From a virus: DNA of 64,000 nucleotides. The notes under the pieces are model-generated. The model did no database searches. It was given only the letters and a program-made list of their open reading frames with translations, and had not been told where the DNA came from. Positions 1 to 64,000 of this stretch are shown here, piece by piece. The stretch lies in IMG/VR virus record IMGVR_UViG_3300045988_087221, one strand, 5' to 3'. Both the position numbers and the translations under genes were made by a program. Numbering within the stretch: position 1 is the first letter of the stretch; every line of letters starts with the position of its first letter.

Positions 1-7
1 TTCAGAA

Positions 8-229
8 TTAGTCATTAAATAACTTTTCAATAGATTTCTTATAATCTGAATTCTTATGTACGAAATACAGAGCACATATAGTATTTATTAGAGGGCATAA
101 TACTATAAATAAAGTTAGCAAATTTATTTCTACTTTCTTAAGGTCCATGCGATAACTAATGTAGAAGCAACTTGCAAGATATATTACTATGCAAATAAGT
201 CCTATAATAAGTAACTCTCCAAAACTCAT
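8..229 (-). CDS. small membrane protein (hypothetical)
   Basis: 73-aa ORF with two hydrophobic segments. ATGA overlap with upstream gene. Confidence 0.5.
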   Translation of the reverse strand: MSFGELLIIGLICIVIYLASCFYISYRMDLKKVEINLLTLFIVLCPLINTICALYFVHKNSDYKKSIEKLFND

Positions 230-1377
230 AATTCTTTAATATCAGAATCTTCAGACTTTCCTAGATATATATCATTTATAATACAATTACTTGTACGTAA
301 TTGTTCTATAAAACGTATTATACCGATAATTCTTGGAGATTTATCTTGATAATCACATATAGTAGGAATGTACTTAGTCTTAAGGCAATCCCAATGAGTT
401 ATGACAATGTTAAACTTACAATGATATGTCTCACTATAATTATCTAAACAATGTCTTTCTACAGCTCTTTTAAACAAAGGATAGTCAAAAGGACCTGTTT
501 TAAACTCTCCTTGTGGTCCATCGTTAGTATTTGATGGTTCTTCTAGAGTAAAATACATTCCTAAGTCCATAGAATAAGGATTGTATCCATTTCCATGTCT
601 AGTTAAATATGGACGCATAACTAAGTATACTTCTGCATTTTCTAGACACTTCTCTGGGATTCCATTTAATCCTACTTTACTAGGAGTACAGTGAGGCATA
701 AATCCTCTTTCCATATCTAGAAGAAGACCTTGTGAACCCTCCCAAATAACAGTATCAACCTCATCAGGATAATAAGTTCCGATTATAAAAGTCTCAGGAT
801 GTTCTTTAATAAAGGTACAAGCCTCTTTAAAAAGATCATCTAGTTTAGTGTCCCGTTCTAGATTATGATAATCCCTTACAGTCTGTAAAGCTACATCTGC
901 ATATTCATCTGTATAAGGACACATACGAGCACTATAAGTTACATTATCTTTGTTTCTTTTAAAACAAGCATGTATACCTTTACCACAAGTTCCATTATAC
1001 TTCACTCGTCCATCCATAGAGTCAGCTAATACATCATAAGGTGTAATAACTCTACAGTTAGGATTTATATATAACTTAGGAACTTCAATACCCTCACTAA
1101 CTAAGACTTTATATTCATTATAAATACATATTGGGTCAATGAATACTTCCTTATATAAGCAAGTTGGTACTCCTAGCAAAACACCGCTTCCCCAAGAAGA
1201 ACATACGTGTGATTTACCTTTATAAACCACACGATGACCGGCTTGTGGACCTCCACTAAATCTGATGACAACAGGTTTGTAACTATTCATACATAGCCAT
1301 TGTACTACATTACCCTTACCCTCATCACCAAATAGAGATCCAAGTACTATTTGATTACGAATTTGTTTGCTGTCCAT
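226..1377 (-). CDS. adenylosuccinate synthetase (PurA)-like enzyme
   Basis: Motifs in PurA order: GDEGKGN P-loop, GGPQAGH, CGKGI, EGSQGLLLD..PS, TRHGNG. Start placed at MDSKQ; the track ORF extends to 1410. Confidence 0.75.
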   Translation of the reverse strand: MDSKQIRNQIVLGSLFGDEGKGNVVQWLCMNSYKPVVIRFSGGPQAGHRVVYKGKSHVCSSWGSGVLLGVPTCLYKEVFIDPICIYNEYKVLVSEGIEVPKLYINPNCRVITPYDVLADSMDGRVKYNGTCGKGIHACFKRNKDNVTYSARMCPYTDEYADVALQTVRDYHNLERDTKLDDLFKEACTFIKEHPETFIIGTYYPDEVDTVIWEGSQGLLLDMERGFMPHCTPSKVGLNGIPEKCLENAEVYLVMRPYLTRHGNGYNPYSMDLGMYFTLEEPSNTNDGPQGEFKTGPFDYPLFKRAVERHCLDNYSETYHCKFNIVITHWDCLKTKYIPTICDYQDKSPRIIGIIRFIEQLRTSNCIINDIYLGKSEDSDIKEL

Positions 1378-2167
1378 AACTGTTAGAAACAATACGAGCA
1401 ATAGATTCACCTACATGCTCTTTATCTGAAATAATAAGATTGTCTCCTACATAAGGCTTCCAACTATCTGAAACCCTTTCTACACTATAATAACCATCAT
1501 GTTCTACATGAATGTGATAAATATCCCACTTCTCAGCGCACTCTCTGTAAATGAAAGAGGTAGCTAAATCTTCACTACACTCATCACCTATATAATGAGT
1601 TACTGCTTCTTTAGGAAGAGTTTTATGAATTGGCTCATCACTAATTGTGATTAAACAGCCTTTAATACCTCTTTTCTCCAGAGCATCGGTCTTAATATGA
1701 TTAGCAGCGAAGTACCAACACATATGAGGATCTTCTCCTCCATTGCCACCTCCTTTACCTTCAAGGTCAACTTTACGGAGCCATTTCTCCATAAGTTCAT
1801 CACTTGATTCAAACTGTCCTACTTGTAAAGGAGCCTCTTCATAACAGCCCTCTACATCGCCAAATGCCATAAAACAGATTTGAGGATTATCAATACCTGC
1901 CTTCATAATACTAGCTACACAATCTGGTAAAGTATTATCAATAAGATATTTAGGCACTTTACCCATAGAACCAGTCTCATCCAAAGCAATAATGATAGGG
2001 AATGATTCTGGGTGTTCTTCAGAATCACAAGACTCTCTGAAATTAATGTTAAGAGGATTCATTTCAGGGTCTAACTTTTTCTTGCTGAATGTCTTTTCAA
2101 TAGACTGAGATCTGTAACTATGACTTCTAGCTACAGCATCATTATACGAATAACTACCACATCCCAT
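1355..2167 (-). CDS. von Willebrand factor A (vWA) domain protein, TerY-like
   Basis: IIIALDETGSMG MIDAS-like DxTxS motif followed by an alpha/beta pattern. 270 aa. Confidence 0.6.
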   Translation of the reverse strand: MGCGSYSYNDAVARSHSYRSQSIEKTFSKKKLDPEMNPLNINFRESCDSEEHPESFPIIIALDETGSMGKVPKYLIDNTLPDCVASIMKAGIDNPQICFMAFGDVEGCYEEAPLQVGQFESSDELMEKWLRKVDLEGKGGGNGGEDPHMCWYFAANHIKTDALEKRGIKGCLITISDEPIHKTLPKEAVTHYIGDECSEDLATSFIYRECAEKWDIYHIHVEHDGYYSVERVSDSWKPYVGDNLIISDKEHVGESIARIVSNSYGQQTNS

Positions 2168-3228
2168 TACGCTTCCTCCTTTGCTTGTGATTTAATATTA
2201 CTAGCTAATGCACTAACTAAAGCATTTACATTATCTGTAAGTGCATCTACCTTAGCATTAATTTTATCTAATTCCGATGGTTCTGAAGTTTCAGTAGCAG
2301 GTTTGCTTGCTGCACCAAACATATTACCAAACATATTACCACCTCCCATAAGCTGACTCATCATCATCATAGTCATAAAATCAGAACTATTATTATCAGC
2401 GAGAGCCATAAGCATCATAGGATTGAATCCCTTACCTGCATTATTAAATAGTCCACCACCATTCATAGCAGACATCATAAGCAGATTCTTAACATCAAAT
2501 TTATTTCCACTCATATAAGCAAGAGCAAGTGGATTAAATCCATTAGAAGAATCAAAGTTAAATGGATTGACAATAACTCTAAATGTTGCAGAACCCATCA
2601 ACTCATCTTCAATAGCAATCTTATTGTTAATATTGCCATTAAAGTTCATAATCTTGATAGAACCATCTTCTGCTTTAGTCTTAACTACACCATAAGACCT
2701 GCCTGATTTTACAATATCTCCGATTACAATTTGATCAGAGTTCTTGCTAATATTGTAAATACAAGGCATAGGGAAAGTCATCTTATACTTCTTGAGTTTA
2801 CCTGCCGGAGAAACGCCTACGTATGCACCGTCACTATTCTTAAAACAAAGAACACCATCAGTGATACTGATTCTAGCACTCTCCTCAGCCTGTGGCATAA
2901 ACTCATTATACATATCTTTAGTTAAATCTCCAAAGACATTATCAACATTCATTTTTCCAAATTGTTCCATACTTGAAATATTTTTACTTATAGTATTAAT
3001 TTGTTTACCATTAATCTCAGAAATTGTTACCGTCTCATAACTTTCTTGTTCTCTAGAACTTGCATAAGTCCAGACAACTTGAAACTTACTGTCATAACCT
3101 ACAAGTTGTACTAAATCACCTCTTTTAAGCCCAGGACACTCATTAGCTACTATATAAGGTACAGTAGTTTCTGAATTCATTCTAGTAGGACTTAATTTAG
3201 TATTTGTAAATATACCTCTAATTACCAT
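2167..3228 (-). CDS. hypothetical protein with Gly/Met/Asn-rich C-terminal region and coiled-coil tail
   Basis: 353-aa ORF with start/stop overlaps with its neighbours. Low-complexity GGGNMFGNMFG segment. Confidence 0.55.
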   Translation of the reverse strand: MVIRGIFTNTKLSPTRMNSETTVPYIVANECPGLKRGDLVQLVGYDSKFQVVWTYASSREQESYETVTISEINGKQINTISKNISSMEQFGKMNVDNVFGDLTKDMYNEFMPQAEESARISITDGVLCFKNSDGAYVGVSPAGKLKKYKMTFPMPCIYNISKNSDQIVIGDIVKSGRSYGVVKTKAEDGSIKIMNFNGNINNKIAIEDELMGSATFRVIVNPFNFDSSNGFNPLALAYMSGNKFDVKNLLMMSAMNGGGLFNNAGKGFNPMMLMALADNNSSDFMTMMMMSQLMGGGNMFGNMFGAASKPATETSEPSELDKINAKVDALTDNVNALVSALASNIKSQAKEEA

Positions 3229-3230
3229 AA

Positions 3231-3458
3231 TTATAAACTATTAAGTATGCTTTTATATCTATCTAAATATTTAGAACCTAATGCAGACATTATTTTATAA
3301 AATCCTGACCTAAATCCATCATCAGAACTAACTAATTGTTTTATGCTCTTTATATAATAATCAGGTATATCAGATCTACATTCATGTTGCATTAAGTTCC
3401 TAGCTAGTGCCATTTTATTTAATATTTCACCAGCTGCCTTAGCTTTATCTTCAGTCAA
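3231..3458 (-). CDS. hypothetical protein
   Basis: 75-aa ORF in a packed same-strand array. Confidence 0.45.
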   Translation of the reverse strand: MTEDKAKAAGEILNKMALARNLMQHECRSDIPDYYIKSIKQLVSSDDGFRSGFYKIMSALGSKYLDRYKSILNSL

Positions 3459-3668
3459 GTTTAAATATAACTAAATATACTAATAAAAAGACCAAAGCTA
3501 CTCCTAGAATATCTATAAACATTCAAATAGCTCTAATAGATTTAAATGGATAACGTTTCTGATCATAGCTACTAATGAAGTTTTCTTTTACTTTAGCTTC
3601 ATTAATACCTGTAAGTCTAATGGTTTGTTCTTTGTTTTTTAAAGAATCAAAATAAGTTACTTCAAATT

Positions 3669-4076
3669 TCATATAAAAGATTCTCTATTATTAAATTTAT
3701 TTTGAGCATCAAGTACTCCTTCTTTATCTGTAATATCTACAATAAGTCCTATTTGTCGTAACCAAACATCAAATGGACCACTGTACCCTAGGTCACCAAC
3801 CCAACCTCCTTTACAAAATACTATTTTCTTCCAAACAAAAATAGCACATAATATCCCATCAACTTCACATAAATGTTTGCCTTCTGGAATATCTAGGAAT
3901 GTTGGAGCTAAACCTACTCCCTCTCGATAATATTTAGATATTCGAGTATGAAATACATCATCCTGCATAACTACTGCATCTGTCTCATAATTAGTAGACA
4001 ATTTACCATGCAAATAAAAATCAGGCTGATAAATCCAATTCTCGTTTCGACTACTTAATGGCTTAAATTTAATCAT
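3669..4076 (-). CDS. hypothetical protein
   Basis: 135-aa ORF with ATGA-type coupling to flanking small ORFs. Confidence 0.55.
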   Translation of the reverse strand: MIKFKPLSSRNENWIYQPDFYLHGKLSTNYETDAVVMQDDVFHTRISKYYREGVGLAPTFLDIPEGKHLCEVDGILCAIFVWKKIVFCKGGWVGDLGYSGPFDVWLRQIGLIVDITDKEGVLDAQNKFNNRESFI

Positions 4077-4228
4077 TTATGTTTCTTTTTCCATCGAAAC
4101 CATAAACCTAATACAATACCAATTATAAACCAAACTAGTATTGTAATAATAAAGGTTCCAATATTAAGTACAATCATAATCTAATATTTATAGAGAGGGC
4201 TAGCTATTAACCAGTCCTCTCTCGTTAA

Positions 4229-6688
4229 TTACTTGAATAACTTTTTAGCCCAATACAGGAGTTCTCTACAAACTGGTACAATTGCAGTAAGACCTACAAT
4301 CTCCAACCATGTTTCAATACTTAATGGCTCTGTTCTGAACACATCGCCACCAAATTGAACTATCAAAATTTGACCAATAAATATAACCAAACATATTCCA
4401 ATAAATGCAGGATTACTTAACAAACCATTAAAGATACTTCTGTCTTGTCCAAATACTCTTGCATTAAACAAGTTCCAGAATTGTAACATAACAAAAATAG
4501 TGAAGAACTCTGTAAGGCTATATGTATTACTAATCAGCAAATATAATAATATGCCGAAATACAAAATACCTACACCAAAGATTTCATACCACATTCTCTT
4601 TGTGATAATAAATGCCTTAGGATCACGTGGCTGTTCAGACATTACTGCTTCATTAGCTGGTTCTGTAGCCAATGCTAAAGCAGCAAAAGTATCCATAATT
4701 AAGTTAACCCATAGCATTTGGATAACAGTGAATGGTAAGTCTACCCCAATAAATGGACCTACACAAGCAATACCAATAGCTACAACATTTACAGTAAGCT
4801 GGAAAAGAATAAAGTGCTGAATATTCTTATACAAGCTTCTTCCCCACTTAACTCCTAAGATAACAGAAGGGAATGAATTATCAAGAAGAATAACATCAGC
4901 TGCATTCTTAGCAATATCAGTACCATTATTCATAGCTACACCTACTTCAGCTTGGTTAAGAGCAGCTGAATCATTAGTTCCATCACCAGTTACAGCTACT
5001 ACTTCTCCCATTCTCTGGAATCTCTTAACAAGTGTCTGCTTGTCTTCAGGTTTAGTTCTGGCAAATACATCTACTTTACGTAAATTAGTATCTGTCTGAG
5101 CTTCGACTTCCTTACCAAGCATTGTGTTAGGAGTCTGAGAGATATTAGCTTGAGCAGCGATAGAAGCAGCTGTTTCAGGATTATCACCTGTCACAATCTT
5201 AACTTTAATTCCTGCGTTTCTAGCAGCCTGAATTGCATCAGGTACATTACTTCTTACTGGGTCTTCGATAGCTACGTAGCCATCCCATATGAAGTCTGAG
5301 AGGGTATTTATATCAGAACCAATCTTGTGTGCAAAAGCAATACATCTTCTGCCTTTAGATTGTTGTTCTGCAAAATTAGGTATGTTCTCATTAGAGCAGA
5401 AATTCATTACTATTTCTGGAGCTCCCTTAATATAAGTAACTGCTCCATCACTAGTAATCATATATTTATTCTTAGAATTAAATTCTACTCTACCTGTTAT
5501 ATGAGTTTTATTTCTTTTATCGGTGATGTCAACTGACTTTTGTACATATTGCAGACAAGCACCCTCTGTAGGATTTCCTACTACTTCTCCTGCAGGACTA
5601 AGATTAGCAGTAGAATTAAGTACAATATTATTTATGACAGCATTTCTATCTGTAAAGTCCTGGAATACTACTTTCATTTTATTCTCTGTAAGAGTTCCTG
5701 TCTTATCAGTAAGAATAAGAGTTGTAGCACCGAGAGTTTCACAAGCATGCATCTTTCTAATAAGGTTATTAGCTTTAGCCATTCTCTTCATAGAATAAGC
5801 AAGAGCAAGAGTTACCGCCATAGGTAAACCTTCTGGTACTGCTACTACAATAAGAGCTACTGCAATCATTAAGAATTGTAAGCAATCATTTACAATATCA
5901 ATAGTATCTTTGCCTACATATCCTTGCTCTATAAATATATAACGTATAGCAAGAGACACAATAAGGATACCTGCAGCTGTGAATGCTATCTTATTAATTA
6001 AGCTAGCTAATCCATTAAGCTGTTTATTAAGAGGTGTTTCTACATCAGTAATAGAAGATGCTTCTCTAGCAGTCTTACCTACTTCTGTTTCATCTCCTAC
6101 TGCAAATACTTCACCTACACAAGTACCCTCAGCTACAATAGTGCTTTTATAAATTCTATTTGTAGGATAGGTAGCAGTCTCTGATTCAAAATTAGTTTTA
6201 GTTACAGGATTTGTTTCTCCAGTTAAAGAAGCTTCACTTACCTTCAAATTGCTATATTCTCTAACAATAATATCGGCAGGAACTTCTTCACCAGCTTCAA
6301 GTATTACAATATCCCCTACAACTAAGTCTTTACGAGCTACTTGAATTACTCCATTATCTCGTCTTACCTTAACTAGAGTATCATCACTACTAGTTAAAAG
6401 AAGGTCAAACTTTTTAGCTGCTGACCAGGTATTCCAAAAACCAATACCTACAGCTAAAGCAATGGCTACAATAATACCAATAGGCTCTGTAAATTCACCC
6501 TTTACAAATCCTAAGGCAATAGATACTGCAGCTGCAATAAGTAATATTACAATAAGTGGGTCTTTAAATCCATCAAGTAACATTACATACCAAGCATCTC
6601 TCTTCGGAGGTGTCAATACATTAATGCCATGTCTAGCACGTGAATCTTCTACTTCTGTTAAGCTAAGACCGTAATTTATATCTGTCAT
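4229..6688 (-). CDS. P-type (P2) Ca2+-transporting ATPase
   Basis: DKTGTLT phosphorylation site, TGE, VPEGLP (TM4), TGDGTNDSAAL hinge, NLIMDTFAALALATEP (TM6), cation-ATPase N-terminal motif. 819 aa. Confidence 0.9.
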   Translation of the reverse strand: MTDINYGLSLTEVEDSRARHGINVLTPPKRDAWYVMLLDGFKDPLIVILLIAAAVSIALGFVKGEFTEPIGIIVAIALAVGIGFWNTWSAAKKFDLLLTSSDDTLVKVRRDNGVIQVARKDLVVGDIVILEAGEEVPADIIVREYSNLKVSEASLTGETNPVTKTNFESETATYPTNRIYKSTIVAEGTCVGEVFAVGDETEVGKTAREASSITDVETPLNKQLNGLASLINKIAFTAAGILIVSLAIRYIFIEQGYVGKDTIDIVNDCLQFLMIAVALIVVAVPEGLPMAVTLALAYSMKRMAKANNLIRKMHACETLGATTLILTDKTGTLTENKMKVVFQDFTDRNAVINNIVLNSTANLSPAGEVVGNPTEGACLQYVQKSVDITDKRNKTHITGRVEFNSKNKYMITSDGAVTYIKGAPEIVMNFCSNENIPNFAEQQSKGRRCIAFAHKIGSDINTLSDFIWDGYVAIEDPVRSNVPDAIQAARNAGIKVKIVTGDNPETAASIAAQANISQTPNTMLGKEVEAQTDTNLRKVDVFARTKPEDKQTLVKRFQRMGEVVAVTGDGTNDSAALNQAEVGVAMNNGTDIAKNAADVILLDNSFPSVILGVKWGRSLYKNIQHFILFQLTVNVVAIGIACVGPFIGVDLPFTVIQMLWVNLIMDTFAALALATEPANEAVMSEQPRDPKAFIITKRMWYEIFGVGILYFGILLYLLISNTYSLTEFFTIFVMLQFWNLFNARVFGQDRSIFNGLLSNPAFIGICLVIFIGQILIVQFGGDVFRTEPLSIETWLEIVGLTAIVPVCRELLYWAKKLFK

Positions 6689-6709
6689 TTTTTCTGTTAT
6701 TATAATTAA

Positions 6710-7336
6710 TTAAAGAAATGAAATTGTTGGACGCTTCATAGCATCAATTGAAGTCCAACCTCCGAACTCACCAACTGCCTTAAAGCGCCATTCACCATCC
6801 TTTTTATAGGCAACACCAAGGATAACTGCCTGCTTATCAGAAATCTTAGTACCTTCCTTACCGTCTTCAAGATTAAACTTAGCTAAGACATTTACAGGAG
6901 TATTAGTGTTTCTCTGTACTCTATCACCTGTATAAATACGAAGACCCATATAAGGAATCTCACCAAATGTCTGGTGTGTAAAGTTATTGAGAGTAAATGC
7001 AATATACTCAACACGTGGGTCAAGCTCATTTAAGCGTACCTCAATAGTCTCATTATCAAGACCATCATTACCATTTGTATCACCCGAACGATCATCACCA
7101 CTATGACGAATACCTGGAGCACTTAAATTGTAATAAGCTACTTCGCCAATACAATTCTTATTAGCATCATACAGAAGAACAGTAGAATCCAAATCTACCT
7201 TCTCGATAGAACCGCCAATGCCAAATAAACCCTTACGTCTGATAGCTCCCCAGTTTGAACCAAAGAATAATTTACTCAAACCATTGTTAGACTCTTTAGA
7301 CAGATTGATTCTGCCACCTTTACTTAAATTAATCAT
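6710..7336 (-). CDS. TerD-domain protein
   Basis: N-terminal INLSKGGRINLSK and Ca-binding GDDRSGDTNGNDGLDNETI motif typical of TerD/TerZ. Confidence 0.85.
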   Translation of the reverse strand: MINLSKGGRINLSKESNNGLSKLFFGSNWGAIRRKGLFGIGGSIEKVDLDSTVLLYDANKNCIGEVAYYNLSAPGIRHSGDDRSGDTNGNDGLDNETIEVRLNELDPRVEYIAFTLNNFTHQTFGEIPYMGLRIYTGDRVQRNTNTPVNVLAKFNLEDGKEGTKISDKQAVILGVAYKKDGEWRFKAVGEFGGWTSIDAMKRPTISFL

Positions 7337-7371
7337 AAAGCTTTATTAAATAATTGTGAATTACTAATTAA

Positions 7372-7405
7372 CTAAAAATGGGAGTACCTAATTAAAGATA
7401 CTCCC
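7372..7405 (-). terminator. hairpin plus U-tract terminator after the upstream TerD gene
   Basis: GGGAGTA/TACTCCC stem (7380-7405) followed on the minus strand by ATTTTT. Confidence 0.5.
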
Positions 7406-7447
7406 TTATAGAATCAAGAATTAAAACCGAATTAATTTATCAATTAA

Positions 7448-8050
7448 TTAAATAGCTGGGGCATCTGGCAAGATGAGTCCATAGTTACGAAGAATATCAC
7501 GATAGATAACATTCTGATAACTACCCTTGTCTTCTCCAAGAGCCTTGAACTTCCAATCACCATTGTGGCGATAAAGTTGGCAGAATACAACACAGCGAGA
7601 CATACTTGCATCCTCAGTAAGATCAAACTTAGCCAAAGGAGTAGTGTTACCTTTAGCATACAAGTTGCAATAAGCATTGTTAACCATACCAAAGTTCTGC
7701 TGACGATTCTTAGCATCGTGAATATTAACTAAGATGATAATTTTCTGGACATCTGCAGGAACCTTAGTAGTGTCTACTACAATTGTCTCATCATCTCCAG
7801 CACCAGCACCTGTACGGTTATCACCTGAATGCTTAATAGCATCTTTCCAATTTGGGTTATTGTAGAAAATGAAACCATTGTCAGGATCTACTGCTTTATC
7901 CTGAGCATTCAAAGGAATAGTAGCTACATCCAAGTCAAATTCTACACCTGCCTGGGATGCTACATCCCAACCCAAACCAATTGAAAACTCTGTTACACCA
8001 TTTGCTTCTTTAGCGAGGTTGATGTTACCTCCTTTACTTAATTGAATCAT
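7448..8050 (-). CDS. TerD-domain protein (paralog)
   Basis: IQLSKGGNINLAK and GDNRTGAGAGDDETIVVD TerD signature. Confidence 0.85.
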   Translation of the reverse strand: MIQLSKGGNINLAKEANGVTEFSIGLGWDVASQAGVEFDLDVATIPLNAQDKAVDPDNGFIFYNNPNWKDAIKHSGDNRTGAGAGDDETIVVDTTKVPADVQKIIILVNIHDAKNRQQNFGMVNNAYCNLYAKGNTTPLAKFDLTEDASMSRCVVFCQLYRHNGDWKFKALGEDKGSYQNVIYRDILRNYGLILPDAPAI

Positions 8051-8064
8051 AATTGTGAATTGAA

Positions 8065-8256
8065 TTAATATTTACCGCAAAATTTACGGCTAATTATAGT
8101 CATAACTTTATCATAAGTTAACTTTTTAGCTTCCTTCTCAGAATAACCTTCTATAATATAAGAATCTACTATTTTCTCAATTGCAGCATTCATTTCAGAG
8201 AATAAGTATTTTTGTTCTTTAGTTAACTTATCATCATATAAATAAGATTTATTCAT
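8065..8256 (-). CDS. hypothetical protein
   Basis: 63-aa ORF that overlaps the upstream gene end. Confidence 0.45.
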   Translation of the reverse strand: MNKSYLYDDKLTKEQKYLFSEMNAAIEKIVDSYIIEGYSEKEAKKLTYDKVMTIISRKFCGKY

Positions 8257-8515
8257 CTACTTGTAAATCAGCCTGAGTACTTTCTATATAATCTTTTACA
8301 TCTAAGTCTGTAATAAGATTAACTAAGTCTCCAACAGTCTTTAGATTCTGAACTTTATCATCTGTGATAGGATAACCAAACTCCTGTTCACACTCAGTAA
8401 TAATCTCTACTAAATCAAGACTGTCTGCATACAAATCATCGAAAGTATCTTCACTCTTGGCATCTACACCTAGTTCTTCATTAATTATATTAATGACCCT
8501 TGTTTCTATACTCAT
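8249..8515 (-). CDS. acyl carrier protein-like
   Basis: 88 aa, acidic. LYADSLDLVEIITECEQEFG matches the ACP DSLD phosphopantetheine-serine helix II motif. Confidence 0.7.
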   Translation of the reverse strand: MSIETRVINIINEELGVDAKSEDTFDDLYADSLDLVEIITECEQEFGYPITDDKVQNLKTVGDLVNLITDLDVKDYIESTQADLQVDE

Positions 8516-8907
8516 GCTTCAGGTCTTACTGGATAAATAGCGTCCTCGAAACCATCAATATCATCAGCATCAAGACCACTAATAGGCTTATCACTGAATA
8601 GCTGATTATGAATTGCTACGTCAATACTAATGGAGCGAGCAAGAATAACTAATTCTTCAGCTGCAGCATTAACATCTGTAGTGAATTTAACTGGATCAAT
8701 ACTTCTAATCTTAGAAGCAATATCCATAGTAGTGTCATCTCCGAGATCTAACAGAGAATCAAACTTCATTCTCTTGTTACGGAAATTCACCACTTTGCTC
8801 TGAATGTTCTGTTCAGAGACACTTGCCATGTTCTTTAAGGCACTACTAACTCTAGAATCTTTTAAATCCTTAGTTGAAGCACCTACTACTTCTTTAATAC
8901 TTTTCAT
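8512..8907 (-). CDS. hypothetical protein
   Basis: 131-aa ORF, overlap-coupled. Confidence 0.5.
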   Translation of the reverse strand: MKSIKEVVGASTKDLKDSRVSSALKNMASVSEQNIQSKVVNFRNKRMKFDSLLDLGDDTTMDIASKIRSIDPVKFTTDVNAAAEELVILARSISIDVAIHNQLFSDKPISGLDADDIDGFEDAIYPVRPEA

Positions 8908-8913
8908 TCTTAA

Positions 8914-9489
8914 TTAAATTAATAAACGTTTATTTAAAATTACTGGTGTACCCTTTGATTCCTTAGTTGGACCTGGTGCAGGGAGTGCTTGAGACTCTTC
9001 ACCCTTAGGCTTATAATGTTCTTGTATATATGTACTGAAGGGCTTTGAATCAAGTAACGTTGGAATATGCCAATCAAAAAGCTCATAATGGATAGCTACT
9101 TCATTATCTACCTTATAAGTATCTGTACGAGCTAGAACCTTTTTAAGATCCATTTTATTTTCCTTAGGCTCATCAAATATGTAAGCTATTGAATTTTCAT
9201 CTGGCACTAATCCTATGACAAATAGAAAATTATATCCTTTGTTACATAGAGATGGAACGCCAAATAAACCTACACAATAAGCATTTAGATATGACATGTT
9301 CTTTTCACACGCTTTATAAAAAGGCCCCTTGTTATAATCAGGTTTCTCCTTCATTATATATACTGTCTTACTATCTTCAGGACGTATTAAATAGTATTTA
9401 GCATCAGGAATAGAGTCTTTGGAATTATTTCCAAAAAAACCCACTTCTGTCGAGGGAATACAACCCTTTACTACCTCATCTTCATTCAT
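8914..9489 (-). CDS. hypothetical protein
   Basis: 191-aa ORF. Confidence 0.5.
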   Translation of the reverse strand: MNEDEVVKGCIPSTEVGFFGNNSKDSIPDAKYYLIRPEDSKTVYIMKEKPDYNKGPFYKACEKNMSYLNAYCVGLFGVPSLCNKGYNFLFVIGLVPDENSIAYIFDEPKENKMDLKKVLARTDTYKVDNEVAIHYELFDWHIPTLLDSKPFSTYIQEHYKPKGEESQALPAPGPTKESKGTPVILNKRLLI

Positions 9490-10292
9490 TATATATCTTC
9501 CTTTTTAGTGTTAAACACATGTTCAGTATGGGTAGAAGTAAATCCTGGATTATATTGTAATTTCTGAATACCAAGTATCTTATTATACATTACATTAGGA
9601 AAAGAATCCAACATCGAGTTCTGTTGCCTTACTGTTTCCATGCATGCTTCTTCTAACTTGTAATACTCTTCTCGTTGTCCATTTACAAATCCAGATAAGT
9701 CACCATAAAATTTAGTAAATTCAGAATAAGGAATATTTTGATTCTCTTGGAGCCATTTCCAAGTAACTTGCGCTCCATCATGTCTCCCCTCCATAATCAT
9801 ATTAGTGACTTCCAAGAAAGTATTCTTATTTAATTCACAAATTTCATACTTCTGAAGATACACTTTCCATAATTTATCGAAGAACATTTTACGGGCATAC
9901 TGTTGCTTGTCTAACTGATTAGTATATTCAATATTCTTATTATACAATTTTATTATAGCGCCAATAGGACTTATAAACCAACACAATATAATAATTCCGG
10001 GAATTATAATCCACTTTTTCTTAATATTTATATTTGAATAGTCTTCTGTTTTATCATTAAATGCACATATAGCAGTAATGGCAGTGACAAAAGTCGCAAT
10101 AAATAAAACCCATTGAATGACACAATGACAAAAACCCATCCTTATAGCATTAGGGGAACCCTCTAAAGTTAGAAATCCCTTGTCACTAATCATATCATCA
10201 AATATCTGAGTATTCCATAAAAGTAAGAACAGAATGGCACATATAATAGATGCACCTAAAAATAATAAACCATGCTTAATATTATTTTTCAT
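9489..10292 (-). CDS. multi-pass membrane protein (hypothetical)
   Basis: 267 aa with about 4 hydrophobic helices in the N-terminal half. Confidence 0.55.
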   Translation of the reverse strand: MKNNIKHGLLFLGASIICAILFLLLWNTQIFDDMISDKGFLTLEGSPNAIRMGFCHCVIQWVLFIATFVTAITAICAFNDKTEDYSNINIKKKWIIIPGIIILCWFISPIGAIIKLYNKNIEYTNQLDKQQYARKMFFDKLWKVYLQKYEICELNKNTFLEVTNMIMEGRHDGAQVTWKWLQENQNIPYSEFTKFYGDLSGFVNGQREEYYKLEEACMETVRQQNSMLDSFPNVMYNKILGIQKLQYNPGFTSTHTEHVFNTKKEDI

Positions 10293-10623
10293 ATTATTTA
10301 ATTAAAAATTTATTAAATTTATCATGAAGAGGCTGAAATTCTTTTCTAAGTTCTACTAGTTCTCCCATTTCTTCTATAGAACTAACATCACTTAGTTTAA
10401 TGTTATTAATTATATTCAAAGCATCTCTAAGACGACATTGAATACCTTTTATTGGAGTGTCATTTACCATAATTAAGATTCTATAAAGACTATTATAATT
10501 AAAAAGATAAGTGCAATAAGTGCTGTCGTTTTACAAAACTCAATGAGTTCCATATTCTGTACAGCAAGCACACTTTCTATTATACCAAATAGCAATAAAC
10601 TACCGCTAATTATTATAAGTTTT

Positions 10624-10935
10624 TTAATCATCACCTAATAAACCTAATTCCTCCAATGTAGAAGTGTCATCAATATCTACATGTAATGGATAATCCTTAT
10701 CCTTAATATCTCTATTAAACTCCATACGAGTTGCCCCATAATAAGCATCTAAATAAGCTTTTCGTAAAAGTCCTAAAAATAGACTAGTGGATAAAGTAAT
10801 AGTACCATTAACTTCTTCTAATCCCTCTAAATATTTACGACACCATTCATATGATGCGACTTTAGATAAGGGCTGTGAAGTACACATAGCAAAACCATCA
10901 AAATCAGGACATTTTGGACAATATAATTTAGCCAT
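10624..10935 (-). CDS. hypothetical protein
   Basis: 103-aa ORF. Confidence 0.5.
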   Translation of the reverse strand: MAKLYCPKCPDFDGFAMCTSQPLSKVASYEWCRKYLEGLEEVNGTITLSTSLFLGLLRKAYLDAYYGATRMEFNRDIKDKDYPLHVDIDDTSTLEELGLLGDD

Positions 10936-10942
10936 AATTAAT

Positions 10943-11326
10943 CTACTTAAGAATTTTAATTTTTACATGTCTTATACTAATTCTCTTAGAGTTTTTGGGG
11001 TGTATTAATATATCAATACGATGTTTATGTCTTTTGTTCATAACATCCCTAACTTCATATATTCCAAATCCTTCTATAAACACTTTTTTAGGTTTATTCT
11101 TTGGAAATAAATAAAGTAAATCACGAGATATAGCACACCATTTAATACTGCCCCTTTTTAAATGACGCAAGTTAATTTTAGAACCATCAGCTGTAACTAA
11201 TGGTTTACTGTCACACTGACTCTTTACTGGTTGATAACAAGTAAGAGTTACATGAGTAGTTGTTTGGCAGAAAGCCTTACTCATGAAGCTTAATAATAAT
11301 AAAAATATTAATATCTGTTTCCTCAT
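10943..11326 (-). CDS. secreted 3D-domain (MltA/RlpA-like) cell-wall protein
   Basis: Signal peptide MRKQILIFLLLLSF. TADGSKI..AISRDLL..IEGFGIYEVRDVMNKRHKHRIDIL resembles the 3D domain. Ends in TAG. Confidence 0.55.
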   Translation of the reverse strand: MRKQILIFLLLLSFMSKAFCQTTTHVTLTCYQPVKSQCDSKPLVTADGSKINLRHLKRGSIKWCAISRDLLYLFPKNKPKKVFIEGFGIYEVRDVMNKRHKHRIDILIHPKNSKRISIRHVKIKILK

Positions 11327-12475
11327 TTAATATATCTGATTAAGCTTACCTGAAGCACTTGAAGTGTATCCAGATTTAATTATATAAATATTAAAATTAC
11401 ATAAACTGGTTACAACGTAACGCTTTTGAGGGTCTATGTAGAATATAGTACGATCGTCAAACTCTTCTCCTATTTTGAGATACTTTATCTCCTTATTAGA
11501 TATAATAGTATCTGTGCGCATATAAGTGCCCTCCAGGACTTTCTTAGCTTCCAATTCTCTCTCAGAATATTCTTTAATAGGCTTTCCTGCAGCTTGGCAC
11601 ACTATTTCTCGACTTTCGACTATCTTATCAAAGAGTTGTCCATCAATATGAGGACTATTCCTTAATAATCCATCTCTTAATTCTAGAGATTCTACAAAAT
11701 AGGTAAAATTAGAGAACTCAAGATTAAAGTCTCTACGGATTGCCTCAATTTTGTCTTTACCATGAATATTAACTTCCTGAGCAAGAGCTTTTACTAGATC
11801 AACAGTAATTATCTGCATCTGTCTAATTAAGTCTAGTACTGGCTCTATTGCATCTTTGTCAATTAAAATATCATTAAGTAATTCAAGTGTAGTTTCTTCA
11901 GGTAGATTACCAAAAGAACGTACATATCTAATACGTGATGGGCGACCTAACAAATTATTATTAATTTCCAACTCATTAGTGGTAAGTAGAAATATTTTAC
12001 GATATTGTGAATTGTGAACACCGTCCATAAAAGAGAGAACTGATGAAGATTCCCTAAATTCTTTTTCGTATTCATCAAAGAAGAAGATACAGTCAAAGTT
12101 AATTTGAGTAGCTAAGAATTTAAGCATATCATTTACTTCTTTACAGGATTTAACAATAATAACTGGAAGTCCGATACGATTACAAAGCTCTTCTGCAGTA
12201 ACTGTTTTACCTGTTCCCTTGATACCATTAAATAATACTCCTAAATTACCTGTAGTATTATTGTAAGTTTTTACAAAATGATCAATAAACTCACTATTAA
12301 TACCATACAATTTGTAATTAAATACAAAAGAATCTCCAAGTCTATTTAAATAATAACCTGTCATTGATTCTTTAACTTCATAAATTCCTTTAGGCAATCC
12401 TTCAGGATGTGCTTTTGTTGTGGCACTACCCTTCACAAAAGTATTACCATCTTGAATCCAAATGTTTTGTTCCAT
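11327..12475 (-). CDS. AAA+ ATPase
   Basis: Walker A GIKGTGKT, Walker B IFFFDEYE, sensor-1-like LLTTNE. Confidence 0.75.
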   Translation of the reverse strand: MEQNIWIQDGNTFVKGSATTKAHPEGLPKGIYEVKESMTGYYLNRLGDSFVFNYKLYGINSEFIDHFVKTYNNTTGNLGVLFNGIKGTGKTVTAEELCNRIGLPVIIVKSCKEVNDMLKFLATQINFDCIFFFDEYEKEFRESSSVLSFMDGVHNSQYRKIFLLTTNELEINNNLLGRPSRIRYVRSFGNLPEETTLELLNDILIDKDAIEPVLDLIRQMQIITVDLVKALAQEVNIHGKDKIEAIRRDFNLEFSNFTYFVESLELRDGLLRNSPHIDGQLFDKIVESREIVCQAAGKPIKEYSERELEAKKVLEGTYMRTDTIISNKEIKYLKIGEEFDDRTIFYIDPQKRYVVTSLCNFNIYIIKSGYTSSASGKLNQIY

Positions 12476-12493
12476 AATTAAATTATTTTATCT

Positions 12494-12886
12494 TTATAAT
12501 CTCATATCAGAGTTTAACTCTAAACCAAATAGAAAATGTTGAAGTTGATGGACATATCTAATCTTTTTGAAGCGATGCTTAGTCTTACCACGACAAAGTT
12601 CCCATACAGAAGGATAATCTTTATTTGGTTTAATGAAGTAATATACACCATCAAATCTTGCTCTCCACCATGTATATCTCTTAGACTTTAACCTTTTCCA
12701 TTTGTTTTTGTCTAATATTTCTGGGGTAAGGGGGATTGGAACTATATCAGTACACTCAATATCTACATCATTATAATTTGCATCTAGAGCTTCATAGTAA
12801 TATTTACCACTGCTCATAATTGTATAATTATTGCAAAACTTTGGTATATAAACTAAATCTCCAGGAATATATTGAATTCGTTCCAT
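12494..12886 (-). CDS. hypothetical protein, paralog of 21902-22273
   Basis: Shares ..PGD.V....PLTPEILDKN.W......VHQLQHFLFGLELN with the other copy. Confidence 0.55.
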   Translation of the reverse strand: MERIQYIPGDLVYIPKFCNNYTIMSSGKYYYEALDANYNDVDIECTDIVPIPLTPEILDKNKWKRLKSKRYTWWRARFDGVYYFIKPNKDYPSVWELCRGKTKHRFKKIRYVHQLQHFLFGLELNSDMRL

Positions 12887-12888
12887 AA

Positions 12889-13476
12889 TTAAACTAGATT
12901 ATTCAACTTCTTATATTCTTCAAATACTTTATCTTCCGCTTCATCTCCCCACATAGTATATATTAGTACTCCATAAGGACAGTATTGAAATATTATAGGG
13001 TCTATTGGTTTAGAAGATATAATAGTTTTTATTTGAAGTTCAGACTCAGGACAAGCTATAAAGAAACAATTTTTATCTACACAAGTTCTCTTAAATATAA
13101 CACAATCTGCCCATTTTTGATCTTTGAAAAAATCTTTTATTTCCCATCCCATTTTTACATGAAAGATACTAAAGGTAGCATCCAAAGACTTCTGAATTAA
13201 TTTATTACTATAATCACTATAATTTTGTACACCAGTAACCCTCCAAATATCCTCATTTATGCGAAGTTCATAGTACTTATTACTTAATTTATACTTAATA
13301 CGTGCTAATTCTTCTAGATTAGCTGCAGGCACAACTCCAGTATAATTTTGTAGACGACCTATAGATAAATTATATTTATGACATAATTCATAGAAAGCTG
13401 AGGTACTAACTAATATTACTGAATCTCCTAAAAGTTCATTTATCACTTTTATATATTCCAGTAATTTTTTTTGCAT
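12889..13476 (-). CDS. hypothetical protein
   Basis: 195-aa ORF. Confidence 0.55.
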   Translation of the reverse strand: MQKKLLEYIKVINELLGDSVILVSTSAFYELCHKYNLSIGRLQNYTGVVPAANLEELARIKYKLSNKYYELRINEDIWRVTGVQNYSDYSNKLIQKSLDATFSIFHVKMGWEIKDFFKDQKWADCVIFKRTCVDKNCFFIACPESELQIKTIISSKPIDPIIFQYCPYGVLIYTMWGDEAEDKVFEEYKKLNNLV

Positions 13477-13768
13477 TTACAATAGCTTTATTATGATAAT
13501 TAATATTATCTAATTGTCTTTTAATAATTTTAGCATTAGCACTATTTTTCAATCCCAAATCAACCAGCTTATTATACTCACTGCTTAAATTATCTTCATC
13601 TAATGGAACTAATGAAGTATTCTTAGCAGCTCCAATTACTTCTATAGCTAAATTAGCTAAAGATTCTTTAATAGTTGGTTCTACTACAGGTTTTGTAGGA
13701 ACTTTTACAACTACGGGATTTTCCTCCTCTTTTGAATTTAGCTCAAATAAATTACTTAATATACCCAT
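13436..13768 (-). CDS. hypothetical protein
   Basis: 110-aa ORF. Confidence 0.5.
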   Translation of the reverse strand: MGILSNLFELNSKEEENPVVVKVPTKPVVEPTIKESLANLAIEVIGAAKNTSLVPLDEDNLSSEYNKLVDLGLKNSANAKIIKRQLDNINYHNKAIVNAKKITGIYKSDK

Positions 13769-13777
13769 TATTTAAAA

Positions 13778-14011
13778 TTATTTAATTGTTTCACCTACTC
13801 TGTAATCATCCCCATCGCACACACGAATAGTTTTAATCTCATATCGATTAGTTTTCTTATTATACATTCGTATTTTGAAAGCATAATACTCTAAGCATAT
13901 TGTTTTTGATATTATTACCCCTCCCTTATAATTCAATATAGAATCCTTACATTGAATTGAAGGACCACACGATACCAATAAAGATAAAATTACTAATACT
14001 ATTACTTTCAT
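13778..14011 (-). CDS. small lipoprotein (hypothetical)
   Basis: Signal peptide with lipobox LLVSC. Confidence 0.55.
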   Translation of the reverse strand: MKVIVLVILSLLVSCGPSIQCKDSILNYKGGVIISKTICLEYYAFKIRMYNKKTNRYEIKTIRVCDGDDYRVGETIK

Positions 14012-14097
14012 AATAATTTAAATACAAAAATCCCTGAACTATATAGGTAGCCCAGGGATTAAAATAACGTTAAATAATAAAAACAGTTCTATGAACC

Positions 14098-14433
14098 GGT
14101 GGAGCATTGGAGAGTCGAACTCCAGTCACTCCGATTTGCATCAAAACATTCTTACAGCATAGGTTTTAAAGACTATCCTTGTCTGCTAGGGTTGACAAGA
14201 TTAACATATTGTCAACTTCCACCACTCTGTTCCTAAAGTATACAGAGAACTTACAAAAGAAATGGAAAATAGTGCACCTTTCTGTTCCTAAGCAAGTGCT
14301 GCTCGGCTTCTCAGGCTGCGATAGCGTAAGAAGCGGAAGTGTTATTTACTTCGCCAATTAATTTTTTACTTGTCTATCCAAGTTGTCTTGCTGTGTTCCT
14401 TATCTCCTCGAAGTTCAAAACCACGAATGCCCC
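14098..14433 (-). ncRNA. ssrA: tmRNA (complete, phage-encoded)
   Basis: The 5' GGGGCAT pairs with the 3' ATGCTCC-A-CC, giving G3:U70. T-arm GGAGTTCGACTCTCC. Internal tag frame 14311-14355 reads GGC GAA GTA AAT AAC ACT TCC GCT TCT TAC GCT ATC GCA GCC TGA = GEVNNTSASYAIAA*. Confidence 0.85.
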
Positions 14434-14752
14434 ATTTAAAAGAGTCCTAATAGAACTCTTTAATATCTTCTGATTCTTCTACTATATGGAGAACCCATAT
14501 CATACCAATCATCTGGATCTATTCTATCTTCGTCACCCATAATCTAAAAATTAATTAATGTTAAAAACTATATGTTAATCTGTTTCTTTTCGGAATCATC
14601 TTCTAAATAATATAATTCTGTTTATTATACGGAAAGCCCTTTTAACTGCAGGTATTTTGGAATCATCTGGATGTAAATGATAATTCCTAATAACTACATT
14701 AGCCTCATGTAGTTTCTTGATTTCTCTTAAACTATACATAAATATGACTTTA

Positions 14753-15358
14753 TTATTCTTTATTAATCATACATTGTCTTAATATAGTTTCATTAATTAT
14801 ATTATCATTTTCTCTTGCGAGTTTATCTAACAACTCTAGATTAAATTCTTCCTTTTGAAACTTAAATTGAATCCAATTAGGTTCAAATTCTCTGTAATCT
14901 AGATGAGACAAAGGTTTATCTGTATTTAATACATATTTAACTAATCTAGTTAAACGTTCTCCAGCTAGTTTAGATACTACAAAACCAGATAAATCATAAC
15001 CTATACCTCTACTTCTCCAATATTCACCTATTTCAGGCTTAGAGTCTGGAGCAACATAGAACATTTTATAATAGTCTGAAGAACCTAAAGTTACATAAGT
15101 ACCTAACTGACCACTACATATAGATAATCCTACATAGGAATATAAAGTATCATTATGATCTAGTGTAAGAAATACTGGGACTTTATCAGGATCCAAATTA
15201 TTAATCTCACAATGATGCAGTGCAGTATGCACATACTCAAGTAATTTAGATACTGATATAGTACTTAGTTTGGTATCTTCTTCACCTTTGTTCTCTTTAA
15301 TGGCAGCATCAGAACATCTAGTGTGCCAATTTTTCCATTTATCTCCTTCTAAATACAT
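14753..15358 (-). CDS. hypothetical protein
   Basis: 201-aa ORF. Confidence 0.55.
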   Translation of the reverse strand: MYLEGDKWKNWHTRCSDAAIKENKGEEDTKLSTISVSKLLEYVHTALHHCEINNLDPDKVPVFLTLDHNDTLYSYVGLSICSGQLGTYVTLGSSDYYKMFYVAPDSKPEIGEYWRSRGIGYDLSGFVVSKLAGERLTRLVKYVLNTDKPLSHLDYREFEPNWIQFKFQKEEFNLELLDKLARENDNIINETILRQCMINKE

Positions 15359-15467
15359 AGTAATTAACTTATATAATACAATAAAAAAGTCATAGAAACA
15401 ATTAATATTCCTATTATAATAAAGAATAGAATTACAAATTGAATATCTGCATCCATATTATAGATAC

Positions 15468-15680
15468 TTAATCATCATAAGACAAACTATCCAAATACTG
15501 AGGAATAGTTACTTCCGTATTATTCTTCTCTTTTTCAAGTTGCTGAATAGCATTCGCCTGTCTAGTGACAGTTGCTTGTAACTCTTCAATTTCTATCTTT
15601 TGAGATGTGTTACTAACAGTTAAGCCTAGTACAGATATTACTAGACAAAACATTATTATTTTCCAAATTATATTATTCAT
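15468..15680 (-). CDS. small membrane-anchored protein (hypothetical)
   Basis: 70 aa with an N-terminal TM helix and a coiled-coil tail. Confidence 0.5.
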   Translation of the reverse strand: MNNIIWKIIMFCLVISVLGLTVSNTSQKIEIEELQATVTRQANAIQQLEKEKNNTEVTIPQYLDSLSYDD

Positions 15681-15684
15681 ATCT

Positions 15685-15924
15685 TTACCATATTATATAA
15701 AGTCCAGGGTCTCCATTAGCTAAATAAGATGTTTTAAATCCTAAACTATAAAAATAATCAAAATAAGCTTTTTCAGGCTTCATTTCTTTATGTATAAGGG
15801 TAATATTTGCACAGCGGTTACCCTTACTAGCTTCTGCAATTATAGCAGAGTTTACTCGGTCTAATATATGCTGGTCTAATACGACAGACCTAGATATAGC
15901 TTTTGCATCTTTTGCTTTAATCAT
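15685..15924 (-). CDS. hypothetical protein
   Basis: 79-aa ORF. Confidence 0.5.
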   Translation of the reverse strand: MIKAKDAKAISRSVVLDQHILDRVNSAIIAEASKGNRCANITLIHKEMKPEKAYFDYFYSLGFKTSYLANGDPGLYIIW

Positions 15925-16092
15925 TTATTATTTCTTTAAATTTATATAAATGTTTTAAATACTCTAAATCTGCGATTAATGAATTTCTTAATCCAGGAGA
16001 AGCCCACTCACAATATTTATCAACTATGTCAGCTGTAGATAAATGACCTTCTACTAAGTCATATATCATAAGTTTCGTACATTCTTCTACTG

Positions 16093-16497
16093 TCATAACT
16101 CTTTAACTTTTAAACTGGCGTCTTTAAACCATATATTAAGTCTATCTATGGCACTTTCCCACTCAGATTGAGAACAGATTTTATAATATTTTAAAAAGTC
16201 GATAGTATCTGCATTGAACTGGTATATACCCATACATTTACCACCAGGAGTGATTTTAGTCACAGTATATCCAGTACCATCATTGATAACTACTTTTAAA
16301 TAAGATGCGTTGTCTTTATAGTAAGGATGTTCTCTAAGAGCATGATTATTAACTTGTATCTTTTTAGCTCTTATATTACTTACTATTTCTCCTATAGTAT
16401 TCTCTATATTATCTCTCTGACTTAGAAACTTTATTTTTAGTTTCTCCAAGTCCTCAATGGACATTTCTGAATAATTGCTTATATTTTCTGTTTCCAT
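16093..16497 (-). CDS. hypothetical protein
   Basis: 134-aa ORF. Start lies in a TAGTTATG junction. Confidence 0.55.
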   Translation of the reverse strand: METENISNYSEMSIEDLEKLKIKFLSQRDNIENTIGEIVSNIRAKKIQVNNHALREHPYYKDNASYLKVVINDGTGYTVTKITPGGKCMGIYQFNADTIDFLKYYKICSQSEWESAIDRLNIWFKDASLKVKEL

Positions 16498-16499
16498 AA

Positions 16500-16796
16500 C
16501 TATAATTTTTTTAATATCTTTACATTTTTAATTAATGGCTCACCATCAGTACCAGTTTCATCTAACAAATCCCCTATTACTAGATATTTATTACCAGTAA
16601 AATGTCTTATATAATATATAAAATCATTAAATGCCATCTCATTTGTCGGAAATGGGAGAACGGGAGAGTATGTTCCATTTATGTTTTTATGAGCTTCATA
16701 AACCGAAACCCCAGGTTCTTCTCCAATTTTTTCGTCACCTCTCCAAATACATGATTTTTCATTTTTAGGAATTTCATTAAATCTATAAAATATCAT
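16500..16796 (-). CDS. hypothetical protein
   Basis: 98-aa ORF. Ends in TAG. Confidence 0.5.
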   Translation of the reverse strand: MIFYRFNEIPKNEKSCIWRGDEKIGEEPGVSVYEAHKNINGTYSPVLPFPTNEMAFNDFIYYIRHFTGNKYLVIGDLLDETGTDGEPLIKNVKILKKL

Positions 16797-17105
16797 TTTT
16801 TATAATATACATAATTATAGAAAAGATACTTACTGTAGCAGCTACTACACTAATAACTGCTATCAGAATCATTATAATTAATAAAGGAATACCCATAGCT
16901 ATTTTGTTTAATCTTATTTAAGTTCTACTGGCTCATCATTCCAAGATAATTCTCTTCCGATGAGTTTTTTGATACTGCCATTTGGAATACGAACTATTCC
17001 AAGATAACTCCACCAACAACCTATCTCAGTTCTGAAAGGTTCTTCTTCATAGATGTATTCGATACTATCTTTATCTACTGCTACCCATGCCATAACTATT
17101 TTTTA

Positions 17106-17564
17106 TTACAATTTACCAGTATCTATCCACTCTTTACTAAATATGATATTATCAGGAATTGGACCAGCTTCTAGAAACATATCTATCATCTCTAGTCCAG
17201 TATATCCATTAAGAGAAGTAGAATAAGTATTTCTATAAGCTATTTTAAACTGTTTATCAGAATATTGTTTAGCAGTTTCATAAAGCTTTTTAATAGACTT
17301 TATAATGTCTTCTTTTGAGATACTTCTTAGACCCCAATTTTCTTTCACTCGAAGATCTTTAGTAGGTAAAGCATAAGCATTACCTTGTAGACCTTCACCC
17401 TGACCATAAATAGCACCAAATTGATTTCTTGCTACTTTAGCTGCTCCTGCACCATGTCTTCCTTCAGGGTTACTACCAAATACAAATATAGTATTTGTCT
17501 CAGGAGTAATATTACCAATATAAAATTTTCTCATAACTATTTCTTCATTTTTGAATAAGGACAA
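17106..17564 (-). CDS. conserved phage protein, function unknown
   Basis: FVFGSNPEGRHGAGAAKVA...GNAYALPTKD motif. The true start is probably the internal MRKFY at 17534, which is preceded by AATAGTTATG. Confidence 0.55.
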   Translation of the reverse strand: MSLFKNEEIVMRKFYIGNITPETNTIFVFGSNPEGRHGAGAAKVARNQFGAIYGQGEGLQGNAYALPTKDLRVKENWGLRSISKEDIIKSIKKLYETAKQYSDKQFKIAYRNTYSTSLNGYTGLEMIDMFLEAGPIPDNIIFSKEWIDTGKL

Positions 17565-17634
17565 ACTACTACTTTTCGATAGTGTTCACACTTATCCTTG
17601 TAATTACAAATATCACAAAAACAATATGCCATAA

Positions 17635-17877
17635 CTATTCCTCCAACTTTGGACTCCAATATTTTGTCCCACAGTAATCTTCCCCACATAGCTCTCTATT
17701 GTTCTGATACTGACAATTAGAACAACTTCTCTCGCTTGGATTCCACAGCATGAAATAAATCGCATTACGAAAACCTTGGTCATATATCTCTTGTTCATAT
17801 GCGCTAAAATCTTCTATATAAGCTCCTTCTTCTTTTGCTTGTTGAATTATTTCATCTATTTTTTCATTAATTTCCAT
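17635..17877 (-). CDS. hypothetical Cys-rich protein
   Basis: 80 aa with CSNCQYQNNRELCGEDYCG. Ends in TAG. Confidence 0.5.
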   Translation of the reverse strand: MEINEKIDEIIQQAKEEGAYIEDFSAYEQEIYDQGFRNAIYFMLWNPSERSCSNCQYQNNRELCGEDYCGTKYWSPKLEE

Positions 17878-17879
17878 AA

Positions 17880-18290
17880 CTATTTCTCCACTTTTACACC
17901 GAATGGACTGTCATCAATAAAGGTGAAATCTTCGAATATATCCTTTAGAAAGAGTATTTCTGAGTTACACATACAGACAGAATTGTCTGAATTTATACTT
18001 CCAATAAAAGTTTTATTGCCGTCTCTATCTTTTACCCACCCAAATGGTTGATGCTTTTGCATTTCATTCCAGCATTCTTTTAGGTTTTCAAATGGATAAT
18101 ACTTTGGTTCTGGCTTGATGCGATATCTTTGTGGGGTAGCTATGAGAGTATCAAGAAACAAACCTTCTTCATTGCCATCTATATCTACCCAGCTATCACC
18201 ATTTACTCCAAATTGAATAGTTTTACCTTCTGCAAATGCTTTAAGAATAGGCATCAATTTATTAATATCTTTTTTATAAATTTTTTCCAT
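17880..18290 (-). CDS. hypothetical protein
   Basis: 136-aa ORF. Ends in TAG. Confidence 0.55.
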   Translation of the reverse strand: MEKIYKKDINKLMPILKAFAEGKTIQFGVNGDSWVDIDGNEEGLFLDTLIATPQRYRIKPEPKYYPFENLKECWNEMQKHQPFGWVKDRDGNKTFIGSINSDNSVCMCNSEILFLKDIFEDFTFIDDSPFGVKVEK

Positions 18291-18477
18291 ATTCTAACCT
18301 ATATAATTTTTTATTCTTCCGCACTTTCGGCATTCTTCAAAGTTGATTCTGCCGTATTCTTTATAGACATACTTATGACGACAAGTAACATTTTGCTGCC
18401 ACCATGTCTTTAAGAATAAAATTATATCTCCTATCATAATTAATTCTTCATCTCTTTTATTAATAAATTACTTTTTC

Positions 18478-18813
18478 CTAACTATTTAAATTGGTTTTAT
18501 AAAAGTCTGGAACTCTATTGACTTCCCACCAAAAACTTCCTTCGTCTCCCCAAGATACTATCCATACTGGTTCTTTAGTATCTTTATCTCGACAATATAC
18601 TATACCTTGAACCTCTTCTTGCATATCGAAAGGGCTGACTTCAAAGTCTAAATCCTCTAAAGTGGTATAGACTTTACAAGAAAACACATCTCTTTCTTCA
18701 CCATAGAATCTAGCAGCGGATTCTTCATCATTGCACAAGTCTATTTTAAGTATTTCTAGATTATTCTCTTCAACAACCTCTAGAATTGATTCTTTAACAT
18801 TCATTTTACCCAT
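18478..18813 (-). CDS. hypothetical protein
   Basis: 111-aa ORF. Ends in TAG. Confidence 0.5.
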   Translation of the reverse strand: MGKMNVKESILEVVEENNLEILKIDLCNDEESAARFYGEERDVFSCKVYTTLEDLDFEVSPFDMQEEVQGIVYCRDKDTKEPVWIVSWGDEGSFWWEVNRVPDFYKTNLNS

Positions 18814-19025
18814 TATTTATCCTTCTTGTTACAGTCCAAATATATCCTCATTATCAATGTCACATTCAATAAATGCATTATGTTTACTATCTACATTAAT
18901 TGCAATTAAATGCAAACAACCCAAACAATCATGGCAATCTTTTCTTGGTCTATCATTGTCTGGCACAAGTTCAAAAACATCTATATTCATATCTTTTTGA
19001 GTTTATTTAATAATTAATTTGTTAA

Positions 19026-19313
19026 TTAAGTATTCATAAAATCTTCTATTGGGTCTGATAAATATATCCATTCATCAGTTCCCTTTCTTCTGGCTTGAAA
19101 CTCCATAGGTGGAACATTTTCCCAATCATCAAAATTATACTTTTGGTGAGCATCAATCAGACATTCATATAAATCTTCACTGAAAGGTTTATCAAATATT
19201 GAACTTGGCTTATATTCTTTCGATGTAAATAATACATCTACCACATTATCTTTCTCATCCAATATAACTAATCTAAATTGGATTAAATCAATGCACTTAT
19301 TATACCATGTCAT
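19026..19313 (-). CDS. hypothetical protein
   Basis: 95-aa ORF. Confidence 0.5.
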   Translation of the reverse strand: MTWYNKCIDLIQFRLVILDEKDNVVDVLFTSKEYKPSSIFDKPFSEDLYECLIDAHQKYNFDDWENVPPMEFQARRKGTDEWIYLSDPIEDFMNT

Positions 19314-19358
19314 ATTTCCTCTTTCTACCCTCTCCCTTTCTCAGGAGAGGGTAATTTG

Positions 19359-19691
19359 CTAATCTGTTACAACTTCCCAATCTTCTGCAAACACATCGCT
19401 AGAAGAAGGAACCCATGAATCTGCTCTACCATCGAGATTGATAATTAACATTTGATTGGTATAGTCAATGTGAGGATTGTCACGAGACATCAAGATGTCC
19501 TTAGCAGATTGAGGAAGCGATTGCATCTTAGGAATGATATCACCTTCAATGTGTGAAGGAACCTGCTTAACGATAAACAATCCTTTACCATTCCAACCGC
19601 TACGACGGCAAGCTTTACCCTCTTTCAAAAACTGAATGGCATTTCCAAAATCAAAATGCCTATTTGCTAAATACTCATTATTTTCTGTCAT
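19359..19691 (-). CDS. DUF2829-like protein (Tad2-type candidate anti-Thoeris sponge)
   Basis: FDFGNAIQFLKEGKACRRSGWNGKGLFIV matches the DUF2829 N-terminal signature (..A...LK.GK...R.GWNGKG.F.). 110 aa. Ends in TAG. Confidence 0.6.
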   Translation of the reverse strand: MTENNEYLANRHFDFGNAIQFLKEGKACRRSGWNGKGLFIVKQVPSHIEGDIIPKMQSLPQSAKDILMSRDNPHIDYTNQMLIINLDGRADSWVPSSSDVFAEDWEVVTD

Positions 19692-19725
19692 ATTACAAAT
19701 TATTTTATATTCTCATAGGAGATGG

Positions 19726-20211
19726 TTAGTCTTTCTTAGGCTTAATGCCCCAAGCAATACATCCAAATCTAGTGTCTGTGTCAATATTTGAACCGTCAAA
19801 TACAATTTCTTCTCCACCGATAGATGTTAAAGTAATACCTGTAGGTAAAGAAGGATAAAGATATAGTGGAATTAAACGAAGTCCAAGAGTATTTTTCTGG
19901 TTAGCAACCTTCTTCTCAAATTCTTCCTTTGTAAGATGCCCCTTCCCAAATTCAGACCGAATGAGAGAAATCTCTTCTTCAACATCTTCATCAGATTGCC
20001 AACTTCCAAAATGCAAAGCCTTACATTGACTTTCTGTAAGAGTGCTCCAATCAATGTCTTTCTTGAACTGCTTTTGGACTTTTTGCCAAGCATCATTGAA
20101 ACTTTTCTTTTTATAATCTTCACCCCAATGATATACTTGAATACATGCAATTTGATTTGCAAGCCATTTCAAGGTATTATTAACCTTTTCTTCTAATGAA
20201 ATTTGTTTCAT
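19726..20211 (-). CDS. hypothetical protein
   Basis: 161-aa ORF. Confidence 0.55.
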   Translation of the reverse strand: MKQISLEEKVNNTLKWLANQIACIQVYHWGEDYKKKSFNDAWQKVQKQFKKDIDWSTLTESQCKALHFGSWQSDEDVEEEISLIRSEFGKGHLTKEEFEKKVANQKNTLGLRLIPLYLYPSLPTGITLTSIGGEEIVFDGSNIDTDTRFGCIAWGIKPKKD

Positions 20212-20377
20212 ATTACTTACATTTATGTCCTATAAGGACTGATTATTCTTCCACTTCAATGTACTTAACGGGATTGTTTGGGTCTGCACAACATGCGTGC
20301 TGAATACATTCAAACTTACCGTCATATACACATCCCTCACACATCAAAGTAGGGTCAGGAACTTCTTTAATCATAAT

Positions 20378-20836
20378 CTATTTATTATTTAATGTATCTT
20401 TAATATAACCTTCTTCAACACACCAATTATAGGCATTCTTGGCAGCTTCAAAGGGAGTTACTCCTTTTATTACTTCTATAGAATCACTCTCCTCTGCGTC
20501 TATCCAATCAATAGCCCACATTCCTTCAAACTTGTATAAAGTAGGAATATAAGCCCAATCATTATCTGTTGTTTCAAGTTTACCATTCTTAAAAGTAAAG
20601 TAAGGAAGTGCTATAATATAATCCTCCAATGTTGGTGTTGAATATTTAAGTTCACAGAAACTTACCATTGTTGCAGTTTTTCCATGTTCCTTAGTCTTAG
20701 CTTCTTCAAAAGCTTCAACATCTTCTTGAGTCATCATGGATTTCACTTCATAGATAGCTGTATACTCAAGATAAGGAATTGTTGATGTTTCTGATATGTC
20801 TACTCGATAGTTTACTAAATATTTTCTCATTGTCAA
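20378..20836 (-). CDS. hypothetical protein
   Basis: 152-aa ORF. Ends in TAG. Confidence 0.55.
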   Translation of the reverse strand: MTMRKYLVNYRVDISETSTIPYLEYTAIYEVKSMMTQEDVEAFEEAKTKEHGKTATMVSFCELKYSTPTLEDYIIALPYFTFKNGKLETTDNDWAYIPTLYKFEGMWAIDWIDAEESDSIEVIKGVTPFEAAKNAYNWCVEEGYIKDTLNNK

Positions 20837-21008
20837 ATATTTTATTCTTCTAATTCTTTTTGAATATCATCCAACATCTCTGAAACTTCATCTATAGATA
20901 AATTAGAATCAAGATCAGGATGACGAGCTCTATAATAGAGGTCTCTTCGAAATTCGATGATTTTATTTATAGCTGTAATCTTACTCATCTATTAATTTAA
21001 GTTTATTA

Positions 21009-21440
21009 TTAAAATATTGAGTGTCTTTTAGTTATAGTGAATTTAGATAAATCTTGAACATCCTTTATATCGGGTCTTCCCTTTGGACTAAGCCAGTAAT
21101 CATATCTAATATACAATTCATCATAGTCACCAAGTAACCAACATTTACGTCCATTTGAAATATCTACCAATTCATCATCTATGCAGACAACGTTTCCCTG
21201 ACTATCTTTAAGATTTGTAGTTCTCCTTATTTTAAACCAATAAGTTAGAACATCCTTAGTTTTCTTATTAATGTATACAGAAAAATCTACCGTACTTCCA
21301 TAAAGTAAATTATAACCTGGATATTTAGTAAATATCTCCTTCTCTGTATCTTCAAGCTCTTCCCAAGAATGAACTATTTTATACAGTTCCTTATTTAAAT
21401 ATACAAAGAACTCTGTTTTTACTATTTTACCAACGTTCAT
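21009..21440 (-). CDS. hypothetical protein
   Basis: 143-aa ORF. Confidence 0.55.
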   Translation of the reverse strand: MNVGKIVKTEFFVYLNKELYKIVHSWEELEDTEKEIFTKYPGYNLLYGSTVDFSVYINKKTKDVLTYWFKIRRTTNLKDSQGNVVCIDDELVDISNGRKCWLLGDYDELYIRYDYWLSPKGRPDIKDVQDLSKFTITKRHSIF

Positions 21441-21710
21441 TAATTAATATATTTATAAAAGTGCACAACCTATAATAGTAGCTGTAGTTATAAGTATTAA
21501 TATAACCCATCCTAATGCTTCATCTACTTCTGTCATTTATTTATATTTAATCCTTTATAGGATAATTAATCAATTTTTATTATTGCCATAGAGGAAACAT
21601 CCCTGATATTTCCATAACAAGTGTATACTGCCTCTATGAAATCGTTCTTAGTGAGAAACTTTTCATCAGGAGGCAATGTTATATCTATTGTGAACTTAAT
21701 ATGTTTCATA

Positions 21711-21905
21711 CTAATATCTATTTATGTTCAAAGTGTTAAACATCAGACATATTAAACTTAAAGAGGATACTGACATAATGACTACTCCGAATATGAAAAG
21801 AGGAACACCTACAACAGCAAACCATATACTCTTAGTCATTTCCATCCCGGAATAAGACATAATATAACCAAAAAGTATTGCTATTATTAACAATACTATA
21901 TTCAT
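21711..21905 (-). CDS. small two-TM membrane protein (hypothetical)
   Basis: 64 aa with two hydrophobic helices. Ends in TAG. Confidence 0.5.
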   Translation of the reverse strand: MNIVLLIIAILFGYIMSYSGMEMTKSIWFAVVGVPLFIFGVVIMSVSSLSLICLMFNTLNINRY

Positions 21906-22273
21906 ACTTCTATCTCATGATTAAGATTTAGACCAAAGAGAAGATGCTGTAGTTCATGAATATATTGTATGATGTTTAAACACTCACTATTATATACAAT
22001 TCTTAGAGTGTCTTTTCTAATTATAATAACTATAAATTTACTTATACTTTTCTTTCTATAATAAAGCTGTGTTTTAAAAGAAGCTTCTTCATCTTTTTCC
22101 CATCCATTCTTCTCTAGAATCTCTGGAGTAACAGGAACACCTGATAATTCTAATTGGTGTACTGGATGTTCTACATAAGATAGCTCATAATTATTTACCC
22201 CAAGCGTATCCATAATTGTATGTATTTTATTATCATACATAACAATATCACCTTTGATATATTCTTGCTCCAT
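21902..22273 (-). CDS. hypothetical protein, paralog of 12494-12886
   Basis: Shared VPVTPEILEKNGW and IHELQHLLFGLNLN motifs. Confidence 0.55.
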   Translation of the reverse strand: MEQEYIKGDIVMYDNKIHTIMDTLGVNNYELSYVEHPVHQLELSGVPVTPEILEKNGWEKDEEASFKTQLYYRKKSISKFIVIIIRKDTLRIVYNSECLNIIQYIHELQHLLFGLNLNHEIEV

Positions 22274-22631
22274 ATACTTTACTTATTATCCATCGCAAGA
22301 GCTATATCGTGCACTTTGCGACACATTTGACAAACATCTTCAAGACTTCTTGTATCCCAATCACAATACATTCTTCCGTGGTCTTCGGTTATTACTATAA
22401 TCTGTTTATCACAGAGGATTCGCCATATCATTCTTAATTTTTGTTTCATATGCTTTACTCCTTAACTTCTTTAAAAATTACCGATTTTCCATCTGAGCGT
22501 ACACCTTCACAACATGCAAATTTTATACATACTGGATTATCCTCAAAGAAGCAACCTCTACAACCATTTTGCTCAACTGCTTCAAGAGTGATTCTTTCTC
22601 CGACTTTAAGCTCTTTCATACGTCTAGTCTT

Positions 22632-22820
22632 TTATATATATTCATTTACCTCACCTAAAACCTTTGTTAACAGGTTTTTTAGAATCTGTAATTCATCATA
22701 TGAATATGCAGGTATCGGATCACCATTAATGGTAATATTGCCACTACTACGGTTTATCTTTAAGAAGCATTTGTTAAAGATACTATCTTTAGCTTCTACT
22801 GTTTTATTATTGTCCATCAT
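22632..22820 (-). CDS. hypothetical protein
   Basis: 62-aa ORF. Confidence 0.4.
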   Translation of the reverse strand: MMDNNKTVEAKDSIFNKCFLKINRSSGNITINGDPIPAYSYDELQILKNLLTKVLGEVNEYI

Positions 22821-22822
22821 AT

Positions 22823-23788
22823 CTAGCCCTCCACGTTATTTGTTGTACCTAACAATGATTCGTTGCCGATGTAAGGAATGCACTGCTTAAAAGCAAAATC
22901 TGTCATACTACGTCGGTTCATTATATGATATGGCTTATTCCAAGTACTATCAAACTTCTCAAAGAACCCTGGGAACCATTCTTCTGTATCGGTATTTCTA
23001 ACAAGCACCTTATCGAAAGGCTTGAACTCAACCTTTAGCTTCAAATCAACAATCTGTTTCTTCTCTGCATCCCAAGCTTTTCCTACCTTTGAAAGGGCAT
23101 CAAAAAGTTCTTTCTTTTCATCTTCTCTAGCAGGATAAAGTCTTGAAAGAAGAAAATTATCTATAGGTATATTAATTTTAACAAGTTTCTTATGTCTAAC
23201 CAAAGAAACTATTGATTCTGTTATATTTTCATCCTTATGAAGTATTAAGGTTGTATGTCTTGTATATGAATCTTCATCACAACTAAGTATATCTCCATCT
23301 TTAAACTTAGGCTGAGCTTTTTCAATTTTCGAAATCTCAAGATTGAGTTTACCGTTATTTATTTCTTCTACGCTTTTGATAAATTCAAGAGCTTCTTTCT
23401 TTGATGCTAAGATATAATAAGCTGTATCATAATAATAATAATGTGAATCCCCTAAGACTTTAATCTTGCCAAGGAACTTCGTGTAATCTTCATTCACCCA
23501 TTTATCAAAGAATACCTTGAAACCTGAACTATTTGTCAATACATCACCCTTTTTCCAAGCAAATTTACTCCAGTCTCGCATTTTCTTTGATGGGAAAATG
23601 ATGCATTCTCCACTATCATACATTTTCCCATTTGACTTGACTGAATGCACATTAGTGTCTTCTGAAAAGAAGTATACTTTATCTTTGTGAACACCATTAA
23701 ATTTTATATAGCCAAAAGTGGAACTATACAATTTAAGCTCGACGGGCTTATCCTTTAGGATTTCTGCTATGTTAAGTTTCTGTTCCAT
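22823..23788 (-). CDS. hypothetical protein
   Basis: 321-aa ORF. Ends in TAG with TGA two codons later. Confidence 0.6.
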   Translation of the reverse strand: MEQKLNIAEILKDKPVELKLYSSTFGYIKFNGVHKDKVYFFSEDTNVHSVKSNGKMYDSGECIIFPSKKMRDWSKFAWKKGDVLTNSSGFKVFFDKWVNEDYTKFLGKIKVLGDSHYYYYDTAYYILASKKEALEFIKSVEEINNGKLNLEISKIEKAQPKFKDGDILSCDEDSYTRHTTLILHKDENITESIVSLVRHKKLVKINIPIDNFLLSRLYPAREDEKKELFDALSKVGKAWDAEKKQIVDLKLKVEFKPFDKVLVRNTDTEEWFPGFFEKFDSTWNKPYHIMNRRSMTDFAFKQCIPYIGNESLLGTTNNVEG

Positions 23789-23941
23789 AATCTACTTAAT
23801 TTTAACGAAATATATTGTATATTATATCTTCATATTTAAGTTTGTCTATTACTTTATTCAAGTAATCGATAGCTACTGTACAATCAGGTCTAAATTTTTT
23901 TATTTCAGTAACTAATTGCTCTAAATCTGATAATCTAGTAT

Positions 23942-24133
23942 TCATTTATAAGTTTTATAATCGTTATTGCGTAGTTCATCGACTGAAATTTTAATATTTT
24001 CTATAGATTCTCTTGCAAGAGTCCGTAGCTGAGTTCTGCGAACAGTATTAGAGTATAGTTTAGTCCACTGTGATTTATCCTTGAGAATCTTCACAGTATT
24101 AATCTTTATCTTCATTACTTTCTTTATTAACAC
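23942..24133 (-). CDS. hypothetical protein
   Basis: 63-aa ORF. Shares an ILKDK..KLYS motif with the N-terminus of 22823-23788. Start uncertain. Confidence 0.35.
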   Translation of the reverse strand: MLIKKVMKIKINTVKILKDKSQWTKLYSNTVRRTQLRTLARESIENIKISVDELRNNDYKTYK

Positions 24134-24518
24134 TAGTTACAATAGAGTTATAAACTATATCCCAATTAGATTCTTCTTTATCTTTGAAATCAGGGTCTTG
24201 AAGATCCTTTATTACAGCAAGATAAGCATTTTTAAATTGTTCTGATGTAATTTTCTCCCAGTTTCTAATATCATATATATTAGATACATATCTACTAATA
24301 GAATCACGTTTTAAGCATATAAAATATATCCAATTATTTTTTATTGAAACAATTTTTAATAAATAGTTCCATACTTTATCTATGTAACAATCACCAACAG
24401 TAAACTTTGAACGAGCCTCTTTCTTCTCTAATGCCCTAATTTTACTGTAAATATTATTACTTTCTTCCTGTAATTTCTTATATTTATTCCTTAGTTCTTC
24501 TAATGTTTCCATAATCAA
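24099..24518 (-). CDS. hypothetical protein
   Basis: 139-aa ORF with an N-terminal coiled coil. Confidence 0.55.
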   Translation of the reverse strand: MIMETLEELRNKYKKLQEESNNIYSKIRALEKKEARSKFTVGDCYIDKVWNYLLKIVSIKNNWIYFICLKRDSISRYVSNIYDIRNWEKITSEQFKNAYLAVIKDLQDPDFKDKEESNWDIVYNSIVTSVNKESNEDKD

Positions 24519-25141
24519 TTTTTATAAATGGCATCAAGAATATCTTTAAAATTAGGATTATCTATTACATATTGTGCATCAGCTTCATTTTTAAATACTG
24601 GATTACCATAATATACATCAGAAGTTGGATTAATAATATTAACTTTATAATAAGGTTTTTTTATACTCCTATCATAAGCTATCATATAGCCGCGTTCACC
24701 GCTATTAACTTTATATTTCCAATCACCATTAAAATATTTAGCAATATCCATAAGATTACTTATTGCAATTATTTTCTTACGAGTTGACGTACTTACAGTA
24801 ATAGATGAATTAAGATATTCACACGCAACAATTTCTGCTATTGTTATCCATTTACTCCTAAATTTGATAATACCCTTAGCTAAATCACTATTTTCCAAGT
24901 CTATCTCCATTCCTTCAGGAATATCAATAGTTAATTGATTATTCTTTATTTCCATATCTTTTATTTCTTTAAATATTACACTAGTGTTATCCGATCTGCT
25001 ATTAGGTATACAATTACCCACAGATGGTCCAATAAGACCACATAGTTTACCATTAAATGCACAATGTGTACATAAAATAGATTTTACTACTTGATAGGTT
25101 TTACCATCATAAGTAAATACTTCACCTATTTTTCTTTCCAT
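24515..25141 (-). CDS. hypothetical protein
   Basis: 208-aa ORF with a Cys-rich N-terminus. Confidence 0.55.
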   Translation of the reverse strand: MERKIGEVFTYDGKTYQVVKSILCTHCAFNGKLCGLIGPSVGNCIPNSRSDNTSVIFKEIKDMEIKNNQLTIDIPEGMEIDLENSDLAKGIIKFRSKWITIAEIVACEYLNSSITVSTSTRKKIIAISNLMDIAKYFNGDWKYKVNSGERGYMIAYDRSIKKPYYKVNIINPTSDVYYGNPVFKNEADAQYVIDNPNFKDILDAIYKN

Positions 25142-25569
25142 AATTTTCTTGTATCATATTTTTTATCTGGCTGTACTTTTATATAGTTACCAGTATATAT
25201 AAGCCTATTTGATACTACTTCACCATTACTATTTAAACAATACAGAGTACCTGCAGGAATAAGAAATTCTCCTAAAAATATTGAATACTCTAATAGAGAT
25301 AAAGTATACCGAAGATTTTTTTGAGTATATAAATCTACAGCAGCTGGATATAGTGGATATAATATACAGTTAAGATAACTATGTAATCCATATTCTATTG
25401 AATCTGCAAATATAATTGGTTCAACTACTAATTGATTTGCAGGATAGTCAAAATTACTATAGAAAAATGGTTTAAAAGTACCCTTATCAGCATAAGTACC
25501 TATCTTATATACTTTAATACCTCTTTTAGCTACTAGTACCTTACTTTCTTTAGTCATATAAAAACACAT
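25126..25569 (-). CDS. MC(W/F)-N-terminus paralog family protein, copy 1
   Basis: Starts MCF. Shared motifs: (K/R)..VYKIG, G(L/Y)HSY, F(L/I)IP.G..Y, GE.VS..IIYTG. Confidence 0.65.
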   Translation of the reverse strand: MCFYMTKESKVLVAKRGIKVYKIGTYADKGTFKPFFYSNFDYPANQLVVEPIIFADSIEYGLHSYLNCILYPLYPAAVDLYTQKNLRYTLSLLEYSIFLGEFLIPAGTLYCLNSNGEVVSNRLIYTGNYIKVQPDKKYDTRKLWKEK

Positions 25570-25579
25570 AAGCTCGATA

Positions 25580-26041
25580 TTAAATTGAATTAAAAGATTC
25601 TTTCAAATTAGTATCAAAAACTCTCCATACACTAGAATATTGTCCTGTATAGATTATCTGATTAGATACAATTTCATTATCTTCATTAACGCAATAAATT
25701 GCTCCTTTAGGTACTATAAATTTACCTAAATATAGAGTCTCGTTAATTGTTGGATAGATACTAATTGTAGGTCTATCTTTAGTATTTTTTTGTATAACAA
25801 CAGATACTGGAGTAATAATAGTAATGGTTAAAGCTATATTTATATATCCATGAAATCCCTCATTTATATGAGATATATTGAAATTTGGATCAGTTGTATT
25901 TTTAATACCTGCTATATAAGAGAATTTAGTTATAAAGTAGGGTGTGAAGATAGCTTTATTAGCCTCCACACCTATTTTATAAACCACTATATCTCTTTTT
26001 GCTCTTAACACTTTACTTTGTTTCGATTTCCAAAAACACAT
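25580..26041 (-). CDS. MC(W/F)-N-terminus paralog family protein, copy 2
   Basis: Starts MCFW and carries the same motif set (EGFHGY, FIVPKGAIY, EIVSNQIIYTG). Confidence 0.65.
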   Translation of the reverse strand: MCFWKSKQSKVLRAKRDIVVYKIGVEANKAIFTPYFITKFSYIAGIKNTTDPNFNISHINEGFHGYINIALTITIITPVSVVIQKNTKDRPTISIYPTINETLYLGKFIVPKGAIYCVNEDNEIVSNQIIYTGQYSSVWRVFDTNLKESFNSI

Positions 26042-26219
26042 AAGCTTTTTATTTTACTTTTGAATAAATTACCAATTAGAACCGTTTCCATAAGGGTATC
26101 TATCTTCTGCTTCCGCATATTCATCACACCCTCCACAATTCTTTGATAGTTTATCGCACCAATAATTGTAATTAGCACAATTAATTTTTCCTTTATTAGG
26201 CCATCTACTGCTCATAAGC

Positions 26220-26567
26220 TTATTCTTTAAAATGTTTAACTATATAATCTAAAGCTCTATCATACTCTTCTTTAGTGCACTCTCTACAATATGCATTATT
26301 AAAAGCTCTATGATAAGGATAAACTATCGGGTTAATATATAGTTCAGACGTATCAGCTTCATACACGAATATAACATCTTCTTTAATATCATAGACTTTA
26401 CAGTATAAACCATTATTATCAGTATAATAGCCCTTCTTGATATTCTTTAATGCTATTTTATCTCTTAGCTCATTAATCTTATTTACTAAAGCTGTATCTT
26501 GCGCACTTAATAGAGTTCGTTGCTTTTGCAATTCTCTAATTTGATTAAAAATTTCTTGATTGTCCAT
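26220..26567 (-). CDS. hypothetical protein
   Basis: 115-aa ORF with an N-terminal coiled coil. Confidence 0.55.
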   Translation of the reverse strand: MDNQEIFNQIRELQKQRTLLSAQDTALVNKINELRDKIALKNIKKGYYTDNNGLYCKVYDIKEDVIFVYEADTSELYINPIVYPYHRAFNNAYCRECTKEEYDRALDYIVKHFKE

Positions 26568-26591
26568 AATTTATTTGTTAATGTATTAAAT

Positions 26592-26630
26592 ATAAAAAGG
26601 AGTATACTAACTAATTAGCTAATATACTCC
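26592..26630 (-). terminator. hairpin plus U-tract terminator closing the RNA island
   Basis: GGAGTATA/TATACTCC 8-bp stem followed on the minus strand by TTTTTATATTT. Confidence 0.55.
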
Positions 26631-26666
26631 TATGAAACCTGGCATTTCAGTCTATCAAAGACTTTG

Positions 26667-26844
26667 GAGAAGTAATACGAATCGAACGTACTTCGGCTAC
26701 TTGATGTATTAAGTCTATCTATTATTATTTATTTGCTAAAACATTACATAGCTAATAATAGAAGACTGTTCACCTGATCATTATCACGTTACCTTTTCGC
26801 CTTATCACCTGTCCTACACACTCCGGATTATGTAGGTAACTCCT
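26667..26844 (-). ncRNA. expanded tRNA-like RNA (family member P2)
   Basis: Canonical T-arm GTACG-TTCGATT-CGTAT. Acceptor AGGAGTT/TACTTCT (6 of 7 pairs). D-like arm CCTACA..TGTAGG. About 100 nt of extra structured sequence sits where the anticodon and variable arms should be. Confidence 0.4.
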
Positions 26845-26850
26845 CTTTTC

Positions 26851-26880
26851 TCTAATTAGGTACACAAATCCCTAATTAGA
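26851..26880 (-). repeat. 10-bp-stem hairpin between the two tRNA-like RNAs
   Basis: tctaattagg/cctaattaga perfect stem. The loop contains TTTGTG (minus sense), as in the conserved-loop hairpin family. Confidence 0.6.
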
Positions 26881-26902
26881 TACAATGACTGAAACTTCGC
26901 AG

Positions 26903-27038
26903 TGGGGGACTTACGAATTAAACGTACTTCGAAACTTTCGTTCACAATTCCTAGGGAGTTACTAGAATTACCCTATTCCATTGTTTCCGTTTCCTTATCA
27001 ATCTGTCCTATGCATTTGCAACTACATAGGTATCCCCC
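26903..27038 (-). ncRNA. expanded tRNA-like RNA (family member P1)
   Basis: Acceptor GGGGGAT/GTCCCCC, T-arm TACG-TTTAATT-CGTA, D-like arm CTATG..CATAG, then ACAGATTGATAAGG and about 60 extra nt. Paralogous to 26667-26844. Confidence 0.45.
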
Positions 27039-27053
27039 AAATTGGTTGTATTG

Positions 27054-27437
27054 TTATTCTTCCAATAAACCTAAATATTTAATATCAGTACTAACTACTT
27101 CTCTGCGTTTATAGTTGACATAGATAGTAGCACCCGCTGGAATTTCAAATATTCCTATTTCATCATATTCGTCCCTACTGCACTTAGCCATCTCTTCAGT
27201 TAAGTATGAATGATAACCTTCATGTATATAAAAATTATCGTAACTCCAAAGTTCATCTCGAGGTCCAAATACAAATTCAGGATCTATCTTTACTGTAGGT
27301 ACAGTCTGAGATTCACGGTACCTAAAATCTCGGTATAAACTTATAAAGCCACCGAAAATCGATGATGTACCTACTTTATAAACTATTAAAGGTTTCTTCA
27401 ATACCAATGGAATTGCAATAGTATTTGTCCAACACAT
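27054..27437 (-). CDS. MC(W/F)-N-terminus paralog family protein, copy 3
   Basis: Starts MCW, with HEGYHSY, FEIPAGATIY and EVVSTDIKYLG. Confidence 0.65.
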   Translation of the reverse strand: MCWTNTIAIPLVLKKPLIVYKVGTSSIFGGFISLYRDFRYRESQTVPTVKIDPEFVFGPRDELWSYDNFYIHEGYHSYLTEEMAKCSRDEYDEIGIFEIPAGATIYVNYKRREVVSTDIKYLGLLEE

Positions 27438-27511
27438 AACCTAATTTAAAATTATTAAAAAAGAGTCCAGCTAATTAAATAGTCAGACTCTAAATAATTA
27501 ATTATATTTTG

Positions 27512-27697
27512 TTACTCAGGATAGAATTTAGATTTATCTACCACATGAGCATCAGTATCGTCAATAGATTCAACTTCAATTAAATCACCTGGAGTAACTC
27601 CCCAGCGATTTTTAATTGCAACTACTGCAGCTACCTGCTTAGTAGGACATCCTGTAATGTAATAAGGAATACCCTTACATTTAAATATTTTTGCCAT
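27512..27697 (-). CDS. hypothetical protein
   Basis: 61-aa ORF. Confidence 0.45.
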   Translation of the reverse strand: MAKIFKCKGIPYYITGCPTKQVAAVVAIKNRWGVTPGDLIEVESIDDTDAHVVDKSKFYPE

Positions 27698-27699
27698 TT

Positions 27700-28032
27700 T
27701 TAATAAATAGTATTAAAACCATATTTAAGAAATAAACCAAATGGAGTAAGATAATCATCTTCTCTAAAAGTTCTGTTCCTAGCTAAACAGATAACTCTCT
27801 GAAATGTTAAATTATCTCTTTTTAAATGCCATAACTTATTAAACTTATCCTTAGTTAATTTATAGTGACCTTCATTTTCTATCCATTTACGAGGCTCATC
27901 ACAAGCATCAACTTGTACAGGATAAGTCAATACCATATCTCCATTAAGTACATCAAATTCAATATATTCACAATCGTCTGGGATTTTAACTAATTTACCC
28001 TTACCATTGTAATCATATATACGTATAATCAT
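27700..28032 (-). CDS. hypothetical protein
   Basis: 110-aa ORF. Confidence 0.5.
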   Translation of the reverse strand: MIIRIYDYNGKGKLVKIPDDCEYIEFDVLNGDMVLTYPVQVDACDEPRKWIENEGHYKLTKDKFNKLWHLKRDNLTFQRVICLARNRTFREDDYLTPFGLFLKYGFNTIY

Positions 28033-28247
28033 TATTTAAATAATTCTATAATTGGATAATAAATAATTGTATTATACTCAGCTATATTTAGTGTCCAAGC
28101 TGTAGCCCAAATCATGGCAAAGACTCCTAGTCCTACAGCGAAATACCCTGCTTTATATATAGTTCGAGTTTCATTTAATAATTGCGCTCTAAGTATTATA
28201 TATAATACAATTGTAACTATTCCTAACAATACCTCAAGTATAATCAT
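28032..28247 (-). CDS. small two-TM membrane protein (hypothetical)
   Basis: 71 aa, hydrophobic. Confidence 0.5.
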   Translation of the reverse strand: MIILEVLLGIVTIVLYIILRAQLLNETRTIYKAGYFAVGLGVFAMIWATAWTLNIAEYNTIIYYPIIELFK

Positions 28248-28474
28248 TTGTATGTATTTGCATCTAAATCAATAGCAGACATACCTGTTCTATATTCGCT
28301 ATAGATAACTATCTTATGAGGTCTTTTCTTAGAATCATACATTATTTCTAATGTTTTATACTCATAAGCTGGTGCTTTAGAGCCACTTCTAGTAGGATAA
28401 TTGTAACTATTAACTAAAGTAACGGTCAATAGTAATCCTATAATTAATAATACTTTTTTCATAATTTTAAACAT
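28244..28474 (-). CDS. small secreted protein (hypothetical)
   Basis: 76 aa with an N-terminal signal peptide. Confidence 0.5.
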   Translation of the reverse strand: MFKIMKKVLLIIGLLLTVTLVNSYNYPTRSGSKAPAYEYKTLEIMYDSKKRPHKIVIYSEYRTGMSAIDLDANTYK

Positions 28475-28896
28475 TTACCAGTATAAATGATTTTATCAGA
28501 TACAACTTCACCTTGGGCATTTATAATATATGTAGCACCTTTAGGGATTATAAAAGTTGCTATATAACCCTCATTTTCAAAAGGAACAGATATCCGTCGC
28601 TTTCCAACTAACATACCCTTAGACCTAATTGCCCTGTTATAAAAAGAAGAGTTACATATAAAATGTATCCCAGTATAACTATGATATGCTTTTTTTATGT
28701 TAACTACCTTATACTTAAAGCCAAGTACCTCATACTCTATAGTAGGTATATAATATGGAGTATTTACTGTATAATCAAAGCCCATAATAATAGACTTACA
28801 AGATTGCTTATTAGCATCGGATACTACCTTATAAACCTTAAAATCTCTATCAGCAATTTGAACATTTATCTTATCTTTAATTTCCGTCCAACACAT
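28459..28896 (-). CDS. MC(W/F)-N-terminus paralog family protein, copy 4
   Basis: Starts MCW, with KAYHSY, FIIPKGATY and EVVSDKIIYTG. Confidence 0.65.
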   Translation of the reverse strand: MCWTEIKDKINVQIADRDFKVYKVVSDANKQSCKSIIMGFDYTVNTPYYIPTIEYEVLGFKYKVVNIKKAYHSYTGIHFICNSSFYNRAIRSKGMLVGKRRISVPFENEGYIATFIIPKGATYIINAQGEVVSDKIIYTGKCLKL

Positions 28897-28900
28897 AGTC

Positions 28901-29314
28901 TTATAGTTTTAAATGGTTACCTGTGTAAATAATATTAGAAGAAACTATTTCTCCTCCATCATTCTCATAATACTCAGAACCTTTAGGTACAATGAATGTT
29001 GCAATAGAATAAATATTATATAATTTAATATCTTTCGCAATCTTACCTAAATAAATCGTTCTATAAAATGAGCGTAAATCAGAGTAAGGCATAGCTATAT
29101 CTTTATAAGAATGATACCCTTCATAAATTACATAAGAGGACTCATCTTTAAAGAATTTAATAGGGTTTAGTTCAACTTTTTTATTTATTTCTTTTGGTTC
29201 ATAAATAAAGTTTTGATATAAACTTTTAAAACCTTTATCAGATACACGACCTAATTTATAAACGTAAAAATCTCGTTTAGCTATTTTTACATCACATCTA
29301 CCTATCCAGCACAT
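28901..29314 (-). CDS. MC(W/F)-N-terminus paralog family protein, copy 5
   Basis: Starts MCW, with YEGYHSY, FIVPKGSEY and EIVSSNIIYTG. Confidence 0.65.
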   Translation of the reverse strand: MCWIGRCDVKIAKRDFYVYKLGRVSDKGFKSLYQNFIYEPKEINKKVELNPIKFFKDESSYVIYEGYHSYKDIAMPYSDLRSFYRTIYLGKIAKDIKLYNIYSIATFIVPKGSEYYENDGGEIVSSNIIYTGNHLKL

Positions 29315-29316
29315 AA

Positions 29317-29754
29317 TTATTTGCTAAAATTACTTATTCTTAAATATTTGCCTGTATAAATAATCTCAGAAGATACTATATGTCCATACTTATTTTCAAA
29401 GTATTCAGCACCCTTTGGAACTATAAACGTAGCTATACAACAGAACTTATATCCTTCTAAAGATTCTTCCAAATCCTTGATATAATTACCTAGACATAAA
29501 CATCTAGTTGGATAAGAGTTGTCATCTATAGCTACCCATTTATAAGAATGGTAACCTTTATCTATCGTATAAACACCTATACAAGGACTATAAGTTACTA
29601 AAGGGACTATTCTATTAAGACATTTAGGAGCATAGTTATACCCCCTAATATCACTAATAAAAATATTATTCCATACAATCTTCCCTATTTTATAGACATA
29701 GAAATCTCTTTCAGCTATCTTTTTAATAGCTGTATCATCGCCTGTCCAACACAT
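29317..29754 (-). CDS. MC(W/F)-N-terminus paralog family protein, copy 6
   Basis: Starts MCW, with DKGYHSY, FIVPKGAEY and HIVSSEIIYTG. Confidence 0.65.
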   Translation of the reverse strand: MCWTGDDTAIKKIAERDFYVYKIGKIVWNNIFISDIRGYNYAPKCLNRIVPLVTYSPCIGVYTIDKGYHSYKWVAIDDNSYPTRCLCLGNYIKDLEESLEGYKFCCIATFIVPKGAEYFENKYGHIVSSEIIYTGKYLRISNFSK

Positions 29755-29756
29755 AA

Positions 29757-29975
29757 TTATTTAACTAATTTATAGTCGCCAATTTCAAATCCTGCTTCTG
29801 TAGTATCTAAAGACCAAACTTCAGGAAATACATTAAGACCATCAAATGAATGACACTCTACTTCTATGCTGTTACTAGTTCTATCTATATTAAGAACCTT
29901 AAACCACATAGGTTTCTGACACCCTTTCCACGCTTGGGAAAAGATGTCATTTACCTGTAATATTACTTTGTCCAT
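29757..29975 (-). CDS. hypothetical protein
   Basis: 72-aa ORF. Confidence 0.5.
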   Translation of the reverse strand: MDKVILQVNDIFSQAWKGCQKPMWFKVLNIDRTSNSIEVECHSFDGLNVFPEVWSLDTTEAGFEIGDYKLVK

Positions 29976-30256
29976 TCTGAATCAATATTAAGAAGTCTAA
30001 ATACGCCTCTAACAGTATACATAAGATGCTCATCAGGTTTCATATTTTTCCATATCTGATAAGCTAGTTCAGCATATTCTTTCTTTTCAAATCTGAAAGT
30101 GCCGAACATTCTCTTATCAGAGCTAACATAGTAACCATGTTCATCTTTACTAATAGTGTACTCAGGCTTCTTATCAAGCTTTACACGTAATGCATTATAC
30201 ATTACATTTTGCTCTCCCGGACTTAGTGAATCAATAATTTTATTTATATCTTTCAT
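29963..30256 (-). CDS. hypothetical protein
   Basis: 97-aa ORF. Confidence 0.5.
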   Translation of the reverse strand: MKDINKIIDSLSPGEQNVMYNALRVKLDKKPEYTISKDEHGYYVSSDKRMFGTFRFEKKEYAELAYQIWKNMKPDEHLMYTVRGVFRLLNIDSEWTK

Positions 30257-30267
30257 ATGTTAATGTG

Positions 30268-30543
30268 TTATTTAATTTTCAATTTTGATTTATACCTTTT
30301 ATTATCAAATAATTTGTAAAGACTGCAAACTATTAGCGCCCTGTCGGGACTCTTAAATGGAGTGCTTCGAAGACTTCTTGGCAAATCATTCTTATATCCT
30401 TTTGAAACGCGTAGAAAATATTTGCCATATCTACACTTTACAGAATATTTATTTTTATGTTTTGTTGGCATACCAGTTAGATATAGTAGGTTAAGTAAAC
30501 CCATTCTGCCAACTTTTCTATTTAAATTATGTATTCTACCCAT
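30268..30543 (-). CDS. hypothetical basic protein
   Basis: 91-aa ORF, Lys/Arg-rich. Confidence 0.5.
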   Translation of the reverse strand: MGRIHNLNRKVGRMGLLNLLYLTGMPTKHKNKYSVKCRYGKYFLRVSKGYKNDLPRSLRSTPFKSPDRALIVCSLYKLFDNKRYKSKLKIK

Positions 30544-30566
30544 GTGTTAATGTGTTATTTAATTAA

Positions 30567-30605
30567 ACAATAAAAGAGCCTAACTAGATTAACTAATTAG
30601 ACTCT
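30567..30605 (-). terminator. hairpin plus U-tract terminator after the tRNA island
   Basis: 13-bp stem (30575-30605). Its two imperfect positions are G:U only in the minus-sense RNA. Followed by CTTTTATTG. Confidence 0.55.
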
Positions 30606-30637
30606 CTAAAATGTAATAATATGATAAAAGAAATAAG

Positions 30638-30711
30638 TCCGTGTTGAGGGACTTGAACCCCCGACCACTTAGGTATAAGCTGAGCACTCTAACCAACTGA
30701 GTTAAACACGG
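30638..30711 (-). tRNA. tRNA-Ile (anticodon TAT)
   Basis: Cloverleaf: acceptor CCGTGTT/AACACGG, D ACTC..GAGT, anticodon loop CTTATAC, T GGGGG-TTCAAGT-CCCTC. One C-A mismatch in the anticodon stem. Confidence 0.8.
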
Positions 30712-30954
30712 ATTAAAAAGTGCCTAAGGGTCGCTACTTCCTCTCCTCCCTAATTGCTAGCAGGGTATGCACTTGCCACTAAGACACTTAGCGCTTTAGG
30801 CTTTTTAAGGAGCCTTAACTTATTAAAGTTCTCACATATATTCATAACCAAAAACAGATAAATAATTCCATTTTCACAAACAGAACTTTTACCGAAAACT
30901 TAGAAAATTTTCAAACTTATGAGTATAAAACATCGAATATGAATAATAATAGAG

Positions 30955-31027
30955 TAAATACGGACAGACTCGAACTGCCAACCTCCGGATTAGTGTCCGT
31001 TGCTCTATCCAATTGAGCTACGCATTC
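30955..31027 (-). tRNA. tRNA-like gene with a 6-nt anticodon loop CACTAA (contains CTA); identity undetermined or pseudo
   Basis: Good acceptor (GAATGCG/CGTATTT), D arm (GCTC..GAGC) and T arm (GGCAG-TTCGAGT-CTGTC). The anticodon stem CGGA/TCCG encloses only 6 nt. Confidence 0.5.
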
Positions 31028-31186
31028 CACTACGAATCTCACGTAGATGCTATTCTAGTATACACAATAGCTAATTCTAGTTAGTTGATTATGTGCCACC
31101 ACATACTGCCATACTATTCAGTCAGACAGCCTATTCCAGGGATTAAGCATCTGGACATGCTTTTATACTAGTATTGCTATATAGCC

Positions 31187-31750
31187 TTATTTATATGCAT
31201 AAAGACATATGTTTTTATTATTACTTAGTATTTTACTTAATTGCTTAAACTTTATAGGACTTATAACAAAACAACCTTCACTTACATTCATTGGTGCATA
31301 AATAGGATAAGTTGGAATATCACTAACAGTATAGTAAGGATGAATTAATAACATTCTTTGTTTTGCATTACTATTGGTATTAGATAATCCTTCTAGTATG
31401 TAACTAGGTAAGTTTAATCTTGTTATATTATAACCTCCTACTTTATAAAATCCTAAAGAAGAACAATGACTCCCTAACTTATTACTAAATACGGGATGAT
31501 CTTTTGTACTTCCTAAACCCATTCCATGAGCACATAAACTTTCTAGTACCACAGTTTTCTTATGTAAATCATATACATAAAATCTATTTTTACCAGAATG
31601 TTTATTAAAATCAACAAATATAATATAGTTAGTATTCATATTGTATTTATTTACATATTGAATACCTTTATTAATTACTTGTTGAGACAGCTCATCATGT
31701 GAACAACTTACACATAATAAGCTAATTAAAAATATTAATATTTGCTTCAT
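31187..31750 (-). CDS. lipoprotein, L,D-transpeptidase (YkuD_2)-like
   Basis: Lipobox LLCVSC. C-terminal H..(n)..SEGCFV resembles the LDT His/Cys active site. Standard code. Confidence 0.5.
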   Translation of the reverse strand: MKQILIFLISLLCVSCSHDELSQQVINKGIQYVNKYNMNTNYIIFVDFNKHSGKNRFYVYDLHKKTVVLESLCAHGMGLGSTKDHPVFSNKLGSHCSSLGFYKVGGYNITRLNLPSYILEGLSNTNSNAKQRMLLIHPYYTVSDIPTYPIYAPMNVSEGCFVISPIKFKQLSKILSNNKNICLYAYK

Positions 31751-31775
31751 ATCTAATTAAAATTTCCAATTTTGT

Positions 31776-32921
31776 TTATTTGGATATATAATTGCCATTT
31801 CTATCCTTGTAAGGATGTTCCTTTGTACCTGGTCGGTGAACTCCTGTAATACCCCAATCTAAAGTAGGACCTTGTTCAGAAACCATAAACTTACTAATCG
31901 GGTCTAACGATATAGTACCATTAACATTATGTAAAATGTAAGTTCCTCTTTTATTATTATGGTTTGGCTGAATAACTACTCCAGTATGTGAATTACTTCT
32001 ATTCAAAGTACCATTATTCCATGCCTCATCATTATGCGCTGAATTAGCAGAATATAAATCAACCATATCACCTTGCTAAAAATCGATATTGTTAAAATTA
32101 GCTTGAACAGCTGCAGATGCAGCAAGATTCTATAGTGTATGGGTAACTTTGTTGTAACCTCCAACTTTAGGAAGATATTTATAACCATTAAATATGGTAG
32201 AATCTCCATAAACACCTCGACCATCCCAAGCATTCATATCAGTTTTATGAGGACCAAGAACTCTTTCAATCTAGTTACGTGTCATAGCACACTATGTAAC
32301 TTTACCTGTTTTAGGGTTATACAAACTATATGTACCATCCCCATTAGGTACTAAACCTAAGTCTCCCATTCGAGACCCTCCAACTTTATGTCCAGTTCTA
32401 TCCTTATCAAATGCTGTATATGCATCATCTTTATATCTCCATGGTTTACTATTTGCATAACTATTTTGAGAGACTCTTTGTTCATCAGGGGTTCCATTAA
32501 CTAAATCCACAATAGGTTTAACTATATTTTTACCAAACCAATTTAATTTTGGAGCTGATGAAGTTTGATTAAATCGAGCATTATCTGCATCTTGTAGTTT
32601 CTACTATTTCTATTTTTGATAACTCTACCAAGCAGCTTCACTTTGTTTACCCCAATCTCCATCAATAGCTAGTTTATAACCTTTGTTGACTAGTTCTTTC
32701 TGTTTAGCTAAAGCCCCGGCTATATCATAACCAGCACCATGCTTAGCCATCAATCTAGCATTATAACTCCTAGATTTAGCCCTTCGCTAATTAATTGTAT
32801 TAGTAGCTCTCTAATTCATCTATTTTACTTTTCTTAATCTTGAATTAGTAAAATCCTGCATTTTCTATCTCTGTACTCCAATAATGTTTCCAAGATAACT
32901 ATTTTCAAAATTTCCTGTCAT
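31776..32921 (-). CDS. endolysin-like cell-wall hydrolase (PG-binding domain plus CHAP/NlpC-like Cys-His domain), TAG-recoded
   Basis: A single 381-codon frame links track ORFs 31776-32066 and 32292-32510 only if 12 in-frame TAG are sense codons. LVNKGYKLAIDGDWGKQSEAAW is a PG_binding_1 motif. A QCAMT Cys and SHTGVVI His follow. Ends in TAA. Confidence 0.7.
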
Positions 32922-33006
32922 AAATATTAATATTTAAGTTATTATTTTTAATTGATTAATCACTTATTTAGTATATATCTAGAACATAGAAATTACTAAT
33001 TAATTA

Positions 33007-33040
33007 AAACTCATACTACTTTCACAAGCAATATGAGTTT
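33007..33040 (-). repeat. conserved-loop hairpin R6
   Basis: 9-bp stem aaactcata/tatgagttt. Loop (minus sense) TTGCTTGTGAAAGTAG matches the family consensus. Confidence 0.6.
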
Positions 33041-33210
33041 AAAATGAAAGATAAAAATCTTCTACAAATCCAAAAATTCTACATTACTTATAAATTTTCA
33101 CAAATTCATAGTAATTATAAATAATTTCCATTTTCTCAAAACATAAATAATCAATTATGTGATTCGGACGGGACTTGAACCCGTACAGTCATTCCTGACC
33201 AAGGGATTTT

Positions 33211-33782
33211 CCTACCACACTTGCTTTTACACAAGCTAACTTAAATAAAGGGATTCGAACCCTTAATCCTCAAGAGATATTTAACGACGACTTTAGAGGC
33301 GCTTCCGTCAATCTGCTGCCGTATACCAATTCCGCCATATTTAAGTTATTGTGGTCTGGACTATTTTACTACCATATTAGAAATCTTGCAAGTAAGTATA
33401 TAAGGTTTAATCTAACCTCTAATAGCAGTCTGCTCCCCTTATTTCTGCGAATCTTGCCAGTTTAATTTTAAATATACAATTTCTAACTTAGGTATCTCCT
33501 CTATAGTCTCTACGCCATTTATGCTGTAACACTTCAATTTACATTTAAGATAGATTAGCGTTCTATCACAATTTAGTTCGCCATCGCCAAAATCTTATGT
33601 CACCATAGATGAGGTTTCTGTTGCAAGTCAATTAGATTTCTGAATACTGCTTCTATAATCATTACTCTGTTTCTTACACAGACGCTAACCTTTTTACAAT
33701 TAGTAATTAACTTGTTTAATTAGGGAGATTCTACTTCTGACCTTTCGTATCAGAGCACTCAAAACTGAATAAAGTATTTTTT
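33211..33782 (-). ncRNA. group I intron (IC3-like) in the anticodon loop between U34 and A35
   Basis: P1 ACUU^AAAA pairs with UUUUGAGU, with U-G at the splice site. The terminal nucleotide is G. The core GUAGAGACUAUAGAGGAGAUACCUAAG resembles the cyanobacterial tRNA-Leu intron P7/P3/P8 (GCAGAGACUCGACGGGAGCUACCCUAACG). P7' is AUAGUCCA. Confidence 0.75.
33239..33345 (-). ncRNA. tRNA-like element nested in the intron P9 loop
   Basis: Perfect 7-bp acceptor, Leu-like D arm GGCGGAATTGGTATAC, and canonical T arm AAGGG-TTCGAAT-CCCTT. The central arm GACGG/TCGTC carries a 14-nt loop containing CTCTAAA. 106-107 nt. Confidence 0.45.
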
Positions 33783-33871
33783 AAGTCCCTCGTGTCTACC
33801 AATTCCACCACCGAACCATTTGGCAGTTTTAGTATTTAACGTCTAAGTGGAATAATACTGCCAACCTTTAG

Positions 33872-33905
33872 ACAAAAAAGGAGCAACTAATTATCTGCTA
33901 GTTGC
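33872..33905 (-). terminator. hairpin plus U-tract terminator
   Basis: GCAACTA/TAGTTGC stem followed on the minus strand by TCCTTTTTTG. Confidence 0.55.
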
Positions 33906-34091
33906 CAACAATATTTGGGAAAAAACCAACATGTAATTTATGGGGTTGGTATTCTTATTTTTCAAACAAATTAAATCCGTTCAACATCATAGTCATATCC
34001 AATACCAATGTTCTCTAATAACCACGATGGATCATCCAATACATAATCATCTGGAACTTCTACTGTTACTTTTAATACTATCTTTTTCATA

Positions 34092-34451
34092 TTATAATTG
34101 TTCTAAAATTCCTTTTGCAATATATGAAGACACTTCTCTAGTAGTGTGATAAGAATCATTAAGTACTAAAATATACTTATCTTTATCATCAGGTTTCTTA
34201 GTTAATTCAGATATATATTTCTTATTAATTAAGAATCCTTTAGTTACTACTATATAATCAAGACACAATTTCTTAGTAATACTAGTTAAAGAACAACCAA
34301 TAGTAAACTTTCTATTATCCTTAGTTATTATTAAGACATATTTATCTAATGTCTCTAAACTAACAATATTCTCTACATTTATTTGTCTGTATTCAATGCC
34401 TTTAAATACAAGAAATGTATCAGAATCAATCTGTATTGTTTTTATTTCCAT
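34092..34451 (-). CDS. LytTR-type DNA-binding domain protein (candidate regulator)
   Basis: 119 aa. The pattern I..IVSLE......IITKD.....SL..I...L.....V.KGFLINKKYI is LytTR-like. Confidence 0.45.
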   Translation of the reverse strand: MEIKTIQIDSDTFLVFKGIEYRQINVENIVSLETLDKYVLIITKDNRKFTIGCSLTSITKKLCLDYIVVTKGFLINKKYISELTKKPDDKDKYILVLNDSYHTTREVSSYIAKGILEQL

Positions 34452-34464
34452 ATTATTTATTTAA

Positions 34465-34854
34465 TTAACCCATAATAAAGTGAGCACTTACGATATTCTC
34501 AGGATGATGAATAGTCTTAGCTAATTCATCTTTTGCCCATTTTTCAATAGCAGAATGTTTAACACCTGGAGCAATTTCGTGATAATACATTAAATCATAT
34601 ACTTTACCATTCTTAAAGGTTACACGTATTTGAAAAGTAGGGTCTACTCCATCTTCTATGAGTTTATCTGCTTCTTCTCTAGTTACCATATAACTAAATA
34701 ATGGATTAGAAAGATGTTCCTCCCAAAATTGCTTCTCTAGTTTAGCTAACTCTGCTCGTGCATATTTAAGCACATTCTTACAACCTAACTTCTCGGCACT
34801 ATCTATTTGCGCCAATAGTTTGGTCTTTTTAATAAAACGTTCTTCTCTTGTCAT
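34465..34854 (-). CDS. hypothetical protein
   Basis: 129-aa ORF. Confidence 0.55.
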   Translation of the reverse strand: MTREERFIKKTKLLAQIDSAEKLGCKNVLKYARAELAKLEKQFWEEHLSNPLFSYMVTREEADKLIEDGVDPTFQIRVTFKNGKVYDLMYYHEIAPGVKHSAIEKWAKDELAKTIHHPENIVSAHFIMG

Positions 34855-35040
34855 AATTTTATCTGTTAATGTGTTAATAATCTATTTAAATAATAGGCGA
34901 TTTTCACTGGTTATATTTAAACTATTCCATTGTCCTCAGCTATCTAACGTTCCTTCTCTTTTTAACCCAAATGATTAATTTTAAGGTGATTACGCTATTT
35001 AATAGAGTCACTGAGAGTTGTTTAGTACCTATTAAAATTG

Positions 35041-35111
35041 TTGGACTACCCAGATTCGAACTGGGGCTGACAGAACCAAAATCTGTAGTGCTACCATTAC
35101 ACCATAGTCCA
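35041..35111 (-). tRNA. tRNA-Gln (anticodon TTG)
   Basis: Acceptor TGGACTA/TAGTCCA (U1:A72), D GTGT-AATGGTA-GCAC, anticodon loop TTTTGGT, T CCCAG-TTCGAAT-CTGGG. Confidence 0.9.
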
Positions 35112-35113
35112 AT

Positions 35114-35141
35114 AAAATACTATTCTCACGAACCATATTTT
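35114..35141 (-). repeat. conserved-loop hairpin R0
   Basis: AT stem aaaata/tatttt. Loop (minus sense) TGGTTCGTGAGAATAG. Lies 3 nt upstream of tRNA-Gln. Confidence 0.45.
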
Positions 35142-35175
35142 CCAACTACAAGTTCACAATTTGTCATAAATGTTG

Positions 35176-35263
35176 CGGAGAAAGAAAGATTCGAACCTTC
35201 GAGCCACATAACATGACTAACACCTTAGCAGGGTGCCGCTTTAGACCACTCAGCCATTTCTCC
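35176..35263 (-). tRNA. tRNA-Ser (anticodon GCT)
   Basis: Type II: acceptor GGAGAAA/TTTCTCC, G73, anticodon loop CTGCTAA, long variable arm, T GAAGG-TTCGAAT-CTTTC. Confidence 0.85.
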
Positions 35264-35268
35264 AATAG

Positions 35269-35341
35269 GGTCACGCTAGGGATTCGAACCCTGTACTGTA
35301 GTCTCACAAACTACCGTGTTACCAGTTACACTAGACGGACC
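35269..35341 (-). tRNA. tRNA-His (anticodon GTG), imperfect acceptor
   Basis: G-1 present. D GTGT..ACAC and anticodon arm GTAGT-TTGTGAG-ACTAC are clean. The acceptor needs two bulges and the T stem has a C-A mismatch. Confidence 0.6.
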
Positions 35342-35346
35342 ATAAT

Positions 35347-35374
35347 GGCTTCCTATCTTCACAGACCAGAAGCC
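35347..35374 (-). repeat. conserved-loop hairpin R1
   Basis: Stem ggcttc/gaagcc. Loop (minus sense) TGGTCTGTGAAGATAG. Lies 5 nt upstream of tRNA-His. Confidence 0.6.
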
Positions 35375-35458
35375 TAACAACTCTTTAACGTTATAAAATC
35401 CACTGATTTTATATTTTAAACATTAATCGTATTAGTTTTATAAAATAATATGAAAGAG

Positions 35459-35531
35459 CAGCACTAACGAGACTCGGACTCGTTTTTCCACCTTGAAAGA
35501 GTGGCGTCCTAACCAGGTAGACGATAGTGCC
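35459..35531 (-). tRNA. tRNA-Glu (anticodon TTC)
   Basis: Acceptor GGCACTA/TAGTGCT, anticodon arm CCACT-CTTTCAA-GGTGG, T ACGAG-TCCGAGT-CTCGT. Confidence 0.85.
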
Positions 35532-35535
35532 AAGT

Positions 35536-35566
35536 AGATTCTCTATCTATCGCAGACCAAGAATCT
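35536..35566 (-). repeat. conserved-loop hairpin R2
   Basis: Stem agattct/agaatct. Loop (minus sense) TGGTCTGCGATAGATAG. Lies 4 nt upstream of tRNA-Glu. Confidence 0.6.
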
Positions 35567-35609
35567 CAGATAAATTTACATGTTTTTACGATTAAGTTAA
35601 ATCTCTATG

Positions 35610-35683
35610 CGCACCCTGCAGGATTCGAACCTGCGACATCAAAATTAACAGTTTTGCGTTCTAACCAACTGAACTAAGGGTAC
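35610..35683 (-). tRNA. tRNA-Asn (anticodon GTT)
   Basis: Acceptor GTACCCT/AGGGTGC, D GTTC..GAAC, anticodon arm CAAAA-CTGTTAA-TTTTG, T GCAGG-TTCGAAT-CCTGC. Confidence 0.9.
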
Positions 35684-35687
35684 AAAT

Positions 35688-35716
35688 CTTCACCTATTTA
35701 TCACAAACCAGTGAAG
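35688..35716 (-). repeat. conserved-loop hairpin R3
   Basis: Stem cttcac/gtgaag. Loop (minus sense) TGGTTTGTGATAAATAG. Lies 4 nt upstream of tRNA-Asn. Confidence 0.6.
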
Positions 35717-35753
35717 CACCAATTTAAAACGAATATTCTTTTAAGAGAATCGG

Positions 35754-35839
35754 TGTTCCCTATGGGATTCGAACCCATGACCCTCGGATTAAAAGTCCGA
35801 TGCTCTCAAGCCTTACGGAACCAACTGAGCTAAGGGAAC
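35754..35839 (-). tRNA. tRNA-Lys (anticodon TTT) with a 12-nt insertion in the D-loop
   Basis: Acceptor GTTCCCT/AGGGAAC, anticodon arm TCGGA-CTTTTAA-TCCGA, T ATGGG-TTCGAAT-CCCAT. The D region is GCTC-AGTTGGTT[CCGTAAGGCTTG]A-GAGC. Confidence 0.7.
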
Positions 35840-35847
35840 TAATTTTG

Positions 35848-35937
35848 CATACGGAGTAGGATTCGAACCCACGTTGTTTAACTCTCGTCTCTATAGGTTT
35901 TGGAGACCTACCCTTTCGACCACTCAGGCATCCGTAC
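35848..35937 (-). tRNA. type II (Ser-like) tRNA with anticodon CCA
   Basis: Acceptor GTACGGA/TCCGTAT, G73, Ser-like D arm GCCTGAGTGGTCGAAAGGG, perfect anticodon stem TAGGT/ACCTA with loop CTCCAAA, 21-nt variable region, T GTGGG-TTCGAAT-CCTAC. Confidence 0.65.
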
Positions 35938-35941
35938 ATAG

Positions 35942-36014
35942 TGGAGATACGTGGAATCGAACCACAATCTCGGGATTTTCAGTCCCGCGCTCTGACCTTC
36001 TAAGCTATATCTCC
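35942..36014 (-). tRNA. tRNA-Phe (anticodon GAA)
   Basis: Acceptor GGAGATA/TATCTCC, anticodon arm CGGGA-CTGAAAA-TCCCG, T GTGGT-TCGATTC-CACG region. Confidence 0.9.
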
Positions 36015-36247
36015 ATAGCCCACATTTCTATAAGTAGAATAGTGGTAAGAACTTTGCCCAAATAGGCATAACACACTAACAAAATATGATTAATTACAAT
36101 AAATTCAAATTAAAGTGATAGCGTCTTCTCATATCATGGCTGGTGATTGTAGAAACTCTACATACATGAGGCACTAAGAGAATCATTTCTCTCCCGTTAC
36201 TTCCCAAATTTAGACCAAATCTCCATAATTAGATAGCTAACTAATTA

Positions 36248-36440
36248 CAAAAATTAAAGGATTCGAACCCCTGTTTCTATCACTATATTTAAAATAGTTA
36301 TACTGATTGCAGGCTGTTAATTAATTAGCTATCTTAACTAACAGTTATTTCATATTAATCTTACCTAAGTAAGCTTGCGCAATATTTTGAAACTAAACAC
36401 TTATTGCCTATCCATCACTCACAGCTGCTAGATAATTTAA
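36248..36440 (-). ncRNA. possible third expanded tRNA-like RNA (P3)
   Basis: T arm AGGGG-TTCGAAT-CCTTT, AT-only partial acceptor, D-like arm CTAGC..GATAG, several internal hairpins. The weakest member of the family. Confidence 0.3.
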
Positions 36441-36499
36441 TTGTGTCCTATACTTCCTCTGGGAGGAGAGTATCAATATAACTTAAAATAAATATCAAT

Positions 36500-36582
36500 T
36501 TAAAAAGAAAGTTTAGTGGACTTTGAGTGCTAGATATATTAAATAGTACATCCTAAATAATACTCTAGTTATCCACCAAACT
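36500..36582 (-). terminator. long imperfect hairpin plus U-tract (terminator or small RNA)
   Basis: 11-bp outer stem AGTTTGGTGGA/TCCACTAAACT, inner stem CTAGA/TCTAG, followed by TTCTTTTTA on the minus strand. Confidence 0.4.
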
Positions 36583-36597
36583 TATCTCTGAAGAAAC

Positions 36598-36626
36598 CTA
36601 CAACTATTTATCACAAACCATTGTAG
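36598..36626 (-). repeat. conserved-loop hairpin R4
   Basis: Stem ctacaa/ttgtag. The loop is identical to R3 (TGGTTTGTGATAAATAG). Confidence 0.6.
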
Positions 36627-36709
36627 AACAATATTTTGTCGACCTATTTTAATTCACAATTATTACAACTTGAAAATATTTTAAATATCTTTGTTGTAAC
36701 TTGTAGTTG

Positions 36710-36783
36710 TGCTCCCATCCAGATTCAAACTGGAAACCCACAGCTTAGAAGGCTGTTGCTCTATTCAGTTGAGCTATGGGAGC
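36710..36783 (-). tRNA. tRNA-Arg (anticodon TCT)
   Basis: Acceptor GCTCCCA/TGGGAGC, D GCTC..GAGC, anticodon arm ACAGC-CTTCTAA-GCTGT, T TCCAG-TTTGAAT-CTGGA. Confidence 0.9.
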
Positions 36784-36922
36784 TGCTAATAATTAGCCTT
36801 TTTTCATCAACCTTGCCAAGTGAACTAACTATATAGTCAGTTATTTAGAATTGGTAGTTAATAAATGTTAATTTATAATCAACACTTAAAAACTTACCAA
36901 TTCTTTTATAGGCATAGAATGA

Positions 36923-37375
36923 TTATAGGGAATTAATTTTCTTCTTTAATTCTTTCATCTCAGCTTTAATACCACTGAGCACTTGTTGATAATATTGATT
37001 AGTTATTTTAGAGACTGCATCTTCATCACAACAAGTAAGCCAATAACTAAGAGAATGTGTCCATAATCCATAAATATCACCTAAGAATACTTCACTAGGA
37101 TCCATAGTTGATATGTTTTTAGTTCTGAACATTCCATATCTATCTGGACATATTGCAGGATTCCATGCTAAATGCATTGCCCCTAATTGTCTATGAATTT
37201 TAAAAGTGTCTTCAAGAGTGTGATGAGACATCAATTCACCCTTAAATTTAGTCAGCTGAAGGATTTGATGTTCTATCACATGTTTTTTATCCTTCTTCTC
37301 CTGATTTTTTCGAGCCATAACTCCAACTATAATAAATATAATTAAAGCTAGTAAGGCTATTACTGTTATTACCAT
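36923..37375 (-). CDS. membrane-anchored protein (hypothetical)
   Basis: 150 aa with an N-terminal TM helix. Confidence 0.55.
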   Translation of the reverse strand: MVITVIALLALIIFIIVGVMARKNQEKKDKKHVIEHQILQLTKFKGELMSHHTLEDTFKIHRQLGAMHLAWNPAICPDRYGMFRTKNISTMDPSEVFLGDIYGLWTHSLSYWLTCCDEDAVSKITNQYYQQVLSGIKAEMKELKKKINSL

Positions 37376-37389
37376 AATCTAATTAATTA

Positions 37390-37719
37390 CTACAATAGAG
37401 GTGCTTCTCTATTTTGTTTATACTCATTTCCTATTAACCAATAATAAAGATACTTATAGTTATTAACTAATTCAATAATTGGATAGTTTCTAATATAAAT
37501 ATATTTATAATGGTCTATTACTAACTCGCACAAAGCCTTAGCTGGGTTAGTTTTGTATCTCTTCTTCCATTCCTTAGTACAGCATAAATAGTTAGTAGAC
37601 CAAGTATTGGTTTTTCTAACACTTATTCTATTCTTAGGAATTACTGGAAGGACACTATCATTAACCCAGAAATCTAAGGCTTCAATTAGTAATTTGAAAT
37701 TATCTTTATCGATAATCAT
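37390..37719 (-). CDS. hypothetical protein
   Basis: 109-aa ORF. Ends in a TAG TAA tandem stop. Confidence 0.5.
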   Translation of the reverse strand: MIIDKDNFKLLIEALDFWVNDSVLPVIPKNRISVRKTNTWSTNYLCCTKEWKKRYKTNPAKALCELVIDHYKYIYIRNYPIIELVNNYKYLYYWLIGNEYKQNREAPLL

Positions 37720-37875
37720 TCTTACTTAGTCATTTCGGAACCTACAATAGCTACAAATATTAATCCAAATACTATAGCCCAAACAATTCTAAGAAACTCC
37801 ATTATTCTTTACTTTTTAATACTAAAATAATAATAATAGGAATTGCTCCACAAATTATATTTAATAGTGTCATAA

Positions 37876-38274
37876 CTATTTGTCGTTAGTTAACTTGTAG
37901 ATATAATCCCAGATGTCTTGAGGAATATTGTTGCCTGTCTCATGCACATAATCCTTCATATGACACATATTGCCATCTTCAGCAGTCTTAATTACTGCTT
38001 CAGTGAAGAGCTTAATGTCCTTGAGATTTGGAGTAACAAGAGTAATCTTTGTTGAATCTGTAGCACCAATGCCAGTAATCAGACCCTCAAAAGCAGTAAG
38101 GTCGCCACTCTTAACCTTACCTTCAATAGCCTTACTAGTAATGTGAGCAGCCATCATAAGGACCTCCTTATCTTCATCAGTCTTGGTTACACTGACGCTC
38201 TCCATGATGTCGTTGTTAACTACCAATACGTTACTGAACAAACCAAAATCGTTTACTTTCTTTGTAAAATCCAT
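37876..38274 (-). CDS. hypothetical protein
   Basis: 132-aa ORF. Ends in TAG within TAGTTATG. Confidence 0.55.
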   Translation of the reverse strand: MDFTKKVNDFGLFSNVLVVNNDIMESVSVTKTDEDKEVLMMAAHITSKAIEGKVKSGDLTAFEGLITGIGATDSTKITLVTPNLKDIKLFTEAVIKTAEDGNMCHMKDYVHETGNNIPQDIWDYIYKLTNDK

Positions 38275-38425
38275 AATCTTATCTATTTAATTAATTATCT
38301 AAAAAATACATAAGTCTTGTCTTATGATTAACCAATTTACTTTCCAAGATGTCAACTATTTATTATACTCTATAGTACTAGAGTCCTATTTTATCTTTAT
38401 TCGTATTTCTATATAAATGTGTATA

Positions 38426-38656
38426 CTATTCAGGGCATTTTAAAGAACGTCCGTCTACTACACATGTCCCTTGTAAATCAGAGATTATATATTTAGATGG
38501 TTTATTATCTTCGTACTGAATAGCAGCTACGATACTAGAATCTATTGTCATAGTATCAGGCTTAATATCCACACCCATTAACATAGTCTCTAATTGTGCT
38601 GCAATCTTTTCTGCTTCTGCTGTTGTCATAGTTGTTCCATAATTAACAAGTCCCAC
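38426..38656 (-). CDS. hypothetical protein
   Basis: 76-aa ORF. Ends in TAG. Confidence 0.5.
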   Translation of the reverse strand: MGLVNYGTTMTTAEAEKIAAQLETMLMGVDIKPDTMTIDSSIVAAIQYEDNKPSKYIISDLQGTCVVDGRSLKCPE

Positions 38657-38752
38657 AACCTTACTAAATAGTAAAGACCTAACTAAACAATAATTAGTTA
38701 ACTAACTAAAGTCTAATTAGGTCTTTTTGATTATGGAACTTAACAGAAAAAA

Positions 38753-39262
38753 TTATTTCTTCTCATTATAGAGAAGATGCATAGCGTACTGTGCCTTCTC
38801 CATTACAAAGCCAAACAATGTACCAAATGTGTATGGCTTACGATGCCACTTCTTAGGAACATAAGCAAGTGCTTTCTCCAACTGGCACCACATATGAGCT
38901 GTAAACTCATCAAACTTTTCTTCTTCTGCTAACTTAATAGCTTCCTTCATTGCTTGATGTGATTTAAGCTCAAAGGTATCATCACAATCTCCCTTGGTAC
39001 GATATTCCCAAGAGTCTGCCTTACGCTCGCCACGCTCCTTAGCGTTAACAAGCTCATGCTCACATTTATCTATACGCTCTTTAAGCGCATAAATAATGTC
39101 ATCCTTAAACAAGTGCAACAACTCAACGTCATCAAACTCATGTGGCTTGTAATCACCATTTGAGTTCAAGATGATCTCAGTTCTTTGCACTCCGTTAGCT
39201 ACCTCTGTTTCGGTAGTCACTTTGACACCCTCAGATGTCCAAGAAAAAATTCCATTTTTCAT
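38753..39262 (-). CDS. hypothetical protein
   Basis: 169-aa ORF, less AT-rich than average. Confidence 0.6.
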   Translation of the reverse strand: MKNGIFSWTSEGVKVTTETEVANGVQRTEIILNSNGDYKPHEFDDVELLHLFKDDIIYALKERIDKCEHELVNAKERGERKADSWEYRTKGDCDDTFELKSHQAMKEAIKLAEEEKFDEFTAHMWCQLEKALAYVPKKWHRKPYTFGTLFGFVMEKAQYAMHLLYNEKK

Positions 39263-39476
39263 TGTTGTAAATCTAAAATTGTGAATCTATAAACAGACAT
39301 AGTGTCTGTCTTATTATAATTGTGAATTGATACCTAAATACAACCTAACTACACTTAATTAGACTAAAAACCATATTAAATTTTATGGCAAAATCCTTAC
39401 ATTAGTTTCAAAACTAGTAGGCTCACGACTTTTCTTAAACTGTTTCATTTTTTATTACTATTTATATTGTTAATAA

Positions 39477-39686
39477 CTAGGAATTAGCCCATTTAATAAG
39501 CCAATCCCAACCTGTATATTCCTTAAACAGTTCTTCGTTCATAAAGGTAGAACAAAGAACACAAAGGGCAAATGCCCCAAAGCCCATAAATGCTGCCACA
39601 AAGAGTGACATATGAGCAATGTAATCTATACCACATATGTAAATAATGATATAGAATGCTGTGAAGTAAAAATAAAATCTTTTCAT
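39477..39686 (-). CDS. small membrane protein (hypothetical)
   Basis: 69 aa with two hydrophobic helices. Ends in TAG. Confidence 0.5.
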   Translation of the reverse strand: MKRFYFYFTAFYIIIYICGIDYIAHMSLFVAAFMGFGAFALCVLCSTFMNEELFKEYTGWDWLIKWANS

Positions 39687-39720
39687 TTGTTAATGTGTTT
39701 AATTATTTTATTACTAGCTG

Positions 39721-40020
39721 TTAAATCGATACATTATTAGCTAATTTAAATAGAGCAATATCTACTTTAACAATAGACATCTTTCTAATTGAGAATTTCT
39801 CATTAATTACGAGAGACATCAACTTAAACATCTCTGGAGTATATTCTAATCCGGATTCTTTAATAAGCTGATTTACTGCGTAATTATGAGCCTTTCTATT
39901 AGCTATTGCTATATTACGATATTTAGCAGCATTAAATTTCCAGTTTCTATGTTCCTTCTCTTTTATCTTATTCTGATAAAACTGGAATACCTGAATAAGT
40001 GTTGAACTGCCTGTAATCAT
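39721..40020 (-). CDS. hypothetical protein
   Basis: 99-aa ORF. Confidence 0.5.
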   Translation of the reverse strand: MITGSSTLIQVFQFYQNKIKEKEHRNWKFNAAKYRNIAIANRKAHNYAVNQLIKESGLEYTPEMFKLMSLVINEKFSIRKMSIVKVDIALFKLANNVSI

Positions 40021-40104
40021 TTTCTGTTAAGTGTGTAATTAATTAAAGTGAGCAGTTTAAACTCATGCTCAGGAGCCTGTCTTAAAACTATGTGCGAATA
40101 TGAG

Positions 40105-40305
40105 TTACTTAACTAAACCTACATACATAGTAGTGTAATTATTAGCTACTGAATCCATTTCACTAATCTGATTAGCCTGCATAAGTACAGTCTTTCTCAG
40201 CTGCTTGTTAGCTGTGTGACAATTAACTAAATTAATTGACAATACAACTACTGCACTTACTAATACTAACATAATAAGTGCTGTTACTTTATTTACCTTA
40301 TTCAT
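40105..40305 (-). CDS. small membrane-anchored protein (hypothetical)
   Basis: 66 aa with an N-terminal TM helix. Confidence 0.5.
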   Translation of the reverse strand: MNKVNKVTALIMLVLVSAVVVLSINLVNCHTANKQLRKTVLMQANQISEMDSVANNYTTMYVGLVK

Positions 40306-40502
40306 ATTGTTAATGTGTATTAATTGTTTATAATACTAAATTTTCTGTAACTTATTTCTTTACAGTCATTGCATTCCAAAGAATTTTGTCACAGTTATAA
40401 TTAGTGTTCACCCATTGCTGAATCTCTCTGAGAACATTTTCAGAGTTAGATTCAATACTTAATTTGTATACCATAATTTTATTATTGTTAAATAGTTATT
40501 AA

Positions 40503-40895
40503 TTAATAATGAAACTCAAAGTAATATTTTTTACGAATACCCTCTGATAAAAAGAACTTAATGAGTGTTTTCACCTGTTCAAGTTCATAGTTAAGTGTCT
40601 CAAAATCATCAGTAGGTAATACTAATTTACCCTCATAAATAATAAGACACTTTACTACTTGATCACAAGTCATCATACGATTACTGTGATTATGTACTAC
40701 TTGTTCATACATTATGGAATCTTTAGCCTTTTCAGCAATATCCGCATAAGTGTTAAATACACCTTCTAACCAGTGAAACCATAACCCAAACTCTTTGGAA
40801 AGTTCTGGAGTACCAGTAAATGTACAATACTTACTGTCAAACTCCGCCAAATTAATTGGCTGTTTTGTTGTTGTGTTAATAATTTGAAACGTCAT
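40503..40895 (-). CDS. hypothetical protein
   Basis: 130-aa ORF. Confidence 0.55.
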   Translation of the reverse strand: MTFQIINTTTKQPINLAEFDSKYCTFTGTPELSKEFGLWFHWLEGVFNTYADIAEKAKDSIMYEQVVHNHSNRMMTCDQVVKCLIIYEGKLVLPTDDFETLNYELEQVKTLIKFFLSEGIRKKYYFEFHY

Positions 40896-40990
40896 AATTT
40901 ATTTAGTTAAAGAGTTAATAATTAGAACTCCAGTCAGGTTACAATCCTGATACAATGCTTTTATTTACTGGAGTTGTTTAAAGATGAGCT

Positions 40991-41572
40991 TTATCTTACG
41001 AATCCAGGTACAGAAACGATGAATCCGTTTTCTCTCTTGCAGTCTGGATGACCAGTAGCTGGTGCTACTAAATCCTTTCTGCGAAGATTAATGTGCTTTT
41101 CCTTTTCAACACTAAGCACCATTGCTGAAACAATGTACATTGTACCCCTCTTAGGTTCAGGAAGGTTTTCAACCTCCCCATAGAATACCTTTGCAATACC
41201 ACAGCAAAAGTTGGTAAAGCTATTGGCTACTCTAGCTATTTTACCTGATGCAGGATAGGTAGTTCCATCATTTAATTTGATATCATGTGGGGTGAGATTG
41301 ATGAACTCTGTGGGAAGTACATCGAAGTGTATCCCTTCTTCATTCATATCAAGGTCGTCACAACCTTCCTCATGATTATCCAAATGAATATCATAGTATA
41401 CTTTACCATTATATTCATAGGAACTTGTAATAGTTCCTAACTCGTTAGTACACTCTTCATCAGGAGCATAGCTAATTATGCGTGTGCCATTTTCTAAAAT
41501 TTTTTTCATTTTATTTATTGTTAATGTGTTATTCCAAATTTTATCTAGTTTTGGATTTACTAGTATAAACAT
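40991..41572 (-). CDS. hypothetical protein
   Basis: 193-aa ORF. About 700 nt of non-coding sequence lies upstream. Confidence 0.6.
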   Translation of the reverse strand: MFILVNPKLDKIWNNTLTINKMKKILENGTRIISYAPDEECTNELGTITSSYEYNGKVYYDIHLDNHEEGCDDLDMNEEGIHFDVLPTEFINLTPHDIKLNDGTTYPASGKIARVANSFTNFCCGIAKVFYGEVENLPEPKRGTMYIVSAMVLSVEKEKHINLRRKDLVAPATGHPDCKRENGFIVSVPGFVR

Positions 41573-42288
41573 TTAATTGTTCATAGATAGCTAATAACGT
41601 ACAACTGTTACTAACTATTTCGTCCAAGTCTCATCAGTATGAATTTTATAGTCTCCTTGGCTGACTAAACAATTTCTCTTACTCCTTGTTCAAGGGAAGC
41701 CTCTCTTTAAGCACTGAGGTTATTGCTTTAAAAATGTGTAGTTCTTCAACACTTACTATCTCCTACACTGATTTTCATTCAGCTTTCTTTTTGTATATTT
41801 GTAAAATATACTCAAATACTCTCAATGTGTTACGACTGCTTATCTACTTCTCATACAACTTAGCTTTATAATAATGTTAATTAATTATATATTAAGAAGC
41901 AACTCCACTCTAGATAAGTAAGTGAGCTGTGTTTTTTTACTTTAAACTTATTTTTAGTTTAACCGTCTAACTAAATAAAGGACTTAATGTTGTTTTAATT
42001 TTGTCATTTTTGTTTTTTCAAATAATACAAAGTAACAGCTCCCCATACACCAAATTGGCAAAATGGCAAATAAAGTGAAAGTACACTAAATGTGCCCTCC
42101 CACACATCTGCCGTTGCGCGCTTACCTCTCTAGTGTATCAGAGAGCTATGTTACTGTGTTTTATTTTTAATTTTGTTGTTAAATTTAGCTGTCTTTCCAG
42201 CTTGCCAGAATAAAAAATAGAAACATTGTTAACTAACTCTGTTGTTTTGTTGTTTATTGTTTTGTTGTGATTTTGTTGTTTACGACAG

Positions 42289-42477
42289 TTACAGTACCAC
42301 TCGTCGACTAATTCGATACCAACCGTCGTCTAAATCATGTAATTCAAAGTAGCCATATTGAGGATGAGGTGTAAATTGTCCACATAATGTAAACTCTCTA
42401 CCATCATCACTTACAAATGTACTACCTGAATAGGTTCCTTTAAGACAAATAACCTTTTTTGTTCTTATTTTTTTCAT
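42289..42477 (-). CDS. hypothetical protein
   Basis: 62-aa ORF preceded by a duplicated 20-bp motif. Confidence 0.5.
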   Translation of the reverse strand: MKKIRTKKVICLKGTYSGSTFVSDDGREFTLCGQFTPHPQYGYFELHDLDDGWYRISRRVVL

Positions 42478-42496
42478 ACACTAAAATAATTACATT

Positions 42497-42573
42497 ATCG
42501 GCACTTGCTTACAAATTTTAAAATATACACTAGTACAAAATGAACATTGTTTCATCGGCACTAGCTTACAAAT
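42497..42573 (-). promoter_or_regulatory. two 20-bp direct repeats (atcggcacNtgcttacaaat), candidate promoter or operator pair
   Basis: Copies at 42497-42516 and 42554-42573, 19/20 identical and 57 bp apart. Minus sense reads ATTTGTAAGC.AGTGCCGAT with a TTTG element. Confidence 0.4.
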
Positions 42574-42587
42574 GTAATAATTAATAA

Positions 42588-42605
42588 GTAGGGATTTCTC
42601 CCTAC
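42588..42605 (-). terminator. GTAGGGA-GAAA-TCCCTAC hairpin after 42614-43228
   Basis: Perfect 7-bp stem with a GAAA tetraloop, followed on the minus strand by a T-rich TTATTAATTATT. Confidence 0.5.
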
Positions 42606-42613
42606 CTATTAAT

Positions 42614-43228
42614 TTAGAGTGACCATACGTTCACTCTCATTACTCTGTGCGCTCCCTTTGCGTAGTCGAGATTTCCCTGAGATACCGCACGTGTTGCCAC
42701 GATTGGACGACAACCCTGAGCCACCAAAGTAAGCTCATTTGGGAGCTGCTTCTTTCCGGCTTTTACAGCCATAAACAGCTCTAAAACGTTACGGGTCTCT
42801 GCGTCAAAGAACTCAACATTTGCAGGGTCAAAGCCCTCAATATGTTGAGCTGTATGCTCTGTCTCTGTGCGAGATTTGCCCTCTTTTCCGTTGTCCTCTT
42901 TGAACGTGCCTTCCCACTTGTAACCGGCTAAGCTTGGCTTAATTAAGTTACGTAAGGAAATATTACGACCATCAGATAACTTAGCACCAAAGAAGGTGTT
43001 TTGTGGAACCTGTGCGCCATTTACATTTGCGTAAACGACCACAATCTCAACCTCACCTGTAAGGTGAATGGTCTCTCCAATAGTGAAACCATTACCGCCC
43101 TCTTGTCGAGATTGCATCTGTTTCCAGGCGTCATCAGTTAACTCGTTCAAACCTGCACTTTTGCGGATTTTATTCAATTCCTCAAACTGCTTTTTCAAAT
43201 CGGCTGCACTTGCTTTAAAATCTTTCAT
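42614..43228 (-). CDS. hypothetical protein, first gene of the minus-strand block, GC-rich outlier
   Basis: 204-aa ORF. Sampled 60-nt lines are 43-55% GC against about 15-37% elsewhere. Confidence 0.65.
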   Translation of the reverse strand: MKDFKASAADLKKQFEELNKIRKSAGLNELTDDAWKQMQSRQEGGNGFTIGETIHLTGEVEIVVVYANVNGAQVPQNTFFGAKLSDGRNISLRNLIKPSLAGYKWEGTFKEDNGKEGKSRTETEHTAQHIEGFDPANVEFFDAETRNVLELFMAVKAGKKQLPNELTLVAQGCRPIVATRAVSQGNLDYAKGAHRVMRVNVWSL

Positions 43229-43278
43229 AATTTCTAATTTTTTAAATTAATAATATGTTTCTTTTTTTATTCAAGTTT

Positions 43279-43288
43279 GAGGGGGGGA
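43279..43288 (+). repeat. G-tract element 1 (TGAGGGGGGGACTAAAGTGG)
   Basis: G7 run at 43281-43287 in an AT-rich spacer. Confidence 0.7.
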
Positions 43289-43349
43289 CTAAAGTGGGTG
43301 TCTACCGTAGCTTAAATAACTCTCTAAATTTTTAGCATTGGATTAAATT

Positions 43350-43360
43350 GGGGGGGGGGA
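43350..43360 (+). repeat. G-tract element 2 (TTGGGGGGGGGGAATTAAAATGG)
   Basis: G10 run at 43350-43359. The flanks resemble element 1. Confidence 0.7.
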
Positions 43361-43512
43361 ATTAAAATGGTGATTTTTGGCAATAATTTAGGTATAAAGT
43401 TCTAATTGTCACATTTTAAATTATTTTAACTTTTATATTTTCAACAATTAATCTATTGTAGAATGTGATTAAAAAAGAACTAAATTAAAACAATTTTAAA
43501 ATATTAATTAGT

Positions 43513-43911
43513 ATGGTTGAAAACTTGTTAGAAGGAATAATGACAAATGAAGAATTTCAAGAGCTTATGAAAGCTTCTGAAAATAACAAAGATTATAAAT
43601 TTAATAAAAATGGTTTAGATATTTCAATGAATAGTTCAGATAATGGTTTTGAACTTAGTGTTAAATACACTAATCCAGTACAATCTGAAGTAGAGAAGTT
43701 TACAGATTTCTTGAATGGTTTGGATGATGAGTTGTTTGTAGACATTTGTGAACAGATTGGTAATGATGGATTACAAAAGATTCAAAATTGTTTGGACTCA
43801 GAAAATATTGAATCTGTTCGTTCTGCTGTCTCTTATTTTAAAGCACATGCACGAAAATTCATTGCAGATAAAACTAACTATTTAAATGAGCAATTAGTTA
43901 AATTTAACTAA
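43513..43911 (+). CDS. hypothetical acidic protein
   Basis: 132-aa ORF in the standard code. First plus-strand gene. Confidence 0.6.
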   Translation: MVENLLEGIMTNEEFQELMKASENNKDYKFNKNGLDISMNSSDNGFELSVKYTNPVQSEVEKFTDFLNGLDDELFVDICEQIGNDGLQKIQNCLDSENIESVRSAVSYFKAHARKFIADKTNYLNEQLVKFN

Positions 43912-43927
43912 TAACTTAAACACACAT

Positions 43928-43955
43928 TTAGCTAGTTCCCTTGATAACTAGCTAA
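43928..43955 (+). other. 10-bp-stem hairpin immediately upstream of the suppressor tRNA
   Basis: ttagctagtt/aactagctaa with an 8-nt loop. Ends 3 nt before the tRNA 5' end. Confidence 0.55.
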
Positions 43956-43958
43956 TAT

Positions 43959-44030
43959 TCTCTTATGGTGTAATGGTCAGCACAGAAGACTCTAAATCTT
44001 TTAGTCAGGGTTCGAATCCTTGTGAGAGAA
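43959..44030 (+). tRNA. amber suppressor tRNA (anticodon CTA), Gln-like
   Basis: Canonical cloverleaf: acceptor TCTCTTA/TGAGAGA (U1:A72), D GTGT-AATGGTCA-GCAC, anticodon arm GAAGA-CTCTAAA-TCTTT, T CAGGG-TTCGAAT-CCTTG. The D arm is nearly identical to that of tRNA-Gln(TTG) at 35041-35111. Confidence 0.9.
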
Positions 44031-44055
44031 CAATTTAATTATAAAAATATGTATT

Positions 44056-44376
44056 ATGATTATTGCAATTTATAAACTAAATGACAAGCTGTTAAAAACA
44101 ACTAATTTAGAAAAGAAACTTAAAAAGTTGAAAAAGTCTAAATTAGATAGTAAAATACAAATTCTTTTCCAAGAGGATTATGAGGGGGATTTAAAAGAGG
44201 CTGAGAATTATTTAGATTACATAATTAAAAAGAACTATGTAATAGATGACAATGTAGATGATACTAGTAATGTGGTTTTCCATCATTATATTAATAGACA
44301 AACTGGTTATACACACACTAGTATATATGATAATGATATAAGAATAATAAATGAAGGTTATGAGCAAATTGACTAA
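44056..44376 (+). CDS. hypothetical protein
   Basis: 106-aa ORF in the standard code. Confidence 0.55.
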   Translation: MIIAIYKLNDKLLKTTNLEKKLKKLKKSKLDSKIQILFQEDYEGDLKEAENYLDYIIKKNYVIDDNVDDTSNVVFHHYINRQTGYTHTSIYDNDIRIINEGYEQID

Positions 44377-44536
44377 AAATTATAATATTTACGAAGACTA
44401 TTTAAATAGAAATGCTACGCTGTCTTTAAATAAAGCGGAGGAAACAGTAGATAAAGTATTAACAGAACCGTTTAAAAATAAGCAATGGTTTCTTAATTAT
44501 CTAGATGAATTAAATAAACAATCAGTAAGGTACTAA
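44351..44536 (+). CDS. hypothetical protein
   Basis: 61-aa ORF. Confidence 0.45.
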   Translation: MKVMSKLTKNYNIYEDYLNRNATLSLNKAEETVDKVLTEPFKNKQWFLNYLDELNKQSVRY

Positions 44537-44550
44537 TGTAATTCTAAATA

Positions 44551-44862
44551 ATGATTGATTATAAAGCAACTATTAAAAATATACACTCAGCATTGTCTGA
44601 TTTAAATATAGATGAATTATTAATTATACTTGATTGTATTAAAGAGATTCCTAGTTATAATAATTCTGTACACATTAATAGTGGAGGTTATACATATCCT
44701 AGTATGGATAATGTTCTGTTAAATTCAAAATTGAAATCTCCATCTGTTTCAGATACATTATATTCTTTGCAATTAGAAACAGACCATACTACATGTAATT
44801 CAGTAAATTGTACTAATGTAGCTAAGAAACGTGAAGATAATAAGATTAATGTTTCAATTTAA
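44551..44862 (+). CDS. hypothetical protein
   Basis: 103-aa ORF. Confidence 0.5.
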   Translation: MIDYKATIKNIHSALSDLNIDELLIILDCIKEIPSYNNSVHINSGGYTYPSMDNVLLNSKLKSPSVSDTLYSLQLETDHTTCNSVNCTNVAKKREDNKINVSI

Positions 44863-44884
44863 GTTTATAAATTATAAAATATTT

Positions 44885-44920
44885 AAGGCGACCTAGCAAT
44901 TAAGCTAAGCCGCCTTTTAT
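44885..44920. terminator. bidirectional hairpin terminator between convergent units
   Basis: AAGGCG/CGCCTT outer stem with inner TAGC/GCTA stem, followed by TTTTATT. Confidence 0.55.
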
Positions 44921-45151
44921 TGTATCTATTAATTACTATAATTAATTATTTTCTCCATATACTAGTTATACTATCTATACCTAGTAGTCCCATACAACAA
45001 TATAAAACTGTATCTATCATATTAGGAGCTTGTATCTAACTAATAGAACAGTATATTAGAATAATTAAACTAACTACCCATCCTAATATTCCACATACTC
45101 TTTTACTACTTACTCCGGTATGCGCTGTTATTAATTTAATTAAAAACTATT

Positions 45152-47086
45152 TCATTTCTAAGAACTATTTAAGAATGGTAAACTCATACCTATAGGTGCT
45201 GCTACTCTAAATATATTAGGATCTGACCAATTTCTAGGAATACGTAAATCATAAGGTAGTAAAGATTTAACATTGGATTTATTCCAATTAGGTACGGCAA
45301 AATAAGTATAATCATCATGTTCATCTCTTAATGGGCTATTTGGATTAGATTTAAGTAATCCCTACTATTTTTTCTAAGCATCCTTTAAAATATAGTCATA
45401 ATGTTCTGCCATAGCATTTCTCTCATTAGTAGGATTTAATGGACCATGATAATTTACTTTACTGCCTCCCTTTATTAACCAATCATCATTAAGTACACTT
45501 ATTTCTTTAGAAGCGTCTCTAACAGCTGGAGTTCTAACTACAAAAGCATTAATATTATTAGTTTTTGATTCAGAATATTTTGCTGGAAGTTTATATACTG
45601 CATTATCTCCAAATCGTGTGGGGTAAGTTACTAAAGGTTTAGCATCTTTAGGAATTACCTAACTGATTTCAGTGTGATATTTACCATCACCACCTAAAAC
45701 TTTTGCTCCTGTACCACTACCAATTAATTTTGAGTGACCATTAAATTCCTAACCCCTTACTAAATATCTTTCTAATCCCATGCTGTTCTGTCCCGTTCCT
45801 GGTAATTCCCCTAGAAATAGTGTTCCTAAAGAATTATCCATAGTTCCAGATTTAGTAGCTAAGTCAGTAGGAGAAGGATGGTCTTTTAGCTAAGTATAAG
45901 CTTTTGTATCTCCTCTAAATAAAAGCTATGGTTCTCCTTGACTATTTACAGCAGCGCTGCCTTTACCAAGTTCGTTAGTATGTTTATATAAAGCCTAAGC
46001 TATTTCTTCATCAGAGATATTAGGGTTATCCATTAAGCCATAACGTTCTCTAGCTTCCATTACATATTTACGTAACTAGTCTCCATTAAGACTTCCTTCA
46101 GGAATCGGAGTTCCTCCATATTCTTTAAACATTTTTACAGCATCTTCACCCTATAGGTAATGATTTAAAGGTTTCTAAAATATCCCTACTTCAACAGGTT
46201 CTTTAGTTCCCTTCATAGTAAGTTGTCTAGTTCCATTCTAGATAAATCCAAAGTCTTTACCAAATCTATTTATACCATGAATGCCTCCTTTAGATACAGA
46301 ACCCCAAGTAGAGAGATTAGCACCTTCAGGTACTTCATCTGCAACTTTAGCAAATAACTACATTTTATTACCATAGTTTAAACCATTTCTATCTGTTTTA
46401 AAATGGACTGAATAATTATTAGGTTCAACGTCCTTTACTAATTCAAATCTTTGATTAGGCTATTGTTTAAAGAAATAAGAAGTAGCTTCATTTCCTTCAG
46501 CTTTTCCAGTATTCCAAGCTTTTCTAGTAGGTTTATAATAAGATAACTGCATAATAGGATTATCACCTGTTGTATATTCTTTAGCAGCTAAGTTATTAGT
46601 AATTCCTTGAGATACATTTTTAGTTAAATTTCCAGCAGTCTCATTAAGTAAACTATTTCTAGCCCAATGTGAAACTGCATTCTAACCCATCTTAGAAAGA
46701 GCCATTTTACCTAAACCTAATCCTAAATTTCCTGCAGCAGTTCCTACTATAAATTCTCCTACTGGATCGGCTCCTGACATAGCCCCTGCTTGAGGATTAG
46801 TACTAGTTTTAGTATTTCCCTACTAATCCTTTACTGTAACCACCTCACTATGAGGCATACTCCTCTTAGCTAAAGCTGTCCTTTCTTTAACTGATAAATT
46901 ATTATATTTAGCTTTTAAATTTTTAGCAGCAGGCTATAATCTATTTTTTAAATTAGTAGGATTAAGAGTACCCGCAGATTGAGCGTTTCTAGTTATTTCC
47001 TAATCCTACTTAGATTGTTGCCAAGGTAATCCAGTGGTTTTAAAATTTAATTTACCTGCTTTCTAATATTTAGGTATCCATTTCAT
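45152..47086 (-). CDS. large hypothetical protein (644 aa), TAG-recoded
   Basis: The ATG-to-TGA span is 1935 nt (645 codons) with no TAA or TGA but many in-frame TAG. No ORF of 60 aa or more exists here in the standard code. Confidence 0.65.
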
Positions 47087-47199
47087 ATCTTTTCACACAG
47101 TTTTAATAAGGAATCTCGAGTAATCTCAGAATATGATATTTCTACGGGGTGTTCTATTCTCCATAGTAATCCTTTTCCAGTTTTAATTACTTGTTTCAT
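47083..47199 (-). CDS. small hypothetical protein (38 aa)
   Basis: ATGA overlap with the downstream 644-aa gene. No TAG. Confidence 0.35.
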   Translation of the reverse strand: MKQVIKTGKGLLWRIEHPVEISYSEITRDSLLKLCEKI

Positions 47200-47296
47200 A
47201 TCTTCTTAAATATTTATTCCATAACTACTTATCTCTCTCATCTACAAAATCTAAAAATTCTTGTAGTTCGTCTAGTTGTATATTTATATCTCTCAT
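47183..47296 (-). CDS. small hypothetical protein (37 aa if TAG is read through, 23 aa otherwise)
   Basis: ATGA overlap with the upstream 379-aa gene. One in-frame TAG. Confidence 0.3.
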
Positions 47297-48432
47297 ACCT
47301 AGTTAATATTCTAATTATATATTTGAGCGATTGGATTTAAACCCTATTGTTTATTCCACTAATTAATAATCTATTTATCTCTATTTCTTCCTCTATTCAT
47401 TTCTACATTATAGAAGGCAGGTCTTGTATTATAGTTCTTCTATTTCAATCCCTATTTAAACTGTCCAAAGTTCTATACATTCTATAAATTTCTATATCTA
47501 CCATTAGTTAAACTATCAGTCGCATTCTTAGTCCATCCACCCAAGTTGGAAGCCCTTCTTCCGAATGAATAATATTTTCCAGGTCTGCCATCTTCTATCA
47601 TAGATAAGTGTGAAGTGTCGAAAGCAGCTTGTTGTGGAATACCCTAATTAACTAAGGAGATATATCTTTGTAGCACTTGAGGCTATGAATTATTAATCTG
47701 AAAATTTCCACCCTACTAATGTTTTTTAATTGTATTAGGATAAATTTTTATCTAATCGTAAGTATTATCTATATAGTTTCCCTATTTAGGAGTTACAGTA
47801 ATTTCAGGCAGTACAACTCCACCTTTATAAATCATAGTGGTCTAACCATCCTAGTTACCGTCTGCAGTTCCAAATAATGTAAGATTTGGATTTTGCATTC
47901 CGAAATCAGTTAAATAGAATTTAGTTCCTGATTTATTAAATCTACCTCTAGAAGGATGCGTTGGATGATTACTTAATTTTACAATATCATCATAATGTCC
48001 TGCATCATTGGGTTTTAACTAAGATAATAATTTATTATTAACATTATTATAATTTCCATTTCCATATTTTACTTGATTAGGAAAATACCGAGTTGTATTA
48101 GCTAATGCTCCTGTAGTAAAATTACCGCCCTACTAATATGTAAGAGGATGATTCTTCTTTAAGTCTTTTGTCTTAAACCATCCATTATCTAATATTGATC
48201 TATGACCATTTGGCTTATGTACTTCACCACCATCTTCATGTTTCCATTTCTTTGCATTCTAAGCAAATATGGCTCTTTTTCTAGTTAGAGGGTTTTTACT
48301 ATGTGTTAATTCTTCAGTAGTTTTACCTGTTCTCTTTTTAGTCTCAGTAAATTTCCCTCTATTTTCTTTTTTAATGTGTATTCCCGAACCTTTAGCTAGA
48401 TAAGGGATACCAAATATTTCTAAATCTTCCAT
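47293..48432 (-). CDS. hypothetical protein (379 aa), TAG-recoded
   Basis: 1140-nt frame from ATG to TGA, open only with TAG as sense. Repeated (Y/H)QQGGNF motif in which both Q are TAG. Confidence 0.65.
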
Positions 48433-48555
48433 TTTAATTAAATTTAAGAGTTTATATTACTAATTAATTTGTTATACACCTAATTATATATTATTATTGA
48501 AAAGTTAAAAATTAGTTTAGATAAATATAAAATAAATGTAAAATGTTAATGTTAT

Positions 48556-49470
48556 ATGGAAAATTTAAGTATTGATAAACAAAACGGAACAGTAGTTTTT
48601 AATGAGAAAGCTCATCGTTATTGGGATGTTAATGACCCTTCTATCAAGTTTACTTCTGTAACTACTATGATTGAGCAATTTGGTCAGCCATTTGATAAAG
48701 AATTTTGGTCAGCATATAAAGCTTTAGAGAAATTGTTACCTGCTGATGAATTTAAGATTGAGAAGAAATCTCTTTTAAATACTAAGAAATTTGATCCAGT
48801 TCTATTAGAGGCACATAATATTACCGAGCTAGATTTTAATAAAGCACAGCAAGAAATATTAGACTCTTGGGACGAGGAGAATAGAAGATCTTGTGAAAGA
48901 GGTACTAAAATACATGCAGGATTAGAAAATTCCTTCTATACTAAGAAAAAGAACATTACTCTAGATAAATATCAAATAGGAGGTAAATTTGAGTGTCAAA
49001 AAGATAGAACTTCTCTAGATTTGGAAAATGCAGTATATCCTGAGTATTTAATTCATTGGGATTCTCCATCTGGTAAATTACATATTGCAGGTCAGATTGA
49101 TTTATTAGTTAAAAAGGGCAATTCTATCATAATCGGAGACTGGAAAACTAATAAGAAGATTGATACTAAAAGCTATTTTGATTCCAAAGTAAGAAGTTCT
49201 GTTAAGATGAAGTTTCCTCTAAATAATTTAGATGATTGTAATTATTATCATTATTGTCTTCAGCTTAGTACTTATGCTTATATAATTGAATCATATAATC
49301 CTGACTTTAGTATAGAAGACTTAGTATTAGTACATTTTGACCACAATGACAATATGACTGTTTATCATCTGCCTTATCTTAGAAAAGAAGTAGAACGTAT
49401 GTTATCTTATTATGAAAAGGAACATCTTCTACAAGAACGTAGATTAAAGAATAAACGAATTGAATATTAA
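48556..49470 (+). CDS. PD-(D/E)XK family nuclease
   Basis: GQIDLLVKKGNSIIIGDWKTNKK (D...D-x-K core) preceded by ERGTKIHAGLE. Standard code. Confidence 0.6.
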   Translation: MENLSIDKQNGTVVFNEKAHRYWDVNDPSIKFTSVTTMIEQFGQPFDKEFWSAYKALEKLLPADEFKIEKKSLLNTKKFDPVLLEAHNITELDFNKAQQEILDSWDEENRRSCERGTKIHAGLENSFYTKKKNITLDKYQIGGKFECQKDRTSLDLENAVYPEYLIHWDSPSGKLHIAGQIDLLVKKGNSIIIGDWKTNKKIDTKSYFDSKVRSSVKMKFPLNNLDDCNYYHYCLQLSTYAYIIESYNPDFSIEDLVLVHFDHNDNMTVYHLPYLRKEVERMLSYYEKEHLLQERRLKNKRIEY

Positions 49471-49561
49471 TATGATACTATGTATAGCATTATTACTAAT
49501 AGCTTATTTAATTTATAGCACTATAATTGAATTAACTAAGAATTAATATACAAATTAATAT

Positions 49562-49783
49562 ATGGAAGAATATATAACTAAACGTACTAAAATATGTAGA
49601 GCTTGTCCTATTTGTGACCAAGAAAATGAGATTTGTAATGCACATTTGTATTTAAATCCTGAAAATAATGATGTAAGTACAACACCTAAGAAGGGATATT
49701 TAAAGGGATGCGGATGCCACCTAAAATGGAAGATTAATAATAAAAACTCACATTGTCCTTGTAATAAATGGGAAGCAGAATGA
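49562..49783 (+). CDS. small Cys-rich (zinc-binding?) protein
   Basis: 73 aa with CRACPICD...CNAH...CGCH...CPC. Confidence 0.5.
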   Translation: MEEYITKRTKICRACPICDQENEICNAHLYLNPENNDVSTTPKKGYLKGCGCHLKWKINNKNSHCPCNKWEAE

Positions 49784-50025
49784 AATTAAACATATTAATT
49801 AAATGGTTACATGGTATTTTAACTAAGCCATTAACTATATTAAAAAGCATATATTATAATATTAAGAATAAACATCAAGATATAGCAATCAAGAGATTAG
49901 ATATATGTCATAGATGTGATCATAAATTAGATACTAACTTCGGTGGTTTATGTGATTTATGTGGATGTGTGTTAGATAATAAAACTAGAATTAAAGATGA
50001 ATTTTGTGAACAAGGTAAATGGTAA
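49768..50025 (+). CDS. small Cys-rich (zinc-binding?) protein, related to the previous ORF
   Basis: 85 aa with CHRCDH...CDLCGC...C. Confidence 0.5.
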   Translation: MGSRMKLNILIKWLHGILTKPLTILKSIYYNIKNKHQDIAIKRLDICHRCDHKLDTNFGGLCDLCGCVLDNKTRIKDEFCEQGKW

Positions 50026-50048
50026 TTATTGCCATAAATTAAATGTAA

Positions 50049-50654
50049 ATGACTATGGATTTTAGAAGTGAATTAAATGGAAAAGAGAAAGTAGCTCAAT
50101 CACTTATCGGTATGGAAAGTACAGGAACTCCTATTGTAGTTAATGGACAAAGAGCAGATGTTATTTTAGCTAATGAAAAGAAGTCTAAATTTAATACTAG
50201 AGTAGATGAATATGTAGATAAATTTGAAAAACACAATAAAGCACTTGAGGACTATGCTAAGGAAATCTCAAAGGACATCAATGGTTTAGAGATATTACCA
50301 ATGGGTTCTTATGCATTGATTAAACCCTTTGAGGAGAATCCTTTCCAAAAGGTAACAGTAGAGAGTGGAATTATTACAGACTTGGGTGGATTTACTCCTC
50401 AATATAAGAGTGAAGAGGATGGTCAAATTCATGAATTAGAACAGTTTATTCGTGTTGGTACTGTAATTGAAACCGGATTCAAATGCGAGTTCTTAAAAGA
50501 GGGTGATGTAGTATTCTTTACTAAAGCTAGTGAAGCTACTGTTCCATTTTTCAAGCAAGGATTTGTAGTAGTTAATGAATCGCGAATTATGGCAATAGTT
50601 AATGAGAAATTAACAGAAAGAAAGAATCAAATTAAAGATAATGGAAACAAGTAA
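50049..50654 (+). CDS. GroES/gp31-like co-chaperonin domain protein
   Basis: The C-terminal half follows the Cpn10 pattern: LIKPFEE...ESGIITD...VGTVIETG...LKEGDVVFF...VVVNESRIMAIVNE. Last gene in the standard code. Confidence 0.4.
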   Translation: MTMDFRSELNGKEKVAQSLIGMESTGTPIVVNGQRADVILANEKKSKFNTRVDEYVDKFEKHNKALEDYAKEISKDINGLEILPMGSYALIKPFEENPFQKVTVESGIITDLGGFTPQYKSEEDGQIHELEQFIRVGTVIETGFKCEFLKEGDVVFFTKASEATVPFFKQGFVVVNESRIMAIVNEKLTERKNQIKDNGNK

Positions 50655-50664
50655 TAAAGTTTAC

Positions 50665-50850
50665 ATGCAGCCGGGAGATGTAGTTTAGTTACGTTAGCGT
50701 GACAAAATGCATTGTCCGGCTATGCTTGTTATTAGAAAAGAGCAAGCATTATTTAAAGATGAAATGAAAGGATTGAGATGTAGATGGTTTACTGACTCAG
50801 GTTTAATGCAGGAAGCAGTATTCAACACTAAGGATCTAATACTTGTATAA
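50665..50850 (+). CDS. DUF2158 (YodC)-like small protein, TAG-recoded
   Basis: 61 aa with 2 in-frame TAG. GDVV(Q)L...PAMLV...CRWF...EAVF pattern. Confidence 0.55.
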
Positions 50851-50852
50851 TT

Positions 50853-52412
50853 ATGGCATGGAAAACAGTTAATGCAGCATAGTCAACAGATGCTCAAAGT
50901 CAAAATGCTTTTAGAAGATTTTCTAATATACTTATGTCACATCGAAATGCTAATGGTAATATTTAGTATAATCCCCAAGATAAATCTTACCGATTAGTAA
51001 ATGATAATGGAATATTTTATTCTAATGGCAGATTCTTTTCTAGATCTGGAGCAAAGGGTAATTATGACATAAATACAGGAAATTTTTTAAAGAAAAAAGT
51101 AAATAAACCAGCTACTTCTGTAAAATAGTAGTCCTCTACTGGATCCAAAGATATAGTATCCTAGGTGACTAATCCTAACTACTTATATGGTTATAAAGAG
51201 TAGGTAAATAAATAGAACAAAATTCCTATGAATTCTCCTGCTATTAACAAATCAAGAACTACATTAGCTCCAAAAACTTCTACATCTAATTCATGGATTA
51301 ATAAGAGTAGAGGAATATGGAATTATAATGGAGTATCCCAAGCAGATGTAGCAAATGCTTATAAGACGGGAGATTTCAGTAAAGTAGGAAGTTACTTGTC
51401 TCAACATAGAGATTTAGCTAGTTATTTAAATAATATTTATAGTAAGAGGGGAGGCAACTAGTTTAATTCATCTACACCAACTTAGCAAGCAACTCCTATT
51501 AAAGGAACTCCCGGATATGGCATTCATGTTGGAAATGGTAGTGTAACTTTATCTACTCCAAATGGCTCAACTACAGATATAACTAATTCTCATAATGTAT
51601 CTACCTTAATTAATAATGGTAATTATAAAGCACCTAATTTAGGAGGTATGACTACTAATTATTTAGAAAGTAGACCATTAAATAGTTATTCAGAACTTAC
51701 TAAGCATAATTTTGATAGAGGTGATATTAGATAGGGTATGAAAGCAAATGGGATAAATCCCTATGATTATTCAGGTTCAGATAGAAAATAGTTAAGAACA
51801 TATTTAAATAATCCTACAACTGATAACTATACTCAATCTGTAAGTAAAATTATAGGAGATGGTAAAATCTAGTAGAATATGTTAAATAATGCTGTTCAGA
51901 ACTAGACTAATTAGTATCAATTAACTAAACCTAATTTAGGATATAATCCAAATTAGAATAATTAGTTAGTTAATTTAAAATTTAAACAAGGAGGATAGAT
52001 GTATAAATACGCAGCAGGAGCACAAATGGTACAACCACAATAGGCAAGTGGACAATAGGGAATGGAATAGTAGGCAATAGCTTTAGTTTAGGCAGCTATG
52101 TAGGGTGACTAGCAAGCTAACTAGACTATTTAGAAAATTATGTAGGCAGCACAACAAGGTGATTAGCAAGCAGTTCAGGTAGCTAAGTTACTACAAGCTA
52201 TTGCTCAGCAAATGAAGGGATCTCGTAAAGCAAGACTCGGTGCTAAGTTAGATTATATTAAATAGTCTATTGGAGAATGCCCTGAAGGTCAAGAAGTAGT
52301 ATATTTTAAAAAGGGAGGAGAAATCTGTAAAATATGTGCAGGTAAAAAGATGCAAGATGGGGGAAAATCTGACCCTATTAAAAACTTTAAGAAAAAGAAA
52401 AAGATGAAATAA
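50853..52412 (+). CDS. hypothetical protein (519 aa) with Gln-rich helical region and C-terminal CxxG..CxxC motif, TAG-recoded
   Basis: Track ORF 51228-51461 lies in the same frame (offset 375). Continuous only with TAG as sense. Ends in TAA. Confidence 0.6.
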
Positions 52413-52439
52413 AATACTGATGTTTAATGTTAATGATTT

Positions 52440-53000
52440 ATGAATGTATTTAATTATGATAGCGACCATCTTATTCTAGAATTAAATGAGCCTGAGATTC
52501 TTTTAATTAGAGAATTTAAGGCTCTTCTAGATAGAGATAAAACGAAAACTAAGACTAGAGTAAATAAAGAACTTACTTATATTTATTTGGCTTTGGATTG
52601 GAAGTCCCCTTATTCTAATTATTTAGAATAGGAAAGACATGAAGAAGCCCTAGCTGATAGTGGTTTGACAGAAGCTTAGTTTAATGACCCTATATTTAGA
52701 GAAGCTTGTCGAAAATATAGGAAATTACAAGAATCAAATAAATCTGTGAAATTATTGGAGGCAGCTCGAAGAGCAGCAGATTAGTTTATAGATTATTTTG
52801 AGACTATTGTAGATTTAAATGAACGAGATATTAATGGTAAACCTATTTTCTCTGCAGAAAAAGTAATGAAAGAGATGGCTTAGTTGAGTAATGTCCATGA
52901 GCAATTAATTACTTTAGAGAAAGAAGTTAAAGAGTCTGTATCACAAGAATCTGCAACTAGGGGTGGAGTTAACACTGGATATGACCCAGGTGATTTTTAA
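52440..53000 (+). CDS. hypothetical protein (186 aa), possible small terminase subunit by position, TAG-recoded
   Basis: Extends track ORF 52440-52631 through 4 in-frame TAG to TAA. Lies directly upstream of TerL. Confidence 0.5.
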
Positions 53001-53005
53001 TTAAT

Positions 53006-55366
53006 ATGCCCAGAAAGAAGAAAGTATTACCTGATGAAATCTAGTTAATTGTAGATGAAGTAAAAAAGAAATAGTAGGAAGAAGATACTAAAGAAGCTAA
53101 GAAATTAGTTGATGAATATAGAATTGAACGTTCTAATGATAAGACATATTGGGATATTACTAAGGATATGAAAATAGAATGCTTCGATCCTACTCTATCT
53201 TACGAATTAACTGGTTATAGACCTATAGATGAAACTCATGGTTTAGATTTTGACCCTTCATGGTTTACTGAAGTTAGAGAAACATTTCTAAGAACTGGAA
53301 GATATTGTTCTTATTTACCTAGAAGTAAAAGATGGGATGCATTTTGGAAAGAACAATATACTAGATGTAAATATGGTATGACCTCACATGGATATACTAT
53401 TACTGGAGATAACTATTTCTTCTTAAATTTTTATTAGTTACCAGTAGTAGATATGGATAAGGCATCAGGTGAAGGTACTAATGAAAGTTTTCCAGTATTC
53501 TTTGCTTCACAATATATGTTCTTTCATTATTTATAGATGTGTAGAGTATTACATAAAAATGCTGCCTTAATGAAGGCACGTTCAATTGGTTTTAGTGAGA
53601 TAAATGCCTCTCTTGCAGCTAGACTATACACTACTATAAAAAGAAGTAGAACTATGATTACTTGTTTTAAAGATACTTATTTAAATGGTACCTTTAGTAA
53701 ATTAGACCATGCTCTCACATTCATTAATACAAATGCTGATGGATTTTTTAAACCTAGATTAACCGATAAAGCATTAGAAAAGAAATCAGGATACCAAGTT
53801 AAAATAGATGGTCAGTTTACAGACTTTGGATGGCGTTCTGTTGTAATAGGAATTAATGGAAGCAAGCCTTCTAATATTCGTGGTGATCGTGTTGATCTTC
53901 TTATTTATGATGAGGCTGGTTCGTGGCCGGATTTAACTACTGCTGTAGTACAAGGACAAGAGTTATGTGAAGTACAGGGTGTTCCTAGAGGTATTATGTT
54001 GTTTGGTGGTACTGGAGGTGACTTTGGTCCCCCTCTTGAAGGATTAAAAAAGATTTATTATAATCCTAAGGCTTTTAAGATTCTACCATTTAGACATAAA
54101 TGGACACAAGATGGAACTACTATAGAGAGTGGATTCTTTCTTCCTTATTTTCTACAATCTTTGAATCCTGAATACATGGATTCTAGAGGAGTTTGTAATT
54201 AGACCGAATATAAGAAATTATTACAAGAAGAAAGAAATAATCTATTAGCTGTTCCTGAAGACTACCTTAAAAAGTGTGCTGAGCGTTGTTGGAATGCAGA
54301 AGAAGCATTTACTCTCGAAGGTTAGAATAAGTTTAATAAAATGAAGATAGCAGATTAGTTAGCTAAAATACGTCTTCATAAAATTGGACCTAGACCACAA
54401 GTAGGAACTATTGATTATACTTACAAATCTAATAAGCATTCTTTAGAAAATATAGATGGATTTAGATGGCTTCTTAATTCTGGCAAAGTTTAGATATTGG
54501 AACATCCAGTATGGTCTGATTTATATAAAGAATAGATTGAGAAATAGAAGAAAGAAGCTGAGGAATAGGGAATCGATTTTGAAGCCCCTGTATATACAGA
54601 AATGAATGATTTATATGTAGCAGGTATTGATGGTATTGATATTGGTGCTGCTTAGACTTCTAAAGAAACTAGAGACCCTTCTGATTTTTGTATTGTAATT
54701 AAACGTAGAGCCTTTGGTCTTAATGAACCACAATATGTAGCTATGTATAAAGATAGACCTCAAAATATTAGAGAAGCTTATAAGATAGCTATGTGTATGT
54801 GTAGATATTATAATTGTAGAATTAATATAGAGGCTACCCGTGTAGGTATGATTACCTGGGCTAGAGAAAATAAATGTCTACAATACTTTATGAAAAGACC
54901 TAGAGCTACTTTGACTGATATTAAATATGGTACTACTAAATAGTATGGTACTCCTGCAACTAAAACTATTATAGAACAGCAAACAGACCTTATAGCAGAT
55001 TATGTAGAAGACTATGGACATAATATCTGGTTTGAAGATATGTTGGTGTAGTTAAATGGTTATAATGATGAGAATAAAACAAAGTTTGATATTATAGCTG
55101 CTCTTGGAATGGTTGAACTTGCAGATTAGGAGTTATCGGGAAGACAACCTACAAAAGTTGACAAAGAAGTTGAAGAATTTTAGGACTATGGATATTATAT
55201 AAATGACAAAGGTTATAGAGAATTTGGGGTTATTCCAAAGAAACAATCAAATCAAATAGTAATTAAATAGGAGGAAAACAATGACCCATACCGAATTGAA
55301 ACAAGTGATCCTAGATTATATGAGAACACAGTTTTAGATAGACTTTATAGGAGATATTCGTATTGA
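53006..55366 (+). CDS. terL: terminase large subunit, TAG-recoded
   Basis: Track ORFs 53168-53437, 53537-54202 and 54743-54943 are all in one frame (offsets 162, 531, 1737). 18 in-frame TAG by my count. Walker B VDLLIYDEAGSW, then LFGGTGGD, then a nuclease-type AGIDGIDIG motif. The 3' end could instead be the TAG at 55268. Confidence 0.8.
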
Positions 55367-55583
55367 AGATTTAGACCCTATAGGATATAAAGTTTCTCTT
55401 AATCTAGACCACGCTGAGAACCCTTTTGTACTAATGGCAGATTTACCTGATGATAAATTTGTAGATTTTATAAAAGAGGAATTAAGAAGAAGTAAATTAC
55501 ATAGAGTAAAGTATTTTAAAGCAATTAAAATACAACCTCCAGAACCTAAACTATGTTATGACAGACAAAGAGCTTATAGATAA
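55281..55583 (+). CDS. hypothetical protein (100 aa), TAG-recoded
   Basis: ATG preceded by TAGGAGGAAAACA. 1 in-frame TAG. Overlaps the TerL tail and the portal start. Confidence 0.45.
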
Positions 55584-57729
55584 GACTAACGAAACCATTT
55601 CTGAACTTGTATATGATAAAACTAAGCTATAGAAAGCTTATAATTATTATAATGGAAAAAGAGACAAGGAATAGTTTCGTTATCTAGAAGAAAACTTTGG
55701 TATAGGAAGTCCTACTTCTGTTGAATTTACACCTTTACTAAGAAAGCATGTAGATGCTTTAGTTGGTGAATTTCTAGGAACTCCTATATTACCAAAAATA
55801 TCCTGTAAAGATGCAGGGACTATCAGTAATATGGATAGAGAAAAATAGCTATTAATATAGACACAAATAATAGGATTTTTAAAAACACACTTAAATAATT
55901 CTTTACTTAAATTTGCTAATAACTAGGATATTACTGATAAATCTATTAAATAGTAGTTAGATAAAATAATTGAAGAGTAGGATTAGCAATTTGTTTCTCA
56001 ATATGAGATTGCTGCTTAGAATATTCTTCAATACATTATGTAGTCTGAAGAAATTGATTTTGTAACTAAACTTAGACAATTATTTATAGATTTATTAGTT
56101 ACAGGTTATTGTTTTTACAGAGTAAAACCATCATTTAGTAAAACTAACATTGAGATAGAGGTATTAAATCCTTTAAATACCTTTGTAGACAGAAATCCTG
56201 AATCTCCTTATGTTAAGAAGTCTTATAGGTCAGTTGTGAGACAATGGCTTTCTAAAAGTTAGATATTAGCTAAATATGGAAATGAATTAAGTAAAGAAGA
56301 CTTACGTAATTTTAAATAGAATTGGACAGATGATGATACAGCTAGATATAGAAGAGCATATGGTCCAGTTGTAGATATAGATGAAGCTAGTGACGATGAC
56401 GAAGAACAGGATTTACTTCCTGGTTATCCTGAAGATGATTCTCATAGATATAATCTGATTCCAGTATATGAAGTAGAATGGATAGAAACTGATGATAAAT
56501 TTATTATGTAGAGATATAATACAATTAGAATCGGTGATGAATATTATATTCTTAGAGGAATTGATAAATAGGTAATCAGAAGTCATGATAATCCTAATTA
56601 TTGTGGATTATCAGTAAATGGTGTTTATTTTTTAAATAGAGCTCGTTAGCCTTATAGTTTAATCTTAAAATGTGCTCATTTGTAGGATCGTTATGATCTT
56701 TTACATTACTATAGAGATGCTATTGTAGCAAATAGTGGAGTTAAGGGTAGCATTATTGATATTTCTATGATTCCTAAAGTGTTAGGACCCGATTTTGGAG
56801 CTAGAGTAAAGAAATGGAGAGCTTATAAGAAACAAGGAGAGATGTTAATTGATTCTTCTCAAGAGGGAAGAATGGAAGATGGATAGGCTCCTTTAAATAC
56901 TATATTTAATGGCTATGATGAATCTTTACCAGCATAGGTAATACAAGCAATTGATTTAGCTATACAATCTATTGAATCTACTGTATCATCTATTACAGGT
57001 GTATTTAGAGAAAGACTTAATGGTATTGAACAGAGAGACGCCGTAACTAATGTTAAATAGGGAGTAACTAATTCTTATACTGTGACTAAACCTATTTATT
57101 AGCAAATGGATTTAGTTGTAAGAGAAGTCTTACTTGATAGTCTTAATTAGGCTAAAATAGTTTATAAGAAAGGACTGACTGGTACTATTACTCTAGGAGA
57201 TAAATATTAGAAAATATTTACGGCACTTCCTGAATACTTTACAGTTACAGACTATGATATACATGTAATATCTAGTACTGAAATTATGTAGGATATGTAG
57301 ACAATTAAATCTACATTACCTGATTTAATTAAGTCTGGATTAGTTAGTGCTGACATTATATTTGAAGCTCTTACTGCTAAGAGTTTAACTGAACTTAAAT
57401 ACACTGTTAAGAAAGCCATAGAAAAATAGAAAGCTGAAAATAATTAGTTATAGCAACTGTAGCAGAAGTTAGAGGAAACTAGTTAGTAGTTACAATAGGC
57501 ATAGCAAGAGTTACAGAAGGCTCAATAGAAAGCAGAATCTCTTAATGAACAAAGAATGTAGCTTGATTAGCAGAAGATTCAATTAGAATATCAAGTTAAT
57601 TGGTATAAAGCTCAAACAGATAGAACTTATAAAGATAGACAATTAGATATAGAGGATTAGAGAACTAAAGTTGAATTAGCTTAGTTAAATGATGGTAATC
57701 CTTATAATGACAAAATTAGACAATCGTAA
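55558..57729 (+). CDS. portal protein (probable), TAG-recoded
   Basis: 723-codon frame open only with TAG as sense. Position just after TerL. N-terminal Y.YYNGKRDKEQF.YLEENFG and a very Gln-rich coiled-coil C-terminus. Confidence 0.6.
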
Positions 57730-58619
57730 TGGCAATCAGTTGTGAAAAAGTATACTCTGGAACTGGTGATTAGATTTATCCAGAGACAGCAGATAAAGCA
57801 GTTACAGTTCTAGCTAAAAATACTACACTCGACCTATATTTAGCAGACCTTGCTAGATAGATTTCAGAAAAATAGGGAGCTGATGAAGTAGCTAAATCTT
57901 TAAAATTTAAAGTAGATTATTTAGCTACAAATACAGCAGATGTTGCTAAAGTGAAGGAGTTAGAAGATTAGCCTGAAACTAATTAGTGGGGTGAAAACTT
58001 TGTATTACCTTCTGTGAAGACTCCTTACACCTGGAAAAGAACCATTGTATATTTTGAAGGATAGAATCTTAAAGACGGTTAGAAATTTTATGAAATTGTA
58101 ACTGCTGATATTGCTGAGATTAGTTAGACTCTATATATGGTAAAAGATAATTCTTAGTAGCCTAAGGTAATATATCCATAGAAAGCGGTAGAAATAGATG
58201 GAGAACTATAGAATGTAGACGATACAGATGCTTCTATAGATGAAATAATTAAAGCCAGTGAAGCGGGTAAAAATAATTGGAGTAAATATCCATCAGAAAT
58301 AACTGCATCTAATCCATATGGATTTATGGCGGTACGATAGAGAGTGAGTGGTGCTTGGAGTTTATTTAAAGTTGCATTATATTCTAAGTGGGCTTATGAT
58401 AGTAGACTTGTTACTAAATTTACAGTAACTAGTACTTTTGAAAGACCTCAATTAATTAAAACTGCAATAAATCCAGGCAACTAGTGGACAGATACTAATG
58501 AATAGGAATTTACTGGCTATCTATGGATGATTTCTGCATCTTAGAACAATAATAATTATGTTTTAGACGACAATAAGAATATATGGAGTGAACCTCAATT
58601 AATTTCAATAGTTAAGTAA
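57729..58619 (+). CDS. hypothetical virion-module protein (296 aa), TAG-recoded
   Basis: TAATG overlap with the portal gene. Frame open only with TAG as sense. Confidence 0.55.
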
Positions 58620-59398
58620 TGGAATTTAAAATAGATATTTGTAATTCAGTACAAGGTGATTTAACTGTATTAGATTTATCTAAAGAGTACGGTCAATATT
58701 TATCTGAAGCAGAAGAAGTAGCCAGTACTTATGAAGATACATTATTATTTAAATACAGTAAGTCAGTAACTGTAAATGTATTAATGAAAATAGGAACTAC
58801 AGAAATAACATTCTTAGATGCATTAATACACGAACATAATTAGTTAGAAAATGGAGTATATAAAGATGATGCATGTACTTTCAACCTTAAGGAAGATGGT
58901 TTTTACACTATTGACCATTATGTATTTCCGAATATAGATTGGTATAATTGGTATAAAACTGAAGCTTCACAAGAATATAAAGATAAAATAAATAGAGTAT
59001 ATATAATAGATGAGGGAGTTATTAAGAAGGAAGTAGACGGGGTATTAAAAGAAACTACTCTTAGAGAAGTACTAGAAATGAATTTAGAAGGAACTCCTAT
59101 TTAGTAGGAACATATAAATACTTTCTTTACAGGAAATATGCAACAGTGTTATGTTAATTATTGTAAGAGATTATTTAATGCACTATTAAATAAATGTCGA
59201 ACTTCTGCGTATAATGAAGATTTATATGCGAGAGACTTCATTTGGATGACTCTTAATATAATAGATTATTTAATCTAGTTTGAACAATTTATGGAAGCTG
59301 AAAAAATAGTAGAAGAATTTAATACTTGTGGAGGCTTCTGTTAGAATAATGAATATGGATAGCATACAGCTCATGGATGTGGATGTTCTAAAGCGTAA
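58619..59398 (+). CDS. hypothetical protein (259 aa) with Cys-rich C-terminus, TAG-recoded
   Basis: Extends track ORF 58619-58843 through 6 in-frame TAG to TAA. Confidence 0.55.
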
Positions 59399-59603
59399 AG
59401 CAATAGAACTTTATAGAGATTTATTAAATAGAGCAAAGAAAGGTTATCAAGATGATTATTCATTATTGTTAAATATTATTTGTTTTATTAGTTTACCTAT
59501 AGATATAGATAACAAAGAATTTATTAAAGAGAACTTACTAAATTAGAATGATACACTCTATTTACAATTAGGTAGGGAAGGTAGGTTTAACACCATGTTC
59601 TAA
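59349..59603 (+). CDS. hypothetical protein (84 aa; 65 aa if the TAG at 59544 terminates)
   Basis: Same frame as track ORF 59328-59546. ATG at 59349. Confidence 0.4.
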
Positions 59604-60870
59604 AGAAAGACCTAAACAACTTATACCTCTTTTAAAGAGTAATTTTTTAGGAGAATTTCAAACAGAACTAGAAAAGAAATTGGCTAGAGAAAGTATAGGT
59701 GTAACAGTTACAGGTAAATATACATATAAACCTGACAGTGACCATATAACAAATACAGAATAGATTACATCTATATATGAAGCACTTGACTATGCTTTAA
59801 CTCTAGCTAAGTCTTATCAAGATAAAAAGATAGAAGAATAGATAGAAACTATTAAAGCTAATATAAATTAGTTAACTAGCACTGTTACTAATTAGGGATA
59901 GGAGTTATCTACTTTATAGGAATTAGTTAATACTATTAATACATAGGTAGGAATCTTAAATGGTCAATTAGCTAATTTAAATGTAGATGATAAAATAGAA
60001 GCATGGATTAGAGCCCATTCAGGTTCAGTAGCTCTAAATGAAGAATCTAAGTTAGATTTTGCTATATCTAAAGCTGAAGGTAATGCTATTAAATCTAATG
60101 AAGATGGTCTTTATGTTGAAAGCTCTTCTGCTGCAGTATATAAGTCAGAATTGTCTGATAATATTAAAATGAATACTTCTGTGGGAGGACTTAAATAGGG
60201 AACTAAGGTATCTGATTTAAAAGGCAAAGCATTCTCTACTATATTAGATAAACTATTATTTCCAGTATTAGTTAGAGAATTGGTTCAACCTTATGTAGTA
60301 TCTAATGTATCTAGTTAGTTAGTAGAAGTAGGTAGTCCAGTTATTCCAGCAAATACAACTTTTATCAAAGGAGATGCTGGAGATGTAACTTCTAAAACAG
60401 ATTCTATAACTCATAATGATTAGACTTACACAGAGTCTACATATACAGAGTTAGGAGACTACATTTATAAAGTAGTAATTAATTATTCTGCTGGAGAATA
60501 TTTGATTGATGATAGAGGATAGACTACTGATAAAAGAATTGAAGCAGGTTCCATAAATAAAACTGTGGCTACTGTTTCAGCAACATATCCTTGGTATTAT
60601 AATACTCATAAAGGTACCTTAGTTAAATATGGCACTCAATCTGATATAATGGAAATTAATTTATCTGGCAAAGCTGTTATTAAAATACCAGGTACTAACT
60701 CAACTTTAGATAGTCTAAAAGTAAATGGTGGTTTAGGATTCTTAGATGTTGATATGTCTGGATGGACTAAAACTACTGAACAGATAAATGATTATACATA
60801 TTAGGTATGGACTAAGAATGATTCTTATACTTCTGAACTACCTCATCAAATTCAATTTACATTAGCATGA
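59548..60870 (+). CDS. tail fibre-like protein (440 aa), TAG-recoded
   Basis: Track ORF 60565-60804 is in frame (offset 1017). N-terminal coiled coil and Ser/Thr/Asn-rich beta region. Ends in TGA. Confidence 0.55.
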
Positions 60871-61982
60871 AATATACAGGTGATTCGTTGTTAGGAGTTT
60901 CATTTTCAGTAAAAACTCCTAAACCATTAGATTGTAGAACTGTAGTAGATACTACTTAGGAATTATATACTATTCCTGCTGAAATAGCATACGAAGGTAT
61001 GTCAGTTTCTAATCTTGAAGATGGTTATATTTATATGTTAGTAGACAAAACTAATATAACTAATTCTGATGGATGGGTAGCTTCTTATAAGGCTCTTTAG
61101 TTAGTTAGTTGCACAGAAGCTGAGTATACAGAATGGAAGAAAAATACTACAGAACAAGGAACTGCAATAGATTCTGAAAAGCCTTATTTACATAATGATA
61201 CTTATTATTATATCTATGAGGATAGTATCGAAAATAAAGATACATATTATGTAAATCAAGAATAGTACCAACGTGTTTGGAACTTAGCATCCTCTAAAGC
61301 TGATAACACTAGTTTCTTAGCTTTACAAAAGAAAGTGGAAAGTAATAATACTAATATCACTACTAACTACTTAACTAAAAAAGATGCTACAAATACTTAT
61401 ATAAATAAATCATTTTTAGAGGGTACTACAGAAACTACTTTAAAAGAAGTAACAGATAAGTATCAAACTGCGGAAACATCTGATTCTAAATATTTAAAGC
61501 CCTCAAATTTTGGGGTAGATGATGTAAATACTTAGTTTTCGTTTTTAAATACTACAGCTTTCGAGGAATACAAGGCTACAGTTACAGAATAGTTAGACAC
61601 TAAAATAACTAAAAACTCCAGAGCTACCTTAGAAAGTTTAATGGTAAATACTATTTAGAATACTTCAGGTAATACTATGAGTATTAAAACTGATGGTATA
61701 TTCTATGGTGCAGAGAAATTAGCTAAAGTTTCAGAAGTGCCTAAGTGGATGTGTTTATCTCAAGAAGAATATAAATAGTTAGAGACAGATGGTACTTTAC
61801 AGGATGATACTTATTATTTAACATATGGCAAAAATACAGATGATTCTGGATTTGTAACTGCAGACTTATTAGAGAGATAGATAAAGTCTATTATGCAAGG
61901 TGTGACTAAACTACAAGATTCAGCAACTTTAGCAGATTGTATTTCTAAAGTAAATGAAATAATAGATAAATTCAAAGTTTAA
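60867..61982 (+). CDS. tail fibre/structural-like protein (371 aa), TAG-recoded
   Basis: ATGA overlap. Track ORF 61335-61535 is in frame (offset 468). Confidence 0.55.
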
Positions 61983-62039
61983 TAATATTCTTATATTGTT
62001 GTCTTTTCCTATTATTTATTAAACTAAAACTTATTTATT

Positions 62040-62648
62040 ATGTCAACAATTTGGAAAAATGGAAAATATTAGCCTTTAATTAGGTATGTCACTAATAAAG
62101 ATTTTAAACTATTATCTAACCTTGTAAATATTATAAATGGGGATTCCAATACTAAAGGTTCCTTTAGAAAAATTATAAAAGACTTAATTGGAGGAGCCCC
62201 TGAAGCTTATGATACATTGAAGGAGATTGCAGATAAACTCAAGAATAATGATGATTTATATACAGCTATTAGTAATACTATTGCTACTAAAGCTACTACA
62301 GTTGCCCTTAATGAAGAGATTACAAGAGCTAAAACAGCAGAAGCGTCTATTACATCAGATGTTACAGAAAAGCTTGCACAGAAAGCAGACACTACTGTAC
62401 TTAATGACTATGTTCTTACAACAGCACTTAATTAGCAGGTTGATATGTTAAAGGCTTCTATTGATGCAAAGCAGCCTAAGGGTAATTATCTTACAGAGCA
62501 TCAATCTCTTGAAGAATATGCTAAGAAAAGTGAGATTGCTAAATAGATTGCTGCTAAGGCTGACATTACAGCTCTTACAGCACTTGAAGCACGTATTGCA
62601 GCACTTGAAGCCAAGCATACTGAAACTAATACTTAGATAGAAGCTTAA
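62040..62648 (+). CDS. tail fibre-like coiled-coil protein (202 aa), TAG-recoded
   Basis: GAPEAYDTLKEIADKL motif common in phage fibre proteins, plus heptad repeats. 4 in-frame TAG. Confidence 0.55.
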
Positions 62649-62668
62649 TAAATTATATTAGATTTTAA

Positions 62669-62890
62669 ATGATATATAGAAATGGTAAGTTAGTTTCTGA
62701 AATTAATAAAAATCTTTCAGAATTAATTGATACAATTGAATAGGTAGCACAGAGAAGTATAGGAGCTGTATACAAGGGTTCCTAGTTAGTATTTTTAACT
62801 GTGCTAAATGCTATAAAGAGCTGTTATGGTAGTGGTTCTTGGCTTTCAGATAAAAATTGGTTAGATAATGATTATTGGAAAAATAAATAA
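62669..62890 (+). CDS. hypothetical protein (73 aa), TAG-recoded
   Basis: 2 in-frame TAG. Ends in TAA. Confidence 0.4.
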
Positions 62891-62895
62891 ATAAA

Positions 62896-64000
62896 ATGGC
62901 AATCTTTAAAGATTTAGAAAATAAAATTGAACTTGAGACACCTTGGAATGAAAAGACCGGTCAATAGGTAGAAGATTTAATCTCTCGCCATCTTGTTAAT
63001 TCTATGGATTTTGCTGATAGCACACTTACATTAAGAGATTATAATGGAGATGCAATTACTTCTACTAGAGTCACTGTAGAAACCCCATCTTATGATTAGG
63101 ATGTGTTAGTTGTTGCTGTTAGAATTAATGGTACTATTTATAAAACTGGGGAAGTAGTTATGTAGTGCAATTCTAAGAGCAAGGTAGAATTAGCAGTAGC
63201 TACAAGTCATACTTCTACTACCTAGTCTTTTGGTGTTTAGGATGCAGCAGGTGCCGTAAAAGTTAAGATACAATATGGAGTAAATAGTATGGAAACTACT
63301 GTCGCTCCTTATGCTTTAAAAGATTTTACATTAGATTCCTCTGGTACTAAAATTGAACATCTTAATAAAGCGGATAGTGAATTAAAATGGATTAATATCA
63401 CAGAATTATTTACAGATTCATAGGAGAGTACTATTACAGCAACACTTGTAGATTACCCTCAAAAGTCTAGTGTTCTTAATGTATCTATTAAAAGTCAAAA
63501 GATAAGTTTATCTTATACAGGTAATGTTATTTCTAATAATGCAGAATTTACTCTTAAAGGAGGTTCTCCTGCAGATTATCATCTTGAGGGTTATTTAAAT
63601 GCAAATCGTATTTATACTACTGATGGTAATTTATCTTATAATAAATTACAATCTGGTTTAAATATATTAACAGTTAGGGCAGTACATAAATCCTAGAATA
63701 TTGCAACAGATTATGTAAATGCATGTGTAATTAAATCAGAAGGATTTACAGGAGTTGCAGTAGCAGTAAATGGTATTACTGGTTCTATTAATAATCATGA
63801 TACAGTAAAATTATATACTATTACAGTTTATAGTCCTACTAAGGATTCTGTTACTATTAATACATATTTAAATTCTGATTCATCTTAGGATAGACAAAAC
63901 TTACTTGACACTATTATAGTTAATGCATAGAACTATGGTTCAGATAATAAATATGAAACTACTTATAAGAAATATATAGAAGTAAATAGTGATAATGCTA
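62896..64000 (+). CDS. structural (fibre/receptor-binding-like) protein, 5' partial in window, TAG-recoded
   Basis: Frame opens from the ATG at 62896 and runs to the window edge with TAG as the only stops. Confidence 0.5.

Follow-up and report, generated by a model that had tools for sequence, protein, structure and literature searches.

A probable calcium-handling cassette of TerD proteins and a PMCA-type ATPase in a TAG-recoded gut phage

Two gene units in a probable early region of a gut phage

The gene region described here lies in a window of 64,000 nucleotides, the whole stretch of DNA analysed from the virus record IMGVR_UViG_3300045988_087221, and is composed of two unrelated conserved gene units, A and B, together with variable genes. 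Unit A, which comprises the TerD-domain proteins TerD1 and TerD2, a PMCA-type ATPase and a small membrane protein, is probably a calcium-handling cassette, its most likely role being to clear and buffer cytoplasmic Ca2+ in infected Bacteroidales cells. Unit B, centred on a vWA-fold protein and a PurA-like enzyme, is independent of unit A and constitutes a pan-phage module of its own.

Terminase (TerL) and portal genes were found, which confirms the phage origin of the window's DNA. The source is a gut phage of ~185 kb that is distantly related to the crAss-like phages, has TAG-recoded late genes, encodes a suppressor tRNA-CUA and probably infects Bacteroidales. The analysed part of the window (positions 1 to 12,475) contains a single TAG, which serves as the o127 stop codon, and none inside a gene; the region is inside the phage's standard-code block, where TAG is not recoded. 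The six open reading frames that the initial annotation had placed on one strand were all recovered at their coordinates on the minus strand, where all other features given below are also located. Among relatives this early region is plastic, with insertions, deletions, introns and gene shuffling. A sigma-70 promoter scan, which does not model Bacteroidales promoters, returned no more sites than expected by chance.

Proposed function of unit A

Judging by codon usage and gene position, expression of the cassette probably precedes that of the late genes. The pump, which is devoid of an autoinhibitory tail, would be inserted into the inner membrane of the host and move Ca2+ out of the cytoplasm into the periplasm at one ion per ATP. 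The soluble TerD proteins, along with TerB where present, may bind Ca2+ in the cytoplasm, serving as buffers, as sensors coupled to the pump, or as both. Cytoplasmic Ca2+ could thereby be kept low while a long infection proceeds in the Ca-rich environment of the gut; conceivably this blunts Ca2+-linked envelope-stress or abortive responses. The reading is built on family membership, motif conservation, synteny, purifying selection (dN/dS 0.03–0.19 across unit A) and recurrence in other phages; the coupling of the TerD proteins to the pump and the benefit to the phage are what we infer.

The architecture of unit A is similar to that of a ter operon, with a P-type pump in the position of TerC, TerC proteins being membrane metal exporters (PMC10550928). 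As in bacterial ter clusters (terZABCDE, TerD/TerY-P), several TerD paralogues, accompanied by TerB in relatives, stand beside an integral-membrane divalent-cation exporter, and TerD is a Ca2+-binding fold; as far as the work of Pan 2011 and Daigle 2015 is relayed in PMC8123226, TerD is tied to Ca2+ binding and Ca2+ homeostasis. In contrast to these clusters, the phage cassette lacks TerC, TelA, TerY, PP2C and kinase genes, has a P2B ATPase as the membrane component and is carried by a lytic-type phage rather than a plasmid or chromosome.

It is possible, albeit with a clearly smaller probability, that the main role of unit A is one of conflict and not of housekeeping: it would quench a Ca2+ influx signal that triggers abortive infection or envelope-stress responses of the host, or would exclude superinfecting phages. 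Superinfection exclusion would be reminiscent of how plasmid ter operons inhibit phages; ter operons have been linked to phage inhibition and to resistance against colicins (PMC8123226), and TerY-P modules are antiphage systems (PMC11090510). Moreover, a Tad2-like anti-Thoeris domain protein is encoded in the same early region as the cassette, and PspA-like genes accompany TerD genes in one further locus (L152) and in the Jug phages. However, a PADLOC search of the module proteins gave no match. We also know of no Ca2+-triggered defence in Bacteroidales, which counts against such a role. This proposal concerns the benefit to the phage and is compatible with the biochemical mechanism of Ca2+ clearance and buffering outlined above.

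The pump and its substrate

The ATPase gene (4229..6688) encodes 819 aa with the Pfam domains E1-E2_ATPase, Cation_ATPase_N/C and Hydrolase. Its product is assigned to the PMCA-type (P2B) Ca2+-translocating P-type ATPases, as it scores 627.8 bits against the curated NCBIfam PMCA-type equivalog TIGR01517 (cut-off 507), the sole family model that it exceeds at the curated cut-off. The initial description as a Ca2+-ATPase with all catalytic motifs holds: TGE(T/S), PEGLP, DKTGT, KGAPE, DPxR, TGDN, GDGTND and the TM6 motif NLIMD are kept in ~50 homologues. The best PDB matches are ACA8, PMCA, SPCA and LMCA1. With PMCA/ACA and LMCA1 the phage pump shares the single-site TM5/TM6 signature, the TM5 and TM6 Ca-site segments being near-identical to those of PMCA2 and ACA8, whereas its identity to the solved P2B/LMCA1 structures is well under 50%, and the N- or C-terminal regulatory extensions of PMCA2/ACA8, with their calmodulin-binding autoinhibitory domain, are absent. 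The gene evolves under strong constraint (dN/dS 0.03–0.18).

On the basis of its sequence, Ca2+ is the predicted substrate of the pump. It is rather unlikely that Mn2+ or another divalent cation is moved instead, as by SPCA/PMR1 or TerC exporters, and that the TerD proteins bind that metal. The PMR1-type model is the second-best family, SPCA structures are among the top PDB matches, Mn2+ is exported by TerC-family proteins (PMC10550928, PMC12096827) and the metal loop of TerD2 is modified. Yet the PMR1-type score of 442 bits stays far under the cut-off of 798, the TM5/TM6 residues match PMCA2 almost exactly, and TerD1 retains its Ca-binding motif.

The earlier statement that no comparable phage system had been described is out of date, given that gut-phage Ca-ATPases and TerD genes were published in 2025–26. 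Ca-translocating P-type ATPases are reported from Jug phages and other gut phages (Sci Adv 2026, PMC12880540; bioRxiv 2025, PMC12363816). In these publications, four phages of 159–197 kb are listed as carrying a Ca-ATPase gene, high transcription of the Jug-phage genes is recorded for gut samples (PMC12880540), and TerD genes are treated as a separate stress-response feature unrelated to the Ca-ATPase (PMC12363816, PMC12880540). The linked TerD-TerD-(TerB)-ATPase cassette is not reported in the accessible text of the Jug-phage publication. Like the pump described here, the Jug-phage ATPase is a human-gut phage Ca2+ P-type ATPase with predicted Bacteroidaceae hosts, closest cellular homologues in Bacteroidales, and conserved DKTGT and Ca-site residues. 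Jug-like loci (L136–L143) encode ATPases 48–49% identical to that of the window, together with the described 77-aa upstream ORF. In Jug phages, TerD genes are not consistently beside the pump, with which another small upstream protein is co-transcribed. The window, in contrast, has a TerD paralogue (in relatives a TerB-like protein) directly upstream instead of the 77–91 aa orphan protein, and its genome of ~185 kb is crAss-related and TAG-recoded.

TerD proteins and their linkage to the pump

The two TerD proteins, for both of which intact Ca-binding motifs had been claimed, differ in this respect. TerD1 (7448..8050; 200 aa; Pfam TerD 7.2e-59) is a canonical member that shares ~50% identity with TerD proteins of known structure (3ibz, 2kxt) and carries the motif GDNRTGAGAGDDE, which is the same as in the Ca-binding Klebsiella TerD 2kxt and is kept in the clade (dN/dS 0.08–0.19). 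TerD2 (6710..7336; 208 aa; Pfam TerD 2.6e-23) is a divergent paralogue with the altered motif GDDRSGDTNGNDGLDNE, a 4-residue insertion in the Ca-binding loop and DNE instead of DDE, so that its metal binding is uncertain. The variant GDD(R/L)xGDxxGxDGxDNE is nevertheless kept across clade relatives, and TerD2 as a whole is conserved (dN/dS 0.06–0.11). In 31 loci with ATPase identities of 60–66%, a TerB-like gene is inserted between TerD2 and the pump; the copy of one locus (L036) exceeds the Pfam TerB threshold, and another locus (L144) has a TerB-like ORF near its TerD pair. Most relatives thus carry the TerB-like gene, which is missing from the window's own subclade.

A phage Ca2+ pump linked to TerD genes was correctly recognised at the outset. 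Among 51 related gut-phage contigs (~95–225 kb, mostly 140–195 kb), 50 keep the order TerD1-TerD2-ATPase, with fixed order and spacing across a deep divergence (ATPase identity 60–100%); in the window, only 21 bp separate TerD2 from the ATPase start. In one locus (L039), the ATPase occurs with no TerD gene. The TerD-ATPase association is seen again in lineages with ATPases of just 34–49% identity. TerD lies within 10 kb, in varied arrangements, in 9 of 19 further ATPase loci from the IMG/VR viral collection; a tenth case comes from MT840059 (L051), a gut-phage fragment that lacks annotation. At the 80 Bacteroidales loci that encode the closest ATPase homologues (43–48% identity), no Ter gene was found within 10 kb. 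One locus with a ter-like arrangement is L148 (28.9 kb, viral collection), in which three TerD and three TerY genes, a PP2C, a kinase and a small membrane protein are directly followed by the Ca-ATPase. Several of the 19 loci may not be phage DNA: L145, L148 and L154 could derive from bacteria or mobile elements, and in L145 and L148 the ATPase shares ~69% identity with one from Bacteroides. This weakens the phage-specificity of the linkage, but not the linkage itself. That independent accessory genes merely piled up in a hypervariable early region, with TerD and pump uncoupled, is very improbable: the region is indeed shuffled between relatives, and with several TerD copies per large gut phage some TerD-pump proximity is expected by chance, yet this fits poorly with the fixed arrangement, its recurrence beside distant ATPases, and the lack of nearby TerD at the 80 bacterial loci and at 55 control phage loci.

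Unit B is a separate phage module

Unit B comprises o353, the vWA-fold protein and the PurA-superfamily enzyme. The vWA-fold protein (1355..2167; PHROG 2971, function unknown) has no sequence match in Pfam, NCBIfam, PADLOC or PDB. Its AlphaFold model (pLDDT 90.8), however, matches the integrin beta-I, SpaC and NorD vWA domains with a Foldseek probability of 1.0, and these matches, along with an invariant, MIDAS-like DETGSMG, identify its fold as vWA. The fold originally proposed is therefore right; the label TerY-like was rejected, given the lack of VWA, TerY_C and PADLOC matches and of PP2C or kinase neighbours.

The PurA-like enzyme (226..1410, probable start M12 at 1377) is a divergent adenylosuccinate-synthetase homologue, as annotated, matching Pfam Adenylsucc_synt (8e-35) over profile positions 1–319 of 416 only. 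Assignments as PurA (104 bits, cut-off 402) and as PurZ (38 bits, cut-off 300) were both rejected. With these enzymes it shares the fold and phosphotransfer core (P-loop GDEGKG, catalytic His in AGH, Gln of EGSQG), while the aspartate-binding loop TTGRRRR is replaced; it also differs in the family-specific GTCGKG, MPHCTPS and TRHGNG, and in being almost always paired with the vWA-fold protein. The gene o353 (2167..3228) often precedes this pair and is syntenic with it at 10 of 55 distant loci as well as in L054. Its product combines beta-rich domains at the N-terminus with a region rich in G, M and N and a helix at the C-terminus; the AlphaFold model of this protein (pLDDT 65) gave no significant fold match.

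The initial annotation had combined all six genes into one Ter-type module, in which TerD/TerY-like proteins would sense stress, the PurA-like enzyme and an acyl carrier protein (ACP) would make a metabolite, and the pump would control Ca2+. The genes are indeed tightly packed, spanning 8.3 kb of a single strand, and close relatives (ATPase identity at least 78%) share the synteny of the entire block, but this reading is largely refuted by gene distribution and retains very little probability. The vWA and PurA-like genes adjoin in 49 of 55 distant phage loci, and in none of the 55 was TerD or the ATPase found within 10 kb of the pair. Many large phages have the pair, among them phages of Mycobacterium (cluster C), Vibrio and Rhizobium. 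In the 60–66% clade, the pair sits on the opposite flank of the TerD genes, at a distance of 6–8 kb. Genuine TerY proteins such as those of L148 are readily recognised, unlike the vWA-fold protein of the window. As the pair is separate from TerD and the ATPase, and widespread in phages, the suggested link to a Ter-type nucleoside-like metabolite pathway is removed.

The ACP gene (8249..8515) is a variable accessory gene outside both units. Its 88-aa product was correctly annotated (PP-binding 3e-13, DSL serine retained), scores under the NCBIfam ACP cut-offs and evolves faster (dN/dS 0.16–0.67). The gene is present in close relatives only and absent from the 60–66% clade; no partner enzymes for the ACP were found in the window.

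Small open reading frames and hairpins

The small membrane protein of unit A is encoded by a micro-ORF (4073..4177) with 34 aa and a single transmembrane helix (MIVLNIGTFIITILVWFIIGIVLGLWFRWKKKHK), which is kept in all close relatives with conservative substitutions only and may be a small partner of the pump. In L011 and L012, a 36-aa equivalent abuts the ATPase stop. The stop of the micro-ORF overlaps, as ATGA, the start of o135 (3669..4076), a fast-evolving filler between units A and B (dN/dS ~0.75 versus L011 and L012). Like o135, two further small proteins are without family matches: o75 (3231..3458), present in close relatives and L039, and o63 (8065..8256), located between the ACP and TerD1 genes and confined to close relatives.

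In the window, TerD2-ATPase is flanked on both sides by stable hairpins. One directly follows the ATPase stop codon (4192..4222; folding energy -16.9 kcal/mol, z = -3.7). The other, detected by a terminator scan between TerD1 and TerD2 (7380..7405; -16.6 kcal/mol, z = -4.2), has a 10-bp stem and a T-run, is terminator- or attenuator-like and could give rise to separate transcripts.

TerD Genes and a Predicted Calcium Pump as One Phage Unit

The region from 226 to 8515 carries ten tightly packed ORFs, all on the minus strand. Five of the six genes named in the initial annotation were directly confirmed by Pfam and family searches, while the vWA gene gave no match at the sequence level. Their description as a single module was not borne out, as synteny separates them into a TerD1-TerD2-ATPase unit, a vWA-PurA-like pair, and an acyl carrier protein (ACP) gene. 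The proposed conservation in relatives holds for the first of these: the order TerD1-TerD2-ATPase is shared by 50 of 51 related loci, with ATPase identities from 100% down to 60%, and the TerD genes are missing in L039 alone. It does not hold for the vWA and PurA-like genes, which shift position, nor for the ACP gene, which is restricted to close relatives (ATPase identity at least 78%). Among the related loci, the vWA and PurA-like genes remain neighbours but are mobile relative to TerD, being located 3' of the pump in the subclade of the window and 6–8 kb upstream of TerD in the more distant 60–66% clade. Values of dN/dS are 0.03–0.19 for the ATPase and both TerD genes, 0.16–0.67 for the ACP, and about 0.75 for an ORF between the two units (3669–4076, minus strand).

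The pump (819 aa; 4229–6688, minus strand) is a P2B (PMCA-type) Ca2+ P-type ATPase with the Pfam domains E1-E2_ATPase, Cation_ATPase_N/C and Hydrolase. It passes the NCBIfam equivalog model for PMCA-type pumps (TIGR01517; 627.8 bits, curated cut-off 507.05) and scores below the cut-offs of the PMR1-type, SERCA-type and every other P-type model. The claim that all catalytic motifs are present could be substantiated: the protein contains LTDKTGTLT, SLTGET (TGES in most relatives), IKGAPE, EDPVR, VTGDN and TGDGTNDSAAL, and the core motifs TGE(T/S), PEGLP, DKTGT, KGAPE, DPxR, TGDN and GDGTND are kept across about 50 homologues. Its best structurally solved relatives are plant ACA8, PMCA1/2, SPCA1 and Listeria LMCA1. 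In alignment, VPEGLPMAV of TM4 and the TM5 and TM6 segments FQLTVNVVA and LWVNLIMDTFAALALATE are identical or near-identical to PMCA2 and ACA8, the latter two segments being nearly the same as in PMCA2. The features of Ca2+ site II (the Glu of PEGL in TM4, Asn/Asp in TM6) are present, while site I is missing and TM5 is PMCA-like; the role of the TM4 and TM6 residues as Ca2+ ligands is presumed here from established structural knowledge of SERCA and PMCA. P2B pumps move one Ca2+ out of the cytoplasm per ATP, and Ca2+-dependent ATP hydrolysis and transport are predicted for the phage protein from its family.

The protein starts at the Cation_ATPase_N domain and stops after TM10, and neither Pfam nor the PDB alignment revealed a counterpart of ACA8 residues 1–147 or of the PMCA2 tail, i. 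e. of the calmodulin-binding autoinhibitory extension. This extension is a feature of eukaryotic PMCA and ACA pumps that bacterial P2B members lack as well. Because the phage pump has no such tail, it is probably either unregulated or regulated by its partners. In two related loci, L014 and L015 (11701–12834), the ATPase gene is split exactly inside GDG|TND by a group I intron with an ORF of 242 aa (Rfam RF00028, 36 bits, E = 3e-7, below the gathering score).

TerD Paralogues and Candidate Small Partners of the Pump

TerD1 (7448–8050, minus strand) is a canonical TerD protein (Pfam PF02342, 198.8 bits, cut-off 25.3) with about 50% identity to the structures 3ibz and 2kxt, and its Ca2+ loop, GDNRTGAGAGDDE, fits the expected pattern GDN(R/L)TGEGDGDDE. 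TerD2 (208 aa; 6710–7336, minus strand) is a divergent paralogue (82.9 bits against the same cut-off), whose loop, GDDRSGDTNGNDGLDNE, has a 4-residue insertion and DNE instead of DDE, a variant kept across the clade. Hence, the initial annotation of both Ca2+ motifs as intact applies to TerD1 but is too strong for TerD2, for which Ca2+ binding is, as far as can be decided from sequence, putative.

In the window, TerD2 and the ATPase are separated by merely 21 bp, and no TerB-like gene occurs in this subclade. The 31 loci of the 60–66% clade and the 305-kb phage L144 contain a small acidic ORF in which the motif ADGxxxxEE is repeated. It lies in the TerD2-pump interval in the former and behind the TerD pair in the latter, and the copy in L036 exceeds the Pfam TerB threshold (32.4 against 24.4 bits). 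These TerB-like ORFs map to about 9560–9940 in L017, L019–L050 and L135, and to 6414–7340 in L144. Two stable stem-loops flank TerD2-ATPase in the window at 7380–7405 (z = −4.2) and 4192–4222 (z = −3.7).

Directly 3' of the ATPase gene lies an unannotated micro-ORF (4073–4177, minus strand) encoding 34 aa with a single transmembrane helix and a polybasic tail. Its stop overlaps the start codon of the next gene, and it is kept in all close relatives with conservative substitutions. In the 78% clade, an equivalent of 36 aa abuts the ATPase stop, and in the 60–66% clade a 130-aa membrane protein occupies this position. Small membrane peptides regulate other P-type ATPases, and the micro-ORF product may be a candidate for a small regulator of this pump.

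Recurrence of the TerD-Pump Linkage

Beyond the 51 related loci, TerD lies within 10 kb of the ATPase gene in 9 of 19 additional ATPase loci in the viral collection (34–49% identity), with varying arrangements. For instance, L144 carries TerD-TerD-TerB with the pump 2.6 kb beyond, L145 and L154 have the order TerD-TerD-x-pump, and in L152 the pump is followed by PspA and two TerD genes. In contigs resembling the Jug phages (jumbo gut phages with published Ca2+-ATPases), the TerD-pump distance is variable. The gut-phage fragment MT840059 (L051) encodes an ATPase of 34% identity followed by two TerD genes. L148 (2144–12667) contains, all in one direction, three TerD genes, three TerY genes (one with TerY_C), a PP2C, a Ser/Thr kinase, a small membrane protein and a Ca2+-ATPase.

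By comparison, the 80 Bacteroidales loci that encode the closest ATPases contain no TerD, TerY, PP2C or kinase gene within 10 kb, and none of 55 control phage loci selected by their vWA gene contained TerD. These counts, set against the 9 of 19 viral loci together with L051, establish that the TerD-pump linkage is real and recurrent, and it belongs mainly to phages and mobile elements. The idea that a bacterial TerD-ATPase operon was captured as a whole from the Bacteroidales loci with the closest ATPase homologues can be dismissed, since Ter genes were within 10 kb in 0 of these 80.

L145 and L148 encode ATPases that share about 69% identity with one from Bacteroides, and these loci as well as the similarly organised L154 may represent bacterial or mobile-element DNA. 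MT838269 (L053), listed as 'Bacteriophage sp.' among the ATPase matches, is probably bacterial; its ATPase is 85% identical to one from Prevotella. L148, which may stem from Bacteroidales or a mobile element, joins a full TerY-P cluster to a Ca2+ pump.

A Separate vWA-PurA-like Pair

The vWA-fold protein (1355–2167, minus strand) has no sequence match in Pfam, NCBIfam, PADLOC or the PDB. Its AlphaFold model (pLDDT 90.8) matches the vWA domains of integrin beta-I, SpaC and NorD in Foldseek with probability 1.0, and DETGSMG is invariant in 20 homologues. On the basis of the model and this motif, the fold is assigned as a generic vWA fold. The suggested identity as a TerY-like protein was rejected, as Pfam VWA and TerY_C and the PADLOC models remain silent and PP2C and kinase genes are absent from every phage locus; the true TerY proteins of L148 score 45–55 bits for Pfam VWA and, in one case, 169 bits for TerY_C. 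More generally, no protein of the six-gene region matched a PADLOC defence model.

Its constant neighbour (226–1410, minus strand) was correctly recognised as a divergent adenylosuccinate synthetase homologue at the family level, with a partial match to Pfam Adenylsucc_synt (profile positions 1–319 of 416). It is not PurA, scoring 104 bits against 402 for NF002223 and 93 against 396 for TIGR00184. The enzyme retains GDEGKG as its P-loop as well as the catalytic His of AGH (H41 equivalent) and the Gln of EGSQG (Q224 equivalent), and it has conserved motifs of its own containing Cys and His. The aspartate-binding loop TTGRRRR (T300, T301, R303 and R305 in E. coli numbering) is replaced by PQG-EFK. 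The enzyme probably catalyzes an NTP-dependent phosphoryl activation of a nucleotide-like carbonyl, followed by attack of a different nucleophile. A role as PurZ in a Z-genome, raised by the label of PHROG 1211, was rejected, as the protein reaches 37.9 bits where NF038379 demands 300, and its PDB matches include no structure of a PurZ; the PHROG label is a family-level name only.

Scanning with the vWA alignment revealed 55 further, more distant phage loci (26–62% identity). In 49 of these, a PurA-like gene directly follows the vWA gene, in ten it is preceded by a homologue of the upstream ORF o353 (2167–3228, minus strand), and in none does TerD or the ATPase occur within 10 kb. The pair is likewise present in the 375-kb gut phage L054 and in cultured phages, i. 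e. in Mycobacterium cluster C phages (ScottMcG gp253 and gp255, the latter named 'PurA'), Vibrio phiKT1024 and Rhizobium RHph_TM30. Overall, the pair, often with an o353 homologue 5', is found at 226–3228 (minus strand) in the window and in L054, L172–L226 and L227–L229. Given this distribution without TerD or ATPase, it is an independent and widespread phage unit rather than the TerY-type part of a Ter system, and its constant partnership suggests a two-protein system. For o353, AlphaFold gave a pLDDT of 65, and Foldseek against the PDB returned only small SH3/KOW-like barrels (best E = 0.036).

An AAA ATPase (PHROG 2376; 11327–12475, minus strand) with weak IetA-like PADLOC matches is encoded upstream, and its homologue in L054 lies two genes 5' of the o353-vWA-PurA-like triad. 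From this proximity in L054, it may be a fourth member of the unit, in an AAA plus vWA pairing. In L002 and L015, the vWA gene and a PurA-like ORF without N-terminus (354 aa) are set apart by about 1.3 kb of inserted DNA, which may be a further intron or a mobile insertion.

Relation to Known Systems and Possible Function

Calcium-translocating P-type ATPases have been reported from most Jug phages, from 81 other huge gut phages and from four phages of 159–197 kb in a 2025 bioRxiv and a 2026 Science Advances report (PMC12363816, PMC12880540). There, TerD genes are described as highly transcribed and treated apart as a stress-response gene (PMC12363816, PMC12880540). In the Jug operon as outlined there, the partner of the pump is a co-transcribed orphan of 77–91 aa immediately upstream (PMC12880540), in genomes of 360–402 kb. 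In contrast, TerD2 (208 aa) takes this upstream position here, and the related contigs measure about 180–190 kb; a 77-aa ORF was seen in L136 and L139 and is not in the window. In layout, the TerD-pump unit resembles the ter operon (terZABCDE), with the P-type pump standing where TerC, a membrane metal exporter (PMC10550928), would be. TerC, TerB and TelA gave no Pfam match among the window ORFs scanned, the TerB-like gene being confined to relatives. In the full texts searched, neither a TerD-TerD-(TerB)-Ca2+-ATPase cassette nor a vWA-PurA-like pair was found to be described.

Phage Ca2+ pumps are hence already known; what is new is that TerD and TerB are tied to a pump of known substrate class by a minimal, strongly conserved phage cassette. 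For decades, TerD and TerB have been associated with resistance to tellurite and colicins and with the inhibition of phages, to our knowledge with no mechanism to explain these effects. The cassette offers a compact and testable model in which they act with a membrane divalent-cation exporter in Ca2+ homeostasis. It also extends the recently discovered phage Ca2+ pumps beyond the Jug phages (360–402 kb) to a clade that is widespread, has genomes of ~185 kb and is distantly related to crAss-like phages, and it shows the pump with partners. The separate vWA-PurA-like pair singled out here is conserved among phages that infect Actinobacteria, Proteobacteria or Bacteroidota.

Binding of Ca2+ is documented for the TerD of Klebsiella, and an effect on Ca2+ homeostasis for a protein with a TerD domain from Streptomyces (Pan 2011; Daigle 2015; both as summarised in PMC8123226). 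In the best-supported reading, the phage would install a tail-less Ca2+ exporter in its host, while the soluble Ca2+-binding TerD proteins, together with TerB in most relatives, would serve as buffers or sensors. Exporter and TerD/TerB proteins would jointly hold cytoplasmic Ca2+ low in infected Bacteroidales cells. The phage may profit through general homeostasis, suppression of a Ca2+-linked host response, or exclusion of other phages. A considerably more speculative combined reading, which is rather unlikely to be correct as a whole, regards TerD-TerD-(TerB)-pump-micropeptide as a self-contained viral quencher of Ca2+ signals, and the vWA and PurA-like proteins separately as an unrecognised pan-phage enzyme system. 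TerD and TerB would then dock on the tail-less pump and gate it by cytoplasmic Ca2+, such that a Ca2+-dependent stress or abortive response of the host would be suppressed in this ~185 kb clade of crAss-related gut phages. The enzyme system would conceivably apply phosphoryl activation of the PurA type to something other than IMP plus aspartate. If true, the cassette would provide the first direct functional assignment of TerD and TerB: they would regulate a membrane exporter of divalent cations, whose counterpart in cells would be TerC.

Genome Setting and Host

The window originates from a phage. In a plus-strand block at ~44–64 kb, long ORFs appear only if TAG is read as sense, and a suppressor tRNA with the anticodon CUA (43959–44031, plus strand) is located at the point where recoding switches. 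With TAG read as Gln, the large ORFs encode the large terminase, 26–28% identical to Crassvirales terminases, and the portal. Terminase, portal and structural genes of this late block (44000–64000, plus strand) contain 6–38 in-frame TAG codons per gene. The related IMG/VR contigs, mostly 140–195 kb in size, stem mostly from one large dataset (3300045988), and the nearest GenBank phage records derive from human faeces; a megablast search of window positions 1–9000 against GenBank phages gave zero matches. The closest cellular homologues of the ATPase (43–48% identity) all come from bacteria of the gut or rumen, nearly all of them Bacteroidales, and this suggests a host from that order.

The six-gene region sits in a block that needs no TAG recoding and in which a Tad2-like anti-Thoeris protein and an array of tRNAs are also encoded. 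This location suggests that the region is expressed ahead of the recoded late genes. In a promoter scan with a sigma-70 model, which does not represent Bacteroidales promoters, the number of sites was not above chance.

The ACP gene (8249–8515, minus strand) was rightly identified, as its product has a PP-binding domain (PF00550, 50.2 bits, cut-off 20.8) and the phosphopantetheine serine of the DSL motif (YADSLDLVEI); the NCBIfam ACP equivalog is not reached (61.8 against a cut-off of 71). Partner enzymes were not found among 45 further window ORFs, for which Pfam gave just YkuD_2, Tad2-like, LytTR and TraD_N. Among these 45 ORFs (12480–44500, minus strand), one each matches Tad2-like/Thoeris anti-defence 2 (1e-18), a YkuD_2 L,D-transpeptidase (2e-31) and a LytTR DNA-binding domain. 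The phage further encodes a tmRNA (14097–14433, minus strand), detected by ARAGORN (tag peptide GEVNNTSASYAIAA) and Rfam RF00023 (51 bits, gathering score 47), as well as a RAGATH-1 hammerhead ribozyme (41581–41667, minus strand; 80.8 bits, gathering score 56.3).

Follow-up and report, generated by a model that had tools for sequence, protein, structure and literature searches.

Phages that encode tmRNAs are routinely reported by ARAGORN and Pharokka. In huge phages, tmRNAs were reported together with SmpB (PMC7162821), and a phage-encoded mimic of the tRNA-like domain of tmRNA is described for mycobacteriophage DS6A (PMC11915505). For crAss-like phages and recoded phages related to them, a search of the open-access literature revealed no description of a tmRNA, and the papers searched on recoded and zeta crAss-like phages make no mention of one. 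Here, we describe a tmRNA gene in a stretch of viral DNA with a length of 64,000 nucleotides (IMG/VR record IMGVR_UViG_3300045988_087221), referred to as the window.

The window belongs to a distantly crAss-like, lytic-type gut phage with a genome size of probably 165-190 kb, whose TerL is 25-28% identical to the TerL of Crassvirales. The phage reads TAG as Gln. In-frame TAG codons number 192 in 14 late ORFs, and the phage encodes a Gln-like amber-suppressor tRNA sharing U1 and the D arm with the tRNA-Gln(TTG) of the window, which bears out the recoded genome assumed in the original prediction. Apart from a pair of minus-strand ORFs at 45152-48432, the late block lies on the plus strand, and short plus-strand ORFs start from about 43.5 kb. 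The window displays a large tRNA set, with 12 calls by ARAGORN and 15 by Rfam. Of the early ORFs, 11/65 end in TAG, and the distance from these ends to a backup stop has a median of 6 codons; our own rough estimate of the distance expected in sequence so A+T-rich is about 16 codons, and no claim of backup-stop enrichment is made.

ARAGORN called a tmRNA of 336 nt at 14098-14433 on the minus strand, with the tag GEVNNTSASYAIAA encoded by gene positions 79-123. Rfam cmscan matched RF00023 at 14097-14433 of the same strand; the score of 51.0 bits exceeds the gathering score of 47, and the match spans model positions 1-374 of 374 without truncation. Both programs therefore agree on a complete tmRNA of the one-piece form that is borne by the phage and has a tag of its own, as had been proposed from the sequence, and the covariance model accepted it above threshold. 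The RF00023 score is just 4 bits over this threshold, with E-values of 3.7e-17 for the window and 4.3e-19 for a local search; against an nhmmer profile of the phage family, the gene scored 353 bits. Taken together, the tiny covariance-model E-value and the compensatory changes in 31 distinct homologues place the tmRNA well beyond chance. Its minimum-free-energy z-score of -2.0 is modest, which is expected for a pseudoknotted RNA. The gene has a G+C content of 42% compared to roughly 31% for the genome and lies, as predicted, between phage ORFs of the same strand (13778-14011 and 14753-15358), neither of which matched a Pfam or PHROGs family.

At the 3' end, the discriminator A is followed by CC; the last A of the CCA is not encoded, the next base being G, and would have to be supplied by a CCA-adding enzyme. 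Two terminator-like sites follow directly (0.5 expected), and type A, B, and D relatives have kept them. On the other side of the gene, a possible ORF of 26 codons is followed by a conserved hairpin that lies five bases upstream of the mature 5' end and represents either a candidate terminator of the upstream unit or a candidate part of the precursor. Sigma-70-type promoter matches upstream of the gene showed no excess (12 versus 8.2 ± 2.8 in shuffled sequence); as promoters of other types are used by crAss-like phages and Bacteroidota, this count carries no information. The positions of all features are given in Table 1.

Table 1. Position of the tmRNA gene, its structural elements and the associated features in the window (nt, numbering within the tmRNA).
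Feature	Position	Strand	Basis or remark
One-piece tmRNA gene, complete	14098..14433	-	ARAGORN, RF00023 full model, nhmmer profile
Acceptor stem, 5' strand GGGGCAT (nt 1-7)	14427..14433	-	pairs with 14101-14107
Acceptor stem, 3' strand ATGCTCC (nt 327-333), then A, CC	14098..14107	-	sequence, pair counts
T arm TGGAG / TTCGACT / CTCCA (nt 310-326)	14108..14124	-	Rfam alignment, posterior probability '*'
Helix 2a, ACTTCGA (nt 20-26) with TCGGAGT (nt 300-306)	14408..14414 with 14128-14134	-	pair counts
Hairpin at the pseudoknot 1 position (nt 51-55 / 62-66)	14368..14383	-	Rfam alignment
Tag frame, resume codon GGC to UGA stop, GEVNNTSASYAIAA	14311..14355	-	ARAGORN coding part 79-123
Helix 5 hairpin with end of tag frame and stop codon (nt 100-105 / 123-128)	14306..14334	-	pair counts
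Pseudoknot 2, stem 1 nt 130-134 / 140-144, stem 2 nt 135-139 / 156-160	14274..14304	-	pair counts
Pseudoknot 3, nt 187-192 / 204-209 and 195-199 / 215-219	14175..14247 (together with pseudoknot 4)	-	drawable
Pseudoknot 4, nt 218-224 / 237-243 and 233-237 / 255-259	14175..14247 (together with pseudoknot 3)	-	pair counts
Two intrinsic-terminator-like hairpins with T runs, directly 3' of the tmRNA	14029..14098 (14098-14084, 14060-14029)	-	terminator scan
Hairpin AAAGAGTTC...GGACTCTTT	14439..14461	-	sequence; conserved in alignment
Amber-suppressor tRNA, anticodon CTA, Gln-like	43959..44031	+	ARAGORN; Rfam tRNA 63 bits
Late/structural block, open only with TAG as sense	45152..63999	mixed	ORF comparison under alternative codes
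TerL; portal (late block)	53006-55366; 55558-57729		PHROGs matches

Homologues of the tmRNA were found in 38 other phage contigs of about 94-225 kb, mostly from the human gut. For 31 distinct homologues (from 39 contigs), pairs were counted by our own script on a global MAFFT alignment, except for those of the acceptor stem, which were counted on the raw sequence ends. The tRNA-Ala-like acceptor, recognized beforehand and read directly from the sequence as GGGGCAT and ATGCTCC-A-CC, forms a stem of 7 bp with G3:U70, the alanine identity element, in 31/31 homologues, while pairs 5-7 occur in three compensatory versions. The T arm, likewise foreseen, is present; its stem revealed 155/155 canonical cells and compensatory changes at 4/5 pairs. 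Helix 2a was canonical in 217/217 cells, with 5/7 pairs compensatory (shifted controls, 26-55%), and helices 2b, 2c, and 2d in 84-99%, with compensatory pairs 38-288, 42-278, 43-277, and 48-262. Pairing is thus kept though the 5' and 3' halves of the tmRNA are 300 nt apart and modules are shuffled between phages. The D-loop analogue of the window, TCGTGGTTTTGA, contains GG, and there is no anticodon arm.

The pairings of the pseudoknot domain are supported to differing degrees. Pseudoknots 2, 3, and 4 can each be drawn as an H-type pseudoknot, and compensatory changes support stem 1 of pseudoknot 2 (two pairs, in relative L039) and stem 1 of pseudoknot 4 (two pairs, 209/210 cells canonical). 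The stems of pseudoknot 3 are drawable but nearly invariant, so covariation gives no proof of them; the same holds for stem 2 of pseudoknot 2, which showed no variation in the counted alignment and reads AUACU/AGUAU in a hand alignment of relative L060. At the position of pseudoknot 1, only a 5-bp hairpin was found. Its C52-G65 pair is replaced by G-C in the tag-2 and tag-3 variants (alignment, by eye), its GAKAGA loop has no conserved partner, and a search by hand for a second stem in the window sequence and in a tag-2-type variant yielded none. A GAUAG/CUAUC pairing with the tag region, considered as a stem of pseudoknot 1, is present in the window and was rejected, being not conserved.

The resume codon of the window tmRNA is preceded by the A-rich single strand AAAAAAUUAAUU. 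Helix 5 displayed 97% canonical cells and three compensatory pairs, for example C101-G127 to U-A. At least six tag variants were identified (C-termini YAIAA, YAVAA, AYQAAA, AVAIAA, and FRIAA), all of them ending in a hydrophobic-Ala-Ala degron and with the stop inside helix 5. Every copy of the phage tmRNA has an intact tag frame. A retargeting of tagging, considered in the original prediction, is not borne out by these variants, every one of which has the usual C-terminal degron.

The tRNA-like domain was found in at least four combinations of acceptor, helix 2a, and T arm, while the pseudoknot core is 95-100% identical. The tRNA-like and tag modules are shuffled among the relatives. In 14/39 contigs, the T loop reads GGCAGTA and is accompanied by a changed D-loop analogue in which the GG is lost. 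This variant was missed by ARAGORN and Rfam alike. Surveys based on ARAGORN or RF00023 undercount phage tmRNAs, because about a third of the copies of this family are invisible to both.

Three relatives (L034, L005, and L060) carry a group I intron (RF00028, 86-96 bits) in the T loop, inserted between T-loop bases 2 and 3, which corresponds to subsite 3. T-loop introns at this subsite have been reported only from class Bacteroidia (PMC11915505). A tmRNA gene in a metagenome-assembled genome of Hymenobacteraceae harbors a related intron at the same place, with an exact 20-mer in common with the phage intron. Together with the distantly crAss-like TerL, these two features of the introns make a link to Bacteroidota plausible. 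Within the phage introns, a conserved ORF is found on the opposite strand. Its assignment as an HNH endonuclease was not adopted, since the likeness was by eye only and Pfam gave a sub-threshold zinc-finger match. In the window, Rfam showed no match to RF00028, and the T loop is uninterrupted.

Since pairing is kept by compensatory changes, G3:U70 is invariant and the degron ending universal, the tmRNA appears to be a selected, functional RNA and not the remnant of an attachment site. Judged from sequence comparison, the locus is very likely a genuine, functional, standard one-piece tmRNA gene of a lytic-type, distantly crAss-like gut phage. No SmpB was detected by a Pfam scan of all window ORFs of at least 85 aa, nor by tblastn with E. 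coli SmpB (no match at E<=10) in the window, which is part of the genome, or in the 121.6-kb relative MT835492.1, which is probably incomplete; a very divergent SmpB could escape a search with the E. coli query only. The same query matched 68 other phage records across phyla, including 15 Prevotella phages. Presumably, SmpB, AlaRS, and EF-Tu of the host are used.

As a standard tmRNA, the RNA would be made as part of the early/middle block on the minus strand, where the tRNA array is located too, with transcription ending at its own terminators, and would be processed and completed at its CCA end by the tRNA enzymes of the host. Host AlaRS would charge it with alanine through G3:U70, and host SmpB and EF-Tu would bring it to ribosomes with an empty A site. 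Translation would then resume on the internal frame, the nascent chain would gain (A)GEVNNTSASYAIAA, and the ribosome would be freed at the UGA, the hydrophobic-Ala-Ala end marking the tagged chain for ClpXP-type proteolysis. The gain for the phage may be an extra or guaranteed capacity for ribosome rescue and protein quality control in infection. The most attractive specific reason for carrying the gene would be the amber suppression that the phage itself installs. Suppression would push ribosomes through UAG stops, both in host genes and in the TAG-ending early phage genes, and a shortfall of the suppressor tRNA would leave ribosomes idling on the in-frame UAGs of the late genes. It is plausible, and has precedent in the literature, that the tmRNA would deal with read-through caused by suppression or with late proteins that are truncated. 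Nonsense-suppressor tRNAs were described to cause read-through that feeds trans-translation, thereby raising the tmRNA load (Ueda et al. 2002, as cited in PMC3985003), and tmRNA acts at unassigned UAG, where it decides on the propagation of UAG-containing phages and limits them (PMC6207430).

A stronger version of this idea, which goes back to the original prediction, is that the tmRNA is dedicated machinery of the code switch and that the reassignment of TAG is the specific reason why it is needed. Ribosomes stalled at in-frame UAGs of late mRNAs would be cleared by it, as would those that amber read-through has carried off the end of host or early mRNAs; truncated structural proteins, a possible poison for assembly, would be destroyed as well. 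We regard this as possible, though clearly short of probable. The heavy TAG recoding, the Gln-like suppressor tRNA, the share of early ORFs ending in TAG, and the two literature findings above all point in this direction. However, co-occurrence within one clade amounts to a single evolutionary observation. The tmRNA is missing at the syntenic position in six related loci, and one of these (L058) nevertheless carries a CTA suppressor tRNA. To our knowledge, most recoded crAss-like phages have no reported tmRNA. Moreover, the tmRNA of the host is normally stable and present in abundance, and it is not evident why a phage would need a copy. Furthermore, some mycobacteriophages carry tmRNAs. The RNA also occurs in other phages not known as recoded, for example in huge phages (PMC7162821).

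A more far-reaching proposal, which we advance with considerable doubt, joins the code switch to the variation of the tRNA-like domain. The tmRNA would be an integral and co-evolving part of the code switch, and the T-loop/D-loop variant would have been re-tuned, either for escape from a host factor or for a phage-specific partner. Expressed with the tRNA set, such a tmRNA would absorb non-stop and UAG-stalled ribosomes and destroy truncated late proteins.

The same variation may be viewed differently, with the phage tmRNA replacing that of the host when the latter is depleted by host shut-off or hit by a host defence nuclease, and with the shuffled tRNA-like modules and the non-canonical T loop being the trace of an arms race. 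A replacement of damaged host RNA has also been proposed for phage tRNA arrays, and it would fit the large tRNA set accompanying the tmRNA gene, the diversity of the tRNA-like domain next to a nearly constant pseudoknot core, and the GGCAGTA T loop with its changed D-loop analogue. We consider it unlikely, since we know of no defence system that targets tmRNA and the diversity could arise equally from recombination together with compensatory changes fixed by neutral drift, or from a co-conversion of sequence flanking the T-loop intron.

It is very improbable that the phage RNA acts against the trans-translation of the host as an inhibitor or decoy, competing for SmpB or ribosomes and blunting the tagging of phage proteins by the host, as reported for the tag-less DS6A RNA. 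The DS6A form is cited in PMC11915505 as inhibiting the endogenous tmRNA in E. coli, and host tmRNA can restrict phages with UAG in their genes (PMC6207430). Unlike the DS6A RNA, though, the RNA described here has a full tag frame, and compensatory changes have preserved its degron, stop, and helix 5. A decoy is disfavored because a pure decoy would have no need for the conservation of the tag and helix 5.

The reading as a non-functional passenger, be it an attachment-site remnant or a decaying, recently captured host tmRNA, can hardly be maintained: tmRNA genes are common integration sites from which phages can carry 3' fragments (PMC11915505), but here neither half of the gene is missing and the 5' half and the tag are present at full length, no integrase family was revealed when the window ORFs were scanned with Pfam, the tmRNA is retained at the same place upstream of an AAA ATPase gene in 32/38 ATPase-anchored loci, and abundant compensatory substitutions go along with an intact tag frame in every copy, so that the covariation and retention data already contradict this reading, in line with the original prediction.

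Phage tmRNAs being already known, the functional tmRNA gene favored here is a well-supported new example. Its clade, which is lytic-type, abundant, crAss-related, and found in the human gut, would suit a functional test, as it imposes a TAG-to-Gln recoding on a standard-code host and encodes a tmRNA, apparently without SmpB. Recombination has joined tRNA-like domains to tags in many different ways, which provides natural "swap experiments". If the RNA proved to be needed after the code switch, ribosome rescue would be tied mechanistically to viral stop-codon reassignment.

Compared with the standard bacterial tmRNA (SsrA, RF00023), above all that of the Bacteroidota type, the window RNA displays the same G3:U70 acceptor, a TTCGA-type T loop, a stemless D-loop analogue, a long irregular helix 2, a resume codon after an A-rich single strand, a hydrophobic-Ala-Ala tag with the stop in helix 5, and three drawable H-type pseudoknots after the tag. 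Its tag starts with GE, like the Hymenobacteraceae tag GEYTYAMAA (L064); Bacteroides and Prevotella tags read GETNYALAA and GENNYALAA. It differs from the standard form in being phage-encoded with no SmpB gene adjoining or in the window, short (336 nt), and equipped with a longer tag (14 aa) ending in IAA, and in having only a small hairpin at pseudoknot 1 as well as an Rfam score close to the threshold (51 versus 47). With the tmRNAs of huge phages or megaphages (Al-Shayeb et al. 2020, PMC7162821), it has in common that it is phage-borne and accompanied by many tRNAs and translation-related genes, its function being inferred; SmpB was reported there and not found here, and the clade here is distantly crAss-like. 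The three intron-bearing relatives resemble the intron-form tmRNA genes with a T-loop group I intron at subsite 3 (Williams laboratory database, PMC11915505), whereas the window gene is intronless; the phage introns have a length of about 860 nt, compared to the maximum of 700 nt quoted in that paper. With the DS6A RNA, it shares the phage-encoded imitation of the tRNA-like domain of tmRNA; while the DS6A RNA, as cited in PMC11915505, lacks a tag frame and inhibits host tmRNA, the window RNA keeps both its tag and its degron.

The window carries a complete phage tmRNA gene. It was called by ARAGORN and matched at full length by the Rfam model RF00023 (model positions 1-374 of 374), with 51.0 bits (gathering score 47) and E values of 3.7e-17 (window) and 4.3e-19 (local); both searches proposed with the original prediction thus detect a complete tmRNA, and the covariance model does not reject it. 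Direct reading of the sequence gives an acceptor stem GGGGCAU/AUGCUCC including G3:U70, followed by discriminator A and CC with the final A of CCA not encoded, and a T arm UGGAG-UUCGACU-CUCCA. On all three lines the earlier description proved accurate throughout, lacking only the strand, which is minus. The flanking open reading frames agree with the proposed embedding among phage genes on the same strand, and two terminator-like hairpins with T runs lie directly 3' of the gene. All testable features of the standard form are present, except for a demonstrable PK1 pseudoknot.

Coordinates of the tmRNA, of other features of the window and of related features in other contigs
Feature	Sequence	Position	Strand	Remarks
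tmRNA, ARAGORN	window	14098-14433	-	336 nt
tmRNA, RF00023	window	14097-14433	-	
Terminator-like hairpins	window	14098-14084; 14060-14029		
Flanking ORFs	window	13778-14011; 14753-15358	-	
Possible ORF	window	14466-14546	-	26 codons, MGDEDRIDPDDWYDMGSPYSRRIRRY and stop, read by eye; ends just ahead of conserved hairpin preceding tmRNA 5' end
AAA ATPase gene	window	11327-12475		2 kb downstream of tmRNA
tRNA, anticodon CTA	window	43959-44031	+	
tRNA array	window	30637-36783	-	
tRNA of array	window	30954-31027	-	ARAGORN; two-base "anticodon" (ct)
tRNA match of array	window	33240-33344	-	Rfam; odd length, 105 nt
tRNA match of array	window	35754-35839	-	Rfam; odd length, 86 nt; ARAGORN 35752-35821
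Additional tRNA of array	window	35269-35340	-	Rfam only
RAGATH-1 hammerhead ribozyme	window	41581-41667	-	full model; 80.8 bits, gathering score 56.3
Accessory cluster	window	226-1587; 4229-6688; 6710-8050; 8249-8515	-	
Tad2-like protein	window	19341-19691	-	E 2.5e-17
MCW/MCF paralogues	window	25084-26041; 27054-29754	-	six ORFs, 127-161 aa
Paralogous ORF pair	window	12494-12886; 21902-22273	-	130 and 123 aa
YkuD-type protein	window	31187-31750	-	early block
LytTR protein	window	34092-34451	-	early block
tmRNA, GGCAGUA T loop	L001 (MT835492.1)	4017-4349		
T-loop intron	L034	5784-6643		~860 nt; 3' exon restarts at 6644
T-loop intron	L005	397-648	-	
T-loop intron	L060	~2790-3673		
Intron ORF	L034	5944-6573	-	209 aa
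Intron ORF	L060	3025-3588	-	187 aa
Related intron in tmRNA gene	L064 (Hymenobacteraceae MAG)	2929-3524		
Group I intron	L010	9010-9294		RF00028, 88 bits; ~9 kb from tmRNA
tRNA, anticodon TTA	L008	7491-7576	-	

The tmRNA is shared and conserved within a clade of phages. Its pseudoknot region contains a 20-mer that is present in 21 contigs of IMG/VR (94-225 kb), and the sole phage relative in GenBank, MT835492.1, is a 121.6-kb sequence obtained from human faeces. With the AAA ATPase gene as anchor, a synteny search gave 38 loci; in 32 of these, a profile of the family's own sequences located a tmRNA at the corresponding upstream place, and it found none there in L040, L051-L054 and L058, the last of which has a CTA suppressor tRNA. 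In total, 39 contigs carry the tmRNA in 31 distinct sequences. The nearest relative of the window is a contig of 165,451 bp (L047), with a 96% identical ATPase and an identical tag.

Pair counts over these 31 sequences reveal that the structure is under selection, moving the 3' partner by 1-2 columns as a control giving 0-75% pairing. The acceptor stem has 7/7 canonical pairs in every sequence and G3:U70 in 31/31, while its pairs 5-7 occur as C-G/A-U/U-A, C-G/U-A/A-U, A-U/U-A/G-C or G-C/U-A/A-U. Canonical cells number 217/217 in helix 2a (5/7 pairs compensatory), 155/155 in the T stem (4/5 compensatory) and 209/210 in PK4 stem 1 (two compensatory pairs); helix 5, the tag hairpin containing the stop codon, and PK2 stem 1 are both 97% canonical, with three and two compensatory pairs, respectively, and helices 2b, 2c and 2d are 84-99% canonical with some compensatory pairs. 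The original prediction had made its case depend on the pairings of the pseudoknot domain. H-type pseudoknots can be drawn for each of PK2, PK3 and PK4, so such pairings are not absent, with a reservation for PK1. Both stems of PK3 and stem 2 of PK2 vary so little that covariation speaks neither for nor against them; at the position of PK1, no second stem was found, only a 5-bp hairpin and then an A-rich single strand leading to the resume codon.

Within the tRNA-like domain, the acceptor stem (GGGGCAU/AUGCUCC, GGGGCUA/UAGCUCC, GGGGAUG/CAUCUCC or GGGGGUA/UACCUCC), helix 2a (ACUUCGA/UCGGAGU, UUGUCUA/UAGGCAA, UUGUAUA/UAUGCAA or UUGCGUA/UAUGUAA) and the T arm behave as modules, joined to differing tags in many combinations across the window and L001-L060. 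The PK2-PK4 core of the same phages is 95-100% identical, and the pattern as a whole implies frequent recombination within the gene. Despite this shuffling, the helix strands are always matched although 300 nt apart, and no other evidence speaks as strongly for use of the tmRNA. A non-canonical T arm, GACGG-GGCAGUA-CCGUC, with a D-loop analogue lacking GG, occurs in 14 of the 39 contigs (MT835492.1, L006, L008, L011-L018, L020, L022 and L033). These copies keep the matched acceptor stem, G3:U70, helix 2a and an intact tag; ARAGORN made no call on them and RF00023 gave no match even at E<=1, exposing a blind spot of current tmRNA finders.

In three relatives (L034, L005 and L060), the T loop is interrupted between bases 2 and 3 (UU / CGA) by a group I intron (RF00028, 86-96 bits). 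This subsite has been reported only from the class Bacteroidia (PMC11915505), and an intron 20-mer also matches a Hymenobacteraceae MAG whose tmRNA gene, with the tag GEYTYAMAA, holds a related intron at the same site; both points support a connection to Bacteroidota. Within the phage introns lies a conserved ORF, opposite to the tmRNA strand, with a Cys-rich N-terminus and a motif, ...LDRIDSSKGYIKGNVQFV..., that looks HNH-like by eye; Pfam gave nothing above threshold and one sub-threshold zinc-finger match. The same 20-mer was seen in L065 (CAMJOB010000004.1), L067 (CAMJMP010000002.1), L066 (CAZEMQ010000001.1) and L068 (CACZFV010000011.1), binned into Firmicutes, Tenericutes, Muribaculaceae and Lachnospiraceae MAGs. 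L065 and L067 have an L060-like partial tmRNA match, L065 also a 10-tRNA array, and both appear to be phage contigs placed in bacterial MAGs by a binning error. Another group I intron lies in L010.

The tag of the window, GEVNNTSASYAIAA followed by a stop, is encoded at gene positions 79-123 (ARAGORN) and shared with many other contigs. Listed together with it is GEVNNTSVSYAIAA; further variants are GRVNNSSVSYAVAA (L039), ARVINMTPVSYAIAA, ARVINMTPAYQAAA, ARVINMTPATAVAIAA (L005) and (N)GNNTVTFRIAA (L060). All keep an intact frame and a hydrophobic-Ala-Ala C-terminus, the class of ending that marks tmRNA-tagged proteins for proteolysis. The message is under selection as well as the structure, and the conserved endings argue for ordinary degradation tagging and against both a pure decoy and the retargeting of tagging that had been suggested. 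Neither tblastn with E. coli SmpB as query (E<=10), run on the window and on all of MT835492.1, both incomplete genomes, nor Pfam, run on window ORFs of at least 85 aa, detected an SmpB; the same query does detect SmpB in 68 further phage records, which span several phyla and include 15 Prevotella phages. The tmRNA therefore most likely uses the host's SmpB, AlaRS, EF-Tu, RNase P and CCA-adding enzyme.

The gene belongs to a minus-strand block in which the large tRNA array (30.6-36.8 kb) and numerous accessory genes also lie. Long plus-strand ORFs past ~50 kb and two minus-strand ORFs at 45-48.5 kb are open only with TAG as sense; 192 in-frame TAG codons are spread over 14 such ORFs, among them the large terminase (PHROG 6681) and the portal protein (PHROG 6547). 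The tRNA with anticodon CTA has U1 and the D arm in common with tRNA-Gln(TTG) of the window, and glutamine is therefore the most likely reading of TAG. The only named relatives of the terminase are Crassvirales terminases (25-28% identity) of phages of Bacteroides, Flavobacterium and Azobacteroides, which makes this a distant crAss-like phage with a likely Bacteroidota host.

Some odd members of the tRNA array may contain introns or be degenerate, and a relative's array includes an ochre suppressor, so the clade may use more than one suppressor kind. The accessory cluster is made up of unusual genes, for adenylosuccinate synthetase, an 819-aa P-type cation-transporting ATPase, two TerD-domain proteins and an acyl-carrier-like protein. 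Elsewhere are a Tad2-like (Thoeris anti-defence 2) domain protein, a YkuD-type L,D-transpeptidase domain protein with a lipoprotein-like N-terminus, a protein with a LytTR DNA-binding domain, and a RAGATH-1 ribozyme. Six small paralogues starting MCW or MCF share the motifs ...VYK(I/V)G..., ...HSY... and ...VVS..IIYTG... and belong to no Pfam family; a further pair shares N-terminal ...Y(I/P)GD(L/I)V... and C-terminal ...H(Q/E)LQH(F/L)LFGL(E/N)LN....

The best-supported reading is that the phage-supplied tmRNA would carry out conventional trans-translation, and we consider it probably functional with host partners. The original prediction had also linked it to the code switch. Once made, the suppressor would cause read-through of host genes ending in TAG; with 11 of the 65 early phage ORFs ending in TAG and 192 late in-frame TAGs, extra rescue and clean-up capacity would be useful, and a role in the switch is plausible. 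Nonsense-suppressor tRNAs let ribosomes pass stops to message ends, feeding trans-translation (PMC3985003, citing Ueda et al. 2002), and in E. coli without any UAG reading, tmRNA acts at UAG codons and decides the growth of UAG-containing phages (PMC6207430); both make such a role reasonable. That the tmRNA is specifically an adaptation to the switch nevertheless seems rather doubtful, as the evidence for a strict link is co-occurrence in one clade, L058 combines a suppressor tRNA with no tmRNA at this position, and tmRNAs are also reported from phages for which no recoding was described (PMC7162821). A lesser alternative, in which the phage copy stands in for a host tmRNA that is depleted or under attack, would account for the diversity of the tRNA-like domain. 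Another lesser candidate is that the RNA inhibits trans-translation of the host, like the DS6A RNA mentioned in PMC11915505, and the conserved tag argues against it. An attachment-site remnant is excluded by the full length of the tmRNA and by the Pfam scan of all window ORFs of at least 85 aa, which gave no integrase (and no release factor).

Phage tmRNAs are a kind already known: ARAGORN-based pipelines routinely report them (PMC9805569, PMC12291355), and viral genomes are included in the tmRNA database (PMC11915505). For crAss-like phages and related gut phages with TAG recoding, we found no description of a tmRNA in the open-access literature, and this clade is a good system for testing, at last, what a phage tmRNA does. 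Whereas huge phages carry SmpB alongside the tmRNA (PMC7162821), this phage has a tmRNA with no SmpB detected in the window, and in contrast to the tag-less DS6A RNA, the tmRNA of the window has a conserved tag.

What the first reader, a model, noticed from the sequence alone, without database searches (positions are those of the whole stretch)
25126..29754. Six-copy tandem family of about 130-150-aa proteins that all begin Met-Cys-(Trp/Phe) and share an invariant GYHSY-type His
The copies are at 25126, 25580, 27054, 28459, 28901 and 29317. They share MC(W/F) at the N-terminus, (R/K)D..VYK(I/V)G, (E/K)G(Y/F)H(S/G)Y, F(I/L)(I/V)P.G..Y and GE(I/V)VS..IIYTG, and are otherwise highly diverged. An invariant Cys at position 2, which becomes N-terminal after Met removal, together with a conserved His is reminiscent of N-terminal-nucleophile or Cys-His hydrolases. 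Tandem diversified arrays in phage early regions are typical of host-takeover or counter-defence arsenals. The array is interrupted by the tRNA-like RNA island and by small membrane or secreted ORFs.
Basis: partly seen in the sequence, partly recalled or inferred. Interest (0 to 1): 0.65.

Follow-up and report, generated by a model that had tools for sequence, protein, structure and literature searches.

The report
Phage gene array with N-terminal cysteine
Six neighbouring genes in this crAss-like gut phage belong to a very large, phage-only protein family of unknown function that nearly always starts Met-Cys-aromatic, has a confidently predicted all-beta fold unlike any solved structure, and also forms tandem arrays in unrelated jumbo phages.

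Summary
Six homologous ORFs of 127-153 aa lie on the minus strand at the stated coordinates. All begin MC(W/F) and share the VYK, GYHSY, IPxG and EIVS motifs.

They belong to PHROG 13450 (function unknown). The family has about 3,960 clusters at 50% identity and no Pfam, NCBIfam, PADLOC or PDB sequence match. Of 389 sampled members, 361 (93%) start Met-Cys. Lys20 and Pro110 are almost never substituted, and His68 is kept in about 97%.

Two AlphaFold models (pLDDT 85 and 94) are all-beta and have no Foldseek neighbour in the PDB (TM at most 0.21). Membership in the Ntn, SRAP, HypC, papain, Hint or DPBB families is therefore not supported.

Tandem same-strand arrays of 1-7 copies recur in all 37 related IMG/VR loci, in a topoisomerase-encoding phage, and in jumbo phages, including cultured Xanthomonas phage XacN1. 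No relative was found in bacterial genomes.

The paralogues are old, separately conserved lineages under relaxed purifying selection (dN/dS 0.17-0.68). Variation sits in the loops.

They lie in the standard-code block of a phage whose opposite-strand structural block reads TAG as sense. This suggests early expression, which was not measured.

My best reading is a set of early cytoplasmic effectors that share a Cys2/Lys/His site and differ in their specificity loops. Whether they catalyse a reaction is unproven. I could not measure the Cys-His distance.

The parts
29317..29754 (-). Family copy 6 (145 aa, MCWTGDD...). It is the first array member in the direction of transcription. Its stop lies 2 nt before the start of copy 5.
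   Evidence: ORF. HMM E=6e-40. Orthologues at 80-86% identity in L005, L010, L029 and L032. dN/dS 0.27-0.53.
28901..29314 (-). Family copy 5 (137 aa, MCWIGRC...). This copy was modelled with the deep alignment.
   Evidence: E=8.5e-41. AF2 pLDDT 93.7, pTM 0.87, all-beta. No PDB neighbour. dN/dS 0.17-0.40.
28459..28896 (-). Family copy 4 (145 aa, MCWTEIK...). It starts 4 nt after the stop of copy 5.
   Evidence: E=3e-37. Orthologues at 94% in L002 and L003. dN/dS 0.20-0.46.
28244..28474 (-). Interrupting 76-aa ORF with a signal-peptide-like N-terminus (MFKIMKKVLLIIGLLLTVTLVNS). Not a family member.
   Evidence: Translation. Judged by eye only.
28032..28247 (-). Interrupting 71-aa ORF with two hydrophobic segments, probably a small membrane protein. 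Not a family member.
   Evidence: Translation. Judged by eye only.
27512..28032 (-). Two further interrupting ORFs of 110 aa and 61 aa with no family match.
   Evidence: No Pfam or PHROG hit for the 110-aa ORF.
27054..27437 (-). Family copy 3 (127 aa, MCWTNTIAIPLV...). It is the most divergent and the only acidic copy (pI 5.1).
   Evidence: (E=1e-25). 100% identical in L003 and 68-83% in many loci. dN/dS 0.17-0.65.
26568..27053 (-). Conserved non-coding island inside the array. It holds a T-arm-like hairpin followed by CUUCUCCA. An intrinsic-terminator hairpin at 26631-26598 with a U-run ends it just upstream of the next ORF.
   Evidence: No ORF. No tRNA or Rfam family. 75-97% DNA identity in about 30 loci, for some loci higher than the protein identity of the adjacent family genes. 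Consensus hairpins with a few compensatory changes. Terminator scan.
26220..26567 (-). Interrupting 115-aa ORF. Not a family member.
   Evidence: No Pfam or PHROG hit.
25580..26041 (-). Family copy 2 (153 aa, MCFWKSK...), of the MCF subtype with GFHGY.
   Evidence: E=1e-33. Orthologues at 90-93% in L001, L003 and L007. dN/dS 0.28-0.43.
25126..25569 (-). Family copy 1 (147 aa, MCFYMTK...), of the MCF subtype. Its stop codon is TAG and it overlaps the start of the next gene (24515-25141) by 16 nt.
   Evidence: (E=4e-30). AF2 pLDDT 85.3. No PDB neighbour. dN/dS 0.57-0.68. The 160-161-aa database versions are TAG read-throughs.

Best explanation
The six genes are members of an ancient, virus-restricted multigene family (PHROG 13450). 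The products are about 125-155 aa, have no signal peptide, and form a single all-beta domain.

Shown:
- The family is very large and diverse.
- It is encoded as same-strand arrays. Within the runs copy 6-5-4 and copy 2-1 neighbouring genes are 2-10 nt apart, and the spacing between the first three (2 and 4 nt) suggests translational coupling.
- Each paralogue in this phage is an old lineage with its own orthologues in other phages.
- Copy number and content vary between near-identical phages.
- Selection is purifying but relaxed, and substitutions and indels concentrate in a few loop regions.
- A small set of residues is kept across all lineages: Met1-Cys2-(W/F/Y/L)3, Lys20, His68 and Pro110-x-Gly112 (copy-5 numbering).
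- The predicted fold has no solved structural neighbour.

Inferred:
- The genes are expressed early. They lie in the standard-code block next to the tRNA genes, while the opposite-strand structural block needs TAG read as sense.
- Methionine aminopeptidase removes Met1, because Cys is a permitted second residue. This would leave a free N-terminal cysteine.
- The proteins act in the host cytoplasm as a panel of effectors. They share one conserved functional site built around the N-terminal Cys, His and Lys. They differ in variable loops that select different host or competitor targets.

Whether the shared site catalyses a reaction, captures something covalently, or only binds a common ligand or metal is not decided by the evidence. 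I lean slightly towards chemistry that involves the N-terminal cysteine, because a position-2 Cys kept in 93% of members of so divergent a family is hard to explain by folding alone.
For: Homology and size:
- establish homology among the six copies.
- A word-indexed search found 2,362 hits.
- An exhaustive profile search found 3,963 clusters at 50% identity with E below 1e-3, and 745 below 1e-10.
- 90 of 127 diverse members match PHROG 13450.

No known family:
- Pfam, NCBIfam, PADLOC and PDB sequence searches are empty.

Fold:
- pLDDT 85.3 and 93.7, all-beta. In the deep-alignment model (copy 5) the N-terminal ten residues are ordered (mean pLDDT 92) and residues 3-5 form a strand.
- No PDB neighbour. 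In BFVD only uncharacterised viral proteins match.

Conservation:
- 361 of 389 sampled proteins start MC.
- Lys20 is substituted only twice (to Arg) and Pro110 never; His68 is kept in about 97%.

Arrays and turnover:
- 1-7 same-strand copies in each of 37 IMG/VR loci, with truncated copies present.
- Separate orthogroups for each paralogue.
- dN/dS 0.17-0.68.
- Variation maps to residues 4-11, 24-30, 37-60, 71-103 and the C-terminus.

Same architecture in other lineages:
- L039-L041, a phage encoding topoisomerase and RNA ligase.
- Jumbo-phage contig L047 with six tandem copies.
- XacN1 ORF073, inside the tRNA-rich 66-kb terminal repeat that its authors propose encodes host takeover (PMC5852040).

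Context:
- TAG-sense reading raises plus-strand ORF content after 43 kb from 726 to 4,287 aa. A tRNA(CUA) lies at 43959-44031.
- No relative in 185,579 bacterial and archaeal species genomes, searched with two pattern sets.
Against: - No expression, localisation or activity data exist for any member.
- The Cys2-His68 geometry could not be measured.
- Direct-coupling analysis (effective sequences about 170) recovers the model's strand pairings. The couplings that place Trp3 next to Ser69 and Asn118 rank only 36-40, and they are driven by lineage-specific residue combinations.
- His is replaced by Tyr, Asn or Arg in some members that keep Cys2, including one of two close orthologues.
- Internal domains of fused proteins lack any N-terminal Cys yet persist.
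- Several other polar residues that look invariant in this phage (Asn118, Ser125, Glu122, Asp15) are not conserved in the MCL lineage.
- A tandem, loop-variable beta-sandwich family is also what a purely binding scaffold would look like.
- 'Early' is inferred from genome organisation only.
Confidence: 0.45

Rival explanations
1. Non-catalytic binding scaffolds. The domain would be a small lectin-like beta-sandwich whose variable loops bind different host proteins or small molecules, acting as inhibitors or sponges. The conserved Cys2, aromatic residue 3, Lys and His would be structural, for example capping the sheet or holding a metal.
For: - The weak top Foldseek hits are all beta-sandwich lectins or glucanases such as galectins, LNS domains, GH16 and PL7.
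- Residues 3-5 form a strand with high pLDDT, so residue 3 may be a core residue.
- Variation is concentrated in the loops.
- His-to-Tyr swaps occur between orthologues, and internal domains lack Cys.
- Many paralogues per genome, with gain and loss.
Against: - The lectin matches are insignificant (E at least 0.16, TM at most 0.21).
- A surface or N-terminal Cys kept in 93% of members at 20-30% identity, plus an almost invariant Lys and a 97% His, is more conservation of polar residues than a pure scaffold needs.
- Only one Cys and one His are conserved, which is too few ligands for a structural zinc site.
Confidence: 0.3
2. One reading: the proteins are members of a known N-terminal-cysteine or Cys-His enzyme family. 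Candidates are Ntn hydrolases or class II amidotransferases, SRAP/YedK, papain/NlpC-P60, and Hint/intein.
For: - Cys at position 2 would be exposed after Met removal (established methionine aminopeptidase specificity).
- A well-conserved His.
- The domain size and all-beta character superficially resemble mini-inteins.
Against: - No Pfam or NCBIfam hit in 6 plus 104 plus 7 members.
- No PDB sequence hit with the profile.
- No structural neighbour among 350,542 PDB chains for two confident models, although all these families have many solved structures.
- The model has no helices, so it cannot be an alpha-beta-beta-alpha Ntn fold or carry a papain-type nucleophile helix.
- There is no conserved C-terminal His-Asn as in inteins.
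Confidence: 0.03
3. The conserved N-terminus is a processing or stability signal rather than an active site. Removal of Met-Cys would expose W, F, Y or L, which are the primary destabilising residues of the bacterial N-end rule (ClpS/ClpAP). The effectors would then be short-lived.
For: The third residue is W, F, Y or L in nearly all sampled members (counts: W 192, F 58, Y 7, L 101 of 361). This is the ClpS-recognised set according to established knowledge of the bacterial N-degron pathway.
Against: - No bacterial activity is known that removes an N-terminal Cys after Met excision.
- Residues 3-5 are predicted to form a strand within the fold, at pLDDT above 90. That favours a buried hydrophobic role.
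- V, M, Q and D also occur at position 3.
- The idea does not explain why Cys specifically is invariant.
Confidence: 0.05
4. A metallochaperone-like or cofactor-carrying role analogous to HypC/HupF. In those proteins the N-terminal Cys thiolate together with a conserved His holds a metal centre.
For: The motif-level analogy is MC(hydrophobic) at the N-terminus plus one conserved His in a small beta protein. The HypC features come from the literature surfaced (PMC10847431, PMC8692609).
Against: - No PF01455 hit.
- No OB-fold neighbour.
- The size is about 140 aa rather than about 90 aa.
- There are no hydrogenase or metal-cluster genes nearby.
- Multiple divergent paralogues per phage are not expected for a chaperone.
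Confidence: 0.04

Closest known systems
PHROG 13450 (phage orthologous group, function unknown)
   Same: It is the same family. 90 of 127 diverse members match it, with a best E of 2.9e-16. The six window copies match weakly (E 4e-4 to 5e-3), except copy 3, which has no hit.
   Different: The PHROG carries no annotation. The window copies lie at its periphery, and the metagenomic family is far larger than the PHROG's source genomes. Only IAS virus, MT835539, XacN1, Xoo-sp13 and two Stenotrophomonas jumbo phages are detectable in GenBank phages.
SRAP domain proteins (YedK/HMCES, PF02586)
   Same: Cys at position 2 would be the N-terminal residue after Met removal, and a conserved His lies elsewhere in the domain. 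Most copies are basic (pI 8.4-9.4). In SRAP proteins the N-terminal Cys forms a thiazolidine with abasic-site aldehydes. The same 1,2-aminothiol would be available here (established chemistry, inferred here).
   Different: - No sequence or structural similarity.
- The order of conserved residues differs.
- The N-terminal motif is MC(W/F/L) rather than MCGR.
- The proteins are about 140 aa and all-beta.

This is a resemblance in possible chemistry only, not membership.
Ntn hydrolases and class II glutamine amidotransferases with a Cys N-terminal nucleophile
   Same: Cys directly follows the initiator Met.
   Different: The predicted fold is all-beta with no helices, is not a four-layer alpha-beta-beta-alpha sandwich, and is about half the size. 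There are no Pfam or PDB hits.
HypC/HupF (PF01455)
   Same: An N-terminal MC(hydrophobic) motif plus a single conserved His in a small beta-rich protein.
   Different: No homology or OB fold was detected. The genomic context and the multi-paralogue organisation are unrelated.
Tandem paralogous host-modifying or host-takeover genes of large lytic phages, such as the T4 Alt/ModA/ModB ADP-ribosyltransferase paralogues and the SPO1 terminal-repeat host-takeover module
   Same: Several diverged paralogues sit side by side in a presumptive early region. They would differ in target specificity while sharing one core site. In XacN1 the family sits in the long terminal repeat, which its authors compare to the SPO1 takeover region (PMC5852040).
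   Different: There is no sequence or fold relation to ADP-ribosyltransferases. The function here is untested. The comparison with T4 and SPO1 rests on general knowledge and on the XacN1 authors' analogy.
Concanavalin-like or galectin-type beta-sandwich lectins
   Same: About 135 aa, all-beta, and these are the only kind of fold that appears among the best (non-significant) Foldseek hits.
   Different: E at least 0.16, TM 0.1-0.2 and rmsd 13-16 A, which is no real match. These lectins have no conserved N-terminal Cys.

Membership tests
PHROG 13450 | Significant match to the family profile HMM | tested here: met
   90 of 127 diverse members match, with a best E of 2.9e-16. Five of the six window copies match at E 4e-4 to 5e-3, and copy 3 does not.
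Ntn hydrolase / class II amidotransferase | Nucleophile (Cys, Ser or Thr) at the mature N-terminus | tested here: inconclusive
   Cys is residue 2 in all six copies and in 361 of 389 family members. Removal of Met1 is inferred from methionine aminopeptidase specificity and was not observed.
Ntn hydrolase / class II amidotransferase | Four-layer alpha-beta-beta-alpha sandwich fold | tested here: not met
   The AF2 models are essentially all-beta: none has a helix in the core, and only copy 1 has a 4-residue helix at its C-terminus. No Ntn structure appears among the Foldseek hits, and the best E is 0.16.
Ntn hydrolase / class II amidotransferase | Sequence match to GATase_2, CBAH, Peptidase_C69 or related models | tested here: not met
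   No Pfam or NCBIfam hit in the six copies or in 104 diverse members.
SRAP (YedK/HMCES) | SRAP fold and a PF02586 match | tested here: not met
   No Pfam hit. No PDB sequence hit. No structural neighbour.
SRAP (YedK/HMCES) | Cys2 forms a thiazolidine cross-link with abasic DNA | not testable with these tools
   This needs biochemistry: an AP-DNA cross-linking assay with wild-type and C2A protein.
Papain-like / NlpC-P60 Cys-His hydrolases | The catalytic Cys sits at the N-terminus of a helix packed against a beta-sheet that carries the His | tested here: not met
   The models have no helix in the core domain, and no structural match was found.
Hint / intein | N-terminal Cys plus a block-B TxxH, a C-terminal His-Asn, and the Hint fold | tested here: not met
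   There is no conserved C-terminal HN, and the His motif is G(Y/F)H(S/A)(Y/F). No Hint structures appear among the Foldseek hits.
HypC/HupF | PF01455 match and an OB-fold of about 80-90 aa | tested here: not met
   No Pfam hit. The length is 127-153 aa. No OB-fold neighbour was found.
3D / RlpA-like double-psi beta-barrel | Profile similarity to a DPBB domain. One distant member, P0379, is named '3D domain-containing' by JGI. | tested here: not met
   P0379 has no Pfam hit at E up to 10. hhalign of the 127-sequence profile against E. coli RlpA gives probability 0.1. No DPBB structure appears among the Foldseek hits.
Known anti-phage defence proteins (PADLOC) | Match to a defence-system model | tested here: not met
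   No hits at E up to 1.
Phage anti-defence proteins (general class) | Demonstrated inhibition of a host defence system | not testable with these tools
   No anti-defence library or experiment was available. Only the context (presumptive early region, turnover, diversification) is suggestive.

The most novel reading that the evidence does not exclude
The family is a previously unrecognised class of N-terminal-cysteine proteins in a new beta fold. After Met removal, the free 1,2-aminothiol of Cys2, assisted by His68 and Lys20, would perform covalent chemistry on a host or defence molecule. Possibilities include trapping an aldehyde such as an abasic site, intercepting a thioester intermediate, or acting as an acyl-transfer nucleophile. 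Phages as different as Crassvirales and Xanthomonas jumbo phages would carry panels of such 'warhead' effectors with different specificity loops.
Probability: 0.17. Interest if true: 0.85.

Novelty: new variant of a known kind. Interest (0 to 1): 0.58.

Why it matters
This is one of the larger pieces of phage dark matter seen in the searches here. It has about 4,000 clusters at 50% identity. It is absent from the Pfam, NCBIfam and PADLOC libraries and has no sequence match in the PDB. It is multi-copy in abundant human-gut crAss-like phages and in jumbo phages.

It combines three features that seldom occur together:
- a confidently predicted fold with no solved neighbour;
- a near-universal cysteine as the first mature residue, which in other protein families marks unusual covalent chemistry;
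- repeated tandem expansion in unrelated phage lineages.

If the proteins are host-takeover or counter-defence effectors, they would help explain what the presumptive early regions of uncultured gut phages do. They would also provide a new reactive protein scaffold.

The question is testable now, because homologues exist in cultured phages: XacN1, Xoo-sp13, and Stenotrophomonas phages CM1 and RAS14.

If the proteins are only binding scaffolds, the finding is still a useful family definition, but of ordinary interest.

Tried and rejected
- Known-family searches all came back empty. These covered Pfam, NCBIfam and PADLOC on the six copies, Pfam on 104 diverse members and on seven distant members, and single-profile and deep-profile searches of PDB sequences. 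The best PDB hit was LnaB at E 0.07.
- Foldseek of two models against the PDB gave only insignificant lectin-like hits. Against BFVD it found only uncharacterised viral proteins, including five XacN1 paralogues, plus weak matches to giant-virus proteins that contain DUF4116. I could not follow these up.
- I considered an ADP-ribosyltransferase H-Y-E reading of the GYHSY motif and dropped it. There is no fold match. The two toxin entries are multi-domain proteins at E 1.2.
- I followed the DPBB/3D-domain lead from a JGI product name and from the resemblance of IPxG(S/T)...N..G..V to the RlpA hairpin. hhalign rejected it with probability 0.1.
- tblastn with the HMM consensus failed because of low-complexity filtering.
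- crAss001 has no homologue in the about 93 kb I scanned, so its published expression data cannot be used.
- Literature searches found no description of the family. I checked papers on epsilon and zeta crAss-like genomes, Yutin 2021, the jumbo-phage comparative survey, and the XacN1 paper.
- Direct-coupling analysis aimed at placing the N-terminus gave a signal that is too weak and confounded by lineage.
- GTDB genome scans with two degenerate patterns found nothing, but the patterns are narrow.
- tRNA co-location holds in the window, IAS virus, XacN1 and many loci, but not in L011, L045 or L047. I treat it as a feature of these accessory regions, not as a functional link.

Full report
**Observation**

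The six ORFs are at the stated coordinates, all on the minus strand. Their lengths are 147, 153, 127, 145, 137 and 145 aa.

They align over their full length at 30-40% identity to copy 1. There are 17 invariant columns, including M1, C2, the VYK triplet, the His of G(Y/F/L)H(S/G)Y, FxxPxG and VS.

Pairwise BLASTP E-values run from 1e-4 to 3e-29 for most pairs. Copy 3 is the outlier, but it matches the family HMM at 1e-25; that HMM was built from an alignment that includes the six copies.

A Met-Cys start is not a background property of these genomes. Outside the family only 12 of 753 ORFs of at least 100 aa begin MC, against 118 family ORFs. Both Cys codons and both Phe codons occur at positions 2 and 3, so the constraint is on the protein.

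Copy 6 to copy 5 and copy 5 to copy 4 are separated by 2 and 4 nt, and copy 2 to copy 1 by 10 nt. The upstream context is often TAAnnATG. The short gaps suggest translational coupling. They also leave no room for an alternative upstream start, so Cys really is residue 2.

**What the window is**

- All ORFs from about 0.2 to 43.2 kb are on the minus strand. They include 10 tRNAs and a tmRNA.
- On the plus strand after 43.5 kb, ORF content jumps from 726 to 4,287 aa when TAG is read as sense. TGA-sense makes no difference. A tRNA with anticodon CUA sits at 43959-44031.
- A 786-aa plus-strand product, read with TAG as Gln, is a terminase large subunit. It is 26-28% identical to crAss-like TerL and 42-47% identical to uncultured human-faecal phages.
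- Related IMG/VR contigs are 53-225 kb.

The window is therefore a divergent, TAG-recoded crAss-like phage. The family lies in its standard-code block, and copy 1 itself stops with TAG. Placing this block early in infection is an inference from the organisation of recoded phages, not a measurement.

**Size and distribution of the family**

- A word-indexed search found 2,362 proteins, none with a Pfam domain or an informative name.
- An exhaustive HMM search of 1.84 billion cluster representatives found 3,963 clusters at E up to 1e-3, and 745 at E up to 1e-10.
- 90 of 127 diverse members match PHROG 13450, which has unknown function.

In 37 IMG/VR loci every contig carries 1-7 same-strand copies. 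Copy content differs between phages whose shared copies are about 90% identical, and truncated or split copies occur.

Each window paralogue has its own orthologues at 60-100% identity in other phages. The duplications are therefore old, and the lineages are maintained separately.

Pairwise dN/dS is 0.17-0.68, which indicates purifying but relaxed selection. Within orthogroups, variation is concentrated at residues 4-11, 24-30, 37-60, 71-103 and the C-terminus, while the motifs stay fixed.

Beyond Crassvirales the family occurs in:
- IAS virus, where gp013 sits among tRNAs upstream of the helicase.
- A phage encoding topoisomerase and RNA ligase (L039-L041). Tandem copies there are accompanied by 3- and 4-domain fusion proteins.
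- Jumbo-phage contigs of 235-365 kb, with six tandem copies in L047.
- The cultured jumbo phages XacN1, Xoo-sp13, and Stenotrophomonas phages CM1 and RAS14.

XacN1 ORF073 starts MCL and keeps IAxxPIxVYK, GLHAF and IPAGAxFxLGxxGEVVS. It lies inside the 66-kb, tRNA-rich terminal repeat, which its authors suggest encodes host takeover (PMC5852040).

crAss001 has no detectable homologue in the about 93 kb I scanned. Two pattern scans of 185,579 bacterial and archaeal species genomes found none either.

**Conservation across the whole family**

Over 389 sampled proteins from three searches:
- 361 start Met-Cys.
- The third residue is W, F, Y or L, and rarely V, Q or D (M also occurs in a jumbo-phage copy).
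- Lys20 is substituted only twice (to Arg) and Pro110 never (copy-5 numbering).
- His68 is kept in about 97%.
- Asn118, Ser125, Glu122 and Asp15 look invariant in this phage but change in the MCL lineage, for example Asn118 to Gly.

There are exceptions that matter:
- Internal domains of the fusion proteins cannot have an N-terminal Cys, yet mostly retain the His.
- Some members with Cys2 have Tyr or Asn at the His position.
- The close orthologues L041|4903 (GFHAY) and L039|6019 (GFYAY) differ at exactly that residue.

**Structure**

- Copy 1, modelled with the six-sequence alignment, gave pLDDT 85.3.
- Copy 5, modelled with a 127-sequence alignment, gave pLDDT 93.7 and pTM 0.87.
- Both models are essentially all-beta; copy 1 has only a 4-residue helix at its C-terminus. 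In the copy-5 model the first ten residues are ordered (mean pLDDT 92) and residues 3-5 form a strand.
- Foldseek against 350,542 PDB chains found nothing significant for either model. The best E was 0.16-0.18 and TM was at most 0.21. The top hits were galectins, LNS domains and glucanases.
- Against BFVD the only real matches are uncharacterised viral proteins. These include five A0A292G* entries, which I take to be XacN1 paralogues because XacN1 is a family host.

A direct-coupling analysis on 356 sequences (effective number about 170) recovers the strand pairings of the model:
- 16-25 with 103-112, antiparallel.
- 103-109 with 129-136.
- The 114-117 / 122-125 hairpin.
- The His strand with the EIVS strand.

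This supports the model. Couplings between Trp3 and Ser69 or Asn118 rank only 36-40 of 11,325 and are driven by lineage-specific residue combinations. They do not establish that Cys2 is next to His68. The tools return no coordinates, so the key distance could not be measured.

**Interpretation**

Membership in any known N-terminal-Cys or Cys-His family is not supported. This covers Ntn and amidotransferase, SRAP, HypC, papain/NlpC, Hint, and the 3D/RlpA barrel suggested by one JGI name.

Three things remain:
- a virus-restricted family with an apparently new beta fold;
- a near-universal N-terminal Met-Cys-hydrophobic signature, together with an invariant Lys and a near-invariant His;
- loop-focused diversification, with repeated tandem expansion in tRNA-rich accessory regions (presumably early) of unrelated large lytic phages.

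The best-supported explanation is a panel of early cytoplasmic effectors with one shared functional site and different specificity loops. I give that reading a confidence of about 0.45.

Cys2 is conserved across sequences that otherwise share only about 20-30% identity. This makes me lean towards chemistry or ligand binding that needs the free N-terminal cysteine. The His-to-Tyr swaps and the Cys-less internal domains keep a purely binding-scaffold reading alive at about 0.3. The degron and metallochaperone readings are minor alternatives.

**Novelty and score**

The genomic phenomenon is a known kind: fast-turnover tandem families in presumptive early regions of phages. The family itself is listed only as a function-unknown PHROG and as uncharacterised database entries. 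I found no description of it in the papers searched.

I rate it a new variant of a known kind, with interest 0.58.

There is about a 0.17 chance that it is a new class of N-terminal-cysteine 'warhead' proteins. That would be of high interest (0.85).

Noticed in passing
window 26568-27053 (minus strand): A conserved non-coding island sits inside the array and is present in about 30 related loci at 75-97% DNA identity. The 3' module (26568-26702) has a T-arm-like hairpin (AGUACG-UUCGAUU-CGUAUU) followed by CUUCUCCA. A 15-bp terminator hairpin with a U-run follows, about 30 nt before the next ORF. A few compensatory changes are seen. ARAGORN and Rfam call nothing here. It is a candidate small RNA or tRNA-like element. 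In about 100-kb relatives it lies directly upstream of the MCF-type family gene.
   Followed up: partly
window 43959-44031 (+) and plus strand 44-64 kb: A suppressor tRNA with anticodon CUA sits at the head of the plus-strand block. Reading TAG as sense raises ORF content there from 726 to 4,287 aa and restores a 786-aa crAss-like terminase and a 723-aa portal-sized ORF. The minus-strand block uses the standard code.
   Followed up: partly
window 4229-6688 (minus strand): An 819-aa phage-encoded P-type cation-transporting ATPase. It matches E1-E2_ATPase, Cation_ATPase_N/C and the HAD hydrolase domain, and PHROG 12316 at E 2.5e-130. This is an unusual cargo gene for a phage.
   Followed up: no
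window 14098-14433 (minus strand): A phage-encoded tmRNA with tag peptide GEVNNTSASYAIAA. Both ARAGORN and Rfam RF00023 call it.
   Followed up: no
window 41581-41667 (minus strand): A RAGATH-1 hammerhead ribozyme (Rfam RF03152, 80.8 bits against a gathering score of 56.3), immediately downstream of the 193-aa ORF at 40991-41572.
   Followed up: no
window 31187-31750 (minus strand): A 187-aa lipoprotein-like protein (N-terminus MKQILIFLISLLCVSC) with a YkuD_2 L,D-transpeptidase domain (E 1.9e-31), just upstream of the tRNA and family region.
   Followed up: no
window 30954-31027, 33240-33344, 35269-35340, 35847-35937 (minus strand): Several odd tRNA-like genes. One has a two-base 'anticodon' call in ARAGORN. 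Two are found only by Rfam at low scores (33-36 bits), and one of those is 105 nt long. There is also a 91-nt tRNA-Trp. These may carry introns or be degenerate.
   Followed up: no
window 30607-30573 and 26631-26598 (minus strand): Two terminator-like 15-bp hairpins share a similar core (TTAGnTAAT...TAGTTAG). They bracket the upstream part of the array (copies 6 to 3) and suggest that it forms one transcription unit.
   Followed up: no
L039 6399-7865; L041 5276-6397; L047 8947-12171: In other phage lineages the family occurs as fused 3-4-domain polypeptides (488 and 373 aa), in which only the first domain starts MC. It also occurs as a six-gene tandem array in a 290-kb jumbo-phage contig. A tRNA-Cys(GCA) lies about 5-6 kb from the family genes in L039 and L041.
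   Followed up: partly
window 34092-34451 (minus strand): A 119-aa protein with a LytTR DNA-binding domain (E 6e-9) lies about 0.6 kb from the main tRNA cluster (35.0-36.8 kb). It may be a phage transcription regulator.
   Followed up: no
L038 (IAS virus) 5236-5970; L049 (XacN1) 12247-13158: A Band 7 / prohibitin (SPFH) gene lies within a few kb of the family gene in both IAS virus and XacN1. Among the 20 window ORFs scanned against Pfam none was an SPFH protein; most ORFs of the window were not scanned. This may be coincidence.
   Followed up: no
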